From contig JAFYXQ010000005.1 in assembly GCA_017546085.1 (NCBI GenBank), positions 1-44,532 of the forward strand: DNA of 44,532 bases, written 5' to 3'. Below are positions 1-44,532 of the stretch, in pieces. Positions within the stretch are counted from its first letter, which is position 1, and each line of letters starts with the position of its first letter. Both the position numbers and the translations under genes were made by a program. The notes under the pieces are model-generated. The model saw only the letters and a program-made list of their open reading frames with translations, did no database searches and was not told the origin of the DNA. This DNA is from Alphaproteobacteria bacterium (GTDB lineage: Bacteria > Pseudomonadota > Alphaproteobacteria > Rs-D84).

Positions 1-128
1 ATTACCTTTTGTTAAGTTCTGGGGGTATTATAGACACAAAATTCCCCAATCGCAAATTATTAATAACATATTGCTTTTGAATAAAAATTTAATACAATAT
101 CAATAATAGTTAATATGAGGGTTGTAAA

Positions 129-572
129 ATGTTAGATAAAAAAGTAAAGGTTTTGGTTAAATTACCATATAGTCTCTTGCAAAAAGTTAAACATATGGAA
201 CTATGTCCTGAAATATCACATAAAAAAGCCGTTCAATTGATTGAAAAAATATCTGAACAAACCCCATATATCAAAGGATGTTCACTATTATTATGCGCAG
301 ACTATAAAATGTTCGCCGGTGTAGAAAACTTGCCTTGCTTTTTGCCACCAACAGGAACAAAATCTGAACAGGTTCTAATTCTGGATATTTATTTTTTCCC
401 AGTTATTAATCGTTGTATGTGTGGTTTGAATATTGATAATAAAGCAACCCGTGGCGCCACAAAGGCATGTATAAAAAATATAAAGGCCGGAAAATGCTGC
501 GACCCAATTATACGTGATACAATCGGAAAAATCTTGTTTGCCGAAAAATATAATAAACAAAAAATAAAATAA
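129..572 (+). CDS. hypothetical cysteine-rich protein (147 aa; Met23 is an alternative start)
   Basis: Only long sense ORF in this interval, and it is followed by hairpins at 579-613 and 641-670. It has 9 Cys, including a KCCDPIIRD motif. No family recognised. Confidence 0.4.
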   Translation: MLDKKVKVLVKLPYSLLQKVKHMELCPEISHKKAVQLIEKISEQTPYIKGCSLLLCADYKMFAGVENLPCFLPPTGTKSEQVLILDIYFFPVINRCMCGLNIDNKATRGATKACIKNIKAGKCCDPIIRDTIGKILFAEKYNKQKIK

Positions 573-578
573 ATTCCC

Positions 579-613
579 CCGGCTTTTTTGAACATTTTTA
601 TTAAAAAAGCCGG
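579..613. repeat. 35-nt palindromic element, copy 1 (CCGGCTTTTTTGAACATTTTTATTAAAAAAGCCGG)
   Basis: Perfect 11-bp arms flank a 13-nt loop. Near-identical copies lie at 12810-12844 and 15587-15621. Confidence 0.75.
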
Positions 614-640
614 TAATTTTATTATTTTTCTGTAATTTAT

Positions 641-670
641 AAAAAACACCGGTGTTTGCCGGTGTTTTTT
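641..670. terminator. bidirectional intrinsic terminator hairpin
   Basis: AAAAAACACCGG-TGTTTG-CCGGTGTTTTTT has a 12-bp stem with A/T runs on both sides. It sits between convergent ORF 129-572 and pheT. Confidence 0.6.
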
Positions 671-674
671 GTTT

Positions 675-2978
675 TTATTTATCACGTATTTGTGCGTTAC
701 ATTTATTTTCAACCGCATCTATGACCTTGGTCTGTAATTCTTGTAAATCAGAATCAGACATATTTTCCGTCGGTTGAATTGTTATCGTAAATGCAATTGA
801 CTTTTTCCCATCAGATAAATCAAACGCATCAAATACAACAACGTTTGTTATGCGATTATCTGCCGCCTGAGCAACAGATGTTAATTTTTCAGCTGGTGTA
901 TCCGTATTTACAATAAACGCAAAGTCGCGCGATATTGGTTGATAATCAACCAGTACAGGCTGTTTACCAACACGTTTTGCCGGCAAATTTGTAATATCAT
1001 CAACTATTCCAATTACAACATTTGTTTTAATACGTAATTTTTTCGCAACAGATGGGTGCAATTCACCAAATTCTGCGATTTTCTTTTTTCCCTGCATTAT
1101 TGCACCATAACGGTATGGGTGTGCCCATAACGGTGGATTTTCAGAAGATACTGTGAAACGCTGACCCTGCATTAATGCGATTAAATCTGCCTTGATATCA
1201 TATATATCAATATCACGATTGCGACGCGTCCAATGTTTTGGTGATGTGGAACCACTGCGTACAATACAAATCGATGTATGCTGCTGTCCCGGCATATCGC
1301 CATCAAATATAGTTCCAAGTTCAAATAAATTCAAATCAGGAAAACCACGTTTTTCATTGTTTGAAACCGCAATCAATAATCCAAATAACAGACCATTGCG
1401 CATTGTGTCATAATCCGTGGTTATTGGATTTGATATTTTTATATTTGGTTTATCTGATAACATTTGTTCGATTGCCAAATTACCAAAACCAAACGAACGA
1501 CATTCGTTTAACCCACGTGATGCCAATAATGTTTTTAAATTTATTTCATGCATATCATGTGCCTGTCTATCACCGACGGTATGTTTACCTGTTGATATAA
1601 CCCTATCGTAACCATATATACGCAATAAATCGGCCACCACAGTTTCAGGAATTTCAACATCAACACGTGATGTTGGTGGGGTTACAATCCATTCATCTTT
1701 TTTAATATCAACAATATATCCCAAACGTTTTAATATTTCTTGTTGGGTTTCTGAATCCATATCCATACCCGTTTTTTTCAAAAAATATTTTGGTGTATAT
1801 TTTATATTAACCTTTGTTTTAATATCTGTGCCTGCCGCAAATGCACTTACAATTTTTCCACCACAAGCAGACATAATTATATCCGCAGCTTTCATCGCAG
1901 CAATACCCGTTATTGTTGGGTCGATACCACGTTCATATCGATATGATGCATCTGTTGATATTCCTAATCTTTTTGCAGATTTACGAACCGATACAGGGTC
2001 AAAATATGCACTTTCTAAAATAATATTTTTAGTTTCATTTGTTGTGGAACCACGCGAACCACCAATTACACCAGCCAGTGCTAAAATGCCCGCAGCATCA
2101 GCAATAACCATATCCGTATCAACCAATTCGTGTTCATTTCCAAACAGGTCTGTGAATTTTTCACCGTTTTTAGCCATACGTACAATGATATCGCCTTCAA
2201 TTTTACCTGCATCAAAACAATGCATAGGTTGCCCCATGTCATAACAAATATAATTCGTTGCATCAACTGGCGCATTCTTTGGATTTATACCAATTGCAGA
2301 TAAACGTGATGCTATTTTTTCATTACTTGGGTTCATGGTTATATCGCTGATTTCAATCAACTTGTATGCATGACACTTATCTGTTTTTACAACAACCTTG
2401 CGATTACCAGATAAGGATTCAAATTCCATGTCTTTTGGTGCAATATATTCGCCAATACCTGCGGCGGACAAATCACGCGCAATACCACGAACAGATAAAT
2501 AATCCGGTCTATTCGGTGTAATACCCGCATCAAATACCGTTTGTTGATTAAATAAAGATGAACCAATAACTTTATCTGATGGTAATTCAATAATACCACT
2601 ATGATCATCACCGATACCAAGTTCTTTTGCAGAACACATCATACCATCTGATAAAACACCACGTAATTTACCTGATACGATTTCATGACCATCAATAATA
2701 CACCCCGGTATCGCCAGCGCAGATATCAAACCCACGCGTGCATTTGGCGCACCGCATACAACCTGACGCAGGGTACCGGTACCATCATCAACCATTAACA
2801 CATGTAAATGGTCGCTATTTTCATGGGCTTTGCATTCAACAATCTTTGCCACAATTGGTGAAATAGTTGTTTGAAGATCTTCTACCTCTAATCCAATACG
2901 GGTTAACGTATCCGATATTTTAGACGCGGATGCATCTGTTTTTAAATAATCTTGTAACCAATCAAGTGTCCATTTCAT
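675..2978 (-). CDS. pheT: phenylalanine--tRNA ligase beta subunit
   Basis: 767-aa ORF directly downstream of pheS. It has an N-terminal tRNA-binding (EMAP-like) region, B3/4 and B5 regions and a C-terminal anticodon-binding-like domain, with typical PheT length. Confidence 0.95.
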   Translation of the reverse strand: MKWTLDWLQDYLKTDASASKISDTLTRIGLEVEDLQTTISPIVAKIVECKAHENSDHLHVLMVDDGTGTLRQVVCGAPNARVGLISALAIPGCIIDGHEIVSGKLRGVLSDGMMCSAKELGIGDDHSGIIELPSDKVIGSSLFNQQTVFDAGITPNRPDYLSVRGIARDLSAAGIGEYIAPKDMEFESLSGNRKVVVKTDKCHAYKLIEISDITMNPSNEKIASRLSAIGINPKNAPVDATNYICYDMGQPMHCFDAGKIEGDIIVRMAKNGEKFTDLFGNEHELVDTDMVIADAAGILALAGVIGGSRGSTTNETKNIILESAYFDPVSVRKSAKRLGISTDASYRYERGIDPTITGIAAMKAADIIMSACGGKIVSAFAAGTDIKTKVNIKYTPKYFLKKTGMDMDSETQQEILKRLGYIVDIKKDEWIVTPPTSRVDVEIPETVVADLLRIYGYDRVISTGKHTVGDRQAHDMHEINLKTLLASRGLNECRSFGFGNLAIEQMLSDKPNIKISNPITTDYDTMRNGLLFGLLIAVSNNEKRGFPDLNLFELGTIFDGDMPGQQHTSICIVRSGSTSPKHWTRRNRDIDIYDIKADLIALMQGQRFTVSSENPPLWAHPYRYGAIMQGKKKIAEFGELHPSVAKKLRIKTNVVIGIVDDITNLPAKRVGKQPVLVDYQPISRDFAFIVNTDTPAEKLTSVAQAADNRITNVVVFDAFDLSDGKKSIAFTITIQPTENMSDSDLQELQTKVIDAVENKCNAQIRDK

Positions 2979-2993
2979 AATTATACCCCCGTA

Positions 2994-3941
2994 TTAGAAT
3001 CCTGCTGTTTTTAACCAACGAATATCATTATTATATAAGTCCCGCAAATCTGGCAGATTGTATTTTAACATCGCCAATCTGTCCCATCCAAAACCAAAGG
3101 CAAATCCCTGATATTCGTCTGGATTGATTCCACAATTACGTAATACATTTGGATGAACCATACCAGCACCCATTAATTCCAACCATTTATCATTTTTCCA
3201 TTTCATATCTATTTCTATAGATGGGTCTGTAAATGGAAAATAAGACGGACGTATGCGTAATTCTACATTTTCAATACCAAAATATTTTGATAAAAAAGCA
3301 CGAACATCTGCCAACAAATCTGACATTGTTACGTTTTTATCAACATATAACCCTTCTATCTGACCAAACATTGGACCATGGGTTGCATCCCATTCTTTGC
3401 GATATGTAGAACCAACACCAAACATTTTAATTGGCACACCATCAGATTCCATTGCACGTATTTGAATCGAAGATGTTTGTGTACGCAATACATTCCCATT
3501 ATCAAGGAAGAAACTGTCTTGCATATCACGTGCAGGGTGATGTATTGGGGTGTTTAATGCAGTAAAGTTATGCCAGTCATCTTCGATTTCCGGACCTGTG
3601 TACATTTTATATCCAAATGACTCTAATATTTCAGAAATTTCTGACAAGCTCTGTGTCAATGGATGTAATGTTCCGCGATTTTCGGGCATTGGATTTAATG
3701 ATACATCCAATTTTTGCTTTTCCAACGAAGCCATTAAAACAGCGTTTTCAATTTCCGTTTGGCGTGTTTTAAACAATTCACGCAACGTTTGATTTTCCAT
3801 ATTTAATGCCGCACGCGCATCATTATCCAAGTTTTTCATTTCTTTCAAGCGCGCCGTCATTGTGCCGTTTTTACCATATGTCGCCGCATGCAGTGCCTGT
3901 AATTCTTCGAGTGTATTTATCTTTTTTATTTGTTCTTGCAT
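2994..3941 (-). CDS. pheS: phenylalanine--tRNA ligase alpha subunit
   Basis: 315 aa with class II aaRS motifs (HPARDMQDSFF, FRKEWDATHGPMFGQIEG, GFAFGFGWDRLAML). It lies 15 nt upstream of pheT. Confidence 0.95.
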   Translation of the reverse strand: MQEQIKKINTLEELQALHAATYGKNGTMTARLKEMKNLDNDARAALNMENQTLRELFKTRQTEIENAVLMASLEKQKLDVSLNPMPENRGTLHPLTQSLSEISEILESFGYKMYTGPEIEDDWHNFTALNTPIHHPARDMQDSFFLDNGNVLRTQTSSIQIRAMESDGVPIKMFGVGSTYRKEWDATHGPMFGQIEGLYVDKNVTMSDLLADVRAFLSKYFGIENVELRIRPSYFPFTDPSIEIDMKWKNDKWLELMGAGMVHPNVLRNCGINPDEYQGFAFGFGWDRLAMLKYNLPDLRDLYNNDIRWLKTAGF

Positions 3942-3976
3942 AACTTTACCCTATATAACTTTTTATTAAAAAAAAT

Positions 3977-4000
3977 AAAAGCCGTCGTTTGACGGCTTTT
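3977..4000 (-). terminator. intrinsic terminator/attenuator hairpin between rplT and pheS
   Basis: AAAAGCCGTC-GTTT-GACGGCTTTT forms the hairpin. On the minus strand it is followed by a T-run (complement of the A-run at 3968-3976). Confidence 0.55.
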
Positions 4001-4033
4001 ATTATTACAAAAGATATACCTGCCGACAAGGTA

Positions 4034-4402
4034 TTATTTAGATTCGGCAGTGATAAATCGTTTTGCTGTGTCAACCAATTTGGTGAAGTTTGCATCGCCT
4101 GCATATGCCATTTCGGCCAAAACCTTGCGGTCAAGTGCAATACCTGCCTTCTTCAGACCATTCATAAATTGACTATAAGTCATACCATTTGCGCGTACTG
4201 CTGCGTTGATACGGACAATCCACAAACCACGAAATTCACGTTTTTTAACGCGACGGTCGCGATATGCATACTGACCCGCTTTTTCTGTTTTTTCACGCGC
4301 AGCGCGATATGTTGAATGATGACGGCCCAAGAAACCCTTGGCACGCGCCAATATCTTATTATGTTTTTGTTTTACGGTTGTTCCACGTTTTACTCTTGCC
4401 AT
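4034..4402 (-). CDS. rplT: 50S ribosomal protein L20
   Basis: 122 aa starting MARVKRG..., basic, with the conserved L20 N-terminus. It lies downstream of rpmI. Confidence 0.95.
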
Positions 4403-4419
4403 GACTGTACCCCCTTAAA

Positions 4420-4623
4420 TTATTTCAAACCATATGGGGCCAGTATTTTCGCCTGTCCAACCATGTTATCGTTCAAATACTGTGGCTTTGCACCTGCCTT
4501 GTTTGCGCGGGCAGATTTCTTGCGCAACAGTTTCTTATGAGAGTTTCTTGCAACGCGGATTTTTCCAGTTGCAGTCATAGAAGCACGCTTCTTTAAATAT
4601 GACTTTGTTTTTAATTTTGGCAT
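4420..4623 (-). CDS. rpmI: 50S ribosomal protein L35
   Basis: 67 aa starting MPKLKTKS..., lysine/arginine-rich, immediately upstream of rplT. Confidence 0.9.
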   Translation of the reverse strand: MPKLKTKSYLKKRASMTATGKIRVARNSHKKLLRKKSARANKAGAKPQYLNDNMVGQAKILAPYGLK

Positions 4624-4765
4624 TTTATATCCTTATTGTTTTTAGATAGTTTTTTTTGTCTGATGGCAATGCCTTGCCACTTCGACTGCTGATTATTTTG
4701 ACATAAATAAATGAAAAATCAAGTTTTTATTGAATATCTGGTTTTTTAGGGTTAAAGTAAGCGCG

Positions 4766-5590
4766 ATGAAGCAAAATAAAATATCTTCTAAAATCTATCC
4801 ATTAATCAGAGCTGTGGCAGCAGCGATGGTTTTGCCTGTTTTGTTTATATATATCATGATTGCAAAGCCTGATTATAAAATAATGAACGCATTATCACAT
4901 GTTGTTGTACCGGTCGCACAGTGGATAGGAAACATTGTTACATGGCCAATTCGTGCGGTCGGTGGTGCAATTGATAATATCGGAGAAATGTCAAATTTGC
5001 GGGCTGAAAATGAAGAATTACGCATAAGATTGGATGAGGCATTAAACAACCAAGCTATCTGCAGTATCGCAATAGAAGAAAATAAAAAACTGCAACATGA
5101 ACTTGATATCACAAATACACAACCGCGTGATACAGTTATCGCTGATATTATTCATGATAATCGTGCAATCGGACATAATACATATATTATTAACCGTGGT
5201 GCAAATAAGGGAATTGAGCCAAATATGGTTGTTATGTCACCAAATATGATGCTGGCAGGAATTATTATTGATGTTGCACCACATTTTTCACGTGTACGGG
5301 CATTGACTGATTCTGATACAAATATCGCTGTACGCGTTGTCGGGTCAGAGGTTTATGGTTTTATGACAGGTAATGGTTCAAGCACACCAACAATGGGATT
5401 TTTTAGCGACCCTGAATTTCAACCGTCCGCAGGAATAAAATTAGTTACAAGTAATATATCAGGTGTTATACCATCAGGCTTAACCGTTGGGGAAATGATT
5501 GATGAATCTGATGTTAAAATATATCCTGTATCAAAATTATCACGCGTAATTGTATTAAAATTCGATACACCACAAAACGAATATAAATGA
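4766..5590 (+). CDS. mreC: rod shape-determining protein MreC
   Basis: N-terminal TM segment, coiled coil (LRAENEELR) and a C-terminal beta domain ending in the TSN.SGV.PSGL.VGE pattern. The ATG at 4766 is preferred over the TTG at 4730. Confidence 0.8.
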   Translation: MKQNKISSKIYPLIRAVAAAMVLPVLFIYIMIAKPDYKIMNALSHVVVPVAQWIGNIVTWPIRAVGGAIDNIGEMSNLRAENEELRIRLDEALNNQAICSIAIEENKKLQHELDITNTQPRDTVIADIIHDNRAIGHNTYIINRGANKGIEPNMVVMSPNMMLAGIIIDVAPHFSRVRALTDSDTNIAVRVVGSEVYGFMTGNGSSTPTMGFFSDPEFQPSAGIKLVTSNISGVIPSGLTVGEMIDESDVKIYPVSKLSRVIVLKFDTPQNEYK

Positions 5591-6042
5591 AAGAAAATAT
5601 TGTTTCTTTTTTGAAAAAATCTTTCCCGTTTTTGTTAACAATCGGGTTGTGGCGACTGTCCACACCAATATGGAATCCTGCGGGAATACTTGCCATTATC
5701 CCAATATTTTATTGCAGTTTTATTAGACCAATTCCATGGTTTGCATTGTTTAGTGTTTTTATGTGCTTTGTTATTGATTATAAATTTGAAACTATTTGTT
5801 TTTGGGTTGCGATGTATTGCCTGTTCTATGCGATAAACAGCTTTCAAAATTTAATCGATATTCAACGCATGGATAAAAATGCGATTTTTGCATTTCTTGT
5901 TTTTTTTGGTATATGTATAATTTTACAGATTTTTTCAAATCTATCTTTTATAAACCTGATTAATGGAATTTGGATTTTTATGTGGGTAACGTTGTTATAC
6001 ACACCAACAGTGGTATTAATCAAAAGGATTTATCATGATTGA
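5587..6042 (+). CDS. mreD: rod shape-determining protein MreD (polytopic membrane protein)
   Basis: 151-aa hydrophobic protein. It has an ATGA overlap with mreC and overlaps the mrdA start. The call is positional. Confidence 0.55.
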   Translation: MKENIVSFLKKSFPFLLTIGLWRLSTPIWNPAGILAIIPIFYCSFIRPIPWFALFSVFMCFVIDYKFETICFWVAMYCLFYAINSFQNLIDIQRMDKNAIFAFLVFFGICIILQIFSNLSFINLINGIWIFMWVTLLYTPTVVLIKRIYHD

Positions 6043-7800
6043 TACCGAAGTTTCACGTACATTCGATAGACGTAGTGCCTTGTTCCTGACTGCGGGTGCG
6101 GTATTAACATCTGGACTGATTTTGCGTATGTTACAAATGCAATTATTTAGCTATCAGACCTATAAGAAAAAAAGCGAAAACAACTCATTTCGTATTCAGA
6201 TTAATATGCCTGAACGTGGTAAAATACTATCGCGAAGTGGCGTACCTATTTCACGAGATATGCCGATATATCGTATTTATATTATTCCGGAAGAAGCCAA
6301 GGATTTAGAATACCTGATTCAAACGTTGCAAAAGGATTTGAATCTGAAACCAAAACGTGTTGAAAGTATTCGTAAAAAAATAAAAAAACAGATGAAATTT
6401 CAACCCGTATTGGTTAGTGAAAATACAAACTGGAAAAAACTGGCGCAAATTCAAGCAAAAAATATTTCTGGATTACATGTGGAAAGTGGTTATGCACGTG
6501 TGTATGAAATGGGACCTGCGGGGGCACAGATTTTTGGATATGTGGGGAACCTGCAAAACCCGTGCCAAACACACCATTTTTAACAACAGGCATTACTGGA
6601 CTTGAAAAGAAATTTAATGATGTTATGAAGGGTGATGCCGGAAAAACTGTTATGATAACAAATGCAGTTGGACGTATCACTGGTGAAGATAAATCTTTAT
6701 TCGTTCCACCAATAACAGGTGATGATGTAAAAACAACTATTGATGCAAACACACAGCGCATATTACATGACGCGTTAACACAACATCGTTCTGGGTGTGG
6801 TGTGGTTTTAGATATTAAATCTGGTGATATTTTGGCAATGGTTTCAACCCCAAGTTTCGATCCAAATATCTTCCGCGAAGATGATGGTGATGAATATATC
6901 GATAATTTACGTAATGATATCGCAAAACCATTTATGAATAAAACAATCGAAGGTTTATATCCCCCAGGTTCCACATTCAAAATAGTTGTAGCATTGGCAG
7001 CATTAGAAGCAGGCGCAATAACAGAAAAAGAAAAAATATTCTGTCCAGGACATTGGGATTACGGGGATAGACGTTATCACTGCTGGGAAGATAAAGGGCA
7101 TGGTTATGTCGATTTAGCAGGTGCATTAAAACATTCTTGCGACATATATTTTTATCAAATCGCATTACGTATCGGTATTGATTCTATCAAAGAAATGGCG
7201 ATAAAATTAGGACTGACAGAAAAATATATGGATGATATTTTATCGCGTGAAATGGCAGGGGTTATGCCAGATAGATATTGGAAAGAAAAACAAGTTGGTG
7301 CCCGTTGGGTTCATGGCGACACGATTATTTCAGGAATCGGTCAGGGATTTATTTTGACAAACTGTTTGCAATTGGCAGTTATGATGGCGCGTACCACATC
7401 AAATAAAAATGTGATTCCACGTATTATAAAATCCGACCAAAGACCTGTATTTAATAATCTAGGATTACAACAGAAAAATATCAAATTTGTTCTGAACGGT
7501 TTGGAACAGGTTACAAAAAAGGGTGGAACCGCCGCAGGAAGCGCGATTAATGTGGACGGAAAACGTATGGGCGGAAAAACAGGAACTTCACAGGTTCGTA
7601 GCATTTCTAAAAAAGAACGTGAAAGTGGGGTTCTGACAAATGAACAATTAAAGTGGCATATGCGAAACCATGGATTGTTTGTTGGATATGCACCAACTAA
7701 TAATCCAAAATATGCAGTTTGTATTGTTACAGAACATTCAGGCAGCAGCGGTCCTGCAGCACGTACTGCAGCAACAGTAATGAAGGAATTATTAAAATAA
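6035..7800 (+). pseudogene. mrdA: penicillin-binding protein 2 (elongasome transpeptidase), interrupted by a frameshift near 6555-6583
   Basis: The N-terminal part (6035-6583) has the TM anchor and pedestal, ends ...FGYVGNLQNP and stops at TAA 6581-6583. The other frame (6562-7800) continues ...PNTPFLTTGITGLEKKF and carries the transpeptidase motifs STFK, SCD and KTGT. Confidence 0.85.
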
Positions 7801-7802
7801 CA

Positions 7803-8948
7803 ATGGTAAAACAAACACGTGTTTCAAATGCAAATATGATGATGTTTTCTGAAAAACTAAGCCGTTTTTCATGGGGCTTGTTTGTACCAATGTGTATGGT
7901 ATTAACAATTTCAATTGTTGTTTTATATTCCGCAGGTGGGGGCAATTGGAAACCATTTGCACTGTCCCAATTAATAAAAATTATACTGGGATTTGGGGTA
8001 TTTTTCTTTGCTGCATTTAGTAATATAAAAACATGGGTAAAATCTGCATATATGATATATGCAATCGCATTAATTATGATTGTATTGGTTACATTTGTGG
8101 GACACACTGGTATGGGTGCACAAAGATGGCTAAACCTTGGGTTTATTCATATACAACCGTCTGAATTAATTAAAATTGCGCTGGTATTAGCATTGGCGCG
8201 ATATTTTGCATGGTTTAATTCTGTGGAATTAGGACAAATAAAAAATTATATGGTACCTATGTTAATGTTGATGGTTCCGTTTGGTTTAATTGTTGCACAA
8301 CCTGATTTAGGAACAGCATTATCACTTGGTATGATTACAGTTGGGGTATTTTATATTGTTGGGGCAAACAAAAAATGGTTTATTATTGCGGCTGTGCTGG
8401 GGCTGATGGCAGCACCTGCAATTTGGTTTGGTGGTTTACACGATTATCAACGTGGCCGAATTATAACACTGTTTAATCCAAACAGTGATTTACAGGGGGC
8501 AGGATATCAAATCAATCAGGCAAAAATAGCATTTGGCAGTGGTGGTATGACCGGTAAAGGTTATATGCAGGGTTCGCAATCACAACAATCTTTTTTACCA
8601 GAAAAACAGACTGATTTTATATTCACTATGCTGGGCGAAGAATTTGGATTTATTGGTGCGTTTGGTCTGCTGATGATATATACATGGATTGTAATTTTAT
8701 TATTTTGGGCCGCAAAAAAATGCAGAAATAGATTTGGACAATTAATTTGTTTTGGTTTTATGTTGAACTTTTTTGTTTATTATTTTATAAATATTTCTAT
8801 GGTTTTGGGATTACTGCCGACAGTGGGGGTTCCGTTGCCGTTGATGTCATTCGGGGGCAGCAGTTTATTATCACTAATGTTCGGATTCGGATTATGCCAA
8901 AACGCATATATTCACAAAGACCAACAATTATCTGCAAAGGGGAGTTAA
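7803..8948 (+). CDS. rodA: peptidoglycan glycosyltransferase RodA (SEDS family)
   Basis: Polytopic 381-aa protein with SEDS signatures (QPSELIKI, PEKQTDFIF, GVPLPLMSFGGSS). The ATG at 7803 follows the mrdA stop. Confidence 0.9.
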   Translation: MVKQTRVSNANMMMFSEKLSRFSWGLFVPMCMVLTISIVVLYSAGGGNWKPFALSQLIKIILGFGVFFFAAFSNIKTWVKSAYMIYAIALIMIVLVTFVGHTGMGAQRWLNLGFIHIQPSELIKIALVLALARYFAWFNSVELGQIKNYMVPMLMLMVPFGLIVAQPDLGTALSLGMITVGVFYIVGANKKWFIIAAVLGLMAAPAIWFGGLHDYQRGRIITLFNPNSDLQGAGYQINQAKIAFGSGGMTGKGYMQGSQSQQSFLPEKQTDFIFTMLGEEFGFIGAFGLLMIYTWIVILLFWAAKKCRNRFGQLICFGFMLNFFVYYFINISMVLGLLPTVGVPLPLMSFGGSSLLSLMFGFGLCQNAYIHKDQQLSAKGS

Positions 8949-8952
8949 GGAT

Positions 8953-11190
8953 ATGAATTTATTAATTGTGGAATCACCATCCAAAGCCAAAACGATTGAA
9001 AAATACCTGGGGGCAGGGTGGCGTGTTATCGCATCTGTTGGTCATGTTCGTGATTTGGTTCCTGAAAACGGCAGTGTTGATACAAATAATAACTTTGCAA
9101 TGAAATGGCAAATTATGCCCGGCAAAGAAAAACAAATTAAATTAATTACTGATGAACTGAAGAAAGCTGATGCAGTATATCTCGCAAGCGACCCTGACCG
9201 CGAAGGGGAAGCAATTGCATGGCATTTGCTTGATATATTAAAGGCAAAAAGATTACTGAAAGATAAAAAAGTTTATCGTGTCGCATTTCATGAAATTACA
9301 AAAAAAGCTGTTCAGACCGCAATTGATGCACCACGCGAAATTGATAAAAACTTGGTTGACGCATACCTTGTACGTCGCGCGTTGGATTATTTGATTGGGT
9401 TTAGTATTTCACCATTATTATGGCGCAGAAATTTAGGAAAATCTGCGGGACGTGTACAATCTGTGGCCGTTAAATTGGTGGTTGACCGCGAAAAAGAAAT
9501 CGAAGATTTTAAACCGGTTGAATATTGGTCACTGGAATCTATGTGTACACTGGATTCCGCTGTATTCAAAGCAATGCTTAATAAATTTAATGGTCAGAAA
9601 ATTGAAAAAATGACCATTGAAAATAAACAAACTATTGATGATATTTTATCAAAAATCGGCACCCCTGTTATTAATGCAACAGTGGTAAATGTGGACAAGA
9701 AAAAAACAACACGAAAACCTGCTGCGCCGTTTACCACATCAACGTTACAACAGGAAGCGGCGCGTAAATTATATTTTGCATCAAAACGCACAATGAGTGC
9801 CGCACAAAAATTATATGAACAAGGTTTAATTACGTACATGCGTACGGATGCAACAAACCTGAATGCGGATGCGATTAATGAAATTCGTGGTTTTATTGGG
9901 CGTGAATATGGGGATAAATTCTTGCCTAAGAATCCAAATATTTATGCAACAAAGTCTAAAAATGCACAAGAAGCACACGAAGCTATCCGACCAACACATT
10001 TTGATGCACCAGCAAAAAATCTGTCTGGGGATGAAGCAAAGTTATATGACCTGATATGGAAACGCACAATCGCATGTCAGATGTGTAACGCAGAATTTGA
10101 TTCTGTTGCTGCAGATATAGAAGTTGAAAATAAATCTGCAATATTCCATGCAGTTGGTTCCACACGTGTATTTGATGGATTTATGAAGGTTTATACCGAA
10201 GATAAAGATGATGAAGATGATAACAAAGAATCAAAATTACCGGTATTAAACGTTGGTGATAGTATAAAAATTAAAGAACTAATTCCAGAACAACATTTTA
10301 CACAGGCACCACCAAGATATACAGAAGCATCTTTGGTTAAAAAATTAGAAGAACTTGGGATTGGACGTCCATCAACATACGCAACTATTATGTCAACAAT
10401 CGTTGACCGCGCATATGTTGAACAAGACAAACAACGTCGTTTTCATCCAACAAGTGGGGGATGGGTTATCGCATCATATTTGAATAAATATTTTACTGAT
10501 TTAGTTGATGTTAATTTTACTGCGAAAACCGAAGATACGCTCGACGATGTTTCAAATGGTAAACAAGATAAAATCACCGCACTTAAAAATTTCTGGGAAC
10601 CAACAGACAATATGATTGATGGTGCACGGGGAATTAAAACCAGTGATATTATTGATGAAATTAATAATTTTATGAACAAACACTTGTTCCCTGATGGTAA
10701 TGATAAATGCCCTGAATGTGGCGAAAATTTAGGTATTAAATTATCTAAATTTGGCCCATTTATCGGATGTTCAAACTATCCAAAATGTGGATATACAAAA
10801 CAATTAAATAAAACCGATAAATCTGTAGATAATATAGAATCCAATACACAAACAAAATCTGATAGTGTTGATTTGGGAGATGGTATTGAATTTCGTATAG
10901 GTAAATTTGGACCATATGTTACAGATGGTGTAAAGAATGTCGCAGCAAAACAATATAACAACGAAACGATAACACTTGAAATTGCACGTGATTTATTGGC
11001 AAACGCCGGTAAGAAGGCCGAACCAATAAAAATAGGTGAAAACCCTGATACAAAAAAGATGATTTTTTATTATCCAACAGGACGATACGGTGCATACATT
11101 TCATCAAATCGTGTTAATGTTTCCGTTAAATCACAACCTGATTTAGAAACAGCAATTAAGCTAATAAATACCAAGGCGCAAAATAAATAA
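8953..11190 (+). CDS. topA: DNA topoisomerase I
   Basis: 745 aa with a Toprim start (LLIVESPSKAKTIEKYLG), the active-site region GLITYMRTD and a C-terminal Zn finger (CPECG...CSNYPKC). Confidence 0.95.
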   Translation: MNLLIVESPSKAKTIEKYLGAGWRVIASVGHVRDLVPENGSVDTNNNFAMKWQIMPGKEKQIKLITDELKKADAVYLASDPDREGEAIAWHLLDILKAKRLLKDKKVYRVAFHEITKKAVQTAIDAPREIDKNLVDAYLVRRALDYLIGFSISPLLWRRNLGKSAGRVQSVAVKLVVDREKEIEDFKPVEYWSLESMCTLDSAVFKAMLNKFNGQKIEKMTIENKQTIDDILSKIGTPVINATVVNVDKKKTTRKPAAPFTTSTLQQEAARKLYFASKRTMSAAQKLYEQGLITYMRTDATNLNADAINEIRGFIGREYGDKFLPKNPNIYATKSKNAQEAHEAIRPTHFDAPAKNLSGDEAKLYDLIWKRTIACQMCNAEFDSVAADIEVENKSAIFHAVGSTRVFDGFMKVYTEDKDDEDDNKESKLPVLNVGDSIKIKELIPEQHFTQAPPRYTEASLVKKLEELGIGRPSTYATIMSTIVDRAYVEQDKQRRFHPTSGGWVIASYLNKYFTDLVDVNFTAKTEDTLDDVSNGKQDKITALKNFWEPTDNMIDGARGIKTSDIIDEINNFMNKHLFPDGNDKCPECGENLGIKLSKFGPFIGCSNYPKCGYTKQLNKTDKSVDNIESNTQTKSDSVDLGDGIEFRIGKFGPYVTDGVKNVAAKQYNNETITLEIARDLLANAGKKAEPIKIGENPDTKKMIFYYPTGRYGAYISSNRVNVSVKSQPDLETAIKLINTKAQNK

Positions 11191-12800
11191 TGGCAGGACT
11201 AGACCGCAATTTTACCGATGAACTACGCGCACGTTTATCTGTGGTTGATGTTGTTGGTCGTGTTGTTCCATTAACACGCAAGGGCCAAAATTATTGGGGT
11301 TGTTGTCCATTTCATAATGAAAAAACCCCCAGTTTTTCTGTTAATGAAGAAAAAGGATTTTATCACTGTTTCGGCTGTGGTGAACACGGTGATATTATTT
11401 CTTTTACAATGAAACACAATAATATGGATTTTCGCGCAGCGATTACCGAACTCGCTAATCAGGCGGGGTTGAAAATGCCTGATTACAAACCACGCGATCC
11501 AAATATTGTCCGACACGAAGATAATTTATTTGATATTTGCGAAAAAGCGTCTCTATCATATGCAGAAAAATTATTCACACCAGATGGGGCACATGCACTT
11601 GAATACGTACGAAAACGCGGTTTTTCTGATGATATGATAAAAAAATATCGTATTGGATATGCGCCTAAGAATAATCTTATTGCAAATAAATTTGCAGAAT
11701 CAAAATACTTGATTCAGTCGGGGCTTTGTCGGCGCGGAGAATATGGATTATACGATTTCTTTCGCGATAAATTAATGTTTCCTATATTTAATGCGAATGG
11801 ACGTGTTGTCGCGTTTTCAGGACGTTCTTTGGACGGCAGTGAACCTAAATACATAAATACCGGTGATACCGATATATTCCATAAACGAAAAACTGTTTTT
11901 GGTTTAAATTTTGCACGCGATGCAATTCATCGCGCAAATCGTAGCATTATTGTCGAAGGACAAATTGATGCAATAAAAATGCAAATTAACGGATTTCCTG
12001 AAACAGTCGCCCCACTAGGAACTGCATTAACAGAAGATCATATTGCATTGTTATGTAAATCAAATAGAAATATTACATTTTGTTTTGATGGTGATGCTGC
12101 AGGACAAAAGGCTGCACAACGTGCATGTGGTATTATTATACCTTTTTTACGCGATACATCTGATGTAAAATTTGCCTTTGTTTCGGGTGGCAAGGATCCT
12201 GATGAAATATTAAAATCAGGTGGAATAGATGCCATGAAAAAAATTATAGATGATGCAATTCCATTGGTTGATTATCTGTGGCAAATTACAAATTCTAATT
12301 TTTTAATAACAACCCCTGGGGGACGTAGTCAGGCTGAAAAATTCCTAAAAAAAGAACTGGATAAAATTACAGATCCAGATTTAAAATCAGAATTTGAAAA
12401 AGAATATAATGCGCGCAAATTTAATACATGGCATAAATGGAAGAAGTCAAATATATCTGTAAACATTAAATTACCTGATATTGATACGATTACAAAAAAT
12501 ACACTGATTTATATTGTAAATACATATCCTGAATTGGTGGAAAAATATGTCGATTTTCTTGGTACACTGGGAATTGATTTTGATGGGATTGCACCGGTAT
12601 TAAATCTTAGTTTAGAAGCAGCAGAAAAATATATTGTTTCGTTGAAACTGCAAAGATATCTCGAGCGGTTAAATATTCAAAAACGAGAATTTACAAATCA
12701 GTTATTAGCAGGAAATGATGCCGCACGTGAAGAAATTGCTAAAATTGATGAGGAAATACAAAAATACACTGAAAAATTAGAAATTCTTATTTCTATATAA
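11190..12800 (+). CDS. dnaG: DNA primase
   Basis: Zn ribbon CCPFHNEKTPSFSV...YHCFGCGEHGD and Toprim motifs (IVEGQIDA, FDGDAAGQKAA). The ATG overlaps the topA stop. Confidence 0.95.
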   Translation: MAGLDRNFTDELRARLSVVDVVGRVVPLTRKGQNYWGCCPFHNEKTPSFSVNEEKGFYHCFGCGEHGDIISFTMKHNNMDFRAAITELANQAGLKMPDYKPRDPNIVRHEDNLFDICEKASLSYAEKLFTPDGAHALEYVRKRGFSDDMIKKYRIGYAPKNNLIANKFAESKYLIQSGLCRRGEYGLYDFFRDKLMFPIFNANGRVVAFSGRSLDGSEPKYINTGDTDIFHKRKTVFGLNFARDAIHRANRSIIVEGQIDAIKMQINGFPETVAPLGTALTEDHIALLCKSNRNITFCFDGDAAGQKAAQRACGIIIPFLRDTSDVKFAFVSGGKDPDEILKSGGIDAMKKIIDDAIPLVDYLWQITNSNFLITTPGGRSQAEKFLKKELDKITDPDLKSEFEKEYNARKFNTWHKWKKSNISVNIKLPDIDTITKNTLIYIVNTYPELVEKYVDFLGTLGIDFDGIAPVLNLSLEAAEKYIVSLKLQRYLERLNIQKREFTNQLLAGNDAAREEIAKIDEEIQKYTEKLEILISI

Positions 12801-12809
12801 TAAAAAATA

Positions 12810-12844
12810 CCGGCTTTATTGAACATTTTTATTAAAAAAGCCGG
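12810..12844. repeat. 35-nt palindromic element, copy 2 (likely acts as bidirectional terminator)
   Basis: CCGGCTTTATTGAACATTTTTATTAAAAAAGCCGG has 1 mismatch to copy 1. It sits between convergent dnaG and rfbD. Confidence 0.75.
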
Positions 12845-12855
12845 TATTTTTAGTT

Positions 12856-13686
12856 TTAATTTTTTCTTAATTCATATATACATTTTTTTAATCCATCGCG
12901 CCAATGCGGTATTTTTATACCGAATGTTTCGGTAATTTTTGATTTATCCAAGACACTGTATGATGGACGTGTGGCAGGTGTTGGATATTGTGATGTTTTT
13001 ATTGGATTTACCATACAAGTTATGTCTGATAATTCCATTATTTCTATTGCAAAATCATACCATGAACAAACCCCCATATTGGTAAAATGGTATATTCCAG
13101 AATTTTCCCTGGTCATTTGTGGGATTATTTTTACAATGGCCGCAGCCAAATCTGATGCATATGTTGGTGTGCCAATTTGGTCTGAAACAACATTTATTTC
13201 GTTGCGTTCCGCCCCCAAGCGACGCATCGTTTTTACAAAATTATTCCCATAAACAGAATACAACCATGCCGTACGTATAATTATATAACATTCAGAATTT
13301 TCAATTACTGCCAATTCCCCATCACGCTTGGTTTTACCATATACGGATGTTGGATTTGTTTCATCATCTGGGGTGTATGGAATATGTCCTGTACCATCAA
13401 AAACGTAATCTGTAGAAATATGTATTAATTTTGCACCAGATTGCGCAAGATTTTTTGGACCATCTGTGTTAATTTTTTTTGCAAGATCAATATCACTTTC
13501 TGCGCGGTCAACCGCCGTATAGGCCGCACAATTAATTATTAAATCAATATTGTTTTCATTAACAAATTTATTTACTGCAACAGCATCTGTAATATCCAAT
13601 GTATCAACATCAGCACATATCGCATTTGGTAATAATTTTTTTAATTCGGTCCCCAGTTGACCATTACATCCCGTTATTAGGTACAT
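12856..13686 (-). CDS. rfbD: dTDP-4-dehydrorhamnose reductase
   Basis: 276 aa with an N-terminal Rossmann motif (ITGCNGQLG), a YGKTK catalytic motif and RPSYSVLD near the C-terminus. Confidence 0.9.
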   Translation of the reverse strand: MYLITGCNGQLGTELKKLLPNAICADVDTLDITDAVAVNKFVNENNIDLIINCAAYTAVDRAESDIDLAKKINTDGPKNLAQSGAKLIHISTDYVFDGTGHIPYTPDDETNPTSVYGKTKRDGELAVIENSECYIIIRTAWLYSVYGNNFVKTMRRLGAERNEINVVSDQIGTPTYASDLAAAIVKIIPQMTRENSGIYHFTNMGVCSWYDFAIEIMELSDITCMVNPIKTSQYPTPATRPSYSVLDKSKITETFGIKIPHWRDGLKKCIYELRKN

Positions 13687-14215
13687 CTTTTAACCCCTTG
13701 GCTATTCTATCTTTGTCTGATGTTATTATTTTGTCCGCAGGTACACCCCAATCAACACCAATATCAGGATCATCAAAACGAATACCAAATTCTGATTGTG
13801 GCGCATATAAATTATCACATTTATATGCAAAAACTGCTGTTTCTGATAAAACTGAAAAACCGTGTAAAAATCCACGAGGTATGAATAACTGACGTTTATT
13901 TTCATCACTTAATTCAACTGCAACATACTTTCCAAATGTTGGTGAATTTTTACGAATATCAACCGCAACATCAAGAACACGACCATGAAGAACACGAACA
14001 AGTTTTGCCTGCGCATGTTCGCCAAGCTGACAATGTAAACCACGTACAACACCGTATGATGATTTTGACTGATTGTCTTGAACAAATTTATTTGGAATTC
14101 CATTTTTTATAAATTCTGCTTCGTTATATGATTCAAAAAAGTAACCACGTGCATCTTCGAATACACGTGGTTCAACAATTATAACGCCATCAAGTTCTGT
14201 TTTTATAAAATTCAT
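13664..14215 (-). CDS. rfbC: dTDP-4-dehydrorhamnose 3,5-epimerase
   Basis: 183-aa cupin with FEDARGYFFE, VRGLHCQ and FIPRGFLHGF motifs. It overlaps rfbD by 23 nt. Confidence 0.9.
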   Translation of the reverse strand: MNFIKTELDGVIIVEPRVFEDARGYFFESYNEAEFIKNGIPNKFVQDNQSKSSYGVVRGLHCQLGEHAQAKLVRVLHGRVLDVAVDIRKNSPTFGKYVAVELSDENKRQLFIPRGFLHGFSVLSETAVFAYKCDNLYAPQSEFGIRFDDPDIGVDWGVPADKIITSDKDRIAKGLKDVPNNGM

Positions 14216-14238
14216 TTCCTTGCCTTATTTTTTTATGG

Positions 14239-15318
14239 TTAATTGTTAAACAAGAAATGACATATGTCGCCGTTGTTCATAATGTAATCACGACCAACAA
14301 GACGCATTTTGCCGGCTTCTTTTACTGCGACTTCACCCCCAAGGTTAATAAAATCTTCGGGTGTAATAATTTCAGCACGAATAAAACCTTTCTCGAAATC
14401 TGTGTGAATTTTTCCTGCGGCCTGTGGTGCTGTCATTCCAGTAGTTATAGTCCAAGCATGTGCTTCCTTGGGACCGATGGTATAATATGTTTGCAGGCCC
14501 AATGTTTTGTACCCTGTTTTAATAACCTGATCGAGACCAGATTCTGTTAACCCCAAATCTTCGAGGAACATTTTACGCTCTTCTATATCAATAATTTGTG
14601 ATATTTCCATCTCAATCTTTGATGATATAACGAGAACATCCGCAATTTTTCCGTATTTTTCACGTACCATATCAGAATATTTATTACCAGTCGCAGCAGA
14701 AGCTTCATCAACGTTACATACATAAATCACAGGTTTCGAAGTCAATAAATTAAAAGGCTTTGAATCAACATCTACATTTCGCGCAGGAATAAATTTTTCC
14801 AGATTTTCCTTGATAATATTTGCATCTGCCAATAATTTTATCGCATCTTTGTCTAAACCACGTGCCTTCTTTTCAAGGTTTTTTATTTGTTTTTCTATAC
14901 TTTCAAGGTCCGATAACATTAATTCTGTTTCAATTGTTTCGATATCTGATAACGGATCAATATGACCATTAACATGTACAATATCGTCATTTTCAAAACA
15001 TCTTACAACGTGAATAATCGCATCCGTAGAAAGAATATTGCCAAGGAATTTATTCCCTAAACCTTCACCTGCTGATGCTCCCTTGACCAAGCCTGCAATA
15101 TCAACTATTTCAAGCTGAGTAGGTATTAATTTCTGAGAGCCCGCCACACGCGCCAATTCATGCAAGGTATTATCCGGCACAACAACACGACCAGTATTTG
15201 GTTCGATGGTGCAAAATGGATAGTTTTGTGCATCGGCAGCCGCACTCTGTGTCAAAGCATTAAATAACGTAGATTTTCCAACATTTGGTAAACCCACAAT
15301 TCCACAATTGAAACCCAT
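14239..15318 (-). CDS. ychF: redox-regulated ribosome-binding ATPase YchF
   Basis: Starts [23 protein letters not shown] (G1 motif) and has the C-terminal TGS-like/YchF domain ([12 protein letters not shown]). The upstream 19-codon extension in the ORF track was rejected. Confidence 0.95.
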
Positions 15319-15337
15319 AATAAAATCCTTTATAATA

Positions 15338-16018
15338 ATGCTTAATATGTCATACATATGGAATGAATTCAACATAAAAACCTTTCCAGCGGAAACAATT
15401 GTTTTCCGCGATGGTGTATATTGTCCTGAATTATCAACATTAGAATATAAACCTATTAATAAAAATTTTAAATTACCAGTACATATTATATATATTGGTG
15501 AAATTGCCGGTAAAAACGATTTAAATATTGATTTAGGTGCAGAAAATCAAAAAGTAATCGTTACAATAAAAATAAAAAATGAAAAGCCGGCTTTTTTAAA
15601 CATTTTTATTAAAAACACCGGTAAAAATTCTGAAATAAATGCAAATGTTGCAATAAAAAATTATTCTGAGTTAAATTATAAATGTACAGCAAATCATTTG
15701 TATAAAAATACGGCTATTTTGATAAAAAATAAAATTTTAGCCGGTAAAAATTCAAAATCTATACTTTCAGGAAATGCGATTATAAATAAGGATTGTATAG
15801 ATTGTATTTCTGATGTGGGTTTTTCTGCAATGGTTGAAAAGAATGCGAAAATTGAATTTTTACCAGAACAAAATATTGCAGCAATTCCAAAATCAGCAGA
15901 ACATAGTGCAAATATATACCGTGGTACAGATGCCCAAATTTTATATTTGCGTCAGGCGGGATTAGGTATTATTGAAATTGATGACGTTTTAAAAGAAGCT
16001 TTTTTGAATGATTTTTAA
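15338..16018 (+). CDS. SufB/SufD-family Fe-S assembly-like protein, short orphan form
   Basis: The C-terminus (...AEHSANIYRGTDAQILYLRQAGLGIIEIDDVLKEAFLNDF) matches the conserved SufBD C-terminal pattern, preceded by beta-helix-like repeats. The start is uncertain (ATG 15338 or 15347). Confidence 0.55.
   Translation: MLNMSYIWNEFNIKTFPAETIVFRDGVYCPELSTLEYKPINKNFKLPVHIIYIGEIAGKNDLNIDLGAENQKVIVTIKIKNEKPAFLNIFIKNTGKNSEINANVAIKNYSELNYKCTANHLYKNTAILIKNKILAGKNSKSILSGNAIINKDCIDCISDVGFSAMVEKNAKIEFLPEQNIAAIPKSAEHSANIYRGTDAQILYLRQAGLGIIEIDDVLKEAFLNDF
15587..15621. repeat. 35-nt palindromic element, copy 3, located inside the SufD-like CDS
   Basis: CCGGCTTTTTTAAACATTTTTATTAAAAACACCGG has 3 mismatches to copy 1. 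It is read in frame as PAFLNIFIKNTG. Confidence 0.7.
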
Positions 16019-16044
16019 TAAAAATGTATAATTATAAAATAAAA

Positions 16045-16060
16045 ACCGGCAATCGCCGGT
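16045..16060. terminator. hairpin between convergent SufD-like gene and rpmJ
   Basis: ACCGGC-AATC-GCCGGT is flanked by an A-run (16041-16045) and a T-run (16062-16066). Confidence 0.5.
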
Positions 16061-16064
16061 ATTT

Positions 16065-16199
16065 TTATTTCTTCTTGAAACCCTGTTTTGCCTTGAATTT
16101 TGGATTATCAGGATCAATCAAGATAACTTGCTTACCACGACGGATTTGTTTTACATTACCGCGTTTCTTCCAAGCCTTTAATGAACTTAAAAATTTCAT
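16065..16199 (-). CDS. rpmJ: 50S ribosomal protein L36 (Cys-less, alpha/mitochondrial-type)
   Basis: My hand translation of the minus strand gives MKFLSSLKAWKKRGNVKQIRRGKQVILIDPDNPKFKAKQGFKKK (44 aa). This fits the MK.R.SLK...R......R.G...VI....P.FKARQG pattern. It is too short for the supplied ORF track. Confidence 0.7.
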   Translation of the reverse strand: MKFLSSLKAWKKRGNVKQIRRGKQVILIDPDNPKFKAKQGFKKK

Positions 16200-16286
16200 G
16201 TCGTTATCCTTTTTACAATGGCGATTATAAACATATTTTTTGAAAAATCAAATAATATTATTATTTATAGTTGTTTTTGTAGGGCC

Positions 16287-16486
16287 TGTTGAATTTGTTG
16301 AAAACAGTTTTTAGTTTTTTTTAAACAGTTTTTTAACAAAAAAATCCAATGTTTCTGCGATTTTTTATGGTATTGTTAATAAAAACTTAAAAATAATTAA
16401 CAGTTGAAAATAATATGCTTTTTTAACAGTTTTAACAATTTTATGTACGATTGTTTTTATGCTTGTTGAAAATTGTTGAAATTGTT
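16287..16486 (+). promoter_or_regulatory. AT-rich upstream region of virB3 with reiterated TGTTGAAA / AACAGTT motifs
   Basis: TGTTGAA(A) occurs at about 16287, 16297, 16464 and 16474. AACAGTT occurs at about 16303, 16324, 16400 and 16426. Confidence 0.4.
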
Positions 16487-16491
16487 ATAAT
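16463..16491 (+). promoter_or_regulatory. candidate sigma70-type promoter of virB3-virB4
   Basis: -35 TTGTTG (16463-16468), a 17-nt spacer and an extended -10 TGTTATAAT (16483-16491). The SD GGGGTGAG lies just upstream of the ATG at 16514. Confidence 0.4.
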
Positions 16492-16513
16492 TCAGTTACC
16501 CAGGGGTGAGATT

Positions 16514-16804
16514 ATGAAACAGCAAGTTTTAAAAGCATTGGCAAATCCAGCACAAATATTTCATGTGCCATATATGTTGGCACTGATTAATTTTTTTGTG
16601 CAGTTTATCGCTTTTATTATAATTTTTGTACTTGGTTTAGTATTTTTTAATAAAGATGTAAGTCCATTATGGTTTTTGATATCTGTTATAATAGTTCATT
16701 CTATATTGGCTATTTTTTCAAAACGTGATCCGCAATTGGGGCAAATTATTATATCTAAGATTCAATTAATAAAACTAAAAATACCAAGGAAATTAGCAGC
16801 ATGA
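16514..16804 (+). CDS. virB3: type IV secretion system protein VirB3
   Basis: 96 aa with two hydrophobic segments and the pattern L..P..IFHVPY...N followed by KRDP. It has an ATGA overlap with virB4. Confidence 0.75.
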   Translation: MKQQVLKALANPAQIFHVPYMLALINFFVQFIAFIIIFVLGLVFFNKDVSPLWFLISVIIVHSILAIFSKRDPQLGQIIISKIQLIKLKIPRKLAA

Positions 16805-19227
16805 CGAATTTTGATAACTTCTTTAATTATTTTGCAGGTGGGGAATTTCCAATAACGTTAACTGTTTTGGTTATGTTGGTTGTGTTTCTATTTTTAGTGC
16901 TGATGATTTTTGTGCCAACAATAACAAAGAAGATTTTTCCAAGTTTTGGTTATTCGAAGTATGCAAATTATTTACCATTTAAACAGGTTAATAATGATAA
17001 TTCAATGTTATTAACAGATGGTAGTTATATTTGTGTTTATAAGGTTAAAGGACTGCAAACGAGTATGCAAGATAAGGAAGCACGTGAAAAATTCCTTGAT
17101 TTGCGGGCACAAATATTTAATCAAATTCGTGATCCAAATGTGGTTATGCGTTTTTATATGATTCGTGATGCGGCAGATGAGGTGTCTGATTATGAATTTA
17201 GACAACCTGTGTTACAAAAAATTTATGATAAGTGGCAAGGACAGGGATTAAAAATATTTTTAAATTCTTATTATATTGTTTTGTCTGTTAAGGGGCCTGA
17301 TGCGCGTGCAAAATTATGGCAATATGGGAATTATATAGAATCTGTGTTGGCGGCGTATAAACCGCAAATTTTGAAAAATAAAAGTCATGACAATATGGCT
17401 ACATTCTTGGGGCGTATATTATCACCGATTTCAAAGCCAAGACCAAAGACGGCTGATAATGATATTGCAAGTTTAACCACGGTTGATGATGTTGAATTTT
17501 TAAAAAATGGATTTGTTAGATATCAATCCGGTGGAAGTCAATCGTTTGCAGCTATTATTTCTTTTAAAACATCGCCTGATTATCTTGATGAAGAGTTTTT
17601 TGAAACTATTTCCACAATTCAGACAGAAATGATTTCAATGAATGCGTTTAAAATTATGGGAACTGCTGCTGTGGAATCAACGTTAAGACAACGTCGTACA
17701 ACAGCGGATGAATCTAAAACTTCTACGGAAGATCAGATTGAAGAAGCGCAATCGATTATGGATGAAAATGTTTCAGGAAATCAAAATTTGGTAAATTATT
17801 ATCCTTTATTTGTTTTGTTTGGGAAGTCGCGCGAAGAATTAGAAAAATATGTTGATGAATTTAGAAAAATTTCAGCATCTTTTGGGATTTCGCCGATTGT
17901 TGAATCATTTGCATCTAAGGTTTCTTGGTTTGCGCAGATTCCAGGATTTGATGTTTTTCCACGTTCTTTTAAATTGTTGTCGCGTGCAGCTGCGATTTCT
18001 ATTCCGATGTCAACACAACCACGTGGTGTTGAAAATTCAGATTGGGGGCCGGGGCCATTGGTTATTTTTCCAACTGCACAGGGAACACCATATCAATTTC
18101 AATTCCATGTTTCTGACAAACCTGCGGCGGTGGCACATACACTTACCATTGGGCCAACAGGTGGTGGTAAAACAACACTGTTTTCATTCTTGATTGCACA
18201 AAGTTTAAGACATCAAAAATTAAAAGCTTTCTTCTTTGATAGAAATAAGGGGGCAGAAATATTTACACTCGCAGTTGGTGGAAAGTACATAACTATGCAG
18301 GGTAAGGAAAAAAATAAAGACCCGATGGAAAATACTTTCTTGACACATTTAAATCCGCTGAAAATGCCGGATAGTGCTGCAAATAGGGCTTTTTTACGTC
18401 GGTGGTTTGCAATTATTTCTGGGCAAAGTGATAATGTATCTGCAGATGAAATTGCGCGTGCTGTATCGGTGAATTTTGATTATTTGTCTGATAAAGATAG
18501 GATGTTAAAAAATTTATGGGAAAGTTGTTTTTCTTCTGCTGGGAATATGCGACCTGCGTTGAAGAAGTGGGTTGATCCATTGCAGTATGGCGATATGTTT
18601 AATGAATCAAATGATACGCTTGATTTGCAGTCGCGATTAACAACATTTGATTTTACTGATATTTTGCAAGACCCTGTGTTATCGCCGGCAGTTATTTCTT
18701 ATATTTTGCACAGGATTAATAATATAACCGTTGCAGGTGGTAATCCATCATTGATTATGATTGACGAAACAGCACCGATGCTTGAAAATAAGATGTTCCG
18801 TGATAATTTTATTGCAGGTTTGCAAGAAGGACGAAAAAATCGTCAGGCATATATGGCCGCGTTCCAACGTGCAAATGTTCTTGATAAACTGGGGATTGGT
18901 GATGTTGTCCGTGGGCAAGCACAGACGGTATTATTCTTCCGTAATCCTGCGGCAGATGCCAATGATTATGCGCATTGGAATCTGAATCCACTTGAAATGG
19001 CATTTATTCAGGGGCGTGCATATCCAAATCTGAAACGTGCATTATTATTATCAAGACCTGTAACAGGTGAATCAGTGATTTTGAATACTGAACTGGGTGG
19101 GCTGGGCAGTATGTTGAGATTGTTTGAATCAGGACGTTCATCTGTGTTGTTAGCTGAAGAATTATATAAGATGTATGGTTCAAATTTTGTTGAAGAATAT
19201 CTGAAAAAGCAAGGTGTTACAGATTAG
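16801..19227 (+). CDS. virB4: type IV secretion system ATPase VirB4
   Basis: 808 aa with Walker A GPTGGGKTT and a Walker B-like region LIMIDETAPML. The size and position after virB3 fit. Confidence 0.9.
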   Translation: MTNFDNFFNYFAGGEFPITLTVLVMLVVFLFLVLMIFVPTITKKIFPSFGYSKYANYLPFKQVNNDNSMLLTDGSYICVYKVKGLQTSMQDKEAREKFLDLRAQIFNQIRDPNVVMRFYMIRDAADEVSDYEFRQPVLQKIYDKWQGQGLKIFLNSYYIVLSVKGPDARAKLWQYGNYIESVLAAYKPQILKNKSHDNMATFLGRILSPISKPRPKTADNDIASLTTVDDVEFLKNGFVRYQSGGSQSFAAIISFKTSPDYLDEEFFETISTIQTEMISMNAFKIMGTAAVESTLRQRRTTADESKTSTEDQIEEAQSIMDENVSGNQNLVNYYPLFVLFGKSREELEKYVDEFRKISASFGISPIVESFASKVSWFAQIPGFDVFPRSFKLLSRAAAISIPMSTQPRGVENSDWGPGPLVIFPTAQGTPYQFQFHVSDKPAAVAHTLTIGPTGGGKTTLFSFLIAQSLRHQKLKAFFFDRNKGAEIFTLAVGGKYITMQGKEKNKDPMENTFLTHLNPLKMPDSAANRAFLRRWFAIISGQSDNVSADEIARAVSVNFDYLSDKDRMLKNLWESCFSSAGNMRPALKKWVDPLQYGDMFNESNDTLDLQSRLTTFDFTDILQDPVLSPAVISYILHRINNITVAGGNPSLIMIDETAPMLENKMFRDNFIAGLQEGRKNRQAYMAAFQRANVLDKLGIGDVVRGQAQTVLFFRNPAADANDYAHWNLNPLEMAFIQGRAYPNLKRALLLSRPVTGESVILNTELGGLGSMLRLFESGRSSVLLAEELYKMYGSNFVEEYLKKQGVTD

Positions 19228-19238
19228 TGGTACAACAT

Positions 19239-19853
19239 ATGCGTTTATCAGTGGTTATGTTTTTTGTATTGATTTCTTTGCCCGTAAATGCGGTGGATTG
19301 TGTGAAATACAAAAAAAATCCAATTGTAAATGTAACGCATATTGTGCCTGAAAAGAAAATTATTCAGCCTGATGAAGATATGGATTTGCAGTTACATGGG
19401 CATGTTATGTCAACAATGGCGGAATCATATAATATTTCAACAGCAGCAACGTTTGTTAAAACTGGGTTTTGTGTTTCACTTGAATCGATAGATGTTGGGT
19501 TCGGGTATAATGATTTTATTGTAAATATTGACCGAAATTATAAACCTAATTCGTGTGCGTATAATGCGGTATTGGCGCATGAAAACAAACATATTAATGA
19601 ATATTTATTGGTATTTGATGAATTCAAGGATGATTTTGAACGGGCGTTAAATGTGGCTGCAAATTCTGTTATGCCTGTGTTTGTTGAAAAAAAATCACAG
19701 ATTGATACCGTGATAGAAGATTTTTATCAGAAAATTCAAAATCATCCTGAAATTGTTTTGTTAAAGCAAAAAATTCGCGCCGCTGAAGAAATTAGAAATA
19801 AACGTATTGACCAAGATGAAGATGGTGCTGATTTAATAAAATGTTTTGAATAA
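19239..19853 (+). CDS. secreted hypothetical protein with HExxH motif (HENKH), coupled to virB4
   Basis: Sec signal peptide MRLSVVMFFVLISLPVNA. The frame opens with a GTG overlapping the virB4 TAG (19225-19229), and the first ATG is at 19239. LAHENKHINEY is metallopeptidase-like and possibly DUF922-like. Confidence 0.5.
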   Translation: MRLSVVMFFVLISLPVNAVDCVKYKKNPIVNVTHIVPEKKIIQPDEDMDLQLHGHVMSTMAESYNISTAATFVKTGFCVSLESIDVGFGYNDFIVNIDRNYKPNSCAYNAVLAHENKHINEYLLVFDEFKDDFERALNVAANSVMPVFVEKKSQIDTVIEDFYQKIQNHPEIVLLKQKIRAAEEIRNKRIDQDEDGADLIKCFE

Positions 19854-19944
19854 GGTTAATATTCTCATAAACTAGGTGAAATATCAGGTGTTGGTATTGC
19901 CGGTGAAATAGCAAGAAAAAAAATCATTGAAAGAAAATCAAAAT

Positions 19945-19973
19945 AAAAAATCCCCCAACTGGGGGATTTTTTT
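19945..19973. terminator. bidirectional intrinsic terminator
   Basis: AAAAAATCCCCCA-ACT-GGGGGATTTTTTT. Confidence 0.65.
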
Positions 19974-19982
19974 AGTAAATCT

Positions 19983-20059
<77 letters not shown>

Positions 20060-20205
20060 ATAAAGTCAGTCTATTATATACTATTTATTCCGATAGTCAA
20101 ATGAAAAATATTTTAATTCCTGATTTGGTGTGTTTTCCTAGGTCGTGGTTGAATTATATTTTTTTTGTTGCTATGATTTATTTAATTGAATAATAAGGGT
20201 TAATT

Positions 20206-21006
20206 GTGTTTCAAAATAAAACATTTAGAAAATTATGGAAGGGGTTTTGGGAACCTATTCTAAGTTTGCAGATATTTCAATGGGTTATCGCTATTTTAAT
20301 GGCGATTCCGATTTGGTTCGTTTATTTTACATCAATTAAAAAAATTACAAATATTGATGTTTTTTATAAGTATAGAAAAAAGCCTGCAATATTTATTTTT
20401 TGGCATGGTCGTTCTATGATGTTAAGCCCAATTATTTGTTTGGGTGGAATGCATGCGTATGCTGTGGCAAGTCGCCATAAAGATGGACGTATGATGGCAA
20501 AATTACAACATTTATTTGGGTTACGTGCTATTTATGGTTCTTCGCATAAGGGTGGTGTGTCTGTTCTGCGCGAAGGTTTGCGTGTGTTGGCGCGTGGAGA
20601 TCATGGAATTTGTTTGTCGCCAGATGGACCTGGGGGGCCGTCTTTGCGTGTTCAGGATGGGGCGTTGTATTTTGCAAAGATGAGCGGGGCACCAATTATT
20701 CCTGTTTGTTATTCTTGTTCAAAGTCATGGTTGCAAGATAGGTGGGATAGGTATTTGGTTGCACTGCCTTTTTCAAAAATTACATGCAATATTGGAAATC
20801 CAATATTTGTGCCTAAAAAAGTAACACCACAAGAATTTGAAGATATTAGAAAAAATATAGAAGATTTTATGGTGGCGCAAATGCGTGAATTGGATGCAGA
20901 ATTTGGATTAAAACCTGCTGAGCAAGATTTGACATCGGTTGAATTTAAGCAGAAAAAGCGTGAGGCTGCTGCAGCAAAAAAAGCTAGTAAGCGTAAGAAA
21001 ATTTAA
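20206..21006 (+). CDS. DUF374-type lysophospholipid acyltransferase-like protein (lipid A/Kdo locus associated)
   Basis: N-terminal TM segment, then FWHGRSMM...SRHKDGRMMA...LSPDGPGGP motifs as in DUF374 proteins that accompany waaA/lpxK in alphaproteobacteria. It has a Lys-rich tail and a GTG start. Confidence 0.65.
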   Translation: MFQNKTFRKLWKGFWEPILSLQIFQWVIAILMAIPIWFVYFTSIKKITNIDVFYKYRKKPAIFIFWHGRSMMLSPIICLGGMHAYAVASRHKDGRMMAKLQHLFGLRAIYGSSHKGGVSVLREGLRVLARGDHGICLSPDGPGGPSLRVQDGALYFAKMSGAPIIPVCYSCSKSWLQDRWDRYLVALPFSKITCNIGNPIFVPKKVTPQEFEDIRKNIEDFMVAQMRELDAEFGLKPAEQDLTSVEFKQKKREAAAAKKASKRKKI

Positions 21007-21019
21007 AAGGAATTTTTTG

Positions 21020-21934
21020 ATGAAAACACCGCGTTGGTTTTTGAAAAAAAAATTAATATCGTTTTTATTATGGCCATTGTCGGTGTTGTATTTTTTTATC
21101 TCAAAAATTATTAATGTTATTAGGGGAAGAAAAAAATATGTTTCACGTCGACCTATAATTTGTGTTGGAAATATTTTTGCTGGTGGTGTTGGAAAAACAC
21201 CAATCGTTCGTCAAATTGCAGCGCATTTTGATGCGCCTGTTGTTATGCGTGGGTATAAGAAAGATAAGTCATTGACTGGTATCGGGGACGAGGCTTTTAT
21301 GTTAAGTAATGCAGGGTTGAACGTTCATGTAGGGGATAGAAAATCAAATCTTGTATTGTTAAATAAACAAAAATCTGAAAAAGGTCCAATTGTTATGGAT
21401 GATGGATTGCAAAATCCGACAATTAAAAAAGATATTTCAATCGTTGTTTTTGATGAAGGGTTGGGATATGGAAATGGTTTTTTGTTGCCTGCGGGACCGT
21501 TACGTGTACCGAAAAAATATGCACGTAAAGCAGATGCTATTATTGTTATTAGGTCAAAAAATCCAAAGAAAAATTTTGTTTTGCCAAGAAATGTACCTGT
21601 GTTTTATGCAGATAATAAGACAATTTCGCCATATACTAATAATCAAAAATTGGTTGCGTTCGCAGGTATTGGATATCCGGATAAATTTTTTGATGCGTTA
21701 ACTAATGTTGTGGCAAAACGTGCATTTTCTGACCATTATCAATATGATGATGATGATATTAAGTCGTTGATGAAATTGGCGGATAATAAAAAAGCAAAAC
21801 TGATAACCACAGAAAAAGATTGGGTTCGTTTGTCTAAGAAGTATCAAGCAAAGATAAAGTATGCGGTGCTGGAGACGGTTATAGAAGATAAATTTTTTGT
21901 TTGGTTAAAGGAGAAATTAAAATGCCAACAATAA
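21020..21934 (+). CDS. lpxK: tetraacyldisaccharide 4'-kinase
   Basis: P-loop VGNIFAGGVGKTP, then DDGLQN and TTEKD motifs. The ATG at 21020 is preferred over the upstream extension that overlaps the previous gene. Confidence 0.9.
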   Translation: MKTPRWFLKKKLISFLLWPLSVLYFFISKIINVIRGRKKYVSRRPIICVGNIFAGGVGKTPIVRQIAAHFDAPVVMRGYKKDKSLTGIGDEAFMLSNAGLNVHVGDRKSNLVLLNKQKSEKGPIVMDDGLQNPTIKKDISIVVFDEGLGYGNGFLLPAGPLRVPKKYARKADAIIVIRSKNPKKNFVLPRNVPVFYADNKTISPYTNNQKLVAFAGIGYPDKFFDALTNVVAKRAFSDHYQYDDDDIKSLMKLADNKKAKLITTEKDWVRLSKKYQAKIKYAVLETVIEDKFFVWLKEKLKCQQ

Positions 21935-22857
21935 AAAAAGAAGTTATTTTATCGGGGGTTGGAATTCATTCAGGTTTGCCGGTTAATGTCGTTATAAAAC
22001 CGTATGAAAAAAATGGAATCTTTTTTAAACGTGTGGATTTAGATGATGTGCAATTGATTCCTGCGCGGTTTGATAATGTTGGTGAAACAAAATTTCGTAA
22101 TACAACAATTGGTAAGTTGAATGCTGGGCATGTGCAGACGATTGAACATTTGATGGCTGCGTTATTTATTGTTGGGATTGATAGTGCGATAATTGAAATT
22201 AATGGGGCTGAAACACCAATACTTGATGGTAGTGCATCTGAATTTATCAAGAAAATTAAAGCAGTAGGTAAAACAGAAGGCGATTTAAAAAAGATTATTG
22301 TAAAAAAAGAAGTAGTCGTTTATGCGGCTGATGTTATTAAACAATTATCGTTGTTTGTTCGTTTGAAATTGTGGATGTTTAATAAAATTAATGGTAGAAA
22401 AGTTGATGGTTTTGTTAAATTGTCCCCAAATCAAGACGGGGTGTTGAATATAAATGCAACGTTGGTTTATTCTGAACCGATTATTGGAAAACAGTCTTGT
22501 GTTTATTCATATGATGGGACAAAAAAATCAATTGATGATTTTATTAAAAATTTTGCACGTGCACGTACGTTTGGTAAATATTCTGAATGGGAATATCTTA
22601 AAAAACGTGGTATGGGACGCGGGGCAAATGAAAATAATGTTATTGCATTGAATGATGCAGGTGATGGGACACTGAATAAATTACTGTGGAAAGATGAATT
22701 TGTTCGCCATAAAATAATTGATGCGATTGGTGATATGTTTACCAGTGGGGGTGTTGTTTGTGGGAATTTAGAATCTTATAAGGGAAGTCATGCGTTAAAT
22801 AATTTGGTGCTGAAAAAATTATTTAGCAATCCAGATAATTATGATATAGTTCAATAA
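21922..22857 (+). CDS. lpxC: UDP-3-O-acyl-N-acetylglucosamine deacetylase
   Basis: GVGIHSG start region, TIEHLMAAL and HKIIDAIGD motifs, and an AAGGAG SD at 21908-21913. Confidence 0.9.
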   Translation: MPTIKKEVILSGVGIHSGLPVNVVIKPYEKNGIFFKRVDLDDVQLIPARFDNVGETKFRNTTIGKLNAGHVQTIEHLMAALFIVGIDSAIIEINGAETPILDGSASEFIKKIKAVGKTEGDLKKIIVKKEVVVYAADVIKQLSLFVRLKLWMFNKINGRKVDGFVKLSPNQDGVLNINATLVYSEPIIGKQSCVYSYDGTKKSIDDFIKNFARARTFGKYSEWEYLKKRGMGRGANENNVIALNDAGDGTLNKLLWKDEFVRHKIIDAIGDMFTSGGVVCGNLESYKGSHALNNLVLKKLFSNPDNYDIVQ

Positions 22858-22884
22858 TAAAAATATTAAAAAAAGGAAGGGAAA

Positions 22885-23277
22885 ATGAAAAAGATTTTTA
22901 TGTTAGGGGCGGCGTTAATGTTGGCTGCGTGTAATGGTTTTGTTAAAAATGAAAATGGTAGTCAGTATTTATTACAATTGGATGCAGAACCTATTGGTTG
23001 TACATTTTTATATAAGTTGGAAACAGAAGTTTCTGTTTATGCAGCAGAAGATGCAAAACGTTATATGGAAAATCGTATTGTTGATCAGGCACGCCCTGGG
23101 AATGCGTATTGGATTACAAGTCAGCGAACAAAACCAAATGAATGGGTGATTTTTGGGCCTGAACGTTCGTTTGTTTTGGTTGCAAATGTTTATGATTGTC
23201 CAAATGTGAATAATGTTCGTACTGCAAAAGATATGGTTGATATTTCAGATAATTGTATATATGGAAATTGTCAATAA
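22885..23277 (+). CDS. small lipoprotein (DUF4156-like pattern)
   Basis: Lipobox LAAC at residues 13-16. The C..LY...... A...M.N.......GN...I......... VY.C arrangement resembles DUF4156 lipoproteins. It has its own terminator. Confidence 0.55.
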   Translation: MKKIFMLGAALMLAACNGFVKNENGSQYLLQLDAEPIGCTFLYKLETEVSVYAAEDAKRYMENRIVDQARPGNAYWITSQRTKPNEWVIFGPERSFVLVANVYDCPNVNNVRTAKDMVDISDNCIYGNCQ

Positions 23278-23282
23278 TAATT

Positions 23283-23309
23283 ATCCCACATTTGTGGGAT
23301 TTTTTTTAC
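23283..23309 (+). terminator. intrinsic terminator after lipoprotein gene
   Basis: ATCCCACA-TTTG-TGGGAT followed by T8. Confidence 0.65.
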
Positions 23310-23331
23310 GATTTTTATTCCTTGAAATCAT

Positions 23332-23361
23332 TTGCCTTGGATTTATATTTTGTGTTATAAT
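23332..23361 (+). promoter_or_regulatory. candidate sigma70-type promoter of the pilO/P/Q/R-like operon
   Basis: -35 TTGCCT (23332-23337), an 18-nt spacer and an extended -10 TGTTATAAT (23353-23361). This is the same extended -10 as upstream of virB3. Confidence 0.35.
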
Positions 23362-23391
23362 TGTTTTGAATATTCAGAGAGAGAATTTTAA

Positions 23392-24654
23392 TTGGCCAAT
23401 CAAGTTATAACTATTAATAGAAAAAAGTATGCTGTCGGTTTGTTTTGGCAGCCTATATCGCATGGGGTTCCACCACGTGTTTTTGTGAAGAATCTTGCGC
23501 GTGGTATTGATAAAAAACTGAATTTGTTCGCAGAATATCGTGAAATGGTTGCACTGGGGTCGCGACGTTTTGGACAGCGTGCAACAATGCGTGTGGCTGC
23601 GGCTGCGGTTATGGAAAGTTTTTCTGAATATACGTCTTTCTTGGCGATGTTTCAGGTGTCAAATGGGTATTATTTGGTTGCATCGCGTAATGGTGTTATT
23701 ATAGAAGATAAGTTATTTTCTGCTGAAAATTTAGCGCGGGCAGAATATGTTAAGTTGATGGAAATTCCTGATTGGGGGGCATTTTTTGCGCCTGGTGCAT
23801 GGGGAATGCCGCGTGCAGTTGAAAAAAACTTGTCAGATGTTTTGAATGTGAATAATCATGTAACACTGCGTTCTATTAGTTATTTAAGGGCAGGGGTGAT
23901 ATCTGCTTTGTTGGTGGTTTTGTTTTTTGTGTTGTTTATGGGGATTTTTAAGGATTCGGTTAAACAAGCGTTTGGTCCAAGACCGCAGGTTGCAGAATTA
24001 AATCCAGAATTAGTTGCAGAATATAAACGTCAGATAGAAGAAAAAAATAAAGAATTAGATGTAAAATTTGAAATCGAAAAACAATTACCACCTGAACCGA
24101 TTGTTATGCCGTATGAATTATTGCCTGATATGATATCGCGGGCAGAATTGTGTTATCGGGCGATTGGTTTTGTTATGCAGCCAATTACAGGTTGGAATCA
24201 GGTTAGTGCGATATGTGGGGAAACACATGTGGTTGCTGAATTAAAGCGGTCGTTTGGTACATTGGATGAATTTTATAATGTTGCAACTGAATTAATGCCG
24301 GGTGCGTTTGTAGAAGAACTTGATGAAGATACATTGCGTGTAACGGCAGTTTTACCAAAACTAGATTCAGTTTCATCCCAAGATGAACGTGATGCTGATA
24401 CGATTTTGCGTGATATAACTTCTTTGTTTCAAGGGGTTGATACCACTGTGAATGCACAGATTGTGATGGATACATTAACAAATGGGGTTGATGTAAAAGA
24501 ATTAAGTTTGGTTGAAATTGAAATTGAATCAAAGTTAACACCAGTGCATTTTATCAAGATTTTTGAAGATTTTGGTGGTGTTTATTTGATGCAAGCACGT
24601 TGGGACGTGGCAAAACGTATATGGAACTATGAGGTGATAATCTATGCAAAGTAA
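23392..24654 (+). CDS. bitopic membrane protein resembling type IVb pilus accessory protein PilO/PilO2 (PAP_PilO-like)
   Basis: 420 aa with a TTG start. The N-terminus (...INRKKYAVGLFWQPIS...) matches my recollection of the PilO2 GLFWQ signature. It has a single mid-protein TM segment (GVISALLVVLFFVLFMGIF). Its size and position precede PilP/Q/R-like genes. Confidence 0.5.
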   Translation: MANQVITINRKKYAVGLFWQPISHGVPPRVFVKNLARGIDKKLNLFAEYREMVALGSRRFGQRATMRVAAAAVMESFSEYTSFLAMFQVSNGYYLVASRNGVIIEDKLFSAENLARAEYVKLMEIPDWGAFFAPGAWGMPRAVEKNLSDVLNVNNHVTLRSISYLRAGVISALLVVLFFVLFMGIFKDSVKQAFGPRPQVAELNPELVAEYKRQIEEKNKELDVKFEIEKQLPPEPIVMPYELLPDMISRAELCYRAIGFVMQPITGWNQVSAICGETHVVAELKRSFGTLDEFYNVATELMPGAFVEELDEDTLRVTAVLPKLDSVSSQDERDADTILRDITSLFQGVDTTVNAQIVMDTLTNGVDVKELSLVEIEIESKLTPVHFIKIFEDFGGVYLMQARWDVAKRIWNYEVIIYAK

Positions 24655-25312
24655 AAAAGTATTTTTTGTTGTTTTGTTATTTATTCTGATGCCGATTATG
24701 TCAATTAAGGCAGAAGAGGTTATAGTAGAAGAACAGGTAGGTATAGAGCAGATTTCTGCTGATGCGGTTGCTGATTATCAGGTTCAGGGTTCTTTGTTTC
24801 AACAAATTACTGATTTAGAACAAGAAAAGGTTTTAATGCAATTGGAAAAAGAACGTGCACAGTTGGATTTGGAACTGGATAGATTAGCTGCGGAAAAAAT
24901 AAAACTGCATATGGAAATCGATACCCTGTCAGGGCGTGCAGAACAGCAGCAACAGGAAATAGAAACCCAAAAAGCAAAATTAGAAGCCGAGGCTGCACGT
25001 ATAGAACATGAAAAAGAAGCCTGGCAGGCACAGGCTGAAAAAGAAAAAACAGCAGCGGTTGCAAAAACAACAAAAAAACAAGAAAACACATCAATGGATA
25101 TTGCTGAAAAATATAGATTGGTTAATGTGGTTGGGGCTGGAAATCAATTACAGGCAACTGTTGAAGATTTGAAGTCAGGACAGTCAAAACGTGTTGCCGT
25201 GGGTAAGGTTTTAGACGGCTTTACTGTAAAATCTATATCACTGGATGAAGGGGTGGTATTTGAAGGTCCTGATGGTGAAATGCAGAATTTAAATGTTAGT
25301 AATGGAAAATAA
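24644..25312 (+). CDS. periplasmic coiled-coil protein, PilP-like (GspC HR-type C-terminal beta domain)
   Basis: Signal/anchor MQSKKVFFVVLLFILMPIMSIKA, a long Q/E/A/K coiled coil, and a C-terminus YRLVNVVGAGNQLQATVEDLKSGQSKRVAVGKVLDGFTVKSISLDEGVVFEG typical of PilP. It overlaps the upstream gene by 11 nt. Confidence 0.45.
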   Translation: MQSKKVFFVVLLFILMPIMSIKAEEVIVEEQVGIEQISADAVADYQVQGSLFQQITDLEQEKVLMQLEKERAQLDLELDRLAAEKIKLHMEIDTLSGRAEQQQQEIETQKAKLEAEAARIEHEKEAWQAQAEKEKTAAVAKTTKKQENTSMDIAEKYRLVNVVGAGNQLQATVEDLKSGQSKRVAVGKVLDGFTVKSISLDEGVVFEGPDGEMQNLNVSNGK

Positions 25313-25314
25313 TA

Positions 25315-26949
25315 ATGCCAAAACAAAAAGATAATTTTAATAATATCAATACCTATGATAAGCCTTCTGTACCGGCGGGACTTGAAAATTCAGAAAGCAA
25401 AGATATTATTGATTATTTGTTTGAAAATAATAATCGGTTGTTAACTGCAACTGGTGCAGCAATGGAATTACCGCATGATACACAAGGGTTGATTGCGTAT
25501 TTTTCTGGTGGCGAAATTATTATTTCACGTACACATCGTTATGATGGTCGTGTGTTGGCTTTCCTTGATTTGTTAAAACGCAGCGGAAGTTTTGTTCGTG
25601 AACCATTTTATTCTGATTTGGGATTGATTTCAAATATATATAAATCAAATGACCTAAAATTAGGTGGGCGTGCACGTTTTAAACAGGATTTTGATAACCA
25701 AATGCAGAAAGACTTTGTTGATATTATTGCAAAGGCTGCTGCGCAAAAGGTGTCTGATGTTCATATAGAGGTTGCAGACCAAACAACAATTTTCTTTCGT
25801 ATAGATGGCAGTATGCAGCCTGTGTTGGAATATAATTCACAATGGGGTGAATCTTTTGTTCGTGCAGCGTTTGCATCTGCTGATATGTCAAATGCAAACT
25901 ATGCCCAGAATGAATATCAGTCAGCTCAAAAGGATGGTCGTACACCGTTACGTGGAACCAAGGATTTATATTTACCAACAGGGGTTTTGGGTGTTCGTAT
26001 GCAATTTAACCCAATTGCATTTGGCAGTCGATATGTTGTTATGCGATTGCTGTATGATAACCCGTCCGAAGGTATAAAGGTAGAACAAGAATTTGGACCA
26101 TATGAACAACGTTTGTTAGCGCGTATGCGTTCATTTCCAACAGGATTGGTTATTGTTGCGGGGCCAACAAGTTCTGGTAAATCGACAACGCTTGTACGTA
26201 ATATGTCAATGATGTTGCGTGAACGTAATTATGAAATAAACATGATTACAGTGGAAAATCCTGTGGAACAGAAGATTTTTGGGGCACGTCAGATGCCGGT
26301 TGTTAATACAACAAATGAAGAACAACGTGAAGAAAAATATGTTGAAGCATTGGCTGCGGCATTGCGAAGCGACCCCGATACATTGATGGTTGGTGAAATT
26401 CGTACGTTGGCTGCGGCACAATTAACAGTGCGTGGGGCATTATCTGGCCATAATGTGTGGACAACATTGCATGCGAATTCTGCAATGGCAGCTTTGACAC
26501 GTTTGCTAGATTTGGGAATAGAACCGTTTAAATTGAAAGAAGAAACATTGATGCGTGGTTTGGTTTCAATGCGTTTATTTAAAAAGGTTTGTCCATATTG
26601 TCGTGAACCATTGATAAATCATCCTGAACGTGGTGCTTATCGTCGTGTAATGGATGCGTATGGCGAAATCGGATTAAAACAGGTGTATCAACGTGGTGTT
26701 GGTTGTGAACACTGTAATGGAACAGGGAATTTTGGTCGTGTAAAGGCTGGTGAAATTATAATTACAAATAGTGAATTTTTAAGACTAGCATTGTCAGGTG
26801 ATACAGATGGGGCGGTACATTATTGGTTGGAAAAAATGGATGGACGTACATTGAAAGAAGCGGCTGCTTCACTGATGTTGCAAGGGGTTATTAGTATTGA
26901 TGAAATAGAACGTTGGGTCGGGCAATTAGACCAGCCAGGGGTTTATTAA
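25315..26949 (+). CDS. GspE/PilB-family secretion/pilus assembly ATPase (R64 PilQ-like)
   Basis: Walker A GPTSSGKST, Asp box ENPVE, Walker B DPDTLMVGEIR, His box GHNVWTTLHAN and a tetracysteine cluster CPYC...CEHC. Confidence 0.9.
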   Translation: MPKQKDNFNNINTYDKPSVPAGLENSESKDIIDYLFENNNRLLTATGAAMELPHDTQGLIAYFSGGEIIISRTHRYDGRVLAFLDLLKRSGSFVREPFYSDLGLISNIYKSNDLKLGGRARFKQDFDNQMQKDFVDIIAKAAAQKVSDVHIEVADQTTIFFRIDGSMQPVLEYNSQWGESFVRAAFASADMSNANYAQNEYQSAQKDGRTPLRGTKDLYLPTGVLGVRMQFNPIAFGSRYVVMRLLYDNPSEGIKVEQEFGPYEQRLLARMRSFPTGLVIVAGPTSSGKSTTLVRNMSMMLRERNYEINMITVENPVEQKIFGARQMPVVNTTNEEQREEKYVEALAAALRSDPDTLMVGEIRTLAAAQLTVRGALSGHNVWTTLHANSAMAALTRLLDLGIEPFKLKEETLMRGLVSMRLFKKVCPYCREPLINHPERGAYRRVMDAYGEIGLKQVYQRGVGCEHCNGTGNFGRVKAGEIIITNSEFLRLALSGDTDGAVHYWLEKMDGRTLKEAAASLMLQGVISIDEIERWVGQLDQPGVY

Positions 26950-26950
26950 T

Positions 26951-28021
26951 ATGAATAAGCTGGAATTGTTATATGCTAAAATTGTTTTCAGATTGAATAC
27001 TGAAAAACGTATGTCGATTTGTAGAAAATTGGCGTCTTTGTTACGTAACGATTTTACATTAATTGATGCGCTGGAACGTCTGGAAATGATTGAATCTAAA
27101 AATGGTGCTAAGCCACGTGAACCATTTGCAATTGTTATGCGTCAATGGCAGAAAAATCTTGAACGTGGTATGACGTTTTCAGAAGCAACACGTGGTTGGG
27201 TTCCACCCGAAGAAACGTTGTTGGTTACGTCTGGGAATTTGTCGAATTTGGTGGTCGCGCTGGAAAATGTTGGACGTGTCGTTAGTGGTACGCAACGTAT
27301 TCGTCGCGCAATGACAACAGCGGTTGGGTACCCTATGTTTTTATTAGCATTGACATTTGGTATTATTTTGATGGTTGGTATTTATCTTGTTCCGCCATTG
27401 GCCGAGGTTGCAGGAAATAATATAATTTGGCGTGGCAGTGCACAATCTTTAATTTGGATTTCTGATTTTTCAATAAAATATTGGTATTATTTCCTTGTTG
27501 GATTTGCATCACTTGTTGCGATTATTTGGTTGAGTTTACCAAATTGGGCGGGGCGTATGCGTGTTTTGGCGGATAAATTACCACCATGGAATGTTTATAA
27601 AATTCAAGTATCTGTTGGTTGGTTAATGTCATTGGCTGCGATGGTTAGTGCAGGGGTTACAATCCCTGATGCGATGCGTATGCTTGCCGATAATGCAAAT
27701 AGATATTTACAAACAATTCTTGAAAAAACATTACGTTTTATTGCAAATGGTGAAAATCTTGGGGTTGCGTTATCGCATACAAAACGCGATTTTCCTGATT
27801 CTGAAATAATTGGTGATTTGACTATTTATGCTGATATGAATGGTTTTGATGAAAATCTGACTCAGGTTGCGAATGATTATTTGGATGAATCTGTTCGTAA
27901 AATGGAAAAGATTTCAAATACGTTAAACAGCCTTGGTATATTGTTAGTTTCTGCGATTATTGCGTGGGTTGTTTTGGGTACATTCCAGATGCAGGACCAG
28001 ATTACATCAGCCCTATCTTAA
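26951..28021 (+). CDS. GspF/PilC-family inner-membrane platform protein (R64 PilR-like)
   Basis: 356 aa with two repeated T2SSF-like halves and three hydrophobic segments. It starts 1 nt after the ATPase stop. Confidence 0.85.
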   Translation: MNKLELLYAKIVFRLNTEKRMSICRKLASLLRNDFTLIDALERLEMIESKNGAKPREPFAIVMRQWQKNLERGMTFSEATRGWVPPEETLLVTSGNLSNLVVALENVGRVVSGTQRIRRAMTTAVGYPMFLLALTFGIILMVGIYLVPPLAEVAGNNIIWRGSAQSLIWISDFSIKYWYYFLVGFASLVAIIWLSLPNWAGRMRVLADKLPPWNVYKIQVSVGWLMSLAAMVSAGVTIPDAMRMLADNANRYLQTILEKTLRFIANGENLGVALSHTKRDFPDSEIIGDLTIYADMNGFDENLTQVANDYLDESVRKMEKISNTLNSLGILLVSAIIAWVVLGTFQMQDQITSALS

Positions 28022-28050
28022 AAATTAAATATAATAACTTATCTAAACAT

Positions 28051-28185
28051 GTTGTGTGTGGCTTATGTAACTTCTGTACACTGCGCCATTCACAACATGT
28101 TTATCTAAATCATCATATTTAATTTTACACTAATCCTGACTAGTGGTGCGTATGGGTTGTGTGTGGCTTATGTAACTTATGTACA
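28051..28185. repeat. 30-bp direct repeat pair (GTTGTGTGTGGCTTATGTAACTT[C/A]TGTACA)
   Basis: Copies lie at 28051-28080 and 28156-28185 with 1 mismatch. The first copy sits in the loop of the inverted repeat AACATGTTGTG/CACAACATGTT (28046-28101). Confidence 0.7.
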
Positions 28186-28267
28186 TTATGATTTTATAAT
28201 GTGGATTATATGGTTTAGTTTGTTCTTGATTTTTATTTCCCAGTCCGTATAATGTGGTGGAATTTAT

Positions 28268-28341
28268 GCCCTAATAGTCTAGTGGTAAAACACGTCCTTG
28301 GTAAGGACGAGTCGCAAGTCCGATTCTTGCTTAGGGCACCA
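28268..28341 (+). tRNA. tRNA-Thr (anticodon GGT), CCA encoded, with atypical D-stem and T-loop
   Basis: Hand fold: acceptor GCCCTAA/TTAGGGC, anticodon stem CGTCC/GGACG with loop TTGGTAA, T stem GCAAG/CTTGC. The T-loop is TCCGATT rather than TTCRANY, the D-stem has one C:A mismatch, and the variable loop is 4 nt. Confidence 0.7.
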
Positions 28342-28491
28342 CAAATGCATCATCTATTTTGCGTTTGTTTATTTTTACTCGGGTCATGTATGTTTTATAC
28401 ACTTCCGTCGTAAAAATTACACAATACGCAATATCTAATACATTTGTGTCGCCCAACAGGCACCCAAATGCATCATCTTTTTCGCGTTTGT
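28335..28491 (+). repeat. direct duplication of the tRNA-Thr 3' end plus downstream about 28 nt (att-like)
   Basis: GGCACCACAAATGCATCATCTATTTTGCGTTTGT (28335-28368) compared with GGCACCCAAATGCATCATCTTTTTCGCGTTTGT (28459-28491) shows 1 indel and 2 mismatches. Confidence 0.65.
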
Positions 28492-28678
28492 GATATCTGT
28501 TATTTGTTATGTTGATATGACTGACAACCATGGAATAGCAATAGCAGGTCTTAGAAGTTATAAATCAGGGTGGCACCGCGCAGCCGTTAATGACTTGCGC
28601 CCCTGAAATTTAACAATTATATATGGGTGCCGGAATTCCATTTATTTCGTTGCCCAAAATACAAAAAAAGGGACCAAG

Positions 28679-30448
28679 ATGTTATCTTTGAAATCAAAGT
28701 TTAGAACACATACATGTGGACAATTAAACACAACAAATGTTGGTGAATCTGTTATTTTATCAGGATGGGTTCATCGTAAACGCGACCATGGCGCATTGTT
28801 ATTTATCGATTTGCGTGATAATTATGGTATTACACAGGTTGTTTTTGATGGTGGTAATACAGAACTTGAAAAGGTTCGTCCAGAATCTGTGATTAAAATT
28901 ATGGGCAAGGTTGTTGCACGTGATGCAGCGGCGGTTAATGATAAAATCCCAACTGGGGGTATTGAAATTCAGGCAGAATCTTTTGAGGTTTTGACAAATT
29001 GTGATGTTTTGCCTTTTCAGGTTTTTGGTGATGATGATACTGTATCTGAAGATTTACGTTTAAAATATCGTTATATTGATTTGCGTCGTGAATCATTACA
29101 TAACAATATTTTAACACGTAACCGTATTATCAAATTTATGCGTGATAAAATGTGGGATATGGGGTTTTCAGAATTCCAAACACCAATTTTAACAGCGTCA
29201 AGTCCAGAAGGTGCACGCGATTTTATTGTACCAAGTCGTTATCATCATGGTATGTTCTATGCATTGCCACAGGCACCACAGCAGTTTAAACAATTGTTGC
29301 AGGTTGCAGGGTTTGATAGATATTTCCAAATTGCACCTTGTTTTCGTGATGAAGATTTACGTGCAGATAGATTATTAGAATTCTATCAGTTGGATATGGA
29401 AATGTCGTTCGTTGATCTGCCGGATATTCAAGCGGTGGGAAATGAATTGATGCCTGCGATGATACGTGAGTTTGTGCCTGATGCAATTATAGCAGAAGAA
29501 ATACCGCATATTCCATTTGATGAAGCGATGTTGAAATATGGTTCTGATAAACCTGATTTGCGTAATCCTATTATTATTCATGATGTAACGGATATTTTCC
29601 GTGGTTCTGATTTTGGTATTTTTGCAAATGCGGTTGAAAATGGTAGTGTGGTTCGTGCAATACCTGCGCCAAATTCTGCTGATAAACCACGTTCTTGGTT
29701 CGATAAATTGGGTGATTATGCGGTCAAAGAATTAGGACTGGGTGGATTGGCATGTATCGTGTTTGGTGATGAAGCCAAGGGACCTGTTGCGAAAAAATTA
29801 GATGCAGAACGTATTGCAAAATTACGTGAAATTGCTGGGGATAATTCATCATTGTTCTTTGTTTGTGATGCACCAAATTCTGCAGCCAAGGCAGCAGGTA
29901 AATTACGTAATAAGTTGGGTGATGATTTGGGGTTAATTAATCCAAAAGAATTTAGATTGTGTTGGATTGAATCTTTCCCATTCTTTGAAGAGGATGAAGA
30001 ATCACCAACAGGGGTTGCATTTACACATAATCCTTTCTCGTTCCCGATGGCAACACTTGAAGAATTAAGCACAAAAAATCCATTGGATATCAAAGCGGCG
30101 CAGTTTGATATGGTGTTATATGGTGCTGAAATTTGTAGTGGTGGTTTACGTAACTATAATCAGGATATTATGATTAAATGTTTCGAAATTACAGGATATA
30201 GCGAAGATATAGTAAAGGAAAAATTTGGTGGTCTGTACACCGCGTTTAAATATGGTGCGCCACCGCACGGTGGTTGTGCATTCGGTATTGACCGTTTGGT
30301 TCAAATTATGTCTGGCGAAGAAAATCTGCGCGGGGTTGTTGCATTCCCAACAAATCAACGTGGTCAGGATTTGATGCTGGGGGCACCAACCAATGTTACA
30401 GAACAACAATTACGTGATGTACATATTCAAGTGCGTAAGAAAAACTAA
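28679..30448 (+). CDS. aspS: aspartate--tRNA ligase
   Basis: 589 aa with an N-terminal OB fold (GWVHRKRDHGALLFIDLRD), class II motifs (FYALPQAPQQFKQLL, FRDEDLRADR, GGCAFGIDRL) and the bacterial insertion domain. Confidence 0.95.
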   Translation: MLSLKSKFRTHTCGQLNTTNVGESVILSGWVHRKRDHGALLFIDLRDNYGITQVVFDGGNTELEKVRPESVIKIMGKVVARDAAAVNDKIPTGGIEIQAESFEVLTNCDVLPFQVFGDDDTVSEDLRLKYRYIDLRRESLHNNILTRNRIIKFMRDKMWDMGFSEFQTPILTASSPEGARDFIVPSRYHHGMFYALPQAPQQFKQLLQVAGFDRYFQIAPCFRDEDLRADRLLEFYQLDMEMSFVDLPDIQAVGNELMPAMIREFVPDAIIAEEIPHIPFDEAMLKYGSDKPDLRNPIIIHDVTDIFRGSDFGIFANAVENGSVVRAIPAPNSADKPRSWFDKLGDYAVKELGLGGLACIVFGDEAKGPVAKKLDAERIAKLREIAGDNSSLFFVCDAPNSAAKAAGKLRNKLGDDLGLINPKEFRLCWIESFPFFEEDEESPTGVAFTHNPFSFPMATLEELSTKNPLDIKAAQFDMVLYGAEICSGGLRNYNQDIMIKCFEITGYSEDIVKEKFGGLYTAFKYGAPPHGGCAFGIDRLVQIMSGEENLRGVVAFPTNQRGQDLMLGAPTNVTEQQLRDVHIQVRKKN

Positions 30449-30460
30449 GACCGATTAACT

Positions 30461-30487
30461 CCGCCCATTTGGGCGGTGTTTTTTTTG
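30461..30487 (+). terminator. intrinsic terminator after aspS
   Basis: CCGCCC-ATTT-GGGCGG followed by TGTTTTTTTT. Confidence 0.7.
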
Positions 30488-30553
30488 TGAATTCATACCT
30501 GTTGGTAAATTTTAGTTCCTATGTATAATTTTAATAAAAAAAGAGAGAAAATC

Positions 30554-30898
30554 ATGTATAGGAATTTAGATGTATTGGCACATAATTTAAATTTAACAAA
30601 TTATCAATTTTCTAAACTAAAAACGCATTATGACCGATATGATATAGGTGGATTACAAAAGCGTGGTGGGATTTTATACGCACCGTATTCTTCACGTGGA
30701 TTGTGGCAGCGTTTTAAATGTTTTTTATTTGGTGTGCCTGCTGACTTAATCGGTACAGACAAGACATTATTGCAGGCGCAACGTAAAATTAGATTTTATG
30801 CAAATGGTTATCATTGTGTACGTGTTGGACGGTATGTTTATTATGCTGATGCATGTGGCAATGTTATTTCACGTGATGAATTTCAAAAGAATAGATAA
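30554..30898 (+). CDS. hypothetical protein (114 aa)
   Basis: The ATG at 30554 is preceded by AGAGAGAAA. No family recognised. It converges on the AsmA-like gene with a 3-nt gap. Confidence 0.4.
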   Translation: MYRNLDVLAHNLNLTNYQFSKLKTHYDRYDIGGLQKRGGILYAPYSSRGLWQRFKCFLFGVPADLIGTDKTLLQAQRKIRFYANGYHCVRVGRYVYYADACGNVISRDEFQKNR

Positions 30899-30901
30899 TT
30901 T

Positions 30902-33376
30902 TTAAAATTTATTATGTGTTTTTACAAACGCACGCATAAATCCTGTGTCAAGATTTCGCATTATTTCTGATAATGAATAATTGCGACCACCATCAGGTAA
31001 GATGCTGAATTCAATTGTTGTTGGAACAGGACCTGTGCCACGTAGTGTTAAATCAAATTCTGCTGTCATTTGACCGTTTGTTATGGCAAGTCCACCAATA
31101 GCACTGCTGTGCAGCATTGATAATTCGATTGGTTCGGTGGTTATAAAATTATCCTGTGTATATGTGCCGATTAATCGCATTTGCTTTAATCTAGTTTCGC
31201 CGCCACCCAATGCGTTTGATAATGCGTATTCTGCGTTAAGGCTGGTTATATTTTCTGCTGATGCATAAAAGTTATCCATTGATAAACCGATAATATACCC
31301 GTCTGAAAATGTTACATCGATATCGCCGGCCATATTATAATATATATCATGTGCGATTTTTCCATTTGTGGTTAGTTTTAATTCACCTGTAATGAATGTG
31401 TCGCGGATATTTAATGGCATTTGTTTTGATAATAAATCGCCATTTATTTTGAACTGATTTAATTGGACGGATATGTCGTATTTGTTTTTGTTGCGTTCGA
31501 TTGTGGTAAGTATGTTGCCACGTGTGCTGTCGCTGATGGATAAGATTTGTATATTTTGTTTTAGTGAATAAACGAAGTTTTTGTATTCTGCGTTATCGTA
31601 AACTAACCCATTTGCAGACAATGATATATTTACTGGGATTTCAAACATTGTCATTAATGGGGCATTTGTTAAAAATTCTTGTTCAGAATAATTATCAAGA
31701 AATGATTTGCTGATAATTTTATTTAGAAATAATTTTTCAGTATGCAGTGTTATGTTATTCCCAGATACAGAACCTGAAAATTCATTTCCAAGTACCTTTA
31801 TATTAAGATTTGATATTTTATCATTGTCATAAAATCCAGATACGATGTATTTTGAATCGTTTATTGCACGCAGGTCAATGTTTGGTAATATTTTTTTTAA
31901 GTTGTTTCCTGATAAGACAAAATAGTTATCAGACATTGATAATTGCCATTGTTTGTTGTGCGGGATAAATGCCATCATGCCATCTGACCATGAAAAGTTA
32001 CCCGCATCAGTTAACATAAATTTTGGTAAAAATTGTGGTGTTATTTTTAACCATTCAAGGGTTTTGTTATCTGCAAAATTATAAAAAATACTTGTCCCTG
32101 ATTTTGTGTTCTTGTATATGCCGCCAAGGTCTGAGAATTTGAATTTTACAGTTCCGTATTTCCCAAGTTTAGAAAGCAGGTTTTCTGCGTTTTTTATGTC
32201 GGGCATTTTTTTATCAGATTCAACAATTACATTATATGTATCATTTGATACTGATATTGAACCCCATAGATTACCATAGGTAAATTTATCACATTGCCAA
32301 TCTGTTGGTGTTCCTGAAAATAGACACATTGCGTTTGTTTTATTAATAGGTAGTGTAATCATTATATTATGTGCGCCTTCTGGGGTTATTGTGCCACCTG
32401 TGATAGCGATATCGTCAGCAATAATTGTGCCAATTTGTAATGCATTTTTTGTGCCTGTTGCAGCAACGCGTATATGATTAAACGTGTGGTTATAAAATTT
32501 TAACCTTCCATATAAATCGAGATTGAAATTAGTTTTCTTGATTAATCGATTTGGATTTCCCAAAAATGAAAAGTCAAAATCAATGTCGTTTGACACCAGT
32601 TGAATATCTTTGTCCCCGTTAGGAAAGATTTCAATGTTACCTGAAAAATGTTCTGATTCTATGTTTGTAAATTTATAACCGTCGCCACCGTTCCATTCAA
32701 ATTTCATGGTTAAACTGATTGTTTGTGGTATTTTGGGTTCAGAAAACCCAAACCATTCATTTATGTTATTTGTTGTTAATTCTATGTAACCGCGCAAGCT
32801 GCCGTCAGAATACATTTGACCAGTTATTTCTAGGGCTTTGTTTTTGTTTTTTATATTGAAAGTATCACCAATAAATTCAACATCATATTTATGATCCTTG
32901 GAACGAATGGTGCCATGAAATTGACCGTTTGTGAAATCTGCACGTATTATGTGGAATTTTCGACCCATAAAAGTAATATTACTGTCGTAAATTTCAATGT
33001 TGTGGTTAAACGATGCAGGTAACAATTTATCAACTGTTATATCTGCATCATAGATTATAACAGCATCATTTAGTTTTGCATTTTTTAAATCAAGTAAGCT
33101 GCTAAATGGAATTGAAAACATTATAGAACCAATGTTTGCATTTTGAATAGATACATCGTGTGCAACAATTGTCGCACCACCAATTAAGCTAAAATGAATG
33201 TTGCCGTTTAATTTTGTTGGAATGTTTGTTTGTTCGTAGATTGATTTTTCCACCATTGGTTTTATTTTGTTCAACGTGAACATCGGTGGAATCATTATGA
33301 CACCCAGCCCAATTGCGCAGATTGCGCAGATAATAGACCAAAAAATCCTACGTTTATGTCTGGGTTTTAATGCCAT
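30902..33376 (-). CDS. AsmA-family outer-membrane biogenesis protein
   Basis: 824 aa from MALKPRHKRRIFWSIICAICAIGLGVIM (N-terminal anchor), a long beta-rich body and an AsmA_2-like C-terminus. The longer ORF-track start (33535) would overlap uvrB and was rejected. Confidence 0.6.
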   Translation of the reverse strand: MALKPRHKRRIFWSIICAICAIGLGVIMIPPMFTLNKIKPMVEKSIYEQTNIPTKLNGNIHFSLIGGATIVAHDVSIQNANIGSIMFSIPFSSLLDLKNAKLNDAVIIYDADITVDKLLPASFNHNIEIYDSNITFMGRKFHIIRADFTNGQFHGTIRSKDHKYDVEFIGDTFNIKNKNKALEITGQMYSDGSLRGYIELTTNNINEWFGFSEPKIPQTISLTMKFEWNGGDGYKFTNIESEHFSGNIEIFPNGDKDIQLVSNDIDFDFSFLGNPNRLIKKTNFNLDLYGRLKFYNHTFNHIRVAATGTKNALQIGTIIADDIAITGGTITPEGAHNIMITLPINKTNAMCLFSGTPTDWQCDKFTYGNLWGSISVSNDTYNVIVESDKKMPDIKNAENLLSKLGKYGTVKFKFSDLGGIYKNTKSGTSIFYNFADNKTLEWLKITPQFLPKFMLTDAGNFSWSDGMMAFIPHNKQWQLSMSDNYFVLSGNNLKKILPNIDLRAINDSKYIVSGFYDNDKISNLNIKVLGNEFSGSVSGNNITLHTEKLFLNKIISKSFLDNYSEQEFLTNAPLMTMFEIPVNISLSANGLVYDNAEYKNFVYSLKQNIQILSISDSTRGNILTTIERNKNKYDISVQLNQFKINGDLLSKQMPLNIRDTFITGELKLTTNGKIAHDIYYNMAGDIDVTFSDGYIIGLSMDNFYASAENITSLNAEYALSNALGGGETRLKQMRLIGTYTQDNFITTEPIELSMLHSSAIGGLAITNGQMTAEFDLTLRGTGPVPTTIEFSILPDGGRNYSLSEIMRNLDTGFMRAFVKTHNKF

Positions 33377-33433
33377 TCTCTCTTTCCTTGTAATTTTATT
33401 ATAATGGATTATATTTAGTTTGCGAAGAAAAAA

Positions 33434-35425
33434 ATGAATAAGGCACAATTTTATCTTGAAAGCGATTATAAACCAATGGGCGATCAACCGACCGCCATTG
33501 CTGAATTGGTTCAAGGTATTAAAGATGGTCGTCAATCACAGGTTTTATTGGGGGTTACAGGGTCTGGTAAAACATTTACAATGGCGAACGTTATTGCTGA
33601 ACTGGGGCGACCTGCATTGATAATGGCACCGAATAAAATACTGGCGGCACAATTATATACGGAAATGAAGTCCTTCTTTCCATGTAACCATGTTGAATAT
33701 TTTGTTTCTTATTATGATTATTATCAGCCAGAGGCATATATGCCAACAACCGATACGTATATCGATAAAGACGCGTCGATAAATGAACAACTTGATCGGA
33801 TGCGACATAGTGCGACGCGCGCAATGCTCGAAGAACGTGATGTCGTTGTTGTGTCGTCGGTATCGTCGATTTATGGTATGGGGGCCCCAGAACAATATTC
33901 GAGAATGAAATTGGTTTTAAATTCGGGTGATTTTATTTCTATGCGTGATGTAATACGTGCATTGGTTGATATTCAGTATAAACGAAATGATACAGCATTT
34001 GCACGTGGTGAATTTCGTGTGCGTGGTGATATTCTTGATTTGTTTCCTTCTCATTCAATGGATAGGGGGTGGAAGATTTCTTTCTGGGGGGATGAAATTG
34101 AAGAAATTTGGGAATTTGATGTTTTAACAGGTGCTAAATTAAAAAAACTTAATCGAATTGCTATTTACCCTAATACGCATTATGCAACACCAATGCCAAC
34201 AGTTATGCAGGCGATTTCTGAAATTCGGTCTGATTTAAAAGAAAGAATAGAATATTTTCATGAAAATATGAAATATATCGAAGAACAAAGATTGCGCGAA
34301 CGTGTTAATTTTGATATCGAAATGATGGAAAGCACAGGAACATGTCGGGGGGTGGAAAATTATTCACGATATTTATCAGGGCGTGCGCCAGGGCAACCAC
34401 CACCAACATTGTTTGAGTATCTGCCAAAAGACGCTATTTTATTTATTGACGAAAGTCATGTTACAGTCCCACAAATTGGGGCAATGTCCCGTGGGGATAG
34501 GGCACGTAAGGAAACCTTGTCCCAATATGGATTTAGATTACCATCATGTGTTGATAACAGACCATTGACATTTGATGAATGGGATGAATTGCGGCCGCAG
34601 ACAATATTTGTTTCTGCGACGCCTGCTGAATGGGAATTAAATCAGGCAAATGGTATTGTGTCTGAACAGGTTATTAGACCGACTGGATTATTAGATCCAA
34701 TATGTGAAATTAGACCAACAGAACATCAGGTTGATGACTTGTTGAATGCAATAAAAAATGTTTCAGGACGTACGTTGGTTACAACACTTACCAAAAAAAT
34801 GGCGGAACAGTTAACTGATTATCTGAATGAAAATGGAATAAAAGCCAAATATCTGCATAGTGATATAGAAACACTTGAACGTATTGAATTGTTACGTGAT
34901 TTAAGATTGGGTAAGTTTGATGTTTTGGTTGGTATAAATTTATTGCGCGAAGGTTTGGATGTGCCTGAATGTGAAATGGTCGCGATTATGGATGCTGATA
35001 AAGAAGGTTTTTTGCGTTCAACGCGGTCGTTGATTCAAACGATTGGACGTGCCGCGCGTAATGCAAATGGACGTGTGATTTTATATGCAGATAAGATTAC
35101 TGATTCTATGCGGGCAGCACTGGATGAAACACAGCGGCGTCGTGAAAAACAGATTGCGTATAATACTGTGAATGGAATTGTTCCGAAAACGGTATCCAAG
35201 GCTGTGTTTGCTCAGGTTGGAGATATGCAGGAAAAGACTGATTATATGCGTCGTTTTGTATATGATAAATCTGGTGGTGTTATGGATGCAGAATCATTGC
35301 GGCGTGAAATAAAAAAGGTATCACAACAAATGCGTGCAGCCGCTGAAGATTTGGAATTTGAACGCGCTGCACAGTTACGTGATTTATTACATAAACTCGA
35401 AGATGATTTATTATTAGTGGGGTAA
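33434..35425 (+). CDS. uvrB: excinuclease ABC subunit B
   Basis: GVTGSGKTFTMA Walker A, DESHVT, helicase motifs and a C-terminal UVR domain (EDLEFERAAQLRD). Confidence 0.97.
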   Translation: MNKAQFYLESDYKPMGDQPTAIAELVQGIKDGRQSQVLLGVTGSGKTFTMANVIAELGRPALIMAPNKILAAQLYTEMKSFFPCNHVEYFVSYYDYYQPEAYMPTTDTYIDKDASINEQLDRMRHSATRAMLEERDVVVVSSVSSIYGMGAPEQYSRMKLVLNSGDFISMRDVIRALVDIQYKRNDTAFARGEFRVRGDILDLFPSHSMDRGWKISFWGDEIEEIWEFDVLTGAKLKKLNRIAIYPNTHYATPMPTVMQAISEIRSDLKERIEYFHENMKYIEEQRLRERVNFDIEMMESTGTCRGVENYSRYLSGRAPGQPPPTLFEYLPKDAILFIDESHVTVPQIGAMSRGDRARKETLSQYGFRLPSCVDNRPLTFDEWDELRPQTIFVSATPAEWELNQANGIVSEQVIRPTGLLDPICEIRPTEHQVDDLLNAIKNVSGRTLVTTLTKKMAEQLTDYLNENGIKAKYLHSDIETLERIELLRDLRLGKFDVLVGINLLREGLDVPECEMVAIMDADKEGFLRSTRSLIQTIGRAARNANGRVILYADKITDSMRAALDETQRRREKQIAYNTVNGIVPKTVSKAVFAQVGDMQEKTDYMRRFVYDKSGGVMDAESLRREIKKVSQQMRAAAEDLEFERAAQLRDLLHKLEDDLLLVG

Positions 35426-35428
35426 AAA

Positions 35429-35827
35429 ATGAAAGAATTTATTTTAAATGATGTTAATGAAATGCGTACATGGGCAGCTGAATTTGCGTCTGGATTAACC
35501 GCCCCGATGGTGGTTGCGTTGCACGGTGATTTGGGTATGGGAAAATCTGAAATTGCACGGACGGTTATTCAAACATTACGTGGGGCTGAAACTGTTGTGC
35601 CAAGTCCAACGTTTACAATTGTTCAATCGTATGATGGAATTTCTCATTTTGATTTATATCGTGTTGAAGATTCTTCTGAATTAGCGGAAATTGGATTAGA
35701 ACATGCAATGCAAAATGATATTACATTAATTGAATGGCCCGAGATTGCGCAGCAAGTATTACCAAGCAATACAATTCATATTTATATAACACAAAATGGG
35801 GAAGGGCGAAAATTAGTAATAAAATAA
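35429..35827 (+). CDS. tsaE: tRNA t6A37 biosynthesis ATPase TsaE
   Basis: 132 aa with the GDLGMGKSEIAR P-loop, SPTFTIVQSY, HFDLYRV and LIEWPE motifs. Confidence 0.8.
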   Translation: MKEFILNDVNEMRTWAAEFASGLTAPMVVALHGDLGMGKSEIARTVIQTLRGAETVVPSPTFTIVQSYDGISHFDLYRVEDSSELAEIGLEHAMQNDITLIEWPEIAQQVLPSNTIHIYITQNGEGRKLVIK

Positions 35828-35950
35828 TTTGGGAATAGATACTGATAGATTCTTGATAATATTTGTTATACAGTATTTCGTGATGCAGGCAGCGCATTGA
35901 AAAAGGCTTTCTAAAGTCCCGACCCCACATCCCTATGGTGCCTTGTTTGC

Positions 35951-35988
35951 AAAAAAACGCCGGATATATTCCGGTGTTTTTTTTATTT
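35951..35988. terminator. bidirectional terminator between tsaE and ftsA-rpe
   Basis: AAAAAAACGCCGGA-TATAT-TCCGGTGTTTTTTTT. It overlaps the stop codon of the minus-strand gene. Confidence 0.6.
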
Positions 35989-37758
35989 GTCTGATTTAAG
36001 CAGGCTGTGCACGGCTAGTGGAAAATCGTGTGATTTGGCAAGATATGAACCACTGACCAATAAATCGGCACCTGCATCCCAACATAACTGTGCGGTTTTG
36101 TCAGTTATTCCACCATCAACAGATATGGTGTATTTTAATCCGTATTTTTTACGTGTCGCAGCCAATACGGATATTTTGTGTATAGCCATTGGTTCGAACT
36201 GTTGACCAGCTGCACCAGGGGTTACAGACATTACCATTACTTCATCTATATCACGTAATACAGGTTTTAATAATGATACAGGTGATTCTGGATTTAGTGC
36301 AATGCCAACGCGGCGACCTGAATTTTTTATTGTTTTTATTGCGTTACGTAGACCCGATGTGTTGGTGGATAATATTATGGTGTCAGCACCCGCAGCAATT
36401 GCGTTTTCTGCCCATATTTTTGGACTTTCTGTCATTAGATGTACGTGGAGATGGCTTTTTGTATTGTTGCGAATAGTTTTTAATTCATCGATACTGCCAG
36501 AGATTTTATCAACATAAAATCCATCCATTATATCAACGTGTATCATTGATATGTTTGCAGATTTAAATAATGTGTATGTTGCAGGATTGTACATATCAAA
36601 ACAAAGAGTGCTTGGTAAAATAGGTACAAATTTTAATTTGTTTTTTTGTTTGTGTTTAAATAGTTTTATAAACCAATTAGCACGTTTTGACCATTTATTA
36701 TGACGTGATATGTATTGTTTTCTGTGTTCAGATTCAGAATTCCATATGTATTCTGATAATGCGCGAACCGTGCCATCAGACGGTAATATTTCAGTTGTTA
36801 CTGCGAAGGCATTTTCTATAAAATCACGCAATCCTTCAATTTCAGAGCCACCGCCACTAAGTATGATTTTTGTTGGTTTGTATTTTGTAAATGATGGCAG
36901 GCAACCGTCTTTGATGTTGCTGATTATTTTAATAATGATGGGTAATGTAACTTCGTTAACGTCGCTGCGTGAAAAATCATATGCTGTATCAGCTGGGGTG
37001 AATCTGTCCATTTCCTTGGGGATTAATGATGTAACAGAACGTTTTATTGTGTCTGCTGATTCAGGGGTTATGTTAAATTTATTTATTATTGCATTGGTTA
37101 TATCGTTACCGCCAAGCTTTATTTTTGTATGCCATATGGGACCGCGGTCTGTCCATATTGATGCGCTGGTGTATTCTGAACCAAAATCAATAAACATGGT
37201 GGTTTGTTTATGTGTGCGATAAATCATATTCTGTAAAAATTGTGGGTCAAATACAGCAATTGCTTCAATGTGTGCAGCGCGTAGGCAATTAAATAATTTT
37301 TCAAAATCATTACGGTTATAAAATATTGTCCCAAAGACAGACATTAATTGATGGTCGATATGTCCAATTGGGGATATAATATTTCGTGCACATGTTGTGT
37401 CATAACGCAATGGTAAAATATGTATCGCAAAATAATTATCAGGTGTTTCGATTTTTGATATTTGGTTGCTGATGTCTGATGCATTTATTTTATGTTCACC
37501 GTTCCAAACAGTACTTTTTGCGGTCATTTTAAATTCAGATGCACCAAGGTTTCCTGTTATGTATGCTTTATCAAAATTTGTGTCGATTTGTTTTTCTAGT
37601 TCATCTATTACTGATTTTAATGCAAATGCGGTATCAAAACTATCGATGCTGAAAAATGCAGATCTGTCAATATTGGCGTTGCGGACACGGTGTGCAATAC
37701 CGCGAACACCATATGTGCCAATATCAAGGCATAAAAAAGAAGAATCAAATAAATTCAT
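35983..37758 (-). CDS. ftsA: fusion protein: cell division protein FtsA (N-terminal, about 375 aa) plus ribulose-phosphate 3-epimerase (C-terminal, about 215 aa)
   Basis: FtsA motifs: LDIGTYGV, FIDFGSEYT, KLGGNDIT, ILSGGGSEIEGL and an amphipathic helix WSKRANWFIKLF. The same frame continues with Rpe motifs: ILPSTLCFD, IHVDIMDG, HVHLM, MSVTPGAAGQQF, VDGGI and GADLLVSGS. Confidence 0.8.
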   Translation of the reverse strand: MNLFDSSFLCLDIGTYGVRGIAHRVRNANIDRSAFFSIDSFDTAFALKSVIDELEKQIDTNFDKAYITGNLGASEFKMTAKSTVWNGEHKINASDISNQISKIETPDNYFAIHILPLRYDTTCARNIISPIGHIDHQLMSVFGTIFYNRNDFEKLFNCLRAAHIEAIAVFDPQFLQNMIYRTHKQTTMFIDFGSEYTSASIWTDRGPIWHTKIKLGGNDITNAIINKFNITPESADTIKRSVTSLIPKEMDRFTPADTAYDFSRSDVNEVTLPIIIKIISNIKDGCLPSFTKYKPTKIILSGGGSEIEGLRDFIENAFAVTTEILPSDGTVRALSEYIWNSESEHRKQYISRHNKWSKRANWFIKLFKHKQKNKLKFVPILPSTLCFDMYNPATYTLFKSANISMIHVDIMDGFYVDKISGSIDELKTIRNNTKSHLHVHLMTESPKIWAENAIAAGADTIILSTNTSGLRNAIKTIKNSGRRVGIALNPESPVSLLKPVLRDIDEVMVMSVTPGAAGQQFEPMAIHKISVLAATRKKYGLKYTISVDGGITDKTAQLCWDAGADLLVSGSYLAKSHDFPLAVHSLLKSDK

Positions 37759-37761
37759 TTC

Positions 37762-38442
37762 TTATTTTACCAATATTCGCGCAGAATCGCGCATGTCAAC
37801 CATTGATAATTTTTTATCAAGTAATTGATGTTTTTTATTTAGTGATATTAGTGTCCCAATGGCAGATATCGGATTGTTTTCAGGTAACATTATACGAATT
37901 CCTGAATTTGTATGTATATCCCAACGACGATTTTCAATCCATTCGATATAATCAATTTGGCCAATGAAATTGTGTGCAGCCTTGGTTATTTCTGTTATAT
38001 CATTTGGTACAGGGCCACGGAAAACAATGCTGGCAATATTTCGTTCGTCTGCAGGTGTATTTACGATTGTTCCATCAGCGGATAAAGGATAGTATTTTTC
38101 ACCATCTGTCCATAATGCAATCGCCTGATGCAGTGTAACCTTGATGCTGATGTTGCCGTTGGGTAGGCGACGAACAGCAGATTTTTTTATCCATGGGGTG
38201 TTAGAAACGCGGGTGTTTATTGTGTCTAAATCAACGGAATATGAACGCGTCCCAGGTGGCAAAGCAATCGCAGCAGATAGTAATGATAGGTTTGCATCAC
38301 GTTGATCCGCAGATACAGATATGTTGCGTACCATTGATATAGCGTTATGTCCGGTTATTGTCATCACAGTACGGGTGCAAAAATATATTGCCAATGTAAT
38401 TGCAATTATAAAACACAGCCAAAACCATATCGTTCGTTTCAT
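37762..38442 (-). CDS. ftsQ: cell division protein FtsQ
   Basis: N-terminal TM segment, a POTRA-like region (...NTPWIKKSAVRRLPNGNISIKVTLHQAIALW) and a C-terminal ...RRWDIHTNSGIRIMLPE...VDMRD pattern. It lies 3 nt upstream of ftsA. An alternative start is at 38478. Confidence 0.8.
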   Translation of the reverse strand: MKRTIWFWLCFIIAITLAIYFCTRTVMTITGHNAISMVRNISVSADQRDANLSLLSAAIALPPGTRSYSVDLDTINTRVSNTPWIKKSAVRRLPNGNISIKVTLHQAIALWTDGEKYYPLSADGTIVNTPADERNIASIVFRGPVPNDITEITKAAHNFIGQIDYIEWIENRRWDIHTNSGIRIMLPENNPISAIGTLISLNKKHQLLDKKLSMVDMRDSARILVK

Positions 38443-38487
38443 GTCGAGCATTATACCATAAAATATGTTAATAATCAAAAAGTGTTT

Positions 38488-38868
38488 TTACATTGCGCGC
38501 AATAAATATCCGCGTCTGAACATACATTTTCGGTAATAACCCACAGATTTAGATGTTGTATTACGTGGAACTGACATCAGGCTGCGCTGACCAACGTCGC
38601 GATATTCGTTTGATTGAAATGTTACCCACAAACCATCCCAGTCAGGCATAACACCACTTTGGTTCGGGGCCAATAATTTGGCGAGTCTGGATTTTGGTTG
38701 GTATGATGGTGTGTTTATGCCAAGGCAAGCCTTGTGATCACGAACAAACTGTTCTGTGGTAACAGCTTCGTTTTCCCAGTTTAATATTGTGGCATCATCA
38801 ATACTGCCACGATTAACGGATGCACAGGCGGTTAAAACTAAAAAAATTGGTAAAAATTTAATTCTCAT
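38488..38868 (-). CDS. hypothetical lipoprotein (126 aa)
   Basis: Lipobox LTAC (MRIKFLPIFLVLTAC). No family recognised. Confidence 0.5.
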   Translation of the reverse strand: MRIKFLPIFLVLTACASVNRGSIDDATILNWENEAVTTEQFVRDHKACLGINTPSYQPKSRLAKLLAPNQSGVMPDWDGLWVTFQSNEYRDVGQRSLMSVPRNTTSKSVGYYRKCMFRRGYLLRAM

Positions 38869-38943
38869 GTTTTATATTATAATTTAATTGCCTTTTTGTG
38901 GCAATAGTTTTTATAATGTAAAAAACATGGAAAGGACAGAGAG

Positions 38944-39267
38944 ATGGCAATAACCGTTCAAAATTTTATTAAACTGGCTAATTTTTACAATCAAACCGCG
39001 ATAATGATGTCTGCGATTTGTGTGCAAAAGGGCGGAATTGCACTGGAAAATTATGTTGGAAGATTTTATGCAGCAGATGTACTTGAATACGTGTTGGAAT
39101 ATGGACGCAGGTTAATTGCGATTGATAAAAGTGTTTCTCCAGAAATAAAGGGGCTGATTGATAGAATGGCTGCGCAGTTCGAAAATATGCGTTCGATGGT
39201 TACCCCAACACAAAAACCAATACATGAAATGACACTAGAAGAATTTGAAAAAGTTATGAATATATAA
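38944..39267 (+). CDS. hypothetical protein (107 aa)
   Basis: SD GGAAAGGACAGAGAG lies before the ATG. It sits directly upstream of, and is probably co-transcribed with, the secretin-like lipoprotein gene. Confidence 0.4.
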   Translation: MAITVQNFIKLANFYNQTAIMMSAICVQKGGIALENYVGRFYAADVLEYVLEYGRRLIAIDKSVSPEIKGLIDRMAAQFENMRSMVTPTQKPIHEMTLEEFEKVMNI

Positions 39268-39298
39268 TATGATATATCAAAGACAAAAGGGAAAGGAT

Positions 39299-40624
39299 AT
39301 GATTTTCTTAAAAAATATAATGGGTTCGGTCTTGGTTTTTGCTACGTTGGTGGCATGTCAGCAGAAACAACAGATGCCGTTGTATGATAATATTACAGTT
39401 GTTGATGAATTGGTTATTGATGAAAATTCTGTGCCTATTTTTCCAAAGAAGGCGGCATTGACAACTGATACTGCGCGTCGTTTTTCAATAGAATTACCAA
39501 AACGTTGCGAGGTTGATTGGAATAATCAGACTGTGGTTTCTGTTGTGCCTGCAGAGAAGATAGAGATTGTTCGTTTAGGTGTCGGGGATAAATTGCCTGA
39601 ATTAAAGGTGTCGGATTATGAATTTAAGGATTTAACTGTTAAAAAGGCACTTGATAAATTGTTGGACGGGACAGATGTTTCAGTGGTAGAAGATGAAGTG
39701 TTGTATGAAAAGATTTCTGGTACGATTTCATCTGGTGTGTTATCTGATGCGGTTGAACTGATGACCAAGATGGGACGTGTGTATTATTCTTATGATGAAA
39801 ATACGGGTGAATTGCATTTAACACATAGGGGAAAATGGTTAATAAAAATGCCGCAAGATGAAACTATAATAATGGCAATGTTGGATGCGATGCATGGGGC
39901 AGATATGCGGAACTTGCTGGTTGATTGGCAGGACAAGACAGTTGTGTTTGAAGGTAATTATCAGACCGAACGAGAAGTTGCTAAAATAATCGCTGATATC
40001 GCAGGGAAAAAGTATATGTTGGCCTGGGATATCGATGTTTATCGTGTTTATCCACGTACGGATAATCCGATTGTTTGGATGAATTTGTTGCCTGCATTTG
40101 GGGAAAAAAATATAAAGATGTCTATCCCTGGGGTTGTGGGACGTGCGCTGGTTGTGGGACCTGAAATTAATACTAAAACATTGCAGGAATTTATGGCGCA
40201 ACAGGCAAATGTTGTTTTGGTATCCCAAGGGACGTTTGCGATTCCAAATGGTTGGCAATCAAGGTTTGATATTGGTCAATGTGGCAAGGAAGAAAGACTT
40301 GAAACAGATTTAGTTATTGGGGCAACTGGAACATATGGTGATTATGCAGGGCGTAAAAAAATAGATGCAAAAATTGTTCTGAGAACAAGTGCAGGTGAAT
40401 TGTCTTCGTTTAATATACCATCAACAGTTGGGGATAATTATGTAATTGTTGGTATTCCAACGCATTCGTTTGTAACAACACCTGAAACGTTGGTATCACC
40501 ATTTGCTGAATTGGTGGTATTTATGTCGCCACGTGTGATATCAATTGTCGATGGTCCGGTTGGGCATGATGATAATGCAGAAACGTTGGTTGGTGATGCG
40601 TTGCGCGATTTTTTGAATGATTAA
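39299..40624 (+). CDS. outer-membrane lipoprotein with secretin-like features (possible PilN/BfpB-type lipoprotein secretin)
   Basis: Lipobox LVAC and an N0/STN-like segment LTVKKALDKLLDGTDVSVVEDE. The C-terminal region VVLVSQGTFAIPNGWQSRFDIGQ...IDAKIVLRTSAGEL...VGDNYVIVGIP...ELVVFMSPRVI follows the secretin-domain pattern. The CDS itself is solid, but the family call is tentative. Confidence 0.35.
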   Translation: MIFLKNIMGSVLVFATLVACQQKQQMPLYDNITVVDELVIDENSVPIFPKKAALTTDTARRFSIELPKRCEVDWNNQTVVSVVPAEKIEIVRLGVGDKLPELKVSDYEFKDLTVKKALDKLLDGTDVSVVEDEVLYEKISGTISSGVLSDAVELMTKMGRVYYSYDENTGELHLTHRGKWLIKMPQDETIIMAMLDAMHGADMRNLLVDWQDKTVVFEGNYQTEREVAKIIADIAGKKYMLAWDIDVYRVYPRTDNPIVWMNLLPAFGEKNIKMSIPGVVGRALVVGPEINTKTLQEFMAQQANVVLVSQGTFAIPNGWQSRFDIGQCGKEERLETDLVIGATGTYGDYAGRKKIDAKIVLRTSAGELSSFNIPSTVGDNYVIVGIPTHSFVTTPETLVSPFAELVVFMSPRVISIVDGPVGHDDNAETLVGDALRDFLND

Positions 40625-40631
40625 AGGTAGT

Positions 40632-41888
40632 ATGATGTTTTCAAAACTGGAACGAAAAGTTGCTTTTAGATATCTTGGTGCGAAAAAACGCGGATTTGGT
40701 TCTGTGATTTCGTGGGTGTCGCTGATTGGGATTATGTTGGGTGTTGCAACATTAATAGTTGTCATGTCTGTTATGGGCGGTTTTCATGATACGTTGTTGG
40801 GACGTATTGTGGGAATGAATGGGCATGTTGTTGTTTATTACCAAGATGGTGCAATTTCTGATTTTGATTTCTTGATTGAAAAAATGAAACAAAACAAGAC
40901 AGTTTCAGAACGTGTAAATTCAATTGTGCCAATTGCCGAAGGACAGGTTATGGCAACCGCTAATGGAAATAATACAGGTGCAATGATACGCGGAATTCGT
41001 ATGAATGATTTGGCTGCAAAAACTAATTCAGGTACACGTATATATGGCAAGGAATTATCACAAATTCAAGATGGTGAATTGGTTGGTGGGGCATCGCTGA
41101 CCCGCGCCTTAAAGGTTACGATGGGGGATAAAATTTCATTAGTGTCTGCAAATGCTGCGACACCAACGCCATTTGGTTCAATGCCACGAATTATGGCATA
41201 TCCGGTAATGAGTTCTTTCTTTATGGGTATGTATGAATATGATTCAGGATATATTTTTATGCCGCTTGAAACAGCACAGAAATATTTAAATATTGGAAAT
41301 GCTGTAACGCATATTGATTTGTTTTTAGATAATCCAGAAGATACAACCGCGGTTGTGGAAAGTTTGGCACGTCTGTTGCCTGATAGTTTTGTTGTGCGTG
41401 ATTGGCGTGATTTAAACCGTGGTTTTGTTGGGGCGTTACAGGTTGAATCAAATGTTATGTTTTTGATTTTGTTGCTGATTGTAATTGTGGCGGCATTTAA
41501 TATTGTGTCGTCCTTGGTTATGTTGGTCAAGGACAAGAATAAAGATATTGCAGTTTTACGAACATTTGGCGTTTCGCGTAAGTCAATGATGAAAATATTT
41601 ATTTTGTCAGGAACATCCATAGGGGTTATTGGTGCGTTCTTTGGTACGATATTAGGGGTGTTGGTTGCGGTTTATATTGAACCAATCAGACAATTTTTTC
41701 AGTGGTTAACAGGTCGTGATTTGTTCCCAGCAGAATTATATTATTTGTCTGAATTACCGTCAAAATTAATTTGGACAGATGTTTTAGGAATTGCGTTAAT
41801 TGCGGTATTGTTGGCATTCTTGGCAACGCTTTATCCCGCATGGAAGGCAGCAAATACAGACCCAGTAGAAGTTTTAAGGAATGAATAA
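40632..41888 (+). CDS. lolC: lipoprotein-releasing system permease LolC/LolE
   Basis: FRYLGAKKRGFGSVISWVSLIGIMLGVATLIVVMSVMGGF N-terminus, a periplasmic MacB-like domain and a C-terminal FtsX domain ending YPAWKAANTDPVEVLRNE. Confidence 0.85.
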   Translation: MMFSKLERKVAFRYLGAKKRGFGSVISWVSLIGIMLGVATLIVVMSVMGGFHDTLLGRIVGMNGHVVVYYQDGAISDFDFLIEKMKQNKTVSERVNSIVPIAEGQVMATANGNNTGAMIRGIRMNDLAAKTNSGTRIYGKELSQIQDGELVGGASLTRALKVTMGDKISLVSANAATPTPFGSMPRIMAYPVMSSFFMGMYEYDSGYIFMPLETAQKYLNIGNAVTHIDLFLDNPEDTTAVVESLARLLPDSFVVRDWRDLNRGFVGALQVESNVMFLILLLIVIVAAFNIVSSLVMLVKDKNKDIAVLRTFGVSRKSMMKIFILSGTSIGVIGAFFGTILGVLVAVYIEPIRQFFQWLTGRDLFPAELYYLSELPSKLIWTDVLGIALIAVLLAFLATLYPAWKAANTDPVEVLRNE

Positions 41889-41901
41889 GAGAGATTTTTA
41901 A

Positions 41902-42612
41902 ATGGCTAATATTTTAAATTCTTTATCAAAAATACAACGTGGCGATATTGTTATGTCTGTTCGCGATATTAAAAAAACATTTGTCGAAGGTGGGCAGCCA
42001 TTACATATTCTGCGTGGCGGTGGGTTTGATTTGCATCGTGGTGAAATTATTGCGTTGGTTGGACAGTCTGGTTCAGGAAAATCGACTTTGCTACAATGTG
42101 TGGGGTTGCTTGACCGGCCAAGCGGTGGCAGTATCGTTGTTGATGGGGCGCCTGTACAGAAAATGGATGAAGATATGCGTACGCAAATCAGACGGAATAA
42201 AATTGGATTTGTTTATCAAAAGCATAATTTGTTGTCTGATTTTACGGCGCTTGAAAATGTTATGCTGCCTATGTTGGCAAATGGCATTGCAGAAGATGTG
42301 GCGCGTTCGCGTGCGATTAAGTTATTAAAGTCTGCAAATGTTGCGCATCGTGCATCACATTTGCCAGGGGAAATGAGTGGTGGTGAACAACAACGAACCG
42401 CGGTTGCACGCGCGTTAGCAAACAATCCAACGATTTTGTTGGCGGATGAACCAACGGGCAGTTTAGATCCACAACATGCCGGCGCGGTGTTTGATTTGTT
42501 ACTTGATTTAGTTAGAAAAAATAAAATGGCAATGTTGTTTGTTACGCATGATATGAATTTGGCTGCGCGTGCAGATAAAAAGATTACTATTGATAATGGA
42601 ATTGTGGTATAA
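41902..42612 (+). CDS. lolD: lipoprotein-releasing system ATP-binding protein LolD
   Basis: ABC ATPase with GQSGSGKSTLL, LSGGEQQRTAVARAL and ILLADEPTGSLD. It follows lolC/E. The start may be at 41953. Confidence 0.85.
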   Translation: MANILNSLSKIQRGDIVMSVRDIKKTFVEGGQPLHILRGGGFDLHRGEIIALVGQSGSGKSTLLQCVGLLDRPSGGSIVVDGAPVQKMDEDMRTQIRRNKIGFVYQKHNLLSDFTALENVMLPMLANGIAEDVARSRAIKLLKSANVAHRASHLPGEMSGGEQQRTAVARALANNPTILLADEPTGSLDPQHAGAVFDLLLDLVRKNKMAMLFVTHDMNLAARADKKITIDNGIVV

Positions 42613-42638
42613 TATATATCAAATAAAAGGAGGGGGTT

Positions 42639-43322
42639 ATGAAAAAATTAAAACAGGGACATATTGTTCATACACGTGGGCAAAAGGTTGCAGGTTGGAT
42701 TGCACTGATTATGCTGTTTATTTGCGGAATGATGGTTGGTGTTGCAATTAATAAAAAACAAACGGGAGTAGTTGTGGATTCAGATGTTATTCAGATGTCT
42801 GATTTGAATTGCAGTAGAATTGAAGAACAGATGGCAAAATCAAGTACAACCGCTGAAAAATTAGCAGAATTAAAAGATATTTATTCTGAATACTGTGCAG
42901 GACGAAAGGTTGAAAAATCAAAGGAACAACCAAAATCAGAACCAGAGAATGTGGAAAACATAAAACCAAAAAGTACATGTGAACGCATAGAAGAAATGTT
43001 GTTGATGAGCTTGCCTGCGGTGCACGGTCCTTATAATAATAGAGAATACATAAAGCGTGCACAGATTTATGCGCAAATTTCAGAACGTGGTTGTGCTGAA
43101 AATTCACAAAAATATGCAGATATGGCAAAGCAAGAATTAGATGTCGTACGTGCAATACAAGATGATATGTTTTATGAAGAAAGTGAGATAGAAAATATTG
43201 TCGAAACGTATAAACGTTTAGAAATGCAAGAGGCCGCAGCGGAAGTTTTTGAAAATATTAAAAAACTGACAGATCCGACAATTGATTTTATTTTACAAAT
43301 AGAAAAAATTATTAACGAATAG
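42639..43322 (+). CDS. membrane-anchored hypothetical protein with two Cys-stapled helical repeats
   Basis: Strong SD AAAGGAGGGGG and an N-terminal TM segment (WIALIMLFICGMMVGVAI). Internal repeats are NCSRIEEQM...YSEYCAG and TCERIEEML...ISERGCAE. Confidence 0.5.
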   Translation: MKKLKQGHIVHTRGQKVAGWIALIMLFICGMMVGVAINKKQTGVVVDSDVIQMSDLNCSRIEEQMAKSSTTAEKLAELKDIYSEYCAGRKVEKSKEQPKSEPENVENIKPKSTCERIEEMLLMSLPAVHGPYNNREYIKRAQIYAQISERGCAENSQKYADMAKQELDVVRAIQDDMFYEESEIENIVETYKRLEMQEAAAEVFENIKKLTDPTIDFILQIEKIINE

Positions 43323-43331
43323 TGAGTAAGC

Positions 43332-43907
43332 ATGAAAAAAATAACATTATTGTTTTGTTTGCTGGGATTGATTGCGGTATTACCTGTTATCGCAGATGAA
43401 GAAGCGGTTGTTGCGGAACGAACGACTTGTGCGGATATTAAATCGCAGATTGATGAACTGGGTGGAATAATCGATCCAGATGAAGATGTTCTTGACGAGA
43501 TTGCACAGCTGAAAAACGATTATCGTCGTAATTGTTCCAAAACCGCGGCAAGGCGTCGTACATCTGCCAAACGTGGGGTGGTTGATGCGCCAGTTGTTAT
43601 CGAAGAAAATTTTGTAGAGGAAGATGTATCAGAAGAACCATCAGAAACGATTGTTCTTGAACAAGATTTTGTCGAGGTAGCAGAAACAGATATTTCGGAA
43701 TCTGAACCAAAATTGTCAGATGAAGAAATTTTAGAACAAGAATTGGCGAATTTGGATGCTGGATTGTGTGCGGATGGTACAAAACCAAACAAGTTTGGTT
43801 GTTGCACAGATGAAATATTCAAAGATATGGGTAATGCTGTTTTTGCATGTTGTCCAAAGGATGGCGGCAAAGATATGGAATGTTTCCCACCAATTGGGCA
43901 GATTTAA
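43332..43907 (+). CDS. secreted acidic protein with C-terminal 6-Cys motif domain
   Basis: Signal peptide MKKITLLFCLLGLIAVLPVIA, then one TCADIKSQIDEL...YRRNC module and an acidic linker. The C-terminus is CADGTKPNKFGCCTDEIFKDMGNAVFACCPKDGGKDMECFPP. Confidence 0.5.
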   Translation: MKKITLLFCLLGLIAVLPVIADEEAVVAERTTCADIKSQIDELGGIIDPDEDVLDEIAQLKNDYRRNCSKTAARRRTSAKRGVVDAPVVIEENFVEEDVSEEPSETIVLEQDFVEVAETDISESEPKLSDEEILEQELANLDAGLCADGTKPNKFGCCTDEIFKDMGNAVFACCPKDGGKDMECFPPIGQI

Positions 43908-43928
43908 ATATTACATAGGGGATAGAAT

Positions 43929-44171
43929 ATGAAAAAGAAAACAAAGTTTTGTTTTATATTAATTATAACATTTTTTGTCGGTTGTTTAACTGGTGCATTT
44001 GTTTGGCATAATCGTAATGTATTTTCGTTTTCGGAATTACCAATGTGTGAAGATGGAAATGAACCAGATAAAAATGGTTGCTGTTTGGGCGAGATTTATA
44101 CCGACATGAATGATCTTGGGTTTAATTGTTGTCCGGAAGTTGGTGGGGATTGCTTCCCGCCACTGCGTTAA
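43929..44171 (+). CDS. small anchored/lipoprotein-like protein carrying the same 6-Cys motif domain
   Basis: 80 aa with an N-terminal hydrophobic segment and a possible lipobox (FVGC). CEDGNEPDKNGCCLGEIYTDMNDLGFNCCPEVGGDCFPP aligns residue-for-residue with the C-terminus of the upstream protein. Confidence 0.5.
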   Translation: MKKKTKFCFILIITFFVGCLTGAFVWHNRNVFSFSELPMCEDGNEPDKNGCCLGEIYTDMNDLGFNCCPEVGGDCFPPLR

Positions 44172-44187
44172 ATTAAATATAATAATA

Positions 44188-44427
44188 TATCTGCAATCGG
44201 TGCCGGCAATTCATGTAGCGTTAGTACACTACATTGCCGGTACTGTTTGCATCTACATCATTCTATTTAATTTAAAAATAAGATATGTAATGTATCTACA
44301 ATCGGTGCGGTAATTCATGTAGCGTCAGTACACTACATTTCCGGCACTGTTTGCATCTACATCATTTTATTTAATTTAAAACAATGCGGATAATGTATTT
44401 GCAATTGTGCGGTAATTAATTTAAAAG
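44188..44427. repeat. tandem repeat, period about 105 bp: two full units plus an internally deleted third
   Basis: Unit 1 is 44188-44292, unit 2 is 44293-44395 (a few substitutions and a 2-nt deletion), and the partial unit is 44396-44427. Each full unit contains the hairpin CCGGCAAT..TGTAG/CTACATTGCCGG. Confidence 0.8.
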
Positions 44428-44428
44428 C

Positions 44429-44475
44429 AAATCAGGAATCTTGTGTAATATCAAGTACACTGCGATTCCTGATTT
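44429..44475. terminator. perfect 12-bp-stem hairpin (AAATCAGGAATC...GATTCCTGATTT)
   Basis: Located between the repeat array and the end of a minus-strand ORF entering from the right edge. The loop contains GTACACTGCG. Confidence 0.5.
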
Positions 44476-44532
44476 ATGTTTATACCATAAATGGTAGGTT
44501 TTCAAGATTACCTTCGGCGACACGAACATTTA

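Follow-up and report, generated by a model that had tools for sequence, protein, structure and literature searches.

The window, by which we mean the whole 44,532-nt stretch of DNA analysed here, contains three copies of a 35-nt palindromic element, two between convergent genes and one inside the gene for a SufD-like protein, together with several short terminators that have a CCGG core. The features that bear on the analysis are as follows.

579-613, + strand match: copy 1 of the element, intergenic and an exact match (0 mismatches), 6 nt past the stop of a 147-aa ORF (129-572, +) and between that ORF and the convergent pheT (675-2978, -)
639-672, no strand assigned: the ordinary short CCGG-cored terminator of pheT, adjoining copy 1; ranked first among the terminator-like sites of the scan (15 pairs, 4-nt loop, T-run)
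11190-12800, + strand: dnaG (primase), with Pfam Zn_ribbon_DnaG, DNAG_N and Toprim domains
12810-12844, + strand match: copy 2, intergenic, 1 mismatch, 9 nt past the dnaG stop and between dnaG and the convergent rmlD (12856-13686, -)
12856-14215, - strand: rmlD and rmlC (Pfam RmlD_sub_bind, dTDP_sugar_isom)
14239-15342, - strand: ychF GTPase (Pfam YchF-GTPase_C, MMR_HSR1), divergent from the SufD-like gene
15347-16018, + strand: SufD-family beta-helix protein, 223 aa, from the ATG at 15347; homologues begin MSY
15587-15621, + strand: copy 3, coding, inside the SufD-like gene, 3 mismatches to copy 1
16045-16060, both strands: short CCGG-cored bidirectional terminator, ACCGGCAATCGCCGGT with T-runs, 27 nt past the stop of the SufD-like gene
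about 35958-35983, no strand assigned: short CCGG-cored terminator

The start of ychF is uncertain, as the ORF extends to 15375 and homologues (360-368 aa) point to about 15342. The rmlD and rmlC genes lie between the dnaG terminator and ychF in this genome and in G181, and elsewhere in most relatives; they are found beyond virB4 in L053, L055, L056, L059 and L068. The longest ORF of the SufD-like gene spans 15308-16018 (+) and begins with a TTG at 15308. This ORF scores 31.7 bits against Pfam SUFBD_core (PF01458; cut-off 27), the profile of its family matches E. coli SufD structures with an E value of 2.8e-5 and with only the C-terminal part covered, and the AlphaFold model of the protein is a beta-helix (pLDDT 93.1). 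The host protein therefore has the SUFBD_core beta-helix domain by which the SufB/SufD family is recognized, although at 223 aa it is much shorter than canonical SufD. A full SufB-like gene is located on contig C24 of the same genome.

At no more than three mismatches, the 35-mer matches the window at exactly three places, all on the + strand and at the positions given in the initial annotation, and it was matched in 0 of 100 dinucleotide-preserving shuffles of the sequence. The copies are identical at 32 to 34 of the 35 positions (32/35 for copy 1 and the coding copy) and have a 13-nt non-palindromic loop in common. The similarity stops at the borders of the 35-nt unit, which has a stem of 12-13 bp with A and T runs within it and a conserved loop of 9-13 nt. 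These comparisons support the reading of the three sequences as homologous copies of one palindromic unit. A genome-wide search, which had been proposed as a check for more copies, yielded one additional copy in the whole 822-kb assembly, 28 nt long and cut off by the end of contig C39; the total is four copies including this partial one, and the coding copy is still the only one of its kind. The assembly also contains one hairpin with an identical stem and a different loop (C17:1546-1580).

Copies 1 and 2 each consist of a stable GC-anchored stem-loop followed by a U-rich tract, as intrinsic terminators do, and in the window and in relatives such copies are located at the 3' ends of transcription units. 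The RNA hairpin of copy 1 folds at -15.2 kcal/mol on the + strand, where the tail is UAAUUUUAUU, and at -14.5 kcal/mol on the - strand, where the tail turns U-rich only after GGGAA. The corresponding values for copy 2 are -11.5 and -11.2 kcal/mol, with the tails UAUUUUUAGU and UAUUUUUUAU. There are 7-8 U in the first 10 nt of three of these four tails and 4 in the - strand tail of copy 1. Because of these folds of -11 to -15 kcal/mol and the U-rich tails on both strands, and in agreement with the position between convergent genes, the intergenic copies are likely to act as bidirectional intrinsic terminators, which bears out what had been suggested for them from the start. This assignment rests on anatomy. 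A simple terminator scan fails to call the element because its loop is longer than 8 nt, and no significant covariation was detected in the stem, since the stem hardly varies.

The element resembles ordinary bidirectional intrinsic terminators in being a GC-anchored hairpin with an A-run and a T-run, such that either strand reads as a stem and then a U-tract, and in its location 3-85 nt after stop codons. In contrast to them, it has its A/T runs inside the stem and a long conserved loop, and one sequence recurs at unrelated sites and within a gene. Intergenic copies keep the conserved loop even where the coding copy has decayed, so the loop must be under some constraint beyond that of a plain terminator. 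The initial annotation had also proposed a relationship between the unit and the CCGG-cored terminators of the genome; this is supported, as terminators sharing that core are present at the three positions listed above and CCGGC/GCCGG is a common terminator stem in the genome.

The third copy is read in frame, as had been noted, and its codons spell PAFLNIFIKNTG, corresponding to residues 81-92 of the 223-aa protein. In the AlphaFold model this peptide is predicted to form a core beta-strand (residues 82-90, in a block with pLDDT 95-98) and not a surface loop. The segment has equal length without any gap in ungapped alignments of 30 genomes of the genus (29 besides this one), and it is also ungapped in 21 more genomes from 11 genera (10 beyond the genus), about 50 genomes in all. 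Thus, the alignment with homologues that had been proposed to reveal an insertion in a surface loop revealed an equivalent peptide with no length difference. The coding DNA is hairpin-like in nine genera. In the earliest-branching genera, g15 and g17, the segment is non-palindromic; its length is the same in g15, and in g17, represented by a single sequence, the alignment has two additional residues at this position. Decayed coding segments read xADFxIxIKNSG. Three genomes of the genus with a non-palindromic coding segment, G059, G020 and G018, form a nested clade in the ychF tree (support 99), and their state is therefore a secondary loss. The alignments and the model show that the coding copy is native sequence, encoding a core beta-strand and a turn in a reduced beta-helix protein of the SufD family.

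The codons for P-A-F-[LF] ... K-N-[AT]-G are intrinsically self-complementary (CCGGCTTTTT / AAAAAYRCCGG). Since the peptide itself is hairpin-prone, an energy test against synonymous recodings gave only a modest result, the observed value being no higher than the null in 0-55% of recodings. Nevertheless, G3 and C33, the two synonymous positions at which the stem closes, are held constant far beyond what codon usage would give. The Pro codon of the palindrome is CCG in 27 of 27 genus genomes, while CCG makes up 19% of the Pro codons genome-wide, and of the 131 conserved four-fold codon columns in ychF and the SufD-like gene, this codon is the only one that does not vary; across these columns, the most frequent third base has a median share of 0.52. 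In a set of 44 distinct coding 35-mers, the combination at positions 3 and 33 is G/C in 35, G/T in 8 and T/T in one, and the third base of codon 11 is C or T, never A or G, while codons ending in A or G account for about 70% of Ala and Thr usage. Six genomes of the genus and eight other genera show the same constraint and lack any intergenic copy that might serve as a donor. This constancy of G3 and C33 suggests that the coding hairpin has a second, nucleotide-level role. It folds at -7.0 kcal/mol in the sense and -10.2 kcal/mol in the antisense orientation, with a U-rich tail, CUUUUCAUUUUUU, on the antisense strand only. The favoured possibility is a function at the RNA level, linked to the divergent and tightly packed promoter region of ychF and the SufD-like gene. 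Because the U-tail is found on the antisense strand only, one candidate role is that the hairpin stops antisense transcription running towards ychF; the C-to-T exceptions at position 33, on the other hand, would be compatible with base pairing in the sense mRNA.

The 35-mer was found at no more than three mismatches in 83 of 151 genomes of the genus, in one of 20 genomes of the other genera of the family, where the match is coding, and in none of 29 genomes of other families. Covariance model hits above 45 bits outside the genus were likewise all coding, except for one intergenic look-alike hairpin in G166, which has 5 mismatches. The intergenic copies are thus essentially confined to the genus, in which a genome has 1-8 copies of the element, mostly at one locus. 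They are located at gene 3' ends, 3-85 nt after stop codons and mostly between convergent genes, foremost at the dnaG/ychF junction, 1.4 kb from the coding copy. The palindrome follows the dnaG stop at that same distance of 3-85 nt in nearly all genus genomes examined, and copy 2 is syntenic with this dnaG/ychF terminator of the genus. The dnaG 3' end carries the oldest intergenic copy of the family. In some relatives the unit has multiplied, with 8 copies in G181 (7 of them intergenic, on three contigs, with 0-2 mismatches), 4 in G103 (3 intergenic) and 3 intergenic copies in G000, and in this respect the spreading envisaged in the initial annotation was borne out. In other species, the orthologous sites are occupied by terminators of the ordinary kind.

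In phylogenetic terms, the coding version is older and more widely distributed than the intergenic one, and therefore, if anything was copied, the distribution points to copying from the gene to intergenic sites, an argument from parsimony that draws on 20 genomes from other genera and a weakly resolved single-gene (ychF) tree. We consider it probable that a small family of terminators, which spreads by recombination and frames inserted gene cassettes, was seeded by a coding hairpin that is constrained at the nucleotide level. In the ancestor of the genus, the 35-nt coding hairpin would have been copied, with its orientation retained, to dnaG/ychF, the closest convergent junction, at a distance of 1.4 kb. 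More copies would then arise by homology-guided patching onto resident CCGGC-loop-GCCGG terminators, as the 3' arm and T-run of a resident terminator equal the 5' arm of the element, and transposition need not be assumed. For instance, the mreB 3' end in G000 carries CCGGCaaacGCCGG and then nine T, and in G181 the identical short hairpin is fused to the full element via the shared arm GCCGGCTTTTTT; no duplicated flank was found when this filled site was compared with the empty one. The same fused architecture is found at another site in G103, and at one site three species have three different terminators. The comparison of filled and empty sites suggests that the element spread by recombination with ordinary CCGGC-stem terminators, rather than by transposition, since the new copies are fused to resident terminators through the shared arm. 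Furthermore, in L051, L054, L055 and L059 accessory genes lie between paired copies, and at the G181 site orthologous to copy 1 two copies frame a 306-nt cassette with a leader and a small ORF. The copies also appear to delimit inserted accessory genes and cassettes.

Alternatively, an older terminator could have overwritten a similar beta-strand of the SufD-like gene by short-patch gene conversion or template switching, with repeated conversion keeping the coding copy terminator-like. This reverse direction is unlikely. The two sites are in direct repeat and separated by only 1.4 kb, and the replacement could have been tolerated, as the decayed segments are already similar in peptide pattern; however, the eight other genera mentioned above have the palindromic coding segment, with CCG and with C or T in codon 11, where there is no intergenic donor, and the coding palindrome likewise persists in the six genomes of the genus that lack intergenic copies. 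Intergenic copies within a genome are nearly identical, which suggests homogenisation, but within a single genome the coding copy and the intergenic copies show no joint variation at positions 12, 15 and 24. In addition, the genomes with a non-palindromic coding segment are nested and not basal.

A slightly less likely alternative still is that the main function of the 35-mer is to be recognized sequence-specifically, as a DNA or RNA hairpin with a defined loop, by a protein such as a cassette-integrating recombinase or a regulator, with termination being secondary. In favour of such a site, not only the stem but also the loop GAAYATTTTTATY is conserved, in either orientation, but the loop varies in more divergent orthologues, which have 5-7 mismatches. 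Direct-repeat copies frame inserted accessory genes and a small cassette, yet these inserts are unrelated to each other, and no candidate recombinase or partner gene was seen beside the copies. G018 and G020 have the element without a U-tract after it on either strand, and in most genomes all copies cluster near one locus. In about one third of the genomes in an unbiased sample, however, an ordinary short terminator has taken the place of the element at the dnaG/ychF junction, which is a better fit to an interchangeable terminator.

The initial annotation had likened the family to Rickettsia palindromic elements (RPEs) and the SufD copy to an in-frame insertion of about 12 residues by a mobile palindrome, which we regard as very improbable. 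As with RPEs, palindromic repeats are found in a small-genome alphaproteobacterium, between genes and once in frame in a working gene; intergenic and coding copies match at 32/35 positions, the family has multiplied in some relatives, as in G181 with its 8 copies, and two further genes in related genomes (lpxK and an ORF of G012) also contain in-frame hairpins that share these arms. In contrast, no homologue among the approximately 50 genomes lacks the segment, which is modelled as a core strand and not a loop, the coding form predates the intergenic form, the length of 35 nt is not divisible by three, and the coding copy has no flanking duplication. RPEs are about 150 bp long and add residues on insertion, and 44 insertions from ten families are reported for Rickettsia conorii (PMC10969869), whereas this element is 35 nt long, has 1-8 copies per genome and a single coding copy, and adds nothing to the protein. 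An element of 100-150 bp with its peptide at a permissive site, residues added relative to homologues, and many dispersed copies in several unrelated genes were all sought as marks of an RPE; what was found is a 35-nt unit, a strand at residues 82-90 that is ungapped throughout the alignments, and four copies of which one is coding. Of the two observations that had jointly been named as evidence against insertion, an equivalent conserved peptide in homologues was found and an absence of further copies was not. Coincidence, in which the PAF...KNAG peptide happens to be palindrome-encoded and terminators converged on it, is just as improbable, for although synonymous recodings still fold at -3 to -8 kcal/mol on average and CCGGC/GCCGG stems are common, the shared non-palindromic loop makes it untenable, and the identity of 32 to 34 positions, the empty shuffles and the fixed synonymous positions also contradict it.

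The terminator family seeded from the coding hairpin can also be compared with other short repeats. REP/BIME and MITE-type repeats are short extragenic palindromes that can be terminators or mRNA stabilisers and are tied to rearrangements. The element is likewise a short extragenic palindrome with terminator capacity and an association with rearrangement, but it has a very low copy number, no target-site duplication at the filled-versus-empty site, and new copies that fuse with resident terminators via a shared arm. Near-identical copies do occur at non-orthologous sites, as expected of SPRITE-type repeats or MITEs (7 intergenic in G181, 3 each in G103 and G000). Terminal inverted repeats with a target-site duplication, which would indicate a MITE, were not found, the mreB copy sharing an arm with the resident terminator. 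SPRITEs are likewise AT-rich, interspersed, terminator-like repeats near the 3' ends of coding sequences, enriched between convergent genes, and neither they nor this element have a clear target-site duplication or a matching IS element (PMC3049150). However, SPRITEs number about 30 per genome and combine an 18-bp duplex with a long U-rich tract, with no coding-sequence counterpart reported (2011, PMC3049150), whereas this element has 1-8 copies, a 12-13-bp stem, a conserved 9-13-nt loop and a near-identical, older copy inside a gene.

More tentatively, the coding sequence might be regarded as the master copy of the terminator family, held at its synonymous sites throughout the bacterial family for a second job, copied out in one genus, and now a portable bidirectional terminator that frames cassettes. 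If this is true, the second job of the SufD-like beta-strand hairpin is probably the control of transcription around the back-to-back ychF/SufD-like promoters.

The palindrome of 35 nt that the initial annotation had placed at three sites was confirmed at each, with the same positions and mismatches, and none of 100 dinucleotide-preserving shuffles contained a match to the 35-mer. The three copies in the window are as follows.

579-613: copy 1, an exact match to the 35-mer CCGGCTTTTTTGAACATTTTTATTAAAAAAGCCGG, 6 nt past the stop codon of a 147-aa ORF, with the convergent pheT gene opposite
12810-12844: copy 2, 1 mismatch, 9 nt past the dnaG stop codon, with the convergent rmlD gene opposite
15587-15621: copy 3, 3 mismatches, within the SufD-like ORF at 15308-16018, where it is translated as PAFLNIFIKNTG

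The remainder of the genome (G000, of which the window is contig C11; 822 kb in 62 contigs, 39.5% G+C) contributed one extra copy of the 35-mer, cut by the end of contig C39, which stops 28 nt into the element (3723-3750), and one hairpin with arms identical to those of the element and a different loop (C17:1546). In G181, the closest relative (96% identity in YchF and 83% in the SufD-like protein), contigs C27 and C31 (bases 1-145) share their first 140 nt, ending within an element copy. Because contigs break in or at the palindrome, element counts in draft assemblies are lower bounds. No Rfam family was found at any element copy, the scan of the window having returned two tRNAs only.

Copy 3 had been proposed to be an in-frame insertion similar to the Rickettsia palindromic elements (RPEs), and this proposal did not withstand comparison with homologous proteins. 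The ORF matches the Pfam family SUFBD_core (31.7 bits, with a cut-off of 27), and the family profile matches E. coli SufD structures over the C-terminal half. When the SufD-like gene was gathered from 29 other genomes of the genus (protein identity of 49-83%), the segment aligned at equal length in all 29, in most of them as PAFLNIFIKN[AT]GKNSE, which is the best conserved stretch of the protein, and no genome lacking the segment was found among 21 more from 10 other genera of the family. The DNA at the segment is also palindromic in the genera g11, g12, g13, g14, g16, g18, g19, and g20 (3-10 mismatches), and the early-branching genera g15 and g17 have unrelated sequence there, of equal length in g15. 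Among the genomes sampled, conservation of this DNA was confined to one family. An AlphaFold model based on 55 homologues (pLDDT 93.1, pTM 0.87) has the form of a right-handed beta-helix, in which residues 82-90 (AFLNIFIKN) make up one strand with a block pLDDT of 95-98. Because an equivalent conserved peptide is present at equal length in the homologues, and on a core strand in the model, insertion is not supported for the coding copy; alignment, predicted structure, and phylogeny together indicate that 15587-15621 is native coding sequence with no inserted element. RPEs are elements of ~150 bp in ten families, and nearly half of the 44 RPE insertions in Rickettsia conorii lie in frame within coding genes (PMC10969869). 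The present element fails all RPE features tested, namely size, added residues, permissive site, copy number, and multiple host genes. In other families, the SufD-like proteins are too diverged near the segment to yield its ancestral nucleotide state. The divergent pairing of ychF and the SufD-like gene is kept beyond the family (L071, L072, and L075, loci from other families of the order), where the SufD-like protein has 377-387 aa, and thus the beta-helix of the present family, with 223 aa, is a shortened form.

The coding copy appears to be constrained not only as protein. The palindrome begins with a Pro codon, which across 30 genomes of the genus is CCG in 27 of 27 cases; genome-wide, CCG accounts for 19% of Pro codons, and all four Pro codons occur at the four other Pro columns conserved in the SufD-like gene. 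Of the 131 four-fold codon columns that are conserved in the SufD-like gene and ychF, only this opening Pro column is invariant, the commonest third base having a median share of 0.52. The third base of the Pro codon pairs with the third base of codon 11 (positions 3 and 33 of the 35-mer, which close the stem), and in 44 distinct coding 35-mers these positions were G/C in 35, G/T in 8, and T/T in 1; A or G at the third base of codon 11 was found in none of the 44, even though codons ending in A or G make up ~70% of Ala and Thr usage. The pattern also holds in genera and genomes without any intergenic copy, and therefore gene conversion from a terminator cannot account for the constraint. The test of hairpin energy against synonymous recodings of the peptide, which still fold with an average of -3 to -8 kcal/mol, gave only a modest result because the codons of the peptide are palindromic in themselves, and the nearly invariant stem offers too little variation for a covariation test. 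As for the strand, the only exception at position 33 is C-to-T, with which the sense RNA keeps a G-U pair and the antisense RNA gets a C-A mismatch; the hairpin folds at -10.2 kcal/mol on the antisense strand and -7.0 kcal/mol on the sense strand, and a terminator-like U-tail, CUUUUCAUUUUUU, is found on the antisense strand only. The exception at position 33 would thus fit a role of the sense RNA, the U-tail and the stronger fold would fit the antisense RNA, and either strand may matter. The run U UUU UUG was also considered as a site of programmed -1 frameshifting and rejected, since the -1 frame lacks conservation and the structure does not follow the run. The best-supported account of the coding hairpin is a dual constraint, on protein and on nucleic-acid structure.

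Within the genus, the 35-mer was found at up to 3 mismatches in 35 of 61 genomes, and in 83 of 151 in a larger draw, mostly at 1-3 copies per genus genome (4 in G103 and 8 in G181), and the reversed pattern, used as a control, had no matches. Twenty mapped loci share one neighbourhood, in which the element lies between the convergent dnaG and ychF genes, followed by the SufD-like gene with the element inside and then virB3 and virB4; the intergenic copy is located 3-85 nt past the dnaG stop codon and ~1.4 kb from the coding copy, usually in equal orientation. Downstream of ychF in an unbiased set of 19 genomes, the element (1-7 mismatches) was present in 12, and 6 of the rest had an ordinary short CCGGC-loop-GCCGG terminator. 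The predicted folding energies on the two strands were -15.2 and -14.5 kcal/mol for copy 1 and -11.5 and -11.2 kcal/mol for copy 2, and three of the four tails of these copies are U-rich from base one, that on the minus strand of copy 1 being U-rich after GGGAA. Copies 1 and 2 therefore carry features from which we infer bidirectional intrinsic terminators, and the earlier suggestion of such a function for the two intergenic copies of the window gains from the folding energies, the U-rich tails, and the position between convergent genes. The non-palindromic loop is flipped relative to dnaG in four genomes, as expected if the arms occasionally recombined.

A plain terminator does not explain why the loop is well conserved among intergenic copies, nor why U-tails are absent from both strands of the element in G018 and G020. 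As the sole cause of loop conservation, concerted evolution with the coding copy was rejected, since canonical intergenic copies persist where the coding copy has decayed. Among the intergenic copies, variation at positions 12, 15, 24, and 30 resembled that of codon third positions, but it is accounted for by structure because 12/24 and 6/30 are stem-closing pairs (G-C, G-U, and A-U). Read-through translation of the intergenic copies was rejected as well, since copies 1 and 2 share the frame of the upstream ORFs but 1-2 stop codons lie between, and the copy is in frame with dnaG in only 7 of 14 relatives versus ~5 expected.

The distribution outside the genus bears on the direction of descent. 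Twenty genomes from other genera of the family gave one 35-mer match, a coding copy, and 29 genomes of other families gave none. A covariance model built from 21 intergenic copies and run on 34 genomes, with a threshold of 45 bits, found one match above the threshold per genome in the other genera, which was always the coding copy except in G166 of genus g12, where an intergenic hairpin with 5 mismatches lies between gmk and ychF (C1; L106/L114) and no SufD-like gene was detected. The gene order in G166 is dnaG, gmk, the palindrome-like hairpin, and ychF, all on one strand, and the hairpin may be a relic of a lost SufD-like gene that was kept as a terminator. In a ychF tree rooted on g15 and g17, which is a weakly resolved single-gene tree with thin sampling of the other genera, g12, g11, g20, g14, and g19, all with the coding palindrome, fall outside the clade that contains the genus. 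The genus members with a non-palindromic coding segment, G059, G020, and G018, form a nested clade (support of 99), and from this position the non-palindromic segment is a secondary loss. Both main branches of the genus carry the copy at the dnaG/ychF junction. Parsimony makes it fairly probable that the coding form came before the intergenic one, which would have originated in the genus ancestor. In this case, the dnaG/ychF junction would have received the first intergenic copy, and the coding hairpin would have seeded a genus-restricted family of bidirectional terminators.

Such a family does exist and multiply, as had been suspected, only the RPE-like mode having to be given up for the coding copy: in G181, unrelated 3' ends carry a total of seven intergenic copies with 0-2 mismatches. 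At the 3' end of mreB, G000 has AAAAAAACCGGCaaacGCCGG followed by nine T, and G181 has this short hairpin directly joined to a full element, the arm GCCGGCTTTTTT being common to both, with no target-site duplication at this site. A fused short hairpin and element was found at a second site in G103. At a third site, the hairpin CCCCCAAATGGGGG in G000 corresponds to the element by itself in G181 and to a fusion of a short hairpin with the element in G103; at a fourth, the canonical element of G181 corresponds to a G000 hairpin that has these arms but another loop (C17:1546). These comparisons suggest a turnover of terminators by homology-guided replacement, with no transposition, in which the family would spread by recombining with ordinary terminators that have a CCGG core. 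In function, the intergenic copies come closest to the pneumococcal SPRITE, which is terminator-like, lies near the 3' ends of coding sequences with enrichment between convergent genes, and has neither a clear target-site duplication nor a transposase (PMC3049150). SPRITE has ~30 copies per genome and no reported coding counterpart, unlike the present element.

The dnaG/ychF junction is also a recurrent insertion site for accessory DNA, flanked by hairpins in several relatives. For instance, pairs of copies frame a 315-aa radical-SAM-like gene with a CxxxCxxC motif (L054, 2465-3557), genes for a 193-aa porin-like protein and a 105-aa GIY-YIG nuclease (L051, 10379-12001), and unannotated gaps of ~1 kb (L055 and L059); L065 and L067 also have unannotated gaps of ~1 kb at this junction. 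In G181, two identical copies (C16; L099, 6227-6602) frame a 306-nt unit in which a structured leader ending in a terminator is combined with a Shine-Dalgarno sequence and a 51-aa ORF (MSIKKTSRPTRDEAIEAIFESC...), and this leader recurs elsewhere in G103, G006, and G019. The rmlCD genes are located between the dnaG terminator and ychF in the window and in G181, and beyond virB4 in other genomes. In G019 (L052, C26), a block of ~12 kb from pheT to dnaG is inverted compared with other genomes and has an identical palindrome copy at each end, which fits recombination between palindrome copies.

Several observations were made on neighbouring sequences. The first ~12 codons of the SufD-like gene (AAT ATG TCA TAC ... 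TTC AAY ATA AAA) are nearly invariant in nucleotides across 30 genomes (window 15308-15400; L002-L020). The start codons of this gene and ychF stand back to back, only ~3-77 nt apart, so that each promoter must be contained in the opposite gene. Over the first 17 kb, the sequence most like a promoter (TTGAAA-17-TATAAT, 11/12, 15308-15336) is inside the ychF 5' region, and a minus-strand match, TTTACC-18-TATAAT (15514-15485), is inside the SufD-like gene. Just past the SufD-like gene, a 68-aa ORF (16024-16230) overlaps a bidirectional terminator (16045-16060) and is nonetheless 78-97% identical in those relatives that have a detected counterpart; it could be either a true short gene or a conserved element that is not translated. 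The lpxK gene contains a second coding hairpin built on the arms of the element (CCGGYTTTTT...AAAAAGRCCGG), which is located just before the P-loop and is translated in a different frame, as YRLFWQKASKRPV; the covariance model picked it up in six genomes of four genera (g12, g14, g15, and g16; L103, L105, L107, L108, L110, and L111), with the full lpxK gene in L112 and L113. A true in-frame insertion of a hairpin may exist at L109 (G012:C25:3002-3036), where a hairpin with the arms of the element is read in frame close to the beginning of an ORF (MAVELNLLKKPAFLEKMDKKAGKIAENDDFY...).

In genome annotation, one can easily mistake a palindromic repeat for an RPE-style insertion when it resembles part of a gene, and the evidence here favours the opposite polarity. 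If this is true, a terminator born from coding DNA, a coding segment under dual constraint over family-level divergence, and a terminator "allele" spread by recombination without transposition, which are rarely documented together, would be combined in one family and would bear on how very small, AT-rich genomes replace their punctuation and rearrange accessory genes.

What the first reader, a model, noticed from the sequence alone, without database searches (positions are those of the whole stretch)
22885..28021. Pilin-less type IVb-pilus-like core (PilO-PilP-PilQ-PilR order) embedded in housekeeping DNA
Four tightly packed genes (11-nt overlap, then 2-nt and 1-nt gaps) sit behind their own candidate promoter. 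The first is a 420-aa bitopic protein starting ...KKYAVGLFWQPIS. The second is a 222-aa exported coiled-coil protein with a PilP/GspC-HR-like C-terminal beta domain. The third is a 544-aa GspE/PilB ATPase with complete Walker A/B, Asp and His boxes and a tetracysteine cluster. The fourth is a 356-aa GspF/PilC platform protein.

This order and these sizes mirror the PilO-PilP-PilQ-PilR block of IncI1 R64 thin pili and the PAPI-1/ICE pil2 clusters. Those clusters are normally part of conjugative elements. They also carry a secretin (PilN), prepilin (PilS), transglycosylase (PilT), prepilin peptidase (PilU) and adhesin (PilV).

Here the block lies between lpxC plus a small lipoprotein gene and a decayed repeat/tRNA junction followed by aspS. 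No pilin, peptidase or conjugation genes are visible in 44 kb. The ATPase motifs look intact, so this could be a retained and repurposed minimal inner-membrane motor rather than a dead relic. Such a domesticated partial T4bP in a reduced genome is not something I recognise as described.
Basis: partly seen in the sequence, partly recalled or inferred. Interest (0 to 1): 0.75.

Follow-up and report, generated by a model that had tools for sequence, protein, structure and literature searches.

The report
Inner-membrane core of a scattered pilus machine
The four genes are the intact, strongly conserved inner-membrane motor of a type IVb pilus in tiny-genome gut bacteria (Candidatus Enterousia); it is not "pilin-less", because its outer-membrane pore gene lies 11 kb away in the same window and relatives carry its pilin genes at a separate chromosomal site.

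Summary
The four-gene block is real. It encodes a PilO2/BfpC-type bitopic protein, a PilP-family protein, a BfpD-like GspE ATPase with all motifs, and a GspF platform. It has its own promoter-like site behind a terminator.

The window is a whole contig of a Candidatus Enterousia MAG (order Rs-D84, genomes under about 1 Mb). The block is full length wherever the contig allows in all 80 related species loci fetched. dN/dS is 0.03-0.12, as low as or lower than lpxC and lpxK. It is a vertically inherited, functional chromosomal operon, not a relic.

The "pilin-less minimal motor" reading fails:
- A 441-aa lipoprotein at 39299-40624, annotated hypothetical and with no significant Pfam hit, is a divergent secretin. 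Support comes from transitive HMM hits, hhalign (99.9%) and a confident AlphaFold model whose best PDB match is BfpB.
- Relatives carry a conserved second locus with a 152-aa TcpA-like prepilin and three 400-450-aa PilV-like prepilins. In two genomes it sits on the same contig as the pilOPQR block.
- VirB3/VirB4 lie 4 kb upstream in the window.

A prepilin peptidase was not found and could not be searched genome-wide. Verdict: a dispersed type IVb pilus system, undescribed for this clade, of moderate interest.

The parts
23283..23300 (+). Intrinsic-terminator-like hairpin plus T run. It ends the lpxC-lipoprotein transcript and separates it from the pil operon.
   Evidence: sequence read
23332..23361 (+). 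Promoter-like site (TTGCCT, 18 nt, TG-extended TATAAT) about 30 nt upstream of the first pil gene.
   Evidence: This is a consensus match only; the region's count of such sites (27) is close to shuffled expectation (21.8).
23392..24654 (+). PilO2/BfpC-family bitopic inner-membrane protein, 420 aa. It has a cytoplasmic N-domain, one TM segment at about residues 159-185 and a periplasmic C-domain.
   Evidence: Pfam PF06864 30.0 bits above gathering 26.7. N-terminus weakly matches PilO2Bp, PDB 4bz0 (E 0.019). 25% identical to plasmid PilO2. TM segment. 918 homologues, the top 120 nearly all 419-422 aa.
24644..25312 (+). PilP-family protein, 222 aa: signal or anchor sequence, coiled coil, C-terminal beta domain.
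   Evidence: NCBIfam TIGR03021 pilP_fam 43.4 bits above cut-off 34.65, residues 100-202; N-terminal hydrophobic segment
25315..26949 (+). GspE-family assembly ATPase (R64 PilQ / BfpD-like), 544 aa, with all catalytic motifs and a tetracysteine site.
   Evidence: T2SSE 208 bits. Best solved relative is BfpD 8dze, 262 bits over residues 29-531. Motif positions. 79-94% identical across 80 species loci. dN/dS 0.035.
26951..28021 (+). GspF-family inner-membrane platform protein (R64 PilR-like), 356 aa.
   Evidence: T2SSF in two stretches, 92.8 bits; 35% identical to the plasmid T4bP platform; dN/dS 0.034
39299..40624 (+). Divergent secretin lipoprotein (BfpB / R64 PilN class), 441 aa, lipobox LVAC.
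   Evidence: No Pfam Secretin hit, only STN at E 0.023. An exhaustive profile search reached 10 of 10 tested distant relatives carrying PF00263 Secretin, some with STN or TcpQ. hhalign family versus secretins gave 99.93% probability, E 1.3e-35, 336 columns. The AF2 model has pLDDT 84.9. The top 17 Foldseek PDB hits are all secretins, best BfpB 9u5s.
22885..23277 (+). 130-aa outer-membrane-type lipoprotein with four Cys. It is linked to lpxC and to the pil block in most relatives. Whether it belongs to the machine is unproven.
   Evidence: Adjacent in 66 of 85 loci but absent from the neighbourhood in the others. A terminator separates it from pilO. No family hit.

Best explanation
The block is the inner-membrane sub-complex operon of a complete but chromosomally dispersed type IVb pilus (T4bP) machine. 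That machine is a core, vertically inherited feature of Candidatus Enterousia and other Rs-D84 Alphaproteobacteria.

Inferred mechanism, by homology to BFP, TCP and the R64 thin pilus:
- The hexameric BfpD-like ATPase docks on the GspF-type platform and on the actin-like cytoplasmic domain of the PilO2/BfpC-like protein.
- ATP hydrolysis drives extraction of processed pilin from the inner membrane and its polymerisation.
- The periplasmic part of PilO2 and the beta domain of PilP link the platform to the N-terminal domains of the secretin lipoprotein (window 39299-40624), through which the fibre leaves the cell.
- The fibre subunit is a 152-aa TcpA-related prepilin. Three 400-450-aa PilV-like prepilins, one lacking Glu5, probably form the tip or adhesin complex. 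These are encoded at a second locus (rluD ... dnaX-pilin-ompA) that is outside this 44.5-kb contig.

Shown: homology of each part, conservation, purifying selection, and co-occurrence of the loci on single contigs in relatives.

Inferred: physical interactions, that the window's own genome holds the pilin locus, and the biological role. The most likely role is contact or adhesion to a partner or host cell for an obligately dependent organism. Export of proteins or uptake of DNA are alternatives.
For: - Family assignments above curated cut-offs for PilO and PilP; T2SSE and T2SSF matches.
- The ATPase is closest to BfpD over its full length.
- ATPase 36%, platform 35% and PilO 25% identical to a plasmid T4bP cluster that has the order secretin-PilO2-PilP-ATPase-platform-PilV.
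- The secretin homologue is in the window.
- Prepilin genes lie next to pilOPQR in L040, L046 and L052.
- The pilin family has 1437 hits; 116 of the top 120 are 152 aa, at 58-91% identity. Its best PDB relative is TcpA, E 1.4e-7.
- One large prepilin is similar to PilV, E 1.9e-6.
- The pilin locus is conserved.
- Same-contig co-occurrence: ERZ27227498 k141_780248 carries the pilin locus and lpxC-lipoprotein-pilOPQR. JAZLBQ010000026.1 carries secretin, pilOPQR and pilin.
- The block gave 195 matching stretches in a one-genome-per-species collection. It is full length wherever the contig allows in the 80 loci fetched.
- dN/dS is 0.034-0.12 against 0.12-0.20 for lpxC and lpxK.
Against: - The pilin locus was not seen in the window's own genome, because only this contig is available.
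- No prepilin peptidase (A24) and no retraction ATPase were found in the window or in about 1.7 Mb of related loci (and the Pfam tables). Only small parts of each genome could be inspected.
- The pilin has a 5-6-residue leader and a 146-aa mature length, which is atypical for T4b pilins.
- Pfam's Secretin, N_methyl and PilS models do not reach significance on the secretin or the pilins.
- No expression or structural data exist.
Confidence: 0.8

Rival explanations
1. One reading: a pilin-less, secretin-less minimal inner-membrane motor, retained and repurposed for something other than fibre assembly.
For: No prepilin or peptidase ORF in the 44.5-kb window. The ATPase motifs are intact. The genes are under purifying selection.
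Against: A secretin homologue is in the window. A pilin and minor-pilin locus is conserved across the clade, is adjacent to the block in three species and is on the same contig in two others. PilP's role is to bridge to a secretin, and the secretin is present.
Confidence: 0.03
2. A decaying remnant of an integrated conjugative element (R64- or PAPI-1-like) left next to a tRNA gene.
For: T4bP clusters of this type are usually on plasmids or ICEs. tRNA-Thr and direct and inverted repeats lie just downstream. VirB3/VirB4 are nearby.
Against: All four genes are full length in the related species loci wherever the contig extends far enough. dN/dS is 0.03-0.12. The upstream linkage DUF374-lpxK-lpxC-lipoprotein-pilOPQR is conserved in most species. 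No integrase, relaxase or other mobile-element gene was identified in the window. GC content is not distinct from the flanks.
Confidence: 0.02
3. The same machine, but working mainly as a type II-like secretion device or short pseudopilus rather than as a long adhesive pilus. TCP and CFA/III T4bP systems are known to export TcpF and CofJ.
For: The pilin is unusually conserved for a surface fibre: 58-91% identity, almost always 152 aa. It has a short leader like pseudopilins. The ATPase scores slightly higher on the GspE model than on the PilB model. NCBI names the pilin 'type II secretion system protein'.
Against: The GspE and GspF equivalog cut-offs are far from met: 220 against 630 bits and 71 against 424 bits. 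There are no GspH-K-like minor pseudopilins; instead there are three 400-450-aa PilV-like proteins typical of adhesive tips. The closest relatives of pilin, ATPase and secretin are TcpA, BfpD and BfpB. No candidate substrate is known.
Confidence: 0.2
4. An accessory of the VirB-type type IV secretion system. R64 and PAPI-1 T4b pili stabilise mating pairs; here the pilus would bring the cell into contact with a target so that the T4SS can deliver or take up macromolecules.
For: VirB3-VirB4 and a conserved secreted 208-aa protein lie 3-7 kb upstream of the block in the window and in about 30 related loci. Both machines are retained in genomes under 1 Mb (PMC12306168).
Against: The linkage is loose, with variable orientation and intervening housekeeping genes, and is absent in many loci. 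No other T4SS genes were seen nearby. No functional evidence exists.
Confidence: 0.12

Closest known systems
R64 thin pilus / PAPI-1 pil2-type type IVb pili (PilN-PilO-PilP-PilQ-PilR-PilS-PilV; PF06864 PilO2 family)
   Same: Same gene order PilO-PilP-ATPase-platform. PF06864 and TIGR03021 hits are above their cut-offs. The secretin is a lipoprotein. Large prepilin-type proteins show similarity to PilV. The system is 25-36% identical to a plasmid cluster of this type.
   Different: It is chromosomal, in housekeeping context, and vertically inherited in a whole order-level clade. The genes are split over at least three loci rather than one cluster. The pilin has a 5-6-residue leader and a 146-aa mature form. 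There are three paralogous PilV-like genes and no shufflon was seen. No PilL, PilM, PilT (transglycosylase) or PilU (peptidase) homologue was found in the DNA available.
Bundle-forming pilus of EPEC (BfpB secretin, BfpC, BfpD, BfpE)
   Same: The ATPase's best solved relative is BfpD over its full length. The secretin model's best PDB match is BfpB in the BfpB-BfpG complex. BfpC belongs to the same PF06864 family as PilO2 (PMC3984277).
   Different: No BfpF-type retraction ATPase, BfpG, BfpU or bundlin-like pilin was identified. The secretin is shorter (441 aa) and escapes the Pfam Secretin model.
Toxin-coregulated pilus of Vibrio cholerae (TcpA, TcpC/TcpQ)
   Same: The 152-aa pilin family's best PDB sequence match is TcpA, E 1.4e-7. 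Distant relatives of the secretin carry TcpQ domains.
   Different: TcpA has a 25-residue leader and a roughly 199-aa mature form. The TCP genes form one island.
Type II secretion system (GspC/D/E/F/G/L/M/O)
   Same: Analogous architecture: a GspL-like bitopic protein, a GspC/PilP-like connector, GspE and GspF homologues, a secretin and a short-leader pilin.
   Different: The NCBIfam GspE and GspF equivalog cut-offs are not met. No GspM or GspH-K set is present. The closest relatives are all T4bP proteins.

Membership tests
R64/PAPI-1-type type IVb pilus | PilO/PilO2 protein (Pfam PF06864) at or above the gathering score | tested here: met
   30.0 bits against 26.7, residues 14-350. The precomputed PF06864 hit is also present on most homologues.
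R64/PAPI-1-type type IVb pilus | PilP-family protein (TIGR03021) above the cut-off | tested here: met
   43.4 bits against 34.65
R64/PAPI-1-type type IVb pilus | GspE-family ATPase with Walker A/B, Asp and His boxes, adjacent to a GspF-family platform | tested here: met
R64/PAPI-1-type type IVb pilus | Lipoprotein secretin (PilN/BfpB class) | tested here: met
   Window 39299-40624. hhalign 99.93% to secretins. Foldseek top hits are all secretins, best BfpB. Lipobox LVAC. Caveat: Pfam Secretin itself is not significant.
R64/PAPI-1-type type IVb pilus | Prepilin with a class III signal peptide encoded by the same genome | tested here: inconclusive
   None in the window. Present in relatives, on the same contigs as pilOPQR. 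The window's other contigs are not available.
R64/PAPI-1-type type IVb pilus | T4b-type pilin: long leader (about 15-30 residues) and large mature pilin (about 190 aa) | tested here: not met
   Leader of 5-6 residues (MKSESG|RSLIE) and mature length 146 aa. The globular part is nevertheless TcpA-related.
R64/PAPI-1-type type IVb pilus | Large PilV-type minor pilin or adhesin | tested here: met
   In relatives only: three 400-450-aa prepilin-like proteins, one with E 1.9e-6 to Bosea PilV.
R64/PAPI-1-type type IVb pilus | Dedicated prepilin peptidase (PilU, peptidase A24) | not testable with these tools
   Not found in the window or in about 1.7 Mb of related loci. Whole genomes could not be scanned.
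R64/PAPI-1-type type IVb pilus | All genes in one cluster carried on a conjugative plasmid or ICE | tested here: not met
   Housekeeping flanks are conserved across species, and the components lie at three or more loci 11-80 kb apart.
Type II secretion system | GspE and GspF equivalog models above the curated cut-offs | tested here: not met
   GspE 219.8 bits against 630.25; GspF 71.4 bits against 424
Type IVa pilus | PilB and PilC equivalogs, a PilMNOP alignment complex and a PilT retraction ATPase | tested here: not met
   PilB 192 bits against 675.65. PilO2 and PilP(T4b) stand in place of PilMNOP. No second ATPase was seen in the loci.

The most novel reading that the evidence does not exclude
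Rs-D84/Enterousia bacteria are predicted obligate symbionts or parasites with genomes under 1 Mb. They may depend on this unusually conserved, dispersed T4b pilus, perhaps together with the scattered VirB system, as their organelle for attaching to and exploiting a partner cell. This would be an alphaproteobacterial counterpart of the type IV pili of Patescibacteria. A further possibility is that prepilin processing happens without a canonical A24 peptidase.
Probability: 0.3. Interest if true: 0.65.

Novelty: new member of a known kind. Interest (0 to 1): 0.38.

Why it matters
Candidatus Enterousia and other Rs-D84 bacteria are widespread, uncultured gut bacteria. Their genomes are under 1 Mb and lack respiration, most biosynthesis and standard transporters. 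They are proposed to live off other cells (PMC12306168).

That study did not report pili for this lineage. Two key parts, the secretin and the pilins, are annotated as hypothetical because the standard models miss them.

A complete type IVb pilus machine is among the most conserved gene sets in these genomes. This gives a concrete, testable candidate for how they contact a partner, and it corrects the annotation of several "hypothetical" core genes.

For pilus biology it is an example of a T4b system that has become chromosomal, scattered and stably inherited. It is not a new kind of machine.

Tried and rejected
- An exact-sequence look-up of the window's ATPase and of P0123 found no record. 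The source assembly's other contigs could therefore not be reached.
- The first AlphaFold run on the 441-aa lipoprotein used a shallow alignment (83% identity or more) and failed, with pLDDT 35. A diverse alignment fixed it.
- hhalign of the shallow alignment against a single Bosea secretin gave nothing.
- PDB sequence searches with the lipoprotein or its profiles gave no hits or only noise.
- Pfam and NCBIfam on the lipoprotein gave only a sub-threshold STN hit.
- A regex for the G-x-G-D-x-K motif of A24 peptidases and a screen for small polytopic membrane proteins found no peptidase candidate in about 1.7 Mb of loci.
- I considered whether the ORF downstream of pilR in most relatives (cluster c9, 189 aa) is the peptidase. 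I rejected this because it is not hydrophobic and has no Pfam hit.
- I considered the 130-aa lipoprotein as R64 PilM or a pilotin. There is no family support and its linkage is variable.
- Rfam found only the two tRNAs.
- Plasmid tblastn shows only about 24% identical PilO2 proteins, so there is no sign of recent transfer.

Full report
**Observation**

The four ORFs exist exactly as described: 23392-24654 (420 aa), 24644-25312 (222 aa), 25315-26949 (544 aa) and 26951-28021 (356 aa). They have an 11-nt overlap followed by 2-nt and 1-nt gaps.

- The 420-aa protein passes Pfam's gathering score for PAP_PilO (PF06864, 30.0 against 26.7 bits). It has one predicted TM segment after a cytoplasmic N-domain of about 160 residues.
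- The 222-aa protein passes NCBIfam's cut-off for the T4b PilP family (TIGR03021, 43.4 against 34.65 bits).
- The 544-aa protein is a GspE-family ATPase (T2SSE, 208 bits). Its Walker A, Asp box, Walker B, His box and two CxxC pairs are all present. Its best solved relative is the T4b ATPase BfpD, matched over nearly its full length (262 bits).
- The 356-aa protein has two T2SSF stretches.
- A hairpin with a T run at 23283-23300 ends the upstream lpxC-lipoprotein unit. A TG-extended -10 promoter-like site sits at 23332-23361. Promoter-like matches in this AT-rich region are not above shuffled expectation, so this is weak evidence.

**Where the window comes from**

A protein of the window matches an NCBI MAG protein that sits on a contig of exactly 44,532 bp (locus tag IKW67_00380). 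The window is therefore a whole MAG contig.

Relatives of the PilO-like protein are labelled Candidatus Enterousia or 'Alphaproteobacteria bacterium', from ruminant and human gut MAGs. Enterousia belongs to order Rs-D84. Its genomes are about 0.75-1.0 Mb, lack respiration and most biosynthesis, and are predicted to be obligate symbionts or parasites. That paper reports type IV pili only for another lineage (PMC12306168).

**Conservation**

A one-genome-per-species collection gave 195 matching stretches. In the 80 loci fetched, all four genes are present and full length wherever the contig extends far enough.

| Gene | Identity to the window across the related species loci |
|---|---|
| ATPase | 79-94% |
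| Platform | 69-95% |
| lpxC | 59-84% |

| Gene | dN/dS against the closest species, L005 |
|---|---|
| ATPase | 0.035 |
| Platform | 0.034 |
| PilO | 0.12 |
| PilP | 0.115 |
| lpxC | 0.124 |
| lpxK | 0.195 |

In these comparisons dS is about 1, near saturation.

The upstream arrangement DUF374-lpxK-lpxC-lipoprotein-pilOPQR holds in most species. The downstream flank varies: aspS here, a 189-aa ORF followed by gyrB in most. This is a vertically inherited, selected chromosomal operon. It is neither a recent insertion nor a relic.

One metagenome assembly of the same species shows the ATPase split in two (L002). Two others and the window have it intact, so this is probably an assembly error.

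*VirB genes.* VirB3 (16451-16804) and VirB4 (16801-19227) lie 4 kb upstream. 'No conjugation genes' is therefore not correct.

*A secretin.* The ORF at 39269-40624 encodes a lipoprotein (441 aa from the ATG at 39299, lipobox LVAC) that is annotated hypothetical. It has no significant Pfam or NCBIfam hit, only STN at E 0.023. It is 83-100% identical among the top 120 of 1216 homologues.

- An exhaustive profile search of 1.84 billion representatives found 134 relatives. All ten of the distant ones I tested (E 4e-11 to 1e-4) carry Pfam Secretin, some with STN and TcpQ domains.
- Profile-profile comparison of the family with these secretins gives 99.93% probability and E 1.3e-35 over 336 columns. 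The alignment runs through the secretin domain to the C-terminal ELVVFMSPR motif. That region was not part of the original HMMER match, so the result is not merely circular.
- An AlphaFold model built on the diverse alignment is confident (mean pLDDT 84.9, pTM 0.76). Its 17 Foldseek hits at E of 0.001 or better are all secretins. The best is BfpB of the T4b BfpB-BfpG complex (E 1.2e-9). TM-scores are low (0.14-0.24), as expected for a multidomain monomer model compared with chains from assembled rings.

The secretin domain is shorter than usual. Whether it forms a normal gated channel is untested.

**Pilins**

No class III signal peptide is encoded in the window. The same scan on the related loci found prepilin-like ORFs immediately upstream of pilOPQR in three species (L040, L046, L052) and 9 kb downstream in a fourth (L026).

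The locus has this order: rluD, a secreted protein of about 150 aa, a 175-aa zinc-ribbon membrane protein, three 400-450-aa proteins, then (on the other strand) dnaX, a 152-aa prepilin and an OmpA-type lipoprotein.

- The three large proteins have the N-termini RG|SFLMQALL (no Glu5), RG|ASITEVLL and RG|NMLVELLL. They are distant paralogues of each other.
- The 152-aa prepilin begins MKSESG|RSLIEVIGVLAITG and has two C-terminal Cys.
- The pilin family has 1437 database hits. Of the top 120, 116 are 152 aa, at 58-91% identity, from the same clade. Its best PDB relative is the T4b pilin TcpA (E 1.4e-7).
- One large protein resembles the PilV adhesin of a Bosea plasmid T4bP cluster (E 1.9e-6).
- The pilin locus is conserved as a unit in other genomes.

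Contig ERZ27227498:k141_780248 (114 kb) carries the pilin locus at about 23 kb. At about 103 kb it carries a DUF374-lpxK-lpxC-lipoprotein-pilOPQR locus arranged exactly as in the window.

Contig JAZLBQ010000026.1 (145 kb, Ca. Enterousia) carries the secretin gene at about 33 kb, pilOPQR at about 112 kb and the pilin locus at about 127 kb.

Several further PilO, secretin and pilin hits share identical 'longest contig' lengths (65577, 72630, 247423, 142955). This suggests the same pattern elsewhere, but that is inference only.

**Interpretation**

The block is the inner-membrane core of a complete T4b pilus machine whose parts are scattered over at least three chromosomal loci. Each identifiable part has its closest known relative in T4b systems:

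- PilO2/BfpC family, whose N-domain is an actin-like fold (PMC3984277);
- PilP (T4b family);
- BfpD-like ATPase;
- BfpB-like secretin;
- TcpA-like pilin;
- PilV-like large prepilins.

Against a plasmid cluster ordered TcpQ-secretin-PilO2-PilP-ATPase-platform-ATPase2-PilV, the identities are 36% (ATPase), 35% (platform) and 25% (PilO).

The mechanism I propose is therefore the standard one. The ATPase is docked on the platform and PilO and polymerises pilin. PilO and PilP bridge to the secretin. The PilV-like proteins sit at the tip. This mechanism is inferred from homology, not shown.

**Departures from textbook T4bP**

- The genes are dispersed in housekeeping DNA instead of forming one cluster on a mobile element.
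- The pilin has a short 5-6-residue leader and a small mature form.
- The major pilin is unusually conserved.
- The secretin is compact and divergent.
- There are three PilV-like paralogues.

**What remains open**

I found no prepilin peptidase and no retraction ATPase (gene tables). I could inspect only the window and about 20 kb around three loci per genome, so this is absence of evidence.

I could not show that the window's own genome holds the pilin locus.

The biological role is open. Given the predicted partner-dependent lifestyle (PMC12306168), adhesion or contact is my first choice. Protein export (as for TcpF and CofJ by other T4bP), DNA uptake, or cooperation with the VirB system are alternatives.

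**Verdict**

The headline claim, a pilin-less partial system of an undescribed kind, is not supported.

What is there is a new, previously unreported member of the T4b pilus family in Rs-D84 bacteria. Several of its components are currently annotated as hypothetical. Interest is moderate.

Noticed in passing
window 16451-19853: VirB3 (117 aa), VirB4 (808 aa) and a conserved secreted 208-aa ORF form a small T4SS island amid housekeeping genes. It is conserved, in variable orientation, in about 30 related loci. This resembles the scattered vir homologue genes of Rickettsiales. No other T4SS genes were seen nearby.
   Followed up: partly
window 6035-7800: PBP2 (MrdA) appears split into two overlapping ORFs in different frames: 6035-6583 (PBP_dimer domain) and 6562-7800 (transpeptidase domain). 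This is either a frameshift or assembly error, or a genuinely split gene.
   Followed up: no
window 35983-37758 (- strand): A single 591-aa ORF joins an FtsA-like actin-fold region (residues 176-325) to a ribulose-phosphate 3-epimerase domain (397-573). This is an odd fusion, or two genes read through.
   Followed up: no
window 28021-28491: Just downstream of the platform gene there is a 42-nt imperfect inverted repeat (28021-28062 / 28085-28126). There is a 30-nt direct repeat (28051, 28156) and a 27-nt direct repeat starting right after the 3' end of tRNA-Thr (28342, 28465). The flank downstream of pilR differs between species, so this may mark an old rearrangement or integration junction.
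   Followed up: partly
L002 5125-6773 (same species, another metagenome): The ATPase gene is split into 258-aa and 302-aa ORFs in this assembly. It is intact in the window, L003 and L004. This is probably an assembly error, or possibly a strain-level pseudogene.
   Followed up: no
L040 7991-8449; L088 10001-10459; 1437 database hits: The putative major pilin is almost always 152 aa (116 of the top 120 hits) and 58-91% identical across many species. This is far more conserved than surface pilins usually are. It hints at a short or shielded fibre, or a specific conserved ligand.
   Followed up: partly
window 38488-38868 (-) and 38944-39267 (+): A 126-aa lipoprotein gene and a 107-aa cytoplasmic-looking ORF lie immediately upstream of the secretin gene and are conserved with it (L064, L092). 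The secretin gene overlaps the start of lolC/E. Whether either small protein is a secretin partner or pilotin is unknown.
   Followed up: no
window 22885-23277: A 130-aa, four-cysteine lipoprotein is 63-86% identical across the clade and has no family match. It nearly always sits between lpxC and pilO.
   Followed up: partly

Follow-up and report, generated by a model that had tools for sequence, protein, structure and literature searches.

Can one gene encode both the cell division protein FtsA and the pentose-phosphate enzyme ribulose-phosphate 3-epimerase (Rpe), or is such a gene an error of assembly, or a frame from which two separate proteins are made? The question is raised by a 44,532-nucleotide stretch of DNA (the window hereafter) from an alphaproteobacterium of the GTDB order Rs-D84, in which a single open reading frame appears to carry FtsA in its front part and Rpe in its rear part. 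Our analysis favours, with a probability of about three in four, a true, ancient and vertically inherited ftsA::rpe fusion that is made as one polypeptide of ~67 kDa.

Locus and reading frame

Reading the window for ORFs gives a single ATG-to-TAA frame of 591 aa on the minus strand at 35983-37758, with the stop codon at 35983-35985. Its ATG lies 3 nt past the stop of ftsQ (238 aa, minus strand, 37762..38478), which is recognised through the Pfam domains FtsQ_DivIB_C (E 3.7e-10) and POTRA_1, and hence the original prediction of such a frame right behind ftsQ holds. The two genes are probably co-transcribed. Directly after the fusion stop there is an intrinsic-terminator-like, GC-rich hairpin between A and T runs (35951..35983), whose minus-strand stem at 35974-35960 is followed by CGTTTTTTTG. 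The hairpin is found on both strands; it closes the ftsQ-ftsA::rpe unit and has the convergent tsaE gene facing it on its other side.

The same arrangement was found elsewhere. Two further loci, L081 (19-28% GC) and L082 (55% GC), have the gene neighbourhood in common with the window and a Pfam-recognised ftsQ upstream of the fusion, i.e. the fusion gene adjoins ftsQ in every inspected locus with a Pfam-recognisable FtsQ (the window, L081 and L082). A third locus, L087, has many neighbours in common but lacks a Pfam-confirmed ftsQ. No ftsZ was found within +/-10 kb of the fusion in 82 sequences, and the classical ftsQAZ arrangement is therefore broken, with ftsZ adjoining the fusion in none of the 82. 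A second copy of ftsA or rpe is likewise absent within +/-10 kb of the 82 loci.

The Rpe part

The rear part of the frame, aa 378-591 (minus strand, 35986..36627), was predicted to be a complete Rpe TIM barrel, and the profiles, the fold and the metal and catalytic residues all agree with this. The (beta/alpha)8 barrel starts at strand beta1 (VPILPS) without a start codon of its own. The Pfam family Ribul_P_3_epim (PF00834) covers aa 397-573 with an E-value of 1e-43 and 149.5 bits (cut-off 21.1), and the NCBIfam rpe family NF004076 covers aa 380-580 with 179.2 bits, over its cut-off of 165. The scores for the equivalog TIGR01163 (153.3 bits, cut-off 212.6) and for the AlsE family NF007266 (140.9 bits, cut-off 271) are under their cut-offs. 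The sequence matches the Rpe of S. pyogenes (PDB 2FLI) with E 1e-40 from 2FLI residue 6 onward, and the two structures superpose in Foldseek with TM 0.92, an RMSD of 1.5 A and 36% identity; many further Rpe structures superpose at TM 0.84-0.93.

The residues H407, D409, H440 and D548 align with the metal and catalytic residues of 2FLI in the motifs HxD, HLM and VDGG, and these four are intact in 227 of ~229 fusion proteins. The FVPN motif that follows HxDxMDG in the solved Rpe and AlsE structures is replaced by FYVD in the fusion, which makes the substrate specificity uncertain.

The FtsA part

A structure model was required for identifying the front part, aa 1-342 (minus strand, 36733..37758), since a sequence-only PDB search gave weak FtsA matches (E 3.5e-6). 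With the AlphaFold model, FtsA fills the first 17 places among the Foldseek matches to the PDB (E 1e-24 to 1e-19, TM on target 0.64-0.72), with 3wt0, 7q6f, 4a2b and 7q6d at the top, and the matches to PilM come lower. The FtsA-specific insert SHS2_FTSA is absent from the window protein itself at E<=0.01 in the Pfam search, and is found in the relatives P0143 (44 bits), P0156 (33 bits) and L082 (25.8 bits). The model, the Foldseek ranking and the insert in the relatives together identify the front part as an actin/Hsp70 fold in which the subdomains are arranged as in FtsA (1A, the 1C/SHS2 insert, 2A and 2B). The Pfam FtsA family PF14450 gives 37.4 bits (gathering score 31.8). The core carries the motifs phosphate-1 (DIGT, aa 12-15), phosphate-2 (DFGSEYT, aa 191-197) and adenosine (GGG, aa 302-304), and D12/G14/T15, D191/G193/T197 and G302-G304 are kept in 94-99% of ~229 fusion proteins.

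One may suspect that the front part is not a functional FtsA and that the protein is an extended Rpe behind a PilM-like ATPase or a decaying remnant. Its score of 58.6 bits for the NCBIfam equivalog TIGR01174 is far under the cut-off of 175.85, its PilM_2 Pfam score equals its FtsA Pfam score, one homologue carries a PilM annotation, the phosphate-1 Asp is gone in some deep members (P0146, P0149, P0151 and P0133), and there is no adjacent ftsZ. However, the gene sits immediately behind ftsQ in the window and follows FtsQ in L081 and L082 too, the structural TM to FtsA (0.65-0.72) is higher than that to PilM (0.51-0.57), the SHS2 insert of the relatives is specific to FtsA, and decay is ruled out by a dN/dS of 0.09 together with a mean identity of 63.5% over 81 species. 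We thus consider this reading quite improbable. An identity as PilM or MreB was rejected on the fold ranking, the SHS2 insert and the ftsQ synteny.

The most favoured reading is that the N-terminal 342 residues are the divergent FtsA of this lineage, in the canonical slot after ftsQ. The earlier description of a full FtsA stands as far as the fold and the motifs are concerned; it goes too far in that the protein is divergent, with a core of only ~342 aa and a TIGR01174 score under the cut-off. The suggestion that the motif DFGSEYT means altered nucleotide binding was not confirmed: the ATP-binding FtsA of S. aureus reads DIGEDVT at the aligned position, and the motifs are conserved in >94% of the ~229 fusions.

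The helix and linker at the junction

Between the two parts lie an amphipathic basic helix, aa 343-367 (minus strand, 36658..36732), and a linker, KHKQKNKLKF, aa 368-377 (minus strand, 36628..36657). As predicted, the end of the helix reads WSKRANWFIKLF (aa 356-367, 36658-36693), a putative former FtsA membrane-targeting helix, and KHKQKNKLKF runs on into VPILPS (aa 368-383). In the AlphaFold model the helix spans aa 343-367, with mean pLDDT values of 93, 89 and 69 in 10-residue blocks across it, and the pLDDT falls below 50 at aa 371-373 of the linker, a Lys- and Arg-rich stretch with predicted disorder. The model of the whole 591-aa protein has a pLDDT of 91.7, with an uncertain placement of the domains relative to each other (pTM 0.61).

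The length of the junction is nearly invariant over 81 species while its sequence drifts. The helix is 25 aa long in 80 of 81 orthologues at only 39% identity, and the linker is 10 aa long in 70 of them, with a range of 9-12. Over the 81 orthologues hydrophobic residues are kept at the helix positions 356, 363, 366 and 367, and 52% of the linker residues are K or R. The averaged hydrophobic moment of the helix is 0.67 compared with a background of 0.45 +/- 0.14 and with 0.62 for the membrane helix of E. coli FtsA, and the averaged net charge of aa 354-377 is +8.3. The helix was probably once the membrane anchor of FtsA, and the most likely origin of helix and linker together is the linker plus membrane-targeting helix at the C-terminus of FtsA. 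The claim that the fusion has made an FtsA anchor-like helix internal agrees with this layout, in which the linker and Rpe follow the helix.

In this reading the protein is built as follows. The frame runs from the FtsA core via the helix, whose length is fixed, and the ~10-residue linker straight into strand beta1 of Rpe, which is attached through the bottom of its barrel, away from the active site. Helix and linker probably keep their old place at the inner, anionic membrane face. We infer that the helix binds the membrane and thereby places the enzyme at the membrane or divisome, as the tethering to the divisome proposed earlier would have it, that the fusion protein serves as the FtsA and the Rpe of the cell simultaneously, and that Rpe is functionally coupled to cell division. 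Membrane anchoring via the helix would not be family-wide, since one deep clade (P0153, P0156, P0157 and P0158) does not have the amphipathic helix.

Conservation and distribution

The full-length fusion is present with an uninterrupted frame in all 80 of the best species-representative loci, at 58-83% identity. Overall it occurs in >200 protein clusters; >120 clusters of 587-598 aa were found at 68-100% identity, and it is also carried by deep clades whose FtsA part goes down to ~25% identity, in genomes from ~20% to 55% GC. The hosts are Candidatus Enterousia (GTDB order Rs-D84) and its uncultured relatives among the small-genome gut Alphaproteobacteria. Rs-D84 genomes are <1 Mb and are reported to have the non-oxidative pentose-phosphate steps except for transaldolase (PMC12306168).

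We searched 1.84 billion representatives exhaustively with the FtsA part alone. This gave ~22 representatives at E<1e-13 with a C-terminal Rpe, 19 of them essentially complete (542-623 aa) and three truncated, and ordinary FtsA of ~400 aa surfaces only from E~1e-12. A search with P0156 gave 112 matches at E<1e-20, all with PF00834; 111 of them are 540-610 aa long, and the one exception, a fragment of 429 aa, comes from a contig of 1.7 kb. Neither the FtsA-part search nor the P0156 search found a complete unfused close relative. A metagenome scan with an alignment of four sequences gave three fusion loci (two complete and one cut by the contig end) and two Rpe-only matches. In a profile search with distant FtsA parts, Enterousia-type clusters dominated and just one of the distant query sequences came back, so that little was learnt about the distribution.

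Purifying selection acts on all three segments, in favour of translation as one protein, with dN/dS values of 0.09 for the FtsA core, 0.22 for the helix and linker, and 0.06 for the Rpe part, where it is the strongest. The pairwise identities of the FtsA and Rpe halves co-vary with a Mantel r of 0.78, a value reached by none of 5000 permutations. Judged from the sequences, the shared neighbourhood and the co-varying halves support orthology and a single origin.

The fusion sequences are already public, labelled only as "ribulose-phosphate 3-epimerase" or, now and then, as "hypothetical" or "PilM", and it is their reading as FtsA-Rpe that is new. Our literature searches found no paper on an FtsA-Rpe fusion or on a link between Rpe and the divisome, in line with the earlier statement that no described fusion of this kind is known.

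One polypeptide, two proteins or an artefact

The junction contains a run of seven A (36641-36647, within the linker), which was correctly noted in the original prediction together with its consequence that FtsA would end as ...KHKQKTN* after the loss of one A. It was also right that rpe has no start of its own, as the window shows no in-frame ATG, GTG or TTG over the 12 codons that precede its Rpe part. An assembly or sequencing indel could have joined two genes at this place, and the homopolymer does sit exactly at the junction. But the fusion recurs in hundreds of assemblies made independently, in different projects and from different hosts, the DNA of the junction varies between assemblies and often has no A run while the frame is always open, and rpe would still be without a start codon after the loss of one A. 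In the 81 loci the junction has a longest A run of anything between 2 and 8, with the frame open throughout, which rules out both an artefact and slippage at A7, and we give the artefact practically no weight. The orthologues were the proposed check on the fusion. This assembly is no exception among them, and the conservation excludes an indel artefact; the in-frame fusion is genuine in 80 of 80 species-level genomes and in the deep clades.

A genuine frame could nevertheless yield two proteins, a normal FtsA and a free Rpe, by cleavage in the linker or by an internal Rpe start. The linker (aa 368-377) would be accessible to proteases, being predicted disordered and Lys/Arg-rich, a cut there would restore the canonical layout of FtsA with the membrane helix near the C-terminus, and slippage at A7 would yield the shortened FtsA in the window. 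Against this, the 12 codons upstream of beta1 are free of in-frame ATG, GTG and TTG at 72 of the 81 loci, by which an independent rpe start is ruled out. Since the A run varies and the starts are absent in these 72 loci, neither slippage nor internal initiation is conserved. The linker is fixed more tightly in length than a cleavage site needs, and neither a candidate protease nor a cleavage motif came to light. Two separate products from this frame are in our view unlikely.

Relatives with a destroyed active site

Two very divergent, AT-rich members of the family, P0130 and P0133, hold a full-length open Rpe domain in which the catalytic and metal residues are destroyed. The H/D/H/D set has become N-D-N-Y in P0130, where the MSVxPGxxGQ loop is deleted as well, and Y-T-H-C in P0133. 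The locus of P0130 is the orthologous ftsQ locus and has 19% GC, at which the Rpe frame of ~200 codons would not be open by chance. The P0130 domain still comes out as a barrel of eight strands in a model that is biased by its alignment of intact Rpe sequences.

These relatives hint at a non-catalytic role of the Rpe domain. We speculate that the barrel may have become a subunit of FtsA with a structural or regulatory task, required for division even where catalysis is lost, either as an oligomerisation scaffold that clusters FtsA and its helices or as a sensor of pentose phosphates that modulates FtsA. Free Rpe forms dimers or hexamers in the solved structures, and the barrel might oligomerise FtsA or position it at the membrane, perhaps coupling division to the pentose-phosphate status. 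This idea overlaps with the fusion as one polypeptide and does not exclude it. The retention of the Rpe domain in P0130 and P0133, the nearly constant length of the drifting junction and the lack of an unfused version of the family in our searches speak for it. However, the dead enzyme is known from only two sequences, each seen once, and the bias of the P0130 model weakens the evidence from its fold. The active site is perfect in 227 of ~229 fusions under a dN/dS as expected for a plain housekeeping enzyme, and shrinking genomes are expected to fix fusions of neighbouring genes without any functional coupling. We therefore hold this role to be tentative and somewhat doubtful. If it is true, this would be the first natural core divisome protein permanently joined to an enzyme of central metabolism, and the first natural FtsA working with an internal membrane helix.

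Comparison with known systems

The Rpe part resembles the solved Rpe structures (2FLI and human 3OVQ) closely in fold, and it keeps their MSVxPGxxGQ and GS phosphate-binding motifs as well as the HxD, HLM and VDGG residues. It differs in that the initiator Met is missing and the first ~5 residues are swapped for the FtsA linker, in the FYVD motif, in scoring over NF004076 but under TIGR01163, and in having two relatives with a catalytically dead version.

For aa 1 to ~360 of the fusion the best structural match is FtsA, as represented by 1E4G/4A2A (T. maritima), 3WQT/3WT0 (S. aureus), 7Q6D (E. coli) and 7Q6F (V. maritimus). The likeness extends to the gene position after ftsQ, the three conserved nucleotide-binding motifs, the SHS2/1C insert of the relatives and an amphipathic basic helix behind the core at the place of the FtsA membrane-targeting sequence. 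In contrast, the fusion shares only 15-17% identity with the solved FtsA structures and falls under the TIGR01174 cut-off, its core is ~40 aa shorter and joins the helix without a long flexible tail, the helix lies inside the protein with a whole enzyme behind it, and ftsZ is not downstream. FtsA is thought to require a free C-terminal membrane helix, and C-terminal tags added in the laboratory are usually damaging. A natural 24-kDa enzyme behind the FtsA helix, kept down to ~25% identity, is a test of how free this anchor has to be. Genome surveys will score the lineage as lacking FtsA because the annotation says Rpe only, an apparent absence that our finding corrects.

Metabolic enzymes are known to moonlight as regulators of division, e.g. 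UgtP in B. subtilis, OpgH in E. coli, and GdhZ and KidO in Caulobacter, which are separate proteins that bind FtsZ reversibly upon metabolites. The fusion may be compared with them conceptually, as a tie between an enzyme of central metabolism and the Z-ring machinery. Here, by contrast, the enzyme is permanently and covalently joined to FtsA, and regulation is hypothetical. The dead Rpe copies provide a lead to such a covalent link between metabolism and division, or equally to a fusion that was locked in during genome reduction.

The fusion gene and its surroundings

Our analysis suggests, with a probability of about 0.75, that a single bifunctional polypeptide is both the FtsA and the Rpe of this lineage and keeps the enzyme near the membrane. 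As the original prediction had it, one ORF of 591 aa lies directly downstream of ftsQ, running on the minus strand from the ATG at 37758 to the TAA at 35985-35983. The stop of ftsQ (238 aa, with POTRA_1 and FtsQ_DivIB_C domains) is 3 nt before the fusion start. Directly past the fusion end lies a hairpin (35951-35983), rich in GC and with a run of T, and the convergent tsaE and uvrB are the next genes. The junction elements are also where they had been placed, i.e. WSKRANWFIKLF at aa 356-367, KHKQKNKLKF plus VPILPS at aa 368-383 and the A7 run at 36641-36647.

On either side of ftsQ are ORFs that have no Pfam match, three in all, namely a lipoprotein-like ORF of 126 aa upstream of it on its own strand (38488-38868, minus) and the divergent 107-aa and 451-aa ORFs (38944-40624, plus), beyond which lie a MacB/LolC-type permease and then an ABC ATPase. 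This block is syntenic in L081, a relative's locus carrying the fusion, and in another such locus, L082, the permease, FtsQ and the fusion are present again together with a 437-aa ORF. Elsewhere in the window, the PBP2 gene (mrdA), whose neighbours are mreC and rodA, is divided between two overlapping plus-strand ORFs in different frames (6035-7800), one with the PBP_dimer domain (6035-6583) and one with the transpeptidase domain (6562-7800). A frameshift or pseudogene would account for the split, as would an assembly error.

Conservation of the fusion

Among 5.8 billion proteins searched, over 120 clusters of 587-598 aa match with 98-100% query cover and 68-100% identity; the assemblies behind them are from ENA, Logan, NCBI and JGI. 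We then compared loci using one genome per GTDB species and found the fusion to be full-length in all of the best 80 loci taken (58-83% identity). The genomes carry the names Candidatus Enterousia, 'Alphaproteobacteria bacterium' or 'Rickettsiales bacterium' and were recovered from the guts of yak, sheep, goat, deer, horse, chicken and human. Across the junction the frame is open in 80/80 of these loci, and the junction DNA varies among the species, its longest A run being 2 to 8. An assembly artefact at the A run has a negligible chance of explaining the fusion, being excluded by this open frame together with the differing junction DNA. Slippage on the A run is excluded as well, since the run length is not conserved.

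Over 47 close pairs, Nei-Gojobori dN/dS is 0.09 in the FtsA core, 0.06 in Rpe and 0.22 in the helix plus linker, and hence all three segments are translated and selected. The two proteins might be separated afterwards by proteolysis, or Rpe made from an internal start; we consider this unlikely, and 72 of the 81 loci have no in-frame ATG, GTG or TTG in the 12 codons upstream of Rpe strand beta1, which excludes an internal start as a conserved feature.

Distribution and origin of the family

With aa 1-375, the FtsA part without Rpe, we made an exhaustive search of 1.84 billion sequences, each representing one 50%-identity cluster. At E 1e-97 to 1e-13, 19 representatives are essentially complete (24-45% identity, 542-623 aa), and every one of them has a C-terminal Rpe domain; three truncated ones in this range have it as far as their sequence extends, and the shorter matches are fragments ended by contig ends. 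Ordinary FtsA (~400 aa) is first seen at E~1e-12 with 23-29% identity. The fusion protein P0156, a deep member of the family, used as a query, has 112 matches at E<1e-20, all of them fusions, 111 of which are 540-610 aa long and the last a 429-aa fragment on a 1.7-kb contig. Neither search found an unfused version in the family.

The neighbourhood is shared by genomes of very different base composition. L081 (19-28% GC) has the order MacB-type permease, 434-aa gene, small ORFs, small lipoprotein-like gene, FtsQ and fusion, while L082 (55% GC) has the same permease-to-FtsQ block ahead of the fusion and LpxC, LpxK and DUF374 after it. L087, from an NCBI 'Rickettsiales bacterium' MAG, has MreC, VirB4, DUF374-LpxK-LpxC, a 207-aa gene, the fusion and TsaE; the 207-aa gene holds the FtsQ position and has no Pfam hit. 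The pairwise identities of the FtsA and Rpe halves co-vary among 16 deep representatives (Mantel r 0.78, reached by 0/5000 permutations), as one old, vertically inherited fusion would give.

No ftsZ, extra ftsA or extra rpe was found within +/-10 kb of the fusion in 82 sequences. The classical ftsQAZ block is thus broken, ftsZ not adjoining ftsQ-ftsA in the window (at 33000-44532) and the 81 related loci over this distance. The lpxC gene, together with lpxK and DUF374 (20206-22857), is ~13 kb from the fusion in the window, and the trio is only a few kb from it in L082 and L087.

Enterousia is placed in the GTDB order Rs-D84, whose genomes are reported to be mostly <1 Mb, with incomplete glycolysis, a non-oxidative pentose-phosphate branch without transaldolase and a probably partner-dependent lifestyle (PMC12306168). 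Also encoded in this small genome, at 16801-19227 and 23392-28021 of the window, are an ATPase of the VirB4/TrbE type and a pilus/secretion cluster (PilO-like, T2SSE ATPase, T2SSF platform), which may be relevant to the lifestyle proposed there.

The FtsA and Rpe parts

In Pfam and NCBIfam, aa 30-325 match an actin fold of the FtsA/PilM/MreB type weakly, with PF14450 at 37.4 bits (cut-off 31.8) and TIGR01174 at only 58.6 bits (cut-off 175.85), so one may ask if the N-terminal part is really FtsA. We regard a negative answer as very improbable. The AlphaFold2 model of the fusion, based on 76 homologues, reaches a mean pLDDT of 91.7 with a pTM of 0.61; both domains are modelled confidently, their relative placement not. 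Its top 17 PDB matches are all FtsA (E 1e-24 to 1e-19, TM on target 0.64-0.72), including S. aureus 3WT0/3WQT, X. poinarii 7Q6G, V. maritimus 7Q6F, E. coli 7Q6D and T. maritima 1E4G/4A2A/4A2B, whereas PilM matches more poorly (0.51-0.57). Pfam detects the FtsA-specific SHS2 (1C) insert in several family members, and the motifs D12-G14-T15, D191-G193-T197 and G302-G304 are kept in 94-99% of ~229 fusion proteins. The phosphate-2 motif, earlier regarded as degenerate, is not so, because S. aureus FtsA, solved with ATP bound, has DIGEDVT at the aligned position.

The predicted Rpe barrel is present at aa 380-580 (PF00834 E 1e-43; NF004076 179 bits, cut-off 165), and its model superimposes on S. 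pyogenes Rpe 2FLI with TM 0.92, rmsd 1.5 A and 36% identity. The sequence alignment begins at 2FLI residue 6, so what the linker replaces in a normal Rpe is just a few residues at the N-terminus. H407, D409, H440 and D548 align with the HxD, HLM and VDGG residues of 2FLI, which we take from work on 2FLI and human RPE to be metal ligands and acid/base catalysts, and are intact in all but two of the ~229 proteins. The solved Rpe (2FLI) and AlsE (3CT7) have FVPN after HxDxMDG, whereas the window protein has FYVD(K) (aa 413-418, about 36505-36522), and this position is altered throughout the family, a change that may bear on substrate specificity.

The junction

The helix that the original prediction took as membrane-targeting is part of an amphipathic basic helix at the junction, which is absent from one deep clade. 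The model has a long helix at aa 343-367, along which the mean pLDDT of 10-residue blocks drops from 93 to 69, and disorder from aa 368 to aa 379. Of 81 orthologues, 80 have a helix of 25 aa and 70 a basic linker of 10 aa (range 9-12), the sequences being only 36-39% identical. Positions 356, 363, 366 and 367 stay hydrophobic among Arg/Lys residues, and aa 354-377 carry a mean net charge of +8.3. The mean maximal hydrophobic moment is 0.67; random segments taken from these proteins give 0.45 +/- 0.14, and the membrane helix of E. coli FtsA gives 0.62. These features fit a putative helix that would lie in the membrane plane, bind anionic lipids and descend from the membrane-targeting sequence of FtsA. 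The deep clade of P0153, P0156, P0157 and P0158, in higher-GC genomes (L082:8001-9701 and L087:10001-11698, the former at 55% GC), has a short Pro/Gly/Arg-rich linker instead, and therefore the helix is not essential to the architecture.

Possible roles of the fusion

One polypeptide would serve both as FtsA and as Rpe of the lineage. The helix and the 10-residue linker would hold the enzyme within a few nanometres of the membrane, and the linker would attach at the bottom of the Rpe barrel, so that the active site stays free. The fusion could also be neutral, locked in by genome reduction with no function of the union itself; in favour of this, the strongest purifying selection sits on a perfectly ordinary Rpe active site.

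Another hypothesis, to which we give a distinctly smaller chance than to the bifunctional protein, is that Rpe has become a structural or regulatory part of FtsA with a role in division. The nearly invariant junction length and the lack of an unfused version in our searches speak for it, as do two very divergent, Lys/Asn/Ile-rich members, P0130 and P0133, which retain a full-length Rpe domain with its catalytic and metal residues destroyed. P0130 (L081:4568-6295) has N-D-N-Y at the catalytic positions, has lost the MSVxPGxxGQ substrate loop and scores only 28.8 bits in Pfam; P0133 has Y-T-H-C. P0130 is located in an orthologous ftsQ locus at ~19% GC, where a 200-codon stretch would not remain open without selection, and its domain still comes out as a barrel of eight strands, in a model that leans on the alignment of intact Rpe sequences. 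The domain in these two proteins looks like a pseudo-enzyme retained on FtsA.

Comparison with known systems

The fusion protein is publicly named 'ribulose-phosphate 3-epimerase' only, in some records 'hypothetical protein' and in one 'pilus assembly protein PilM' (e.g. MBE6461695.1, MDR2413307.1 and MBR2286472.1), and therefore FtsA would appear to be missing from the lineage in annotation-based surveys. The combination was not found in the searchable literature, in agreement with the original prediction. Both halves are members of well-known families, and what is new is the domain architecture joining them, not the kind of system. The metabolic enzymes UgtP, OpgH, GdhZ and KidO regulate the Z ring; they may be the nearest functional analogies to the fusion, with the difference that they act as separate proteins.
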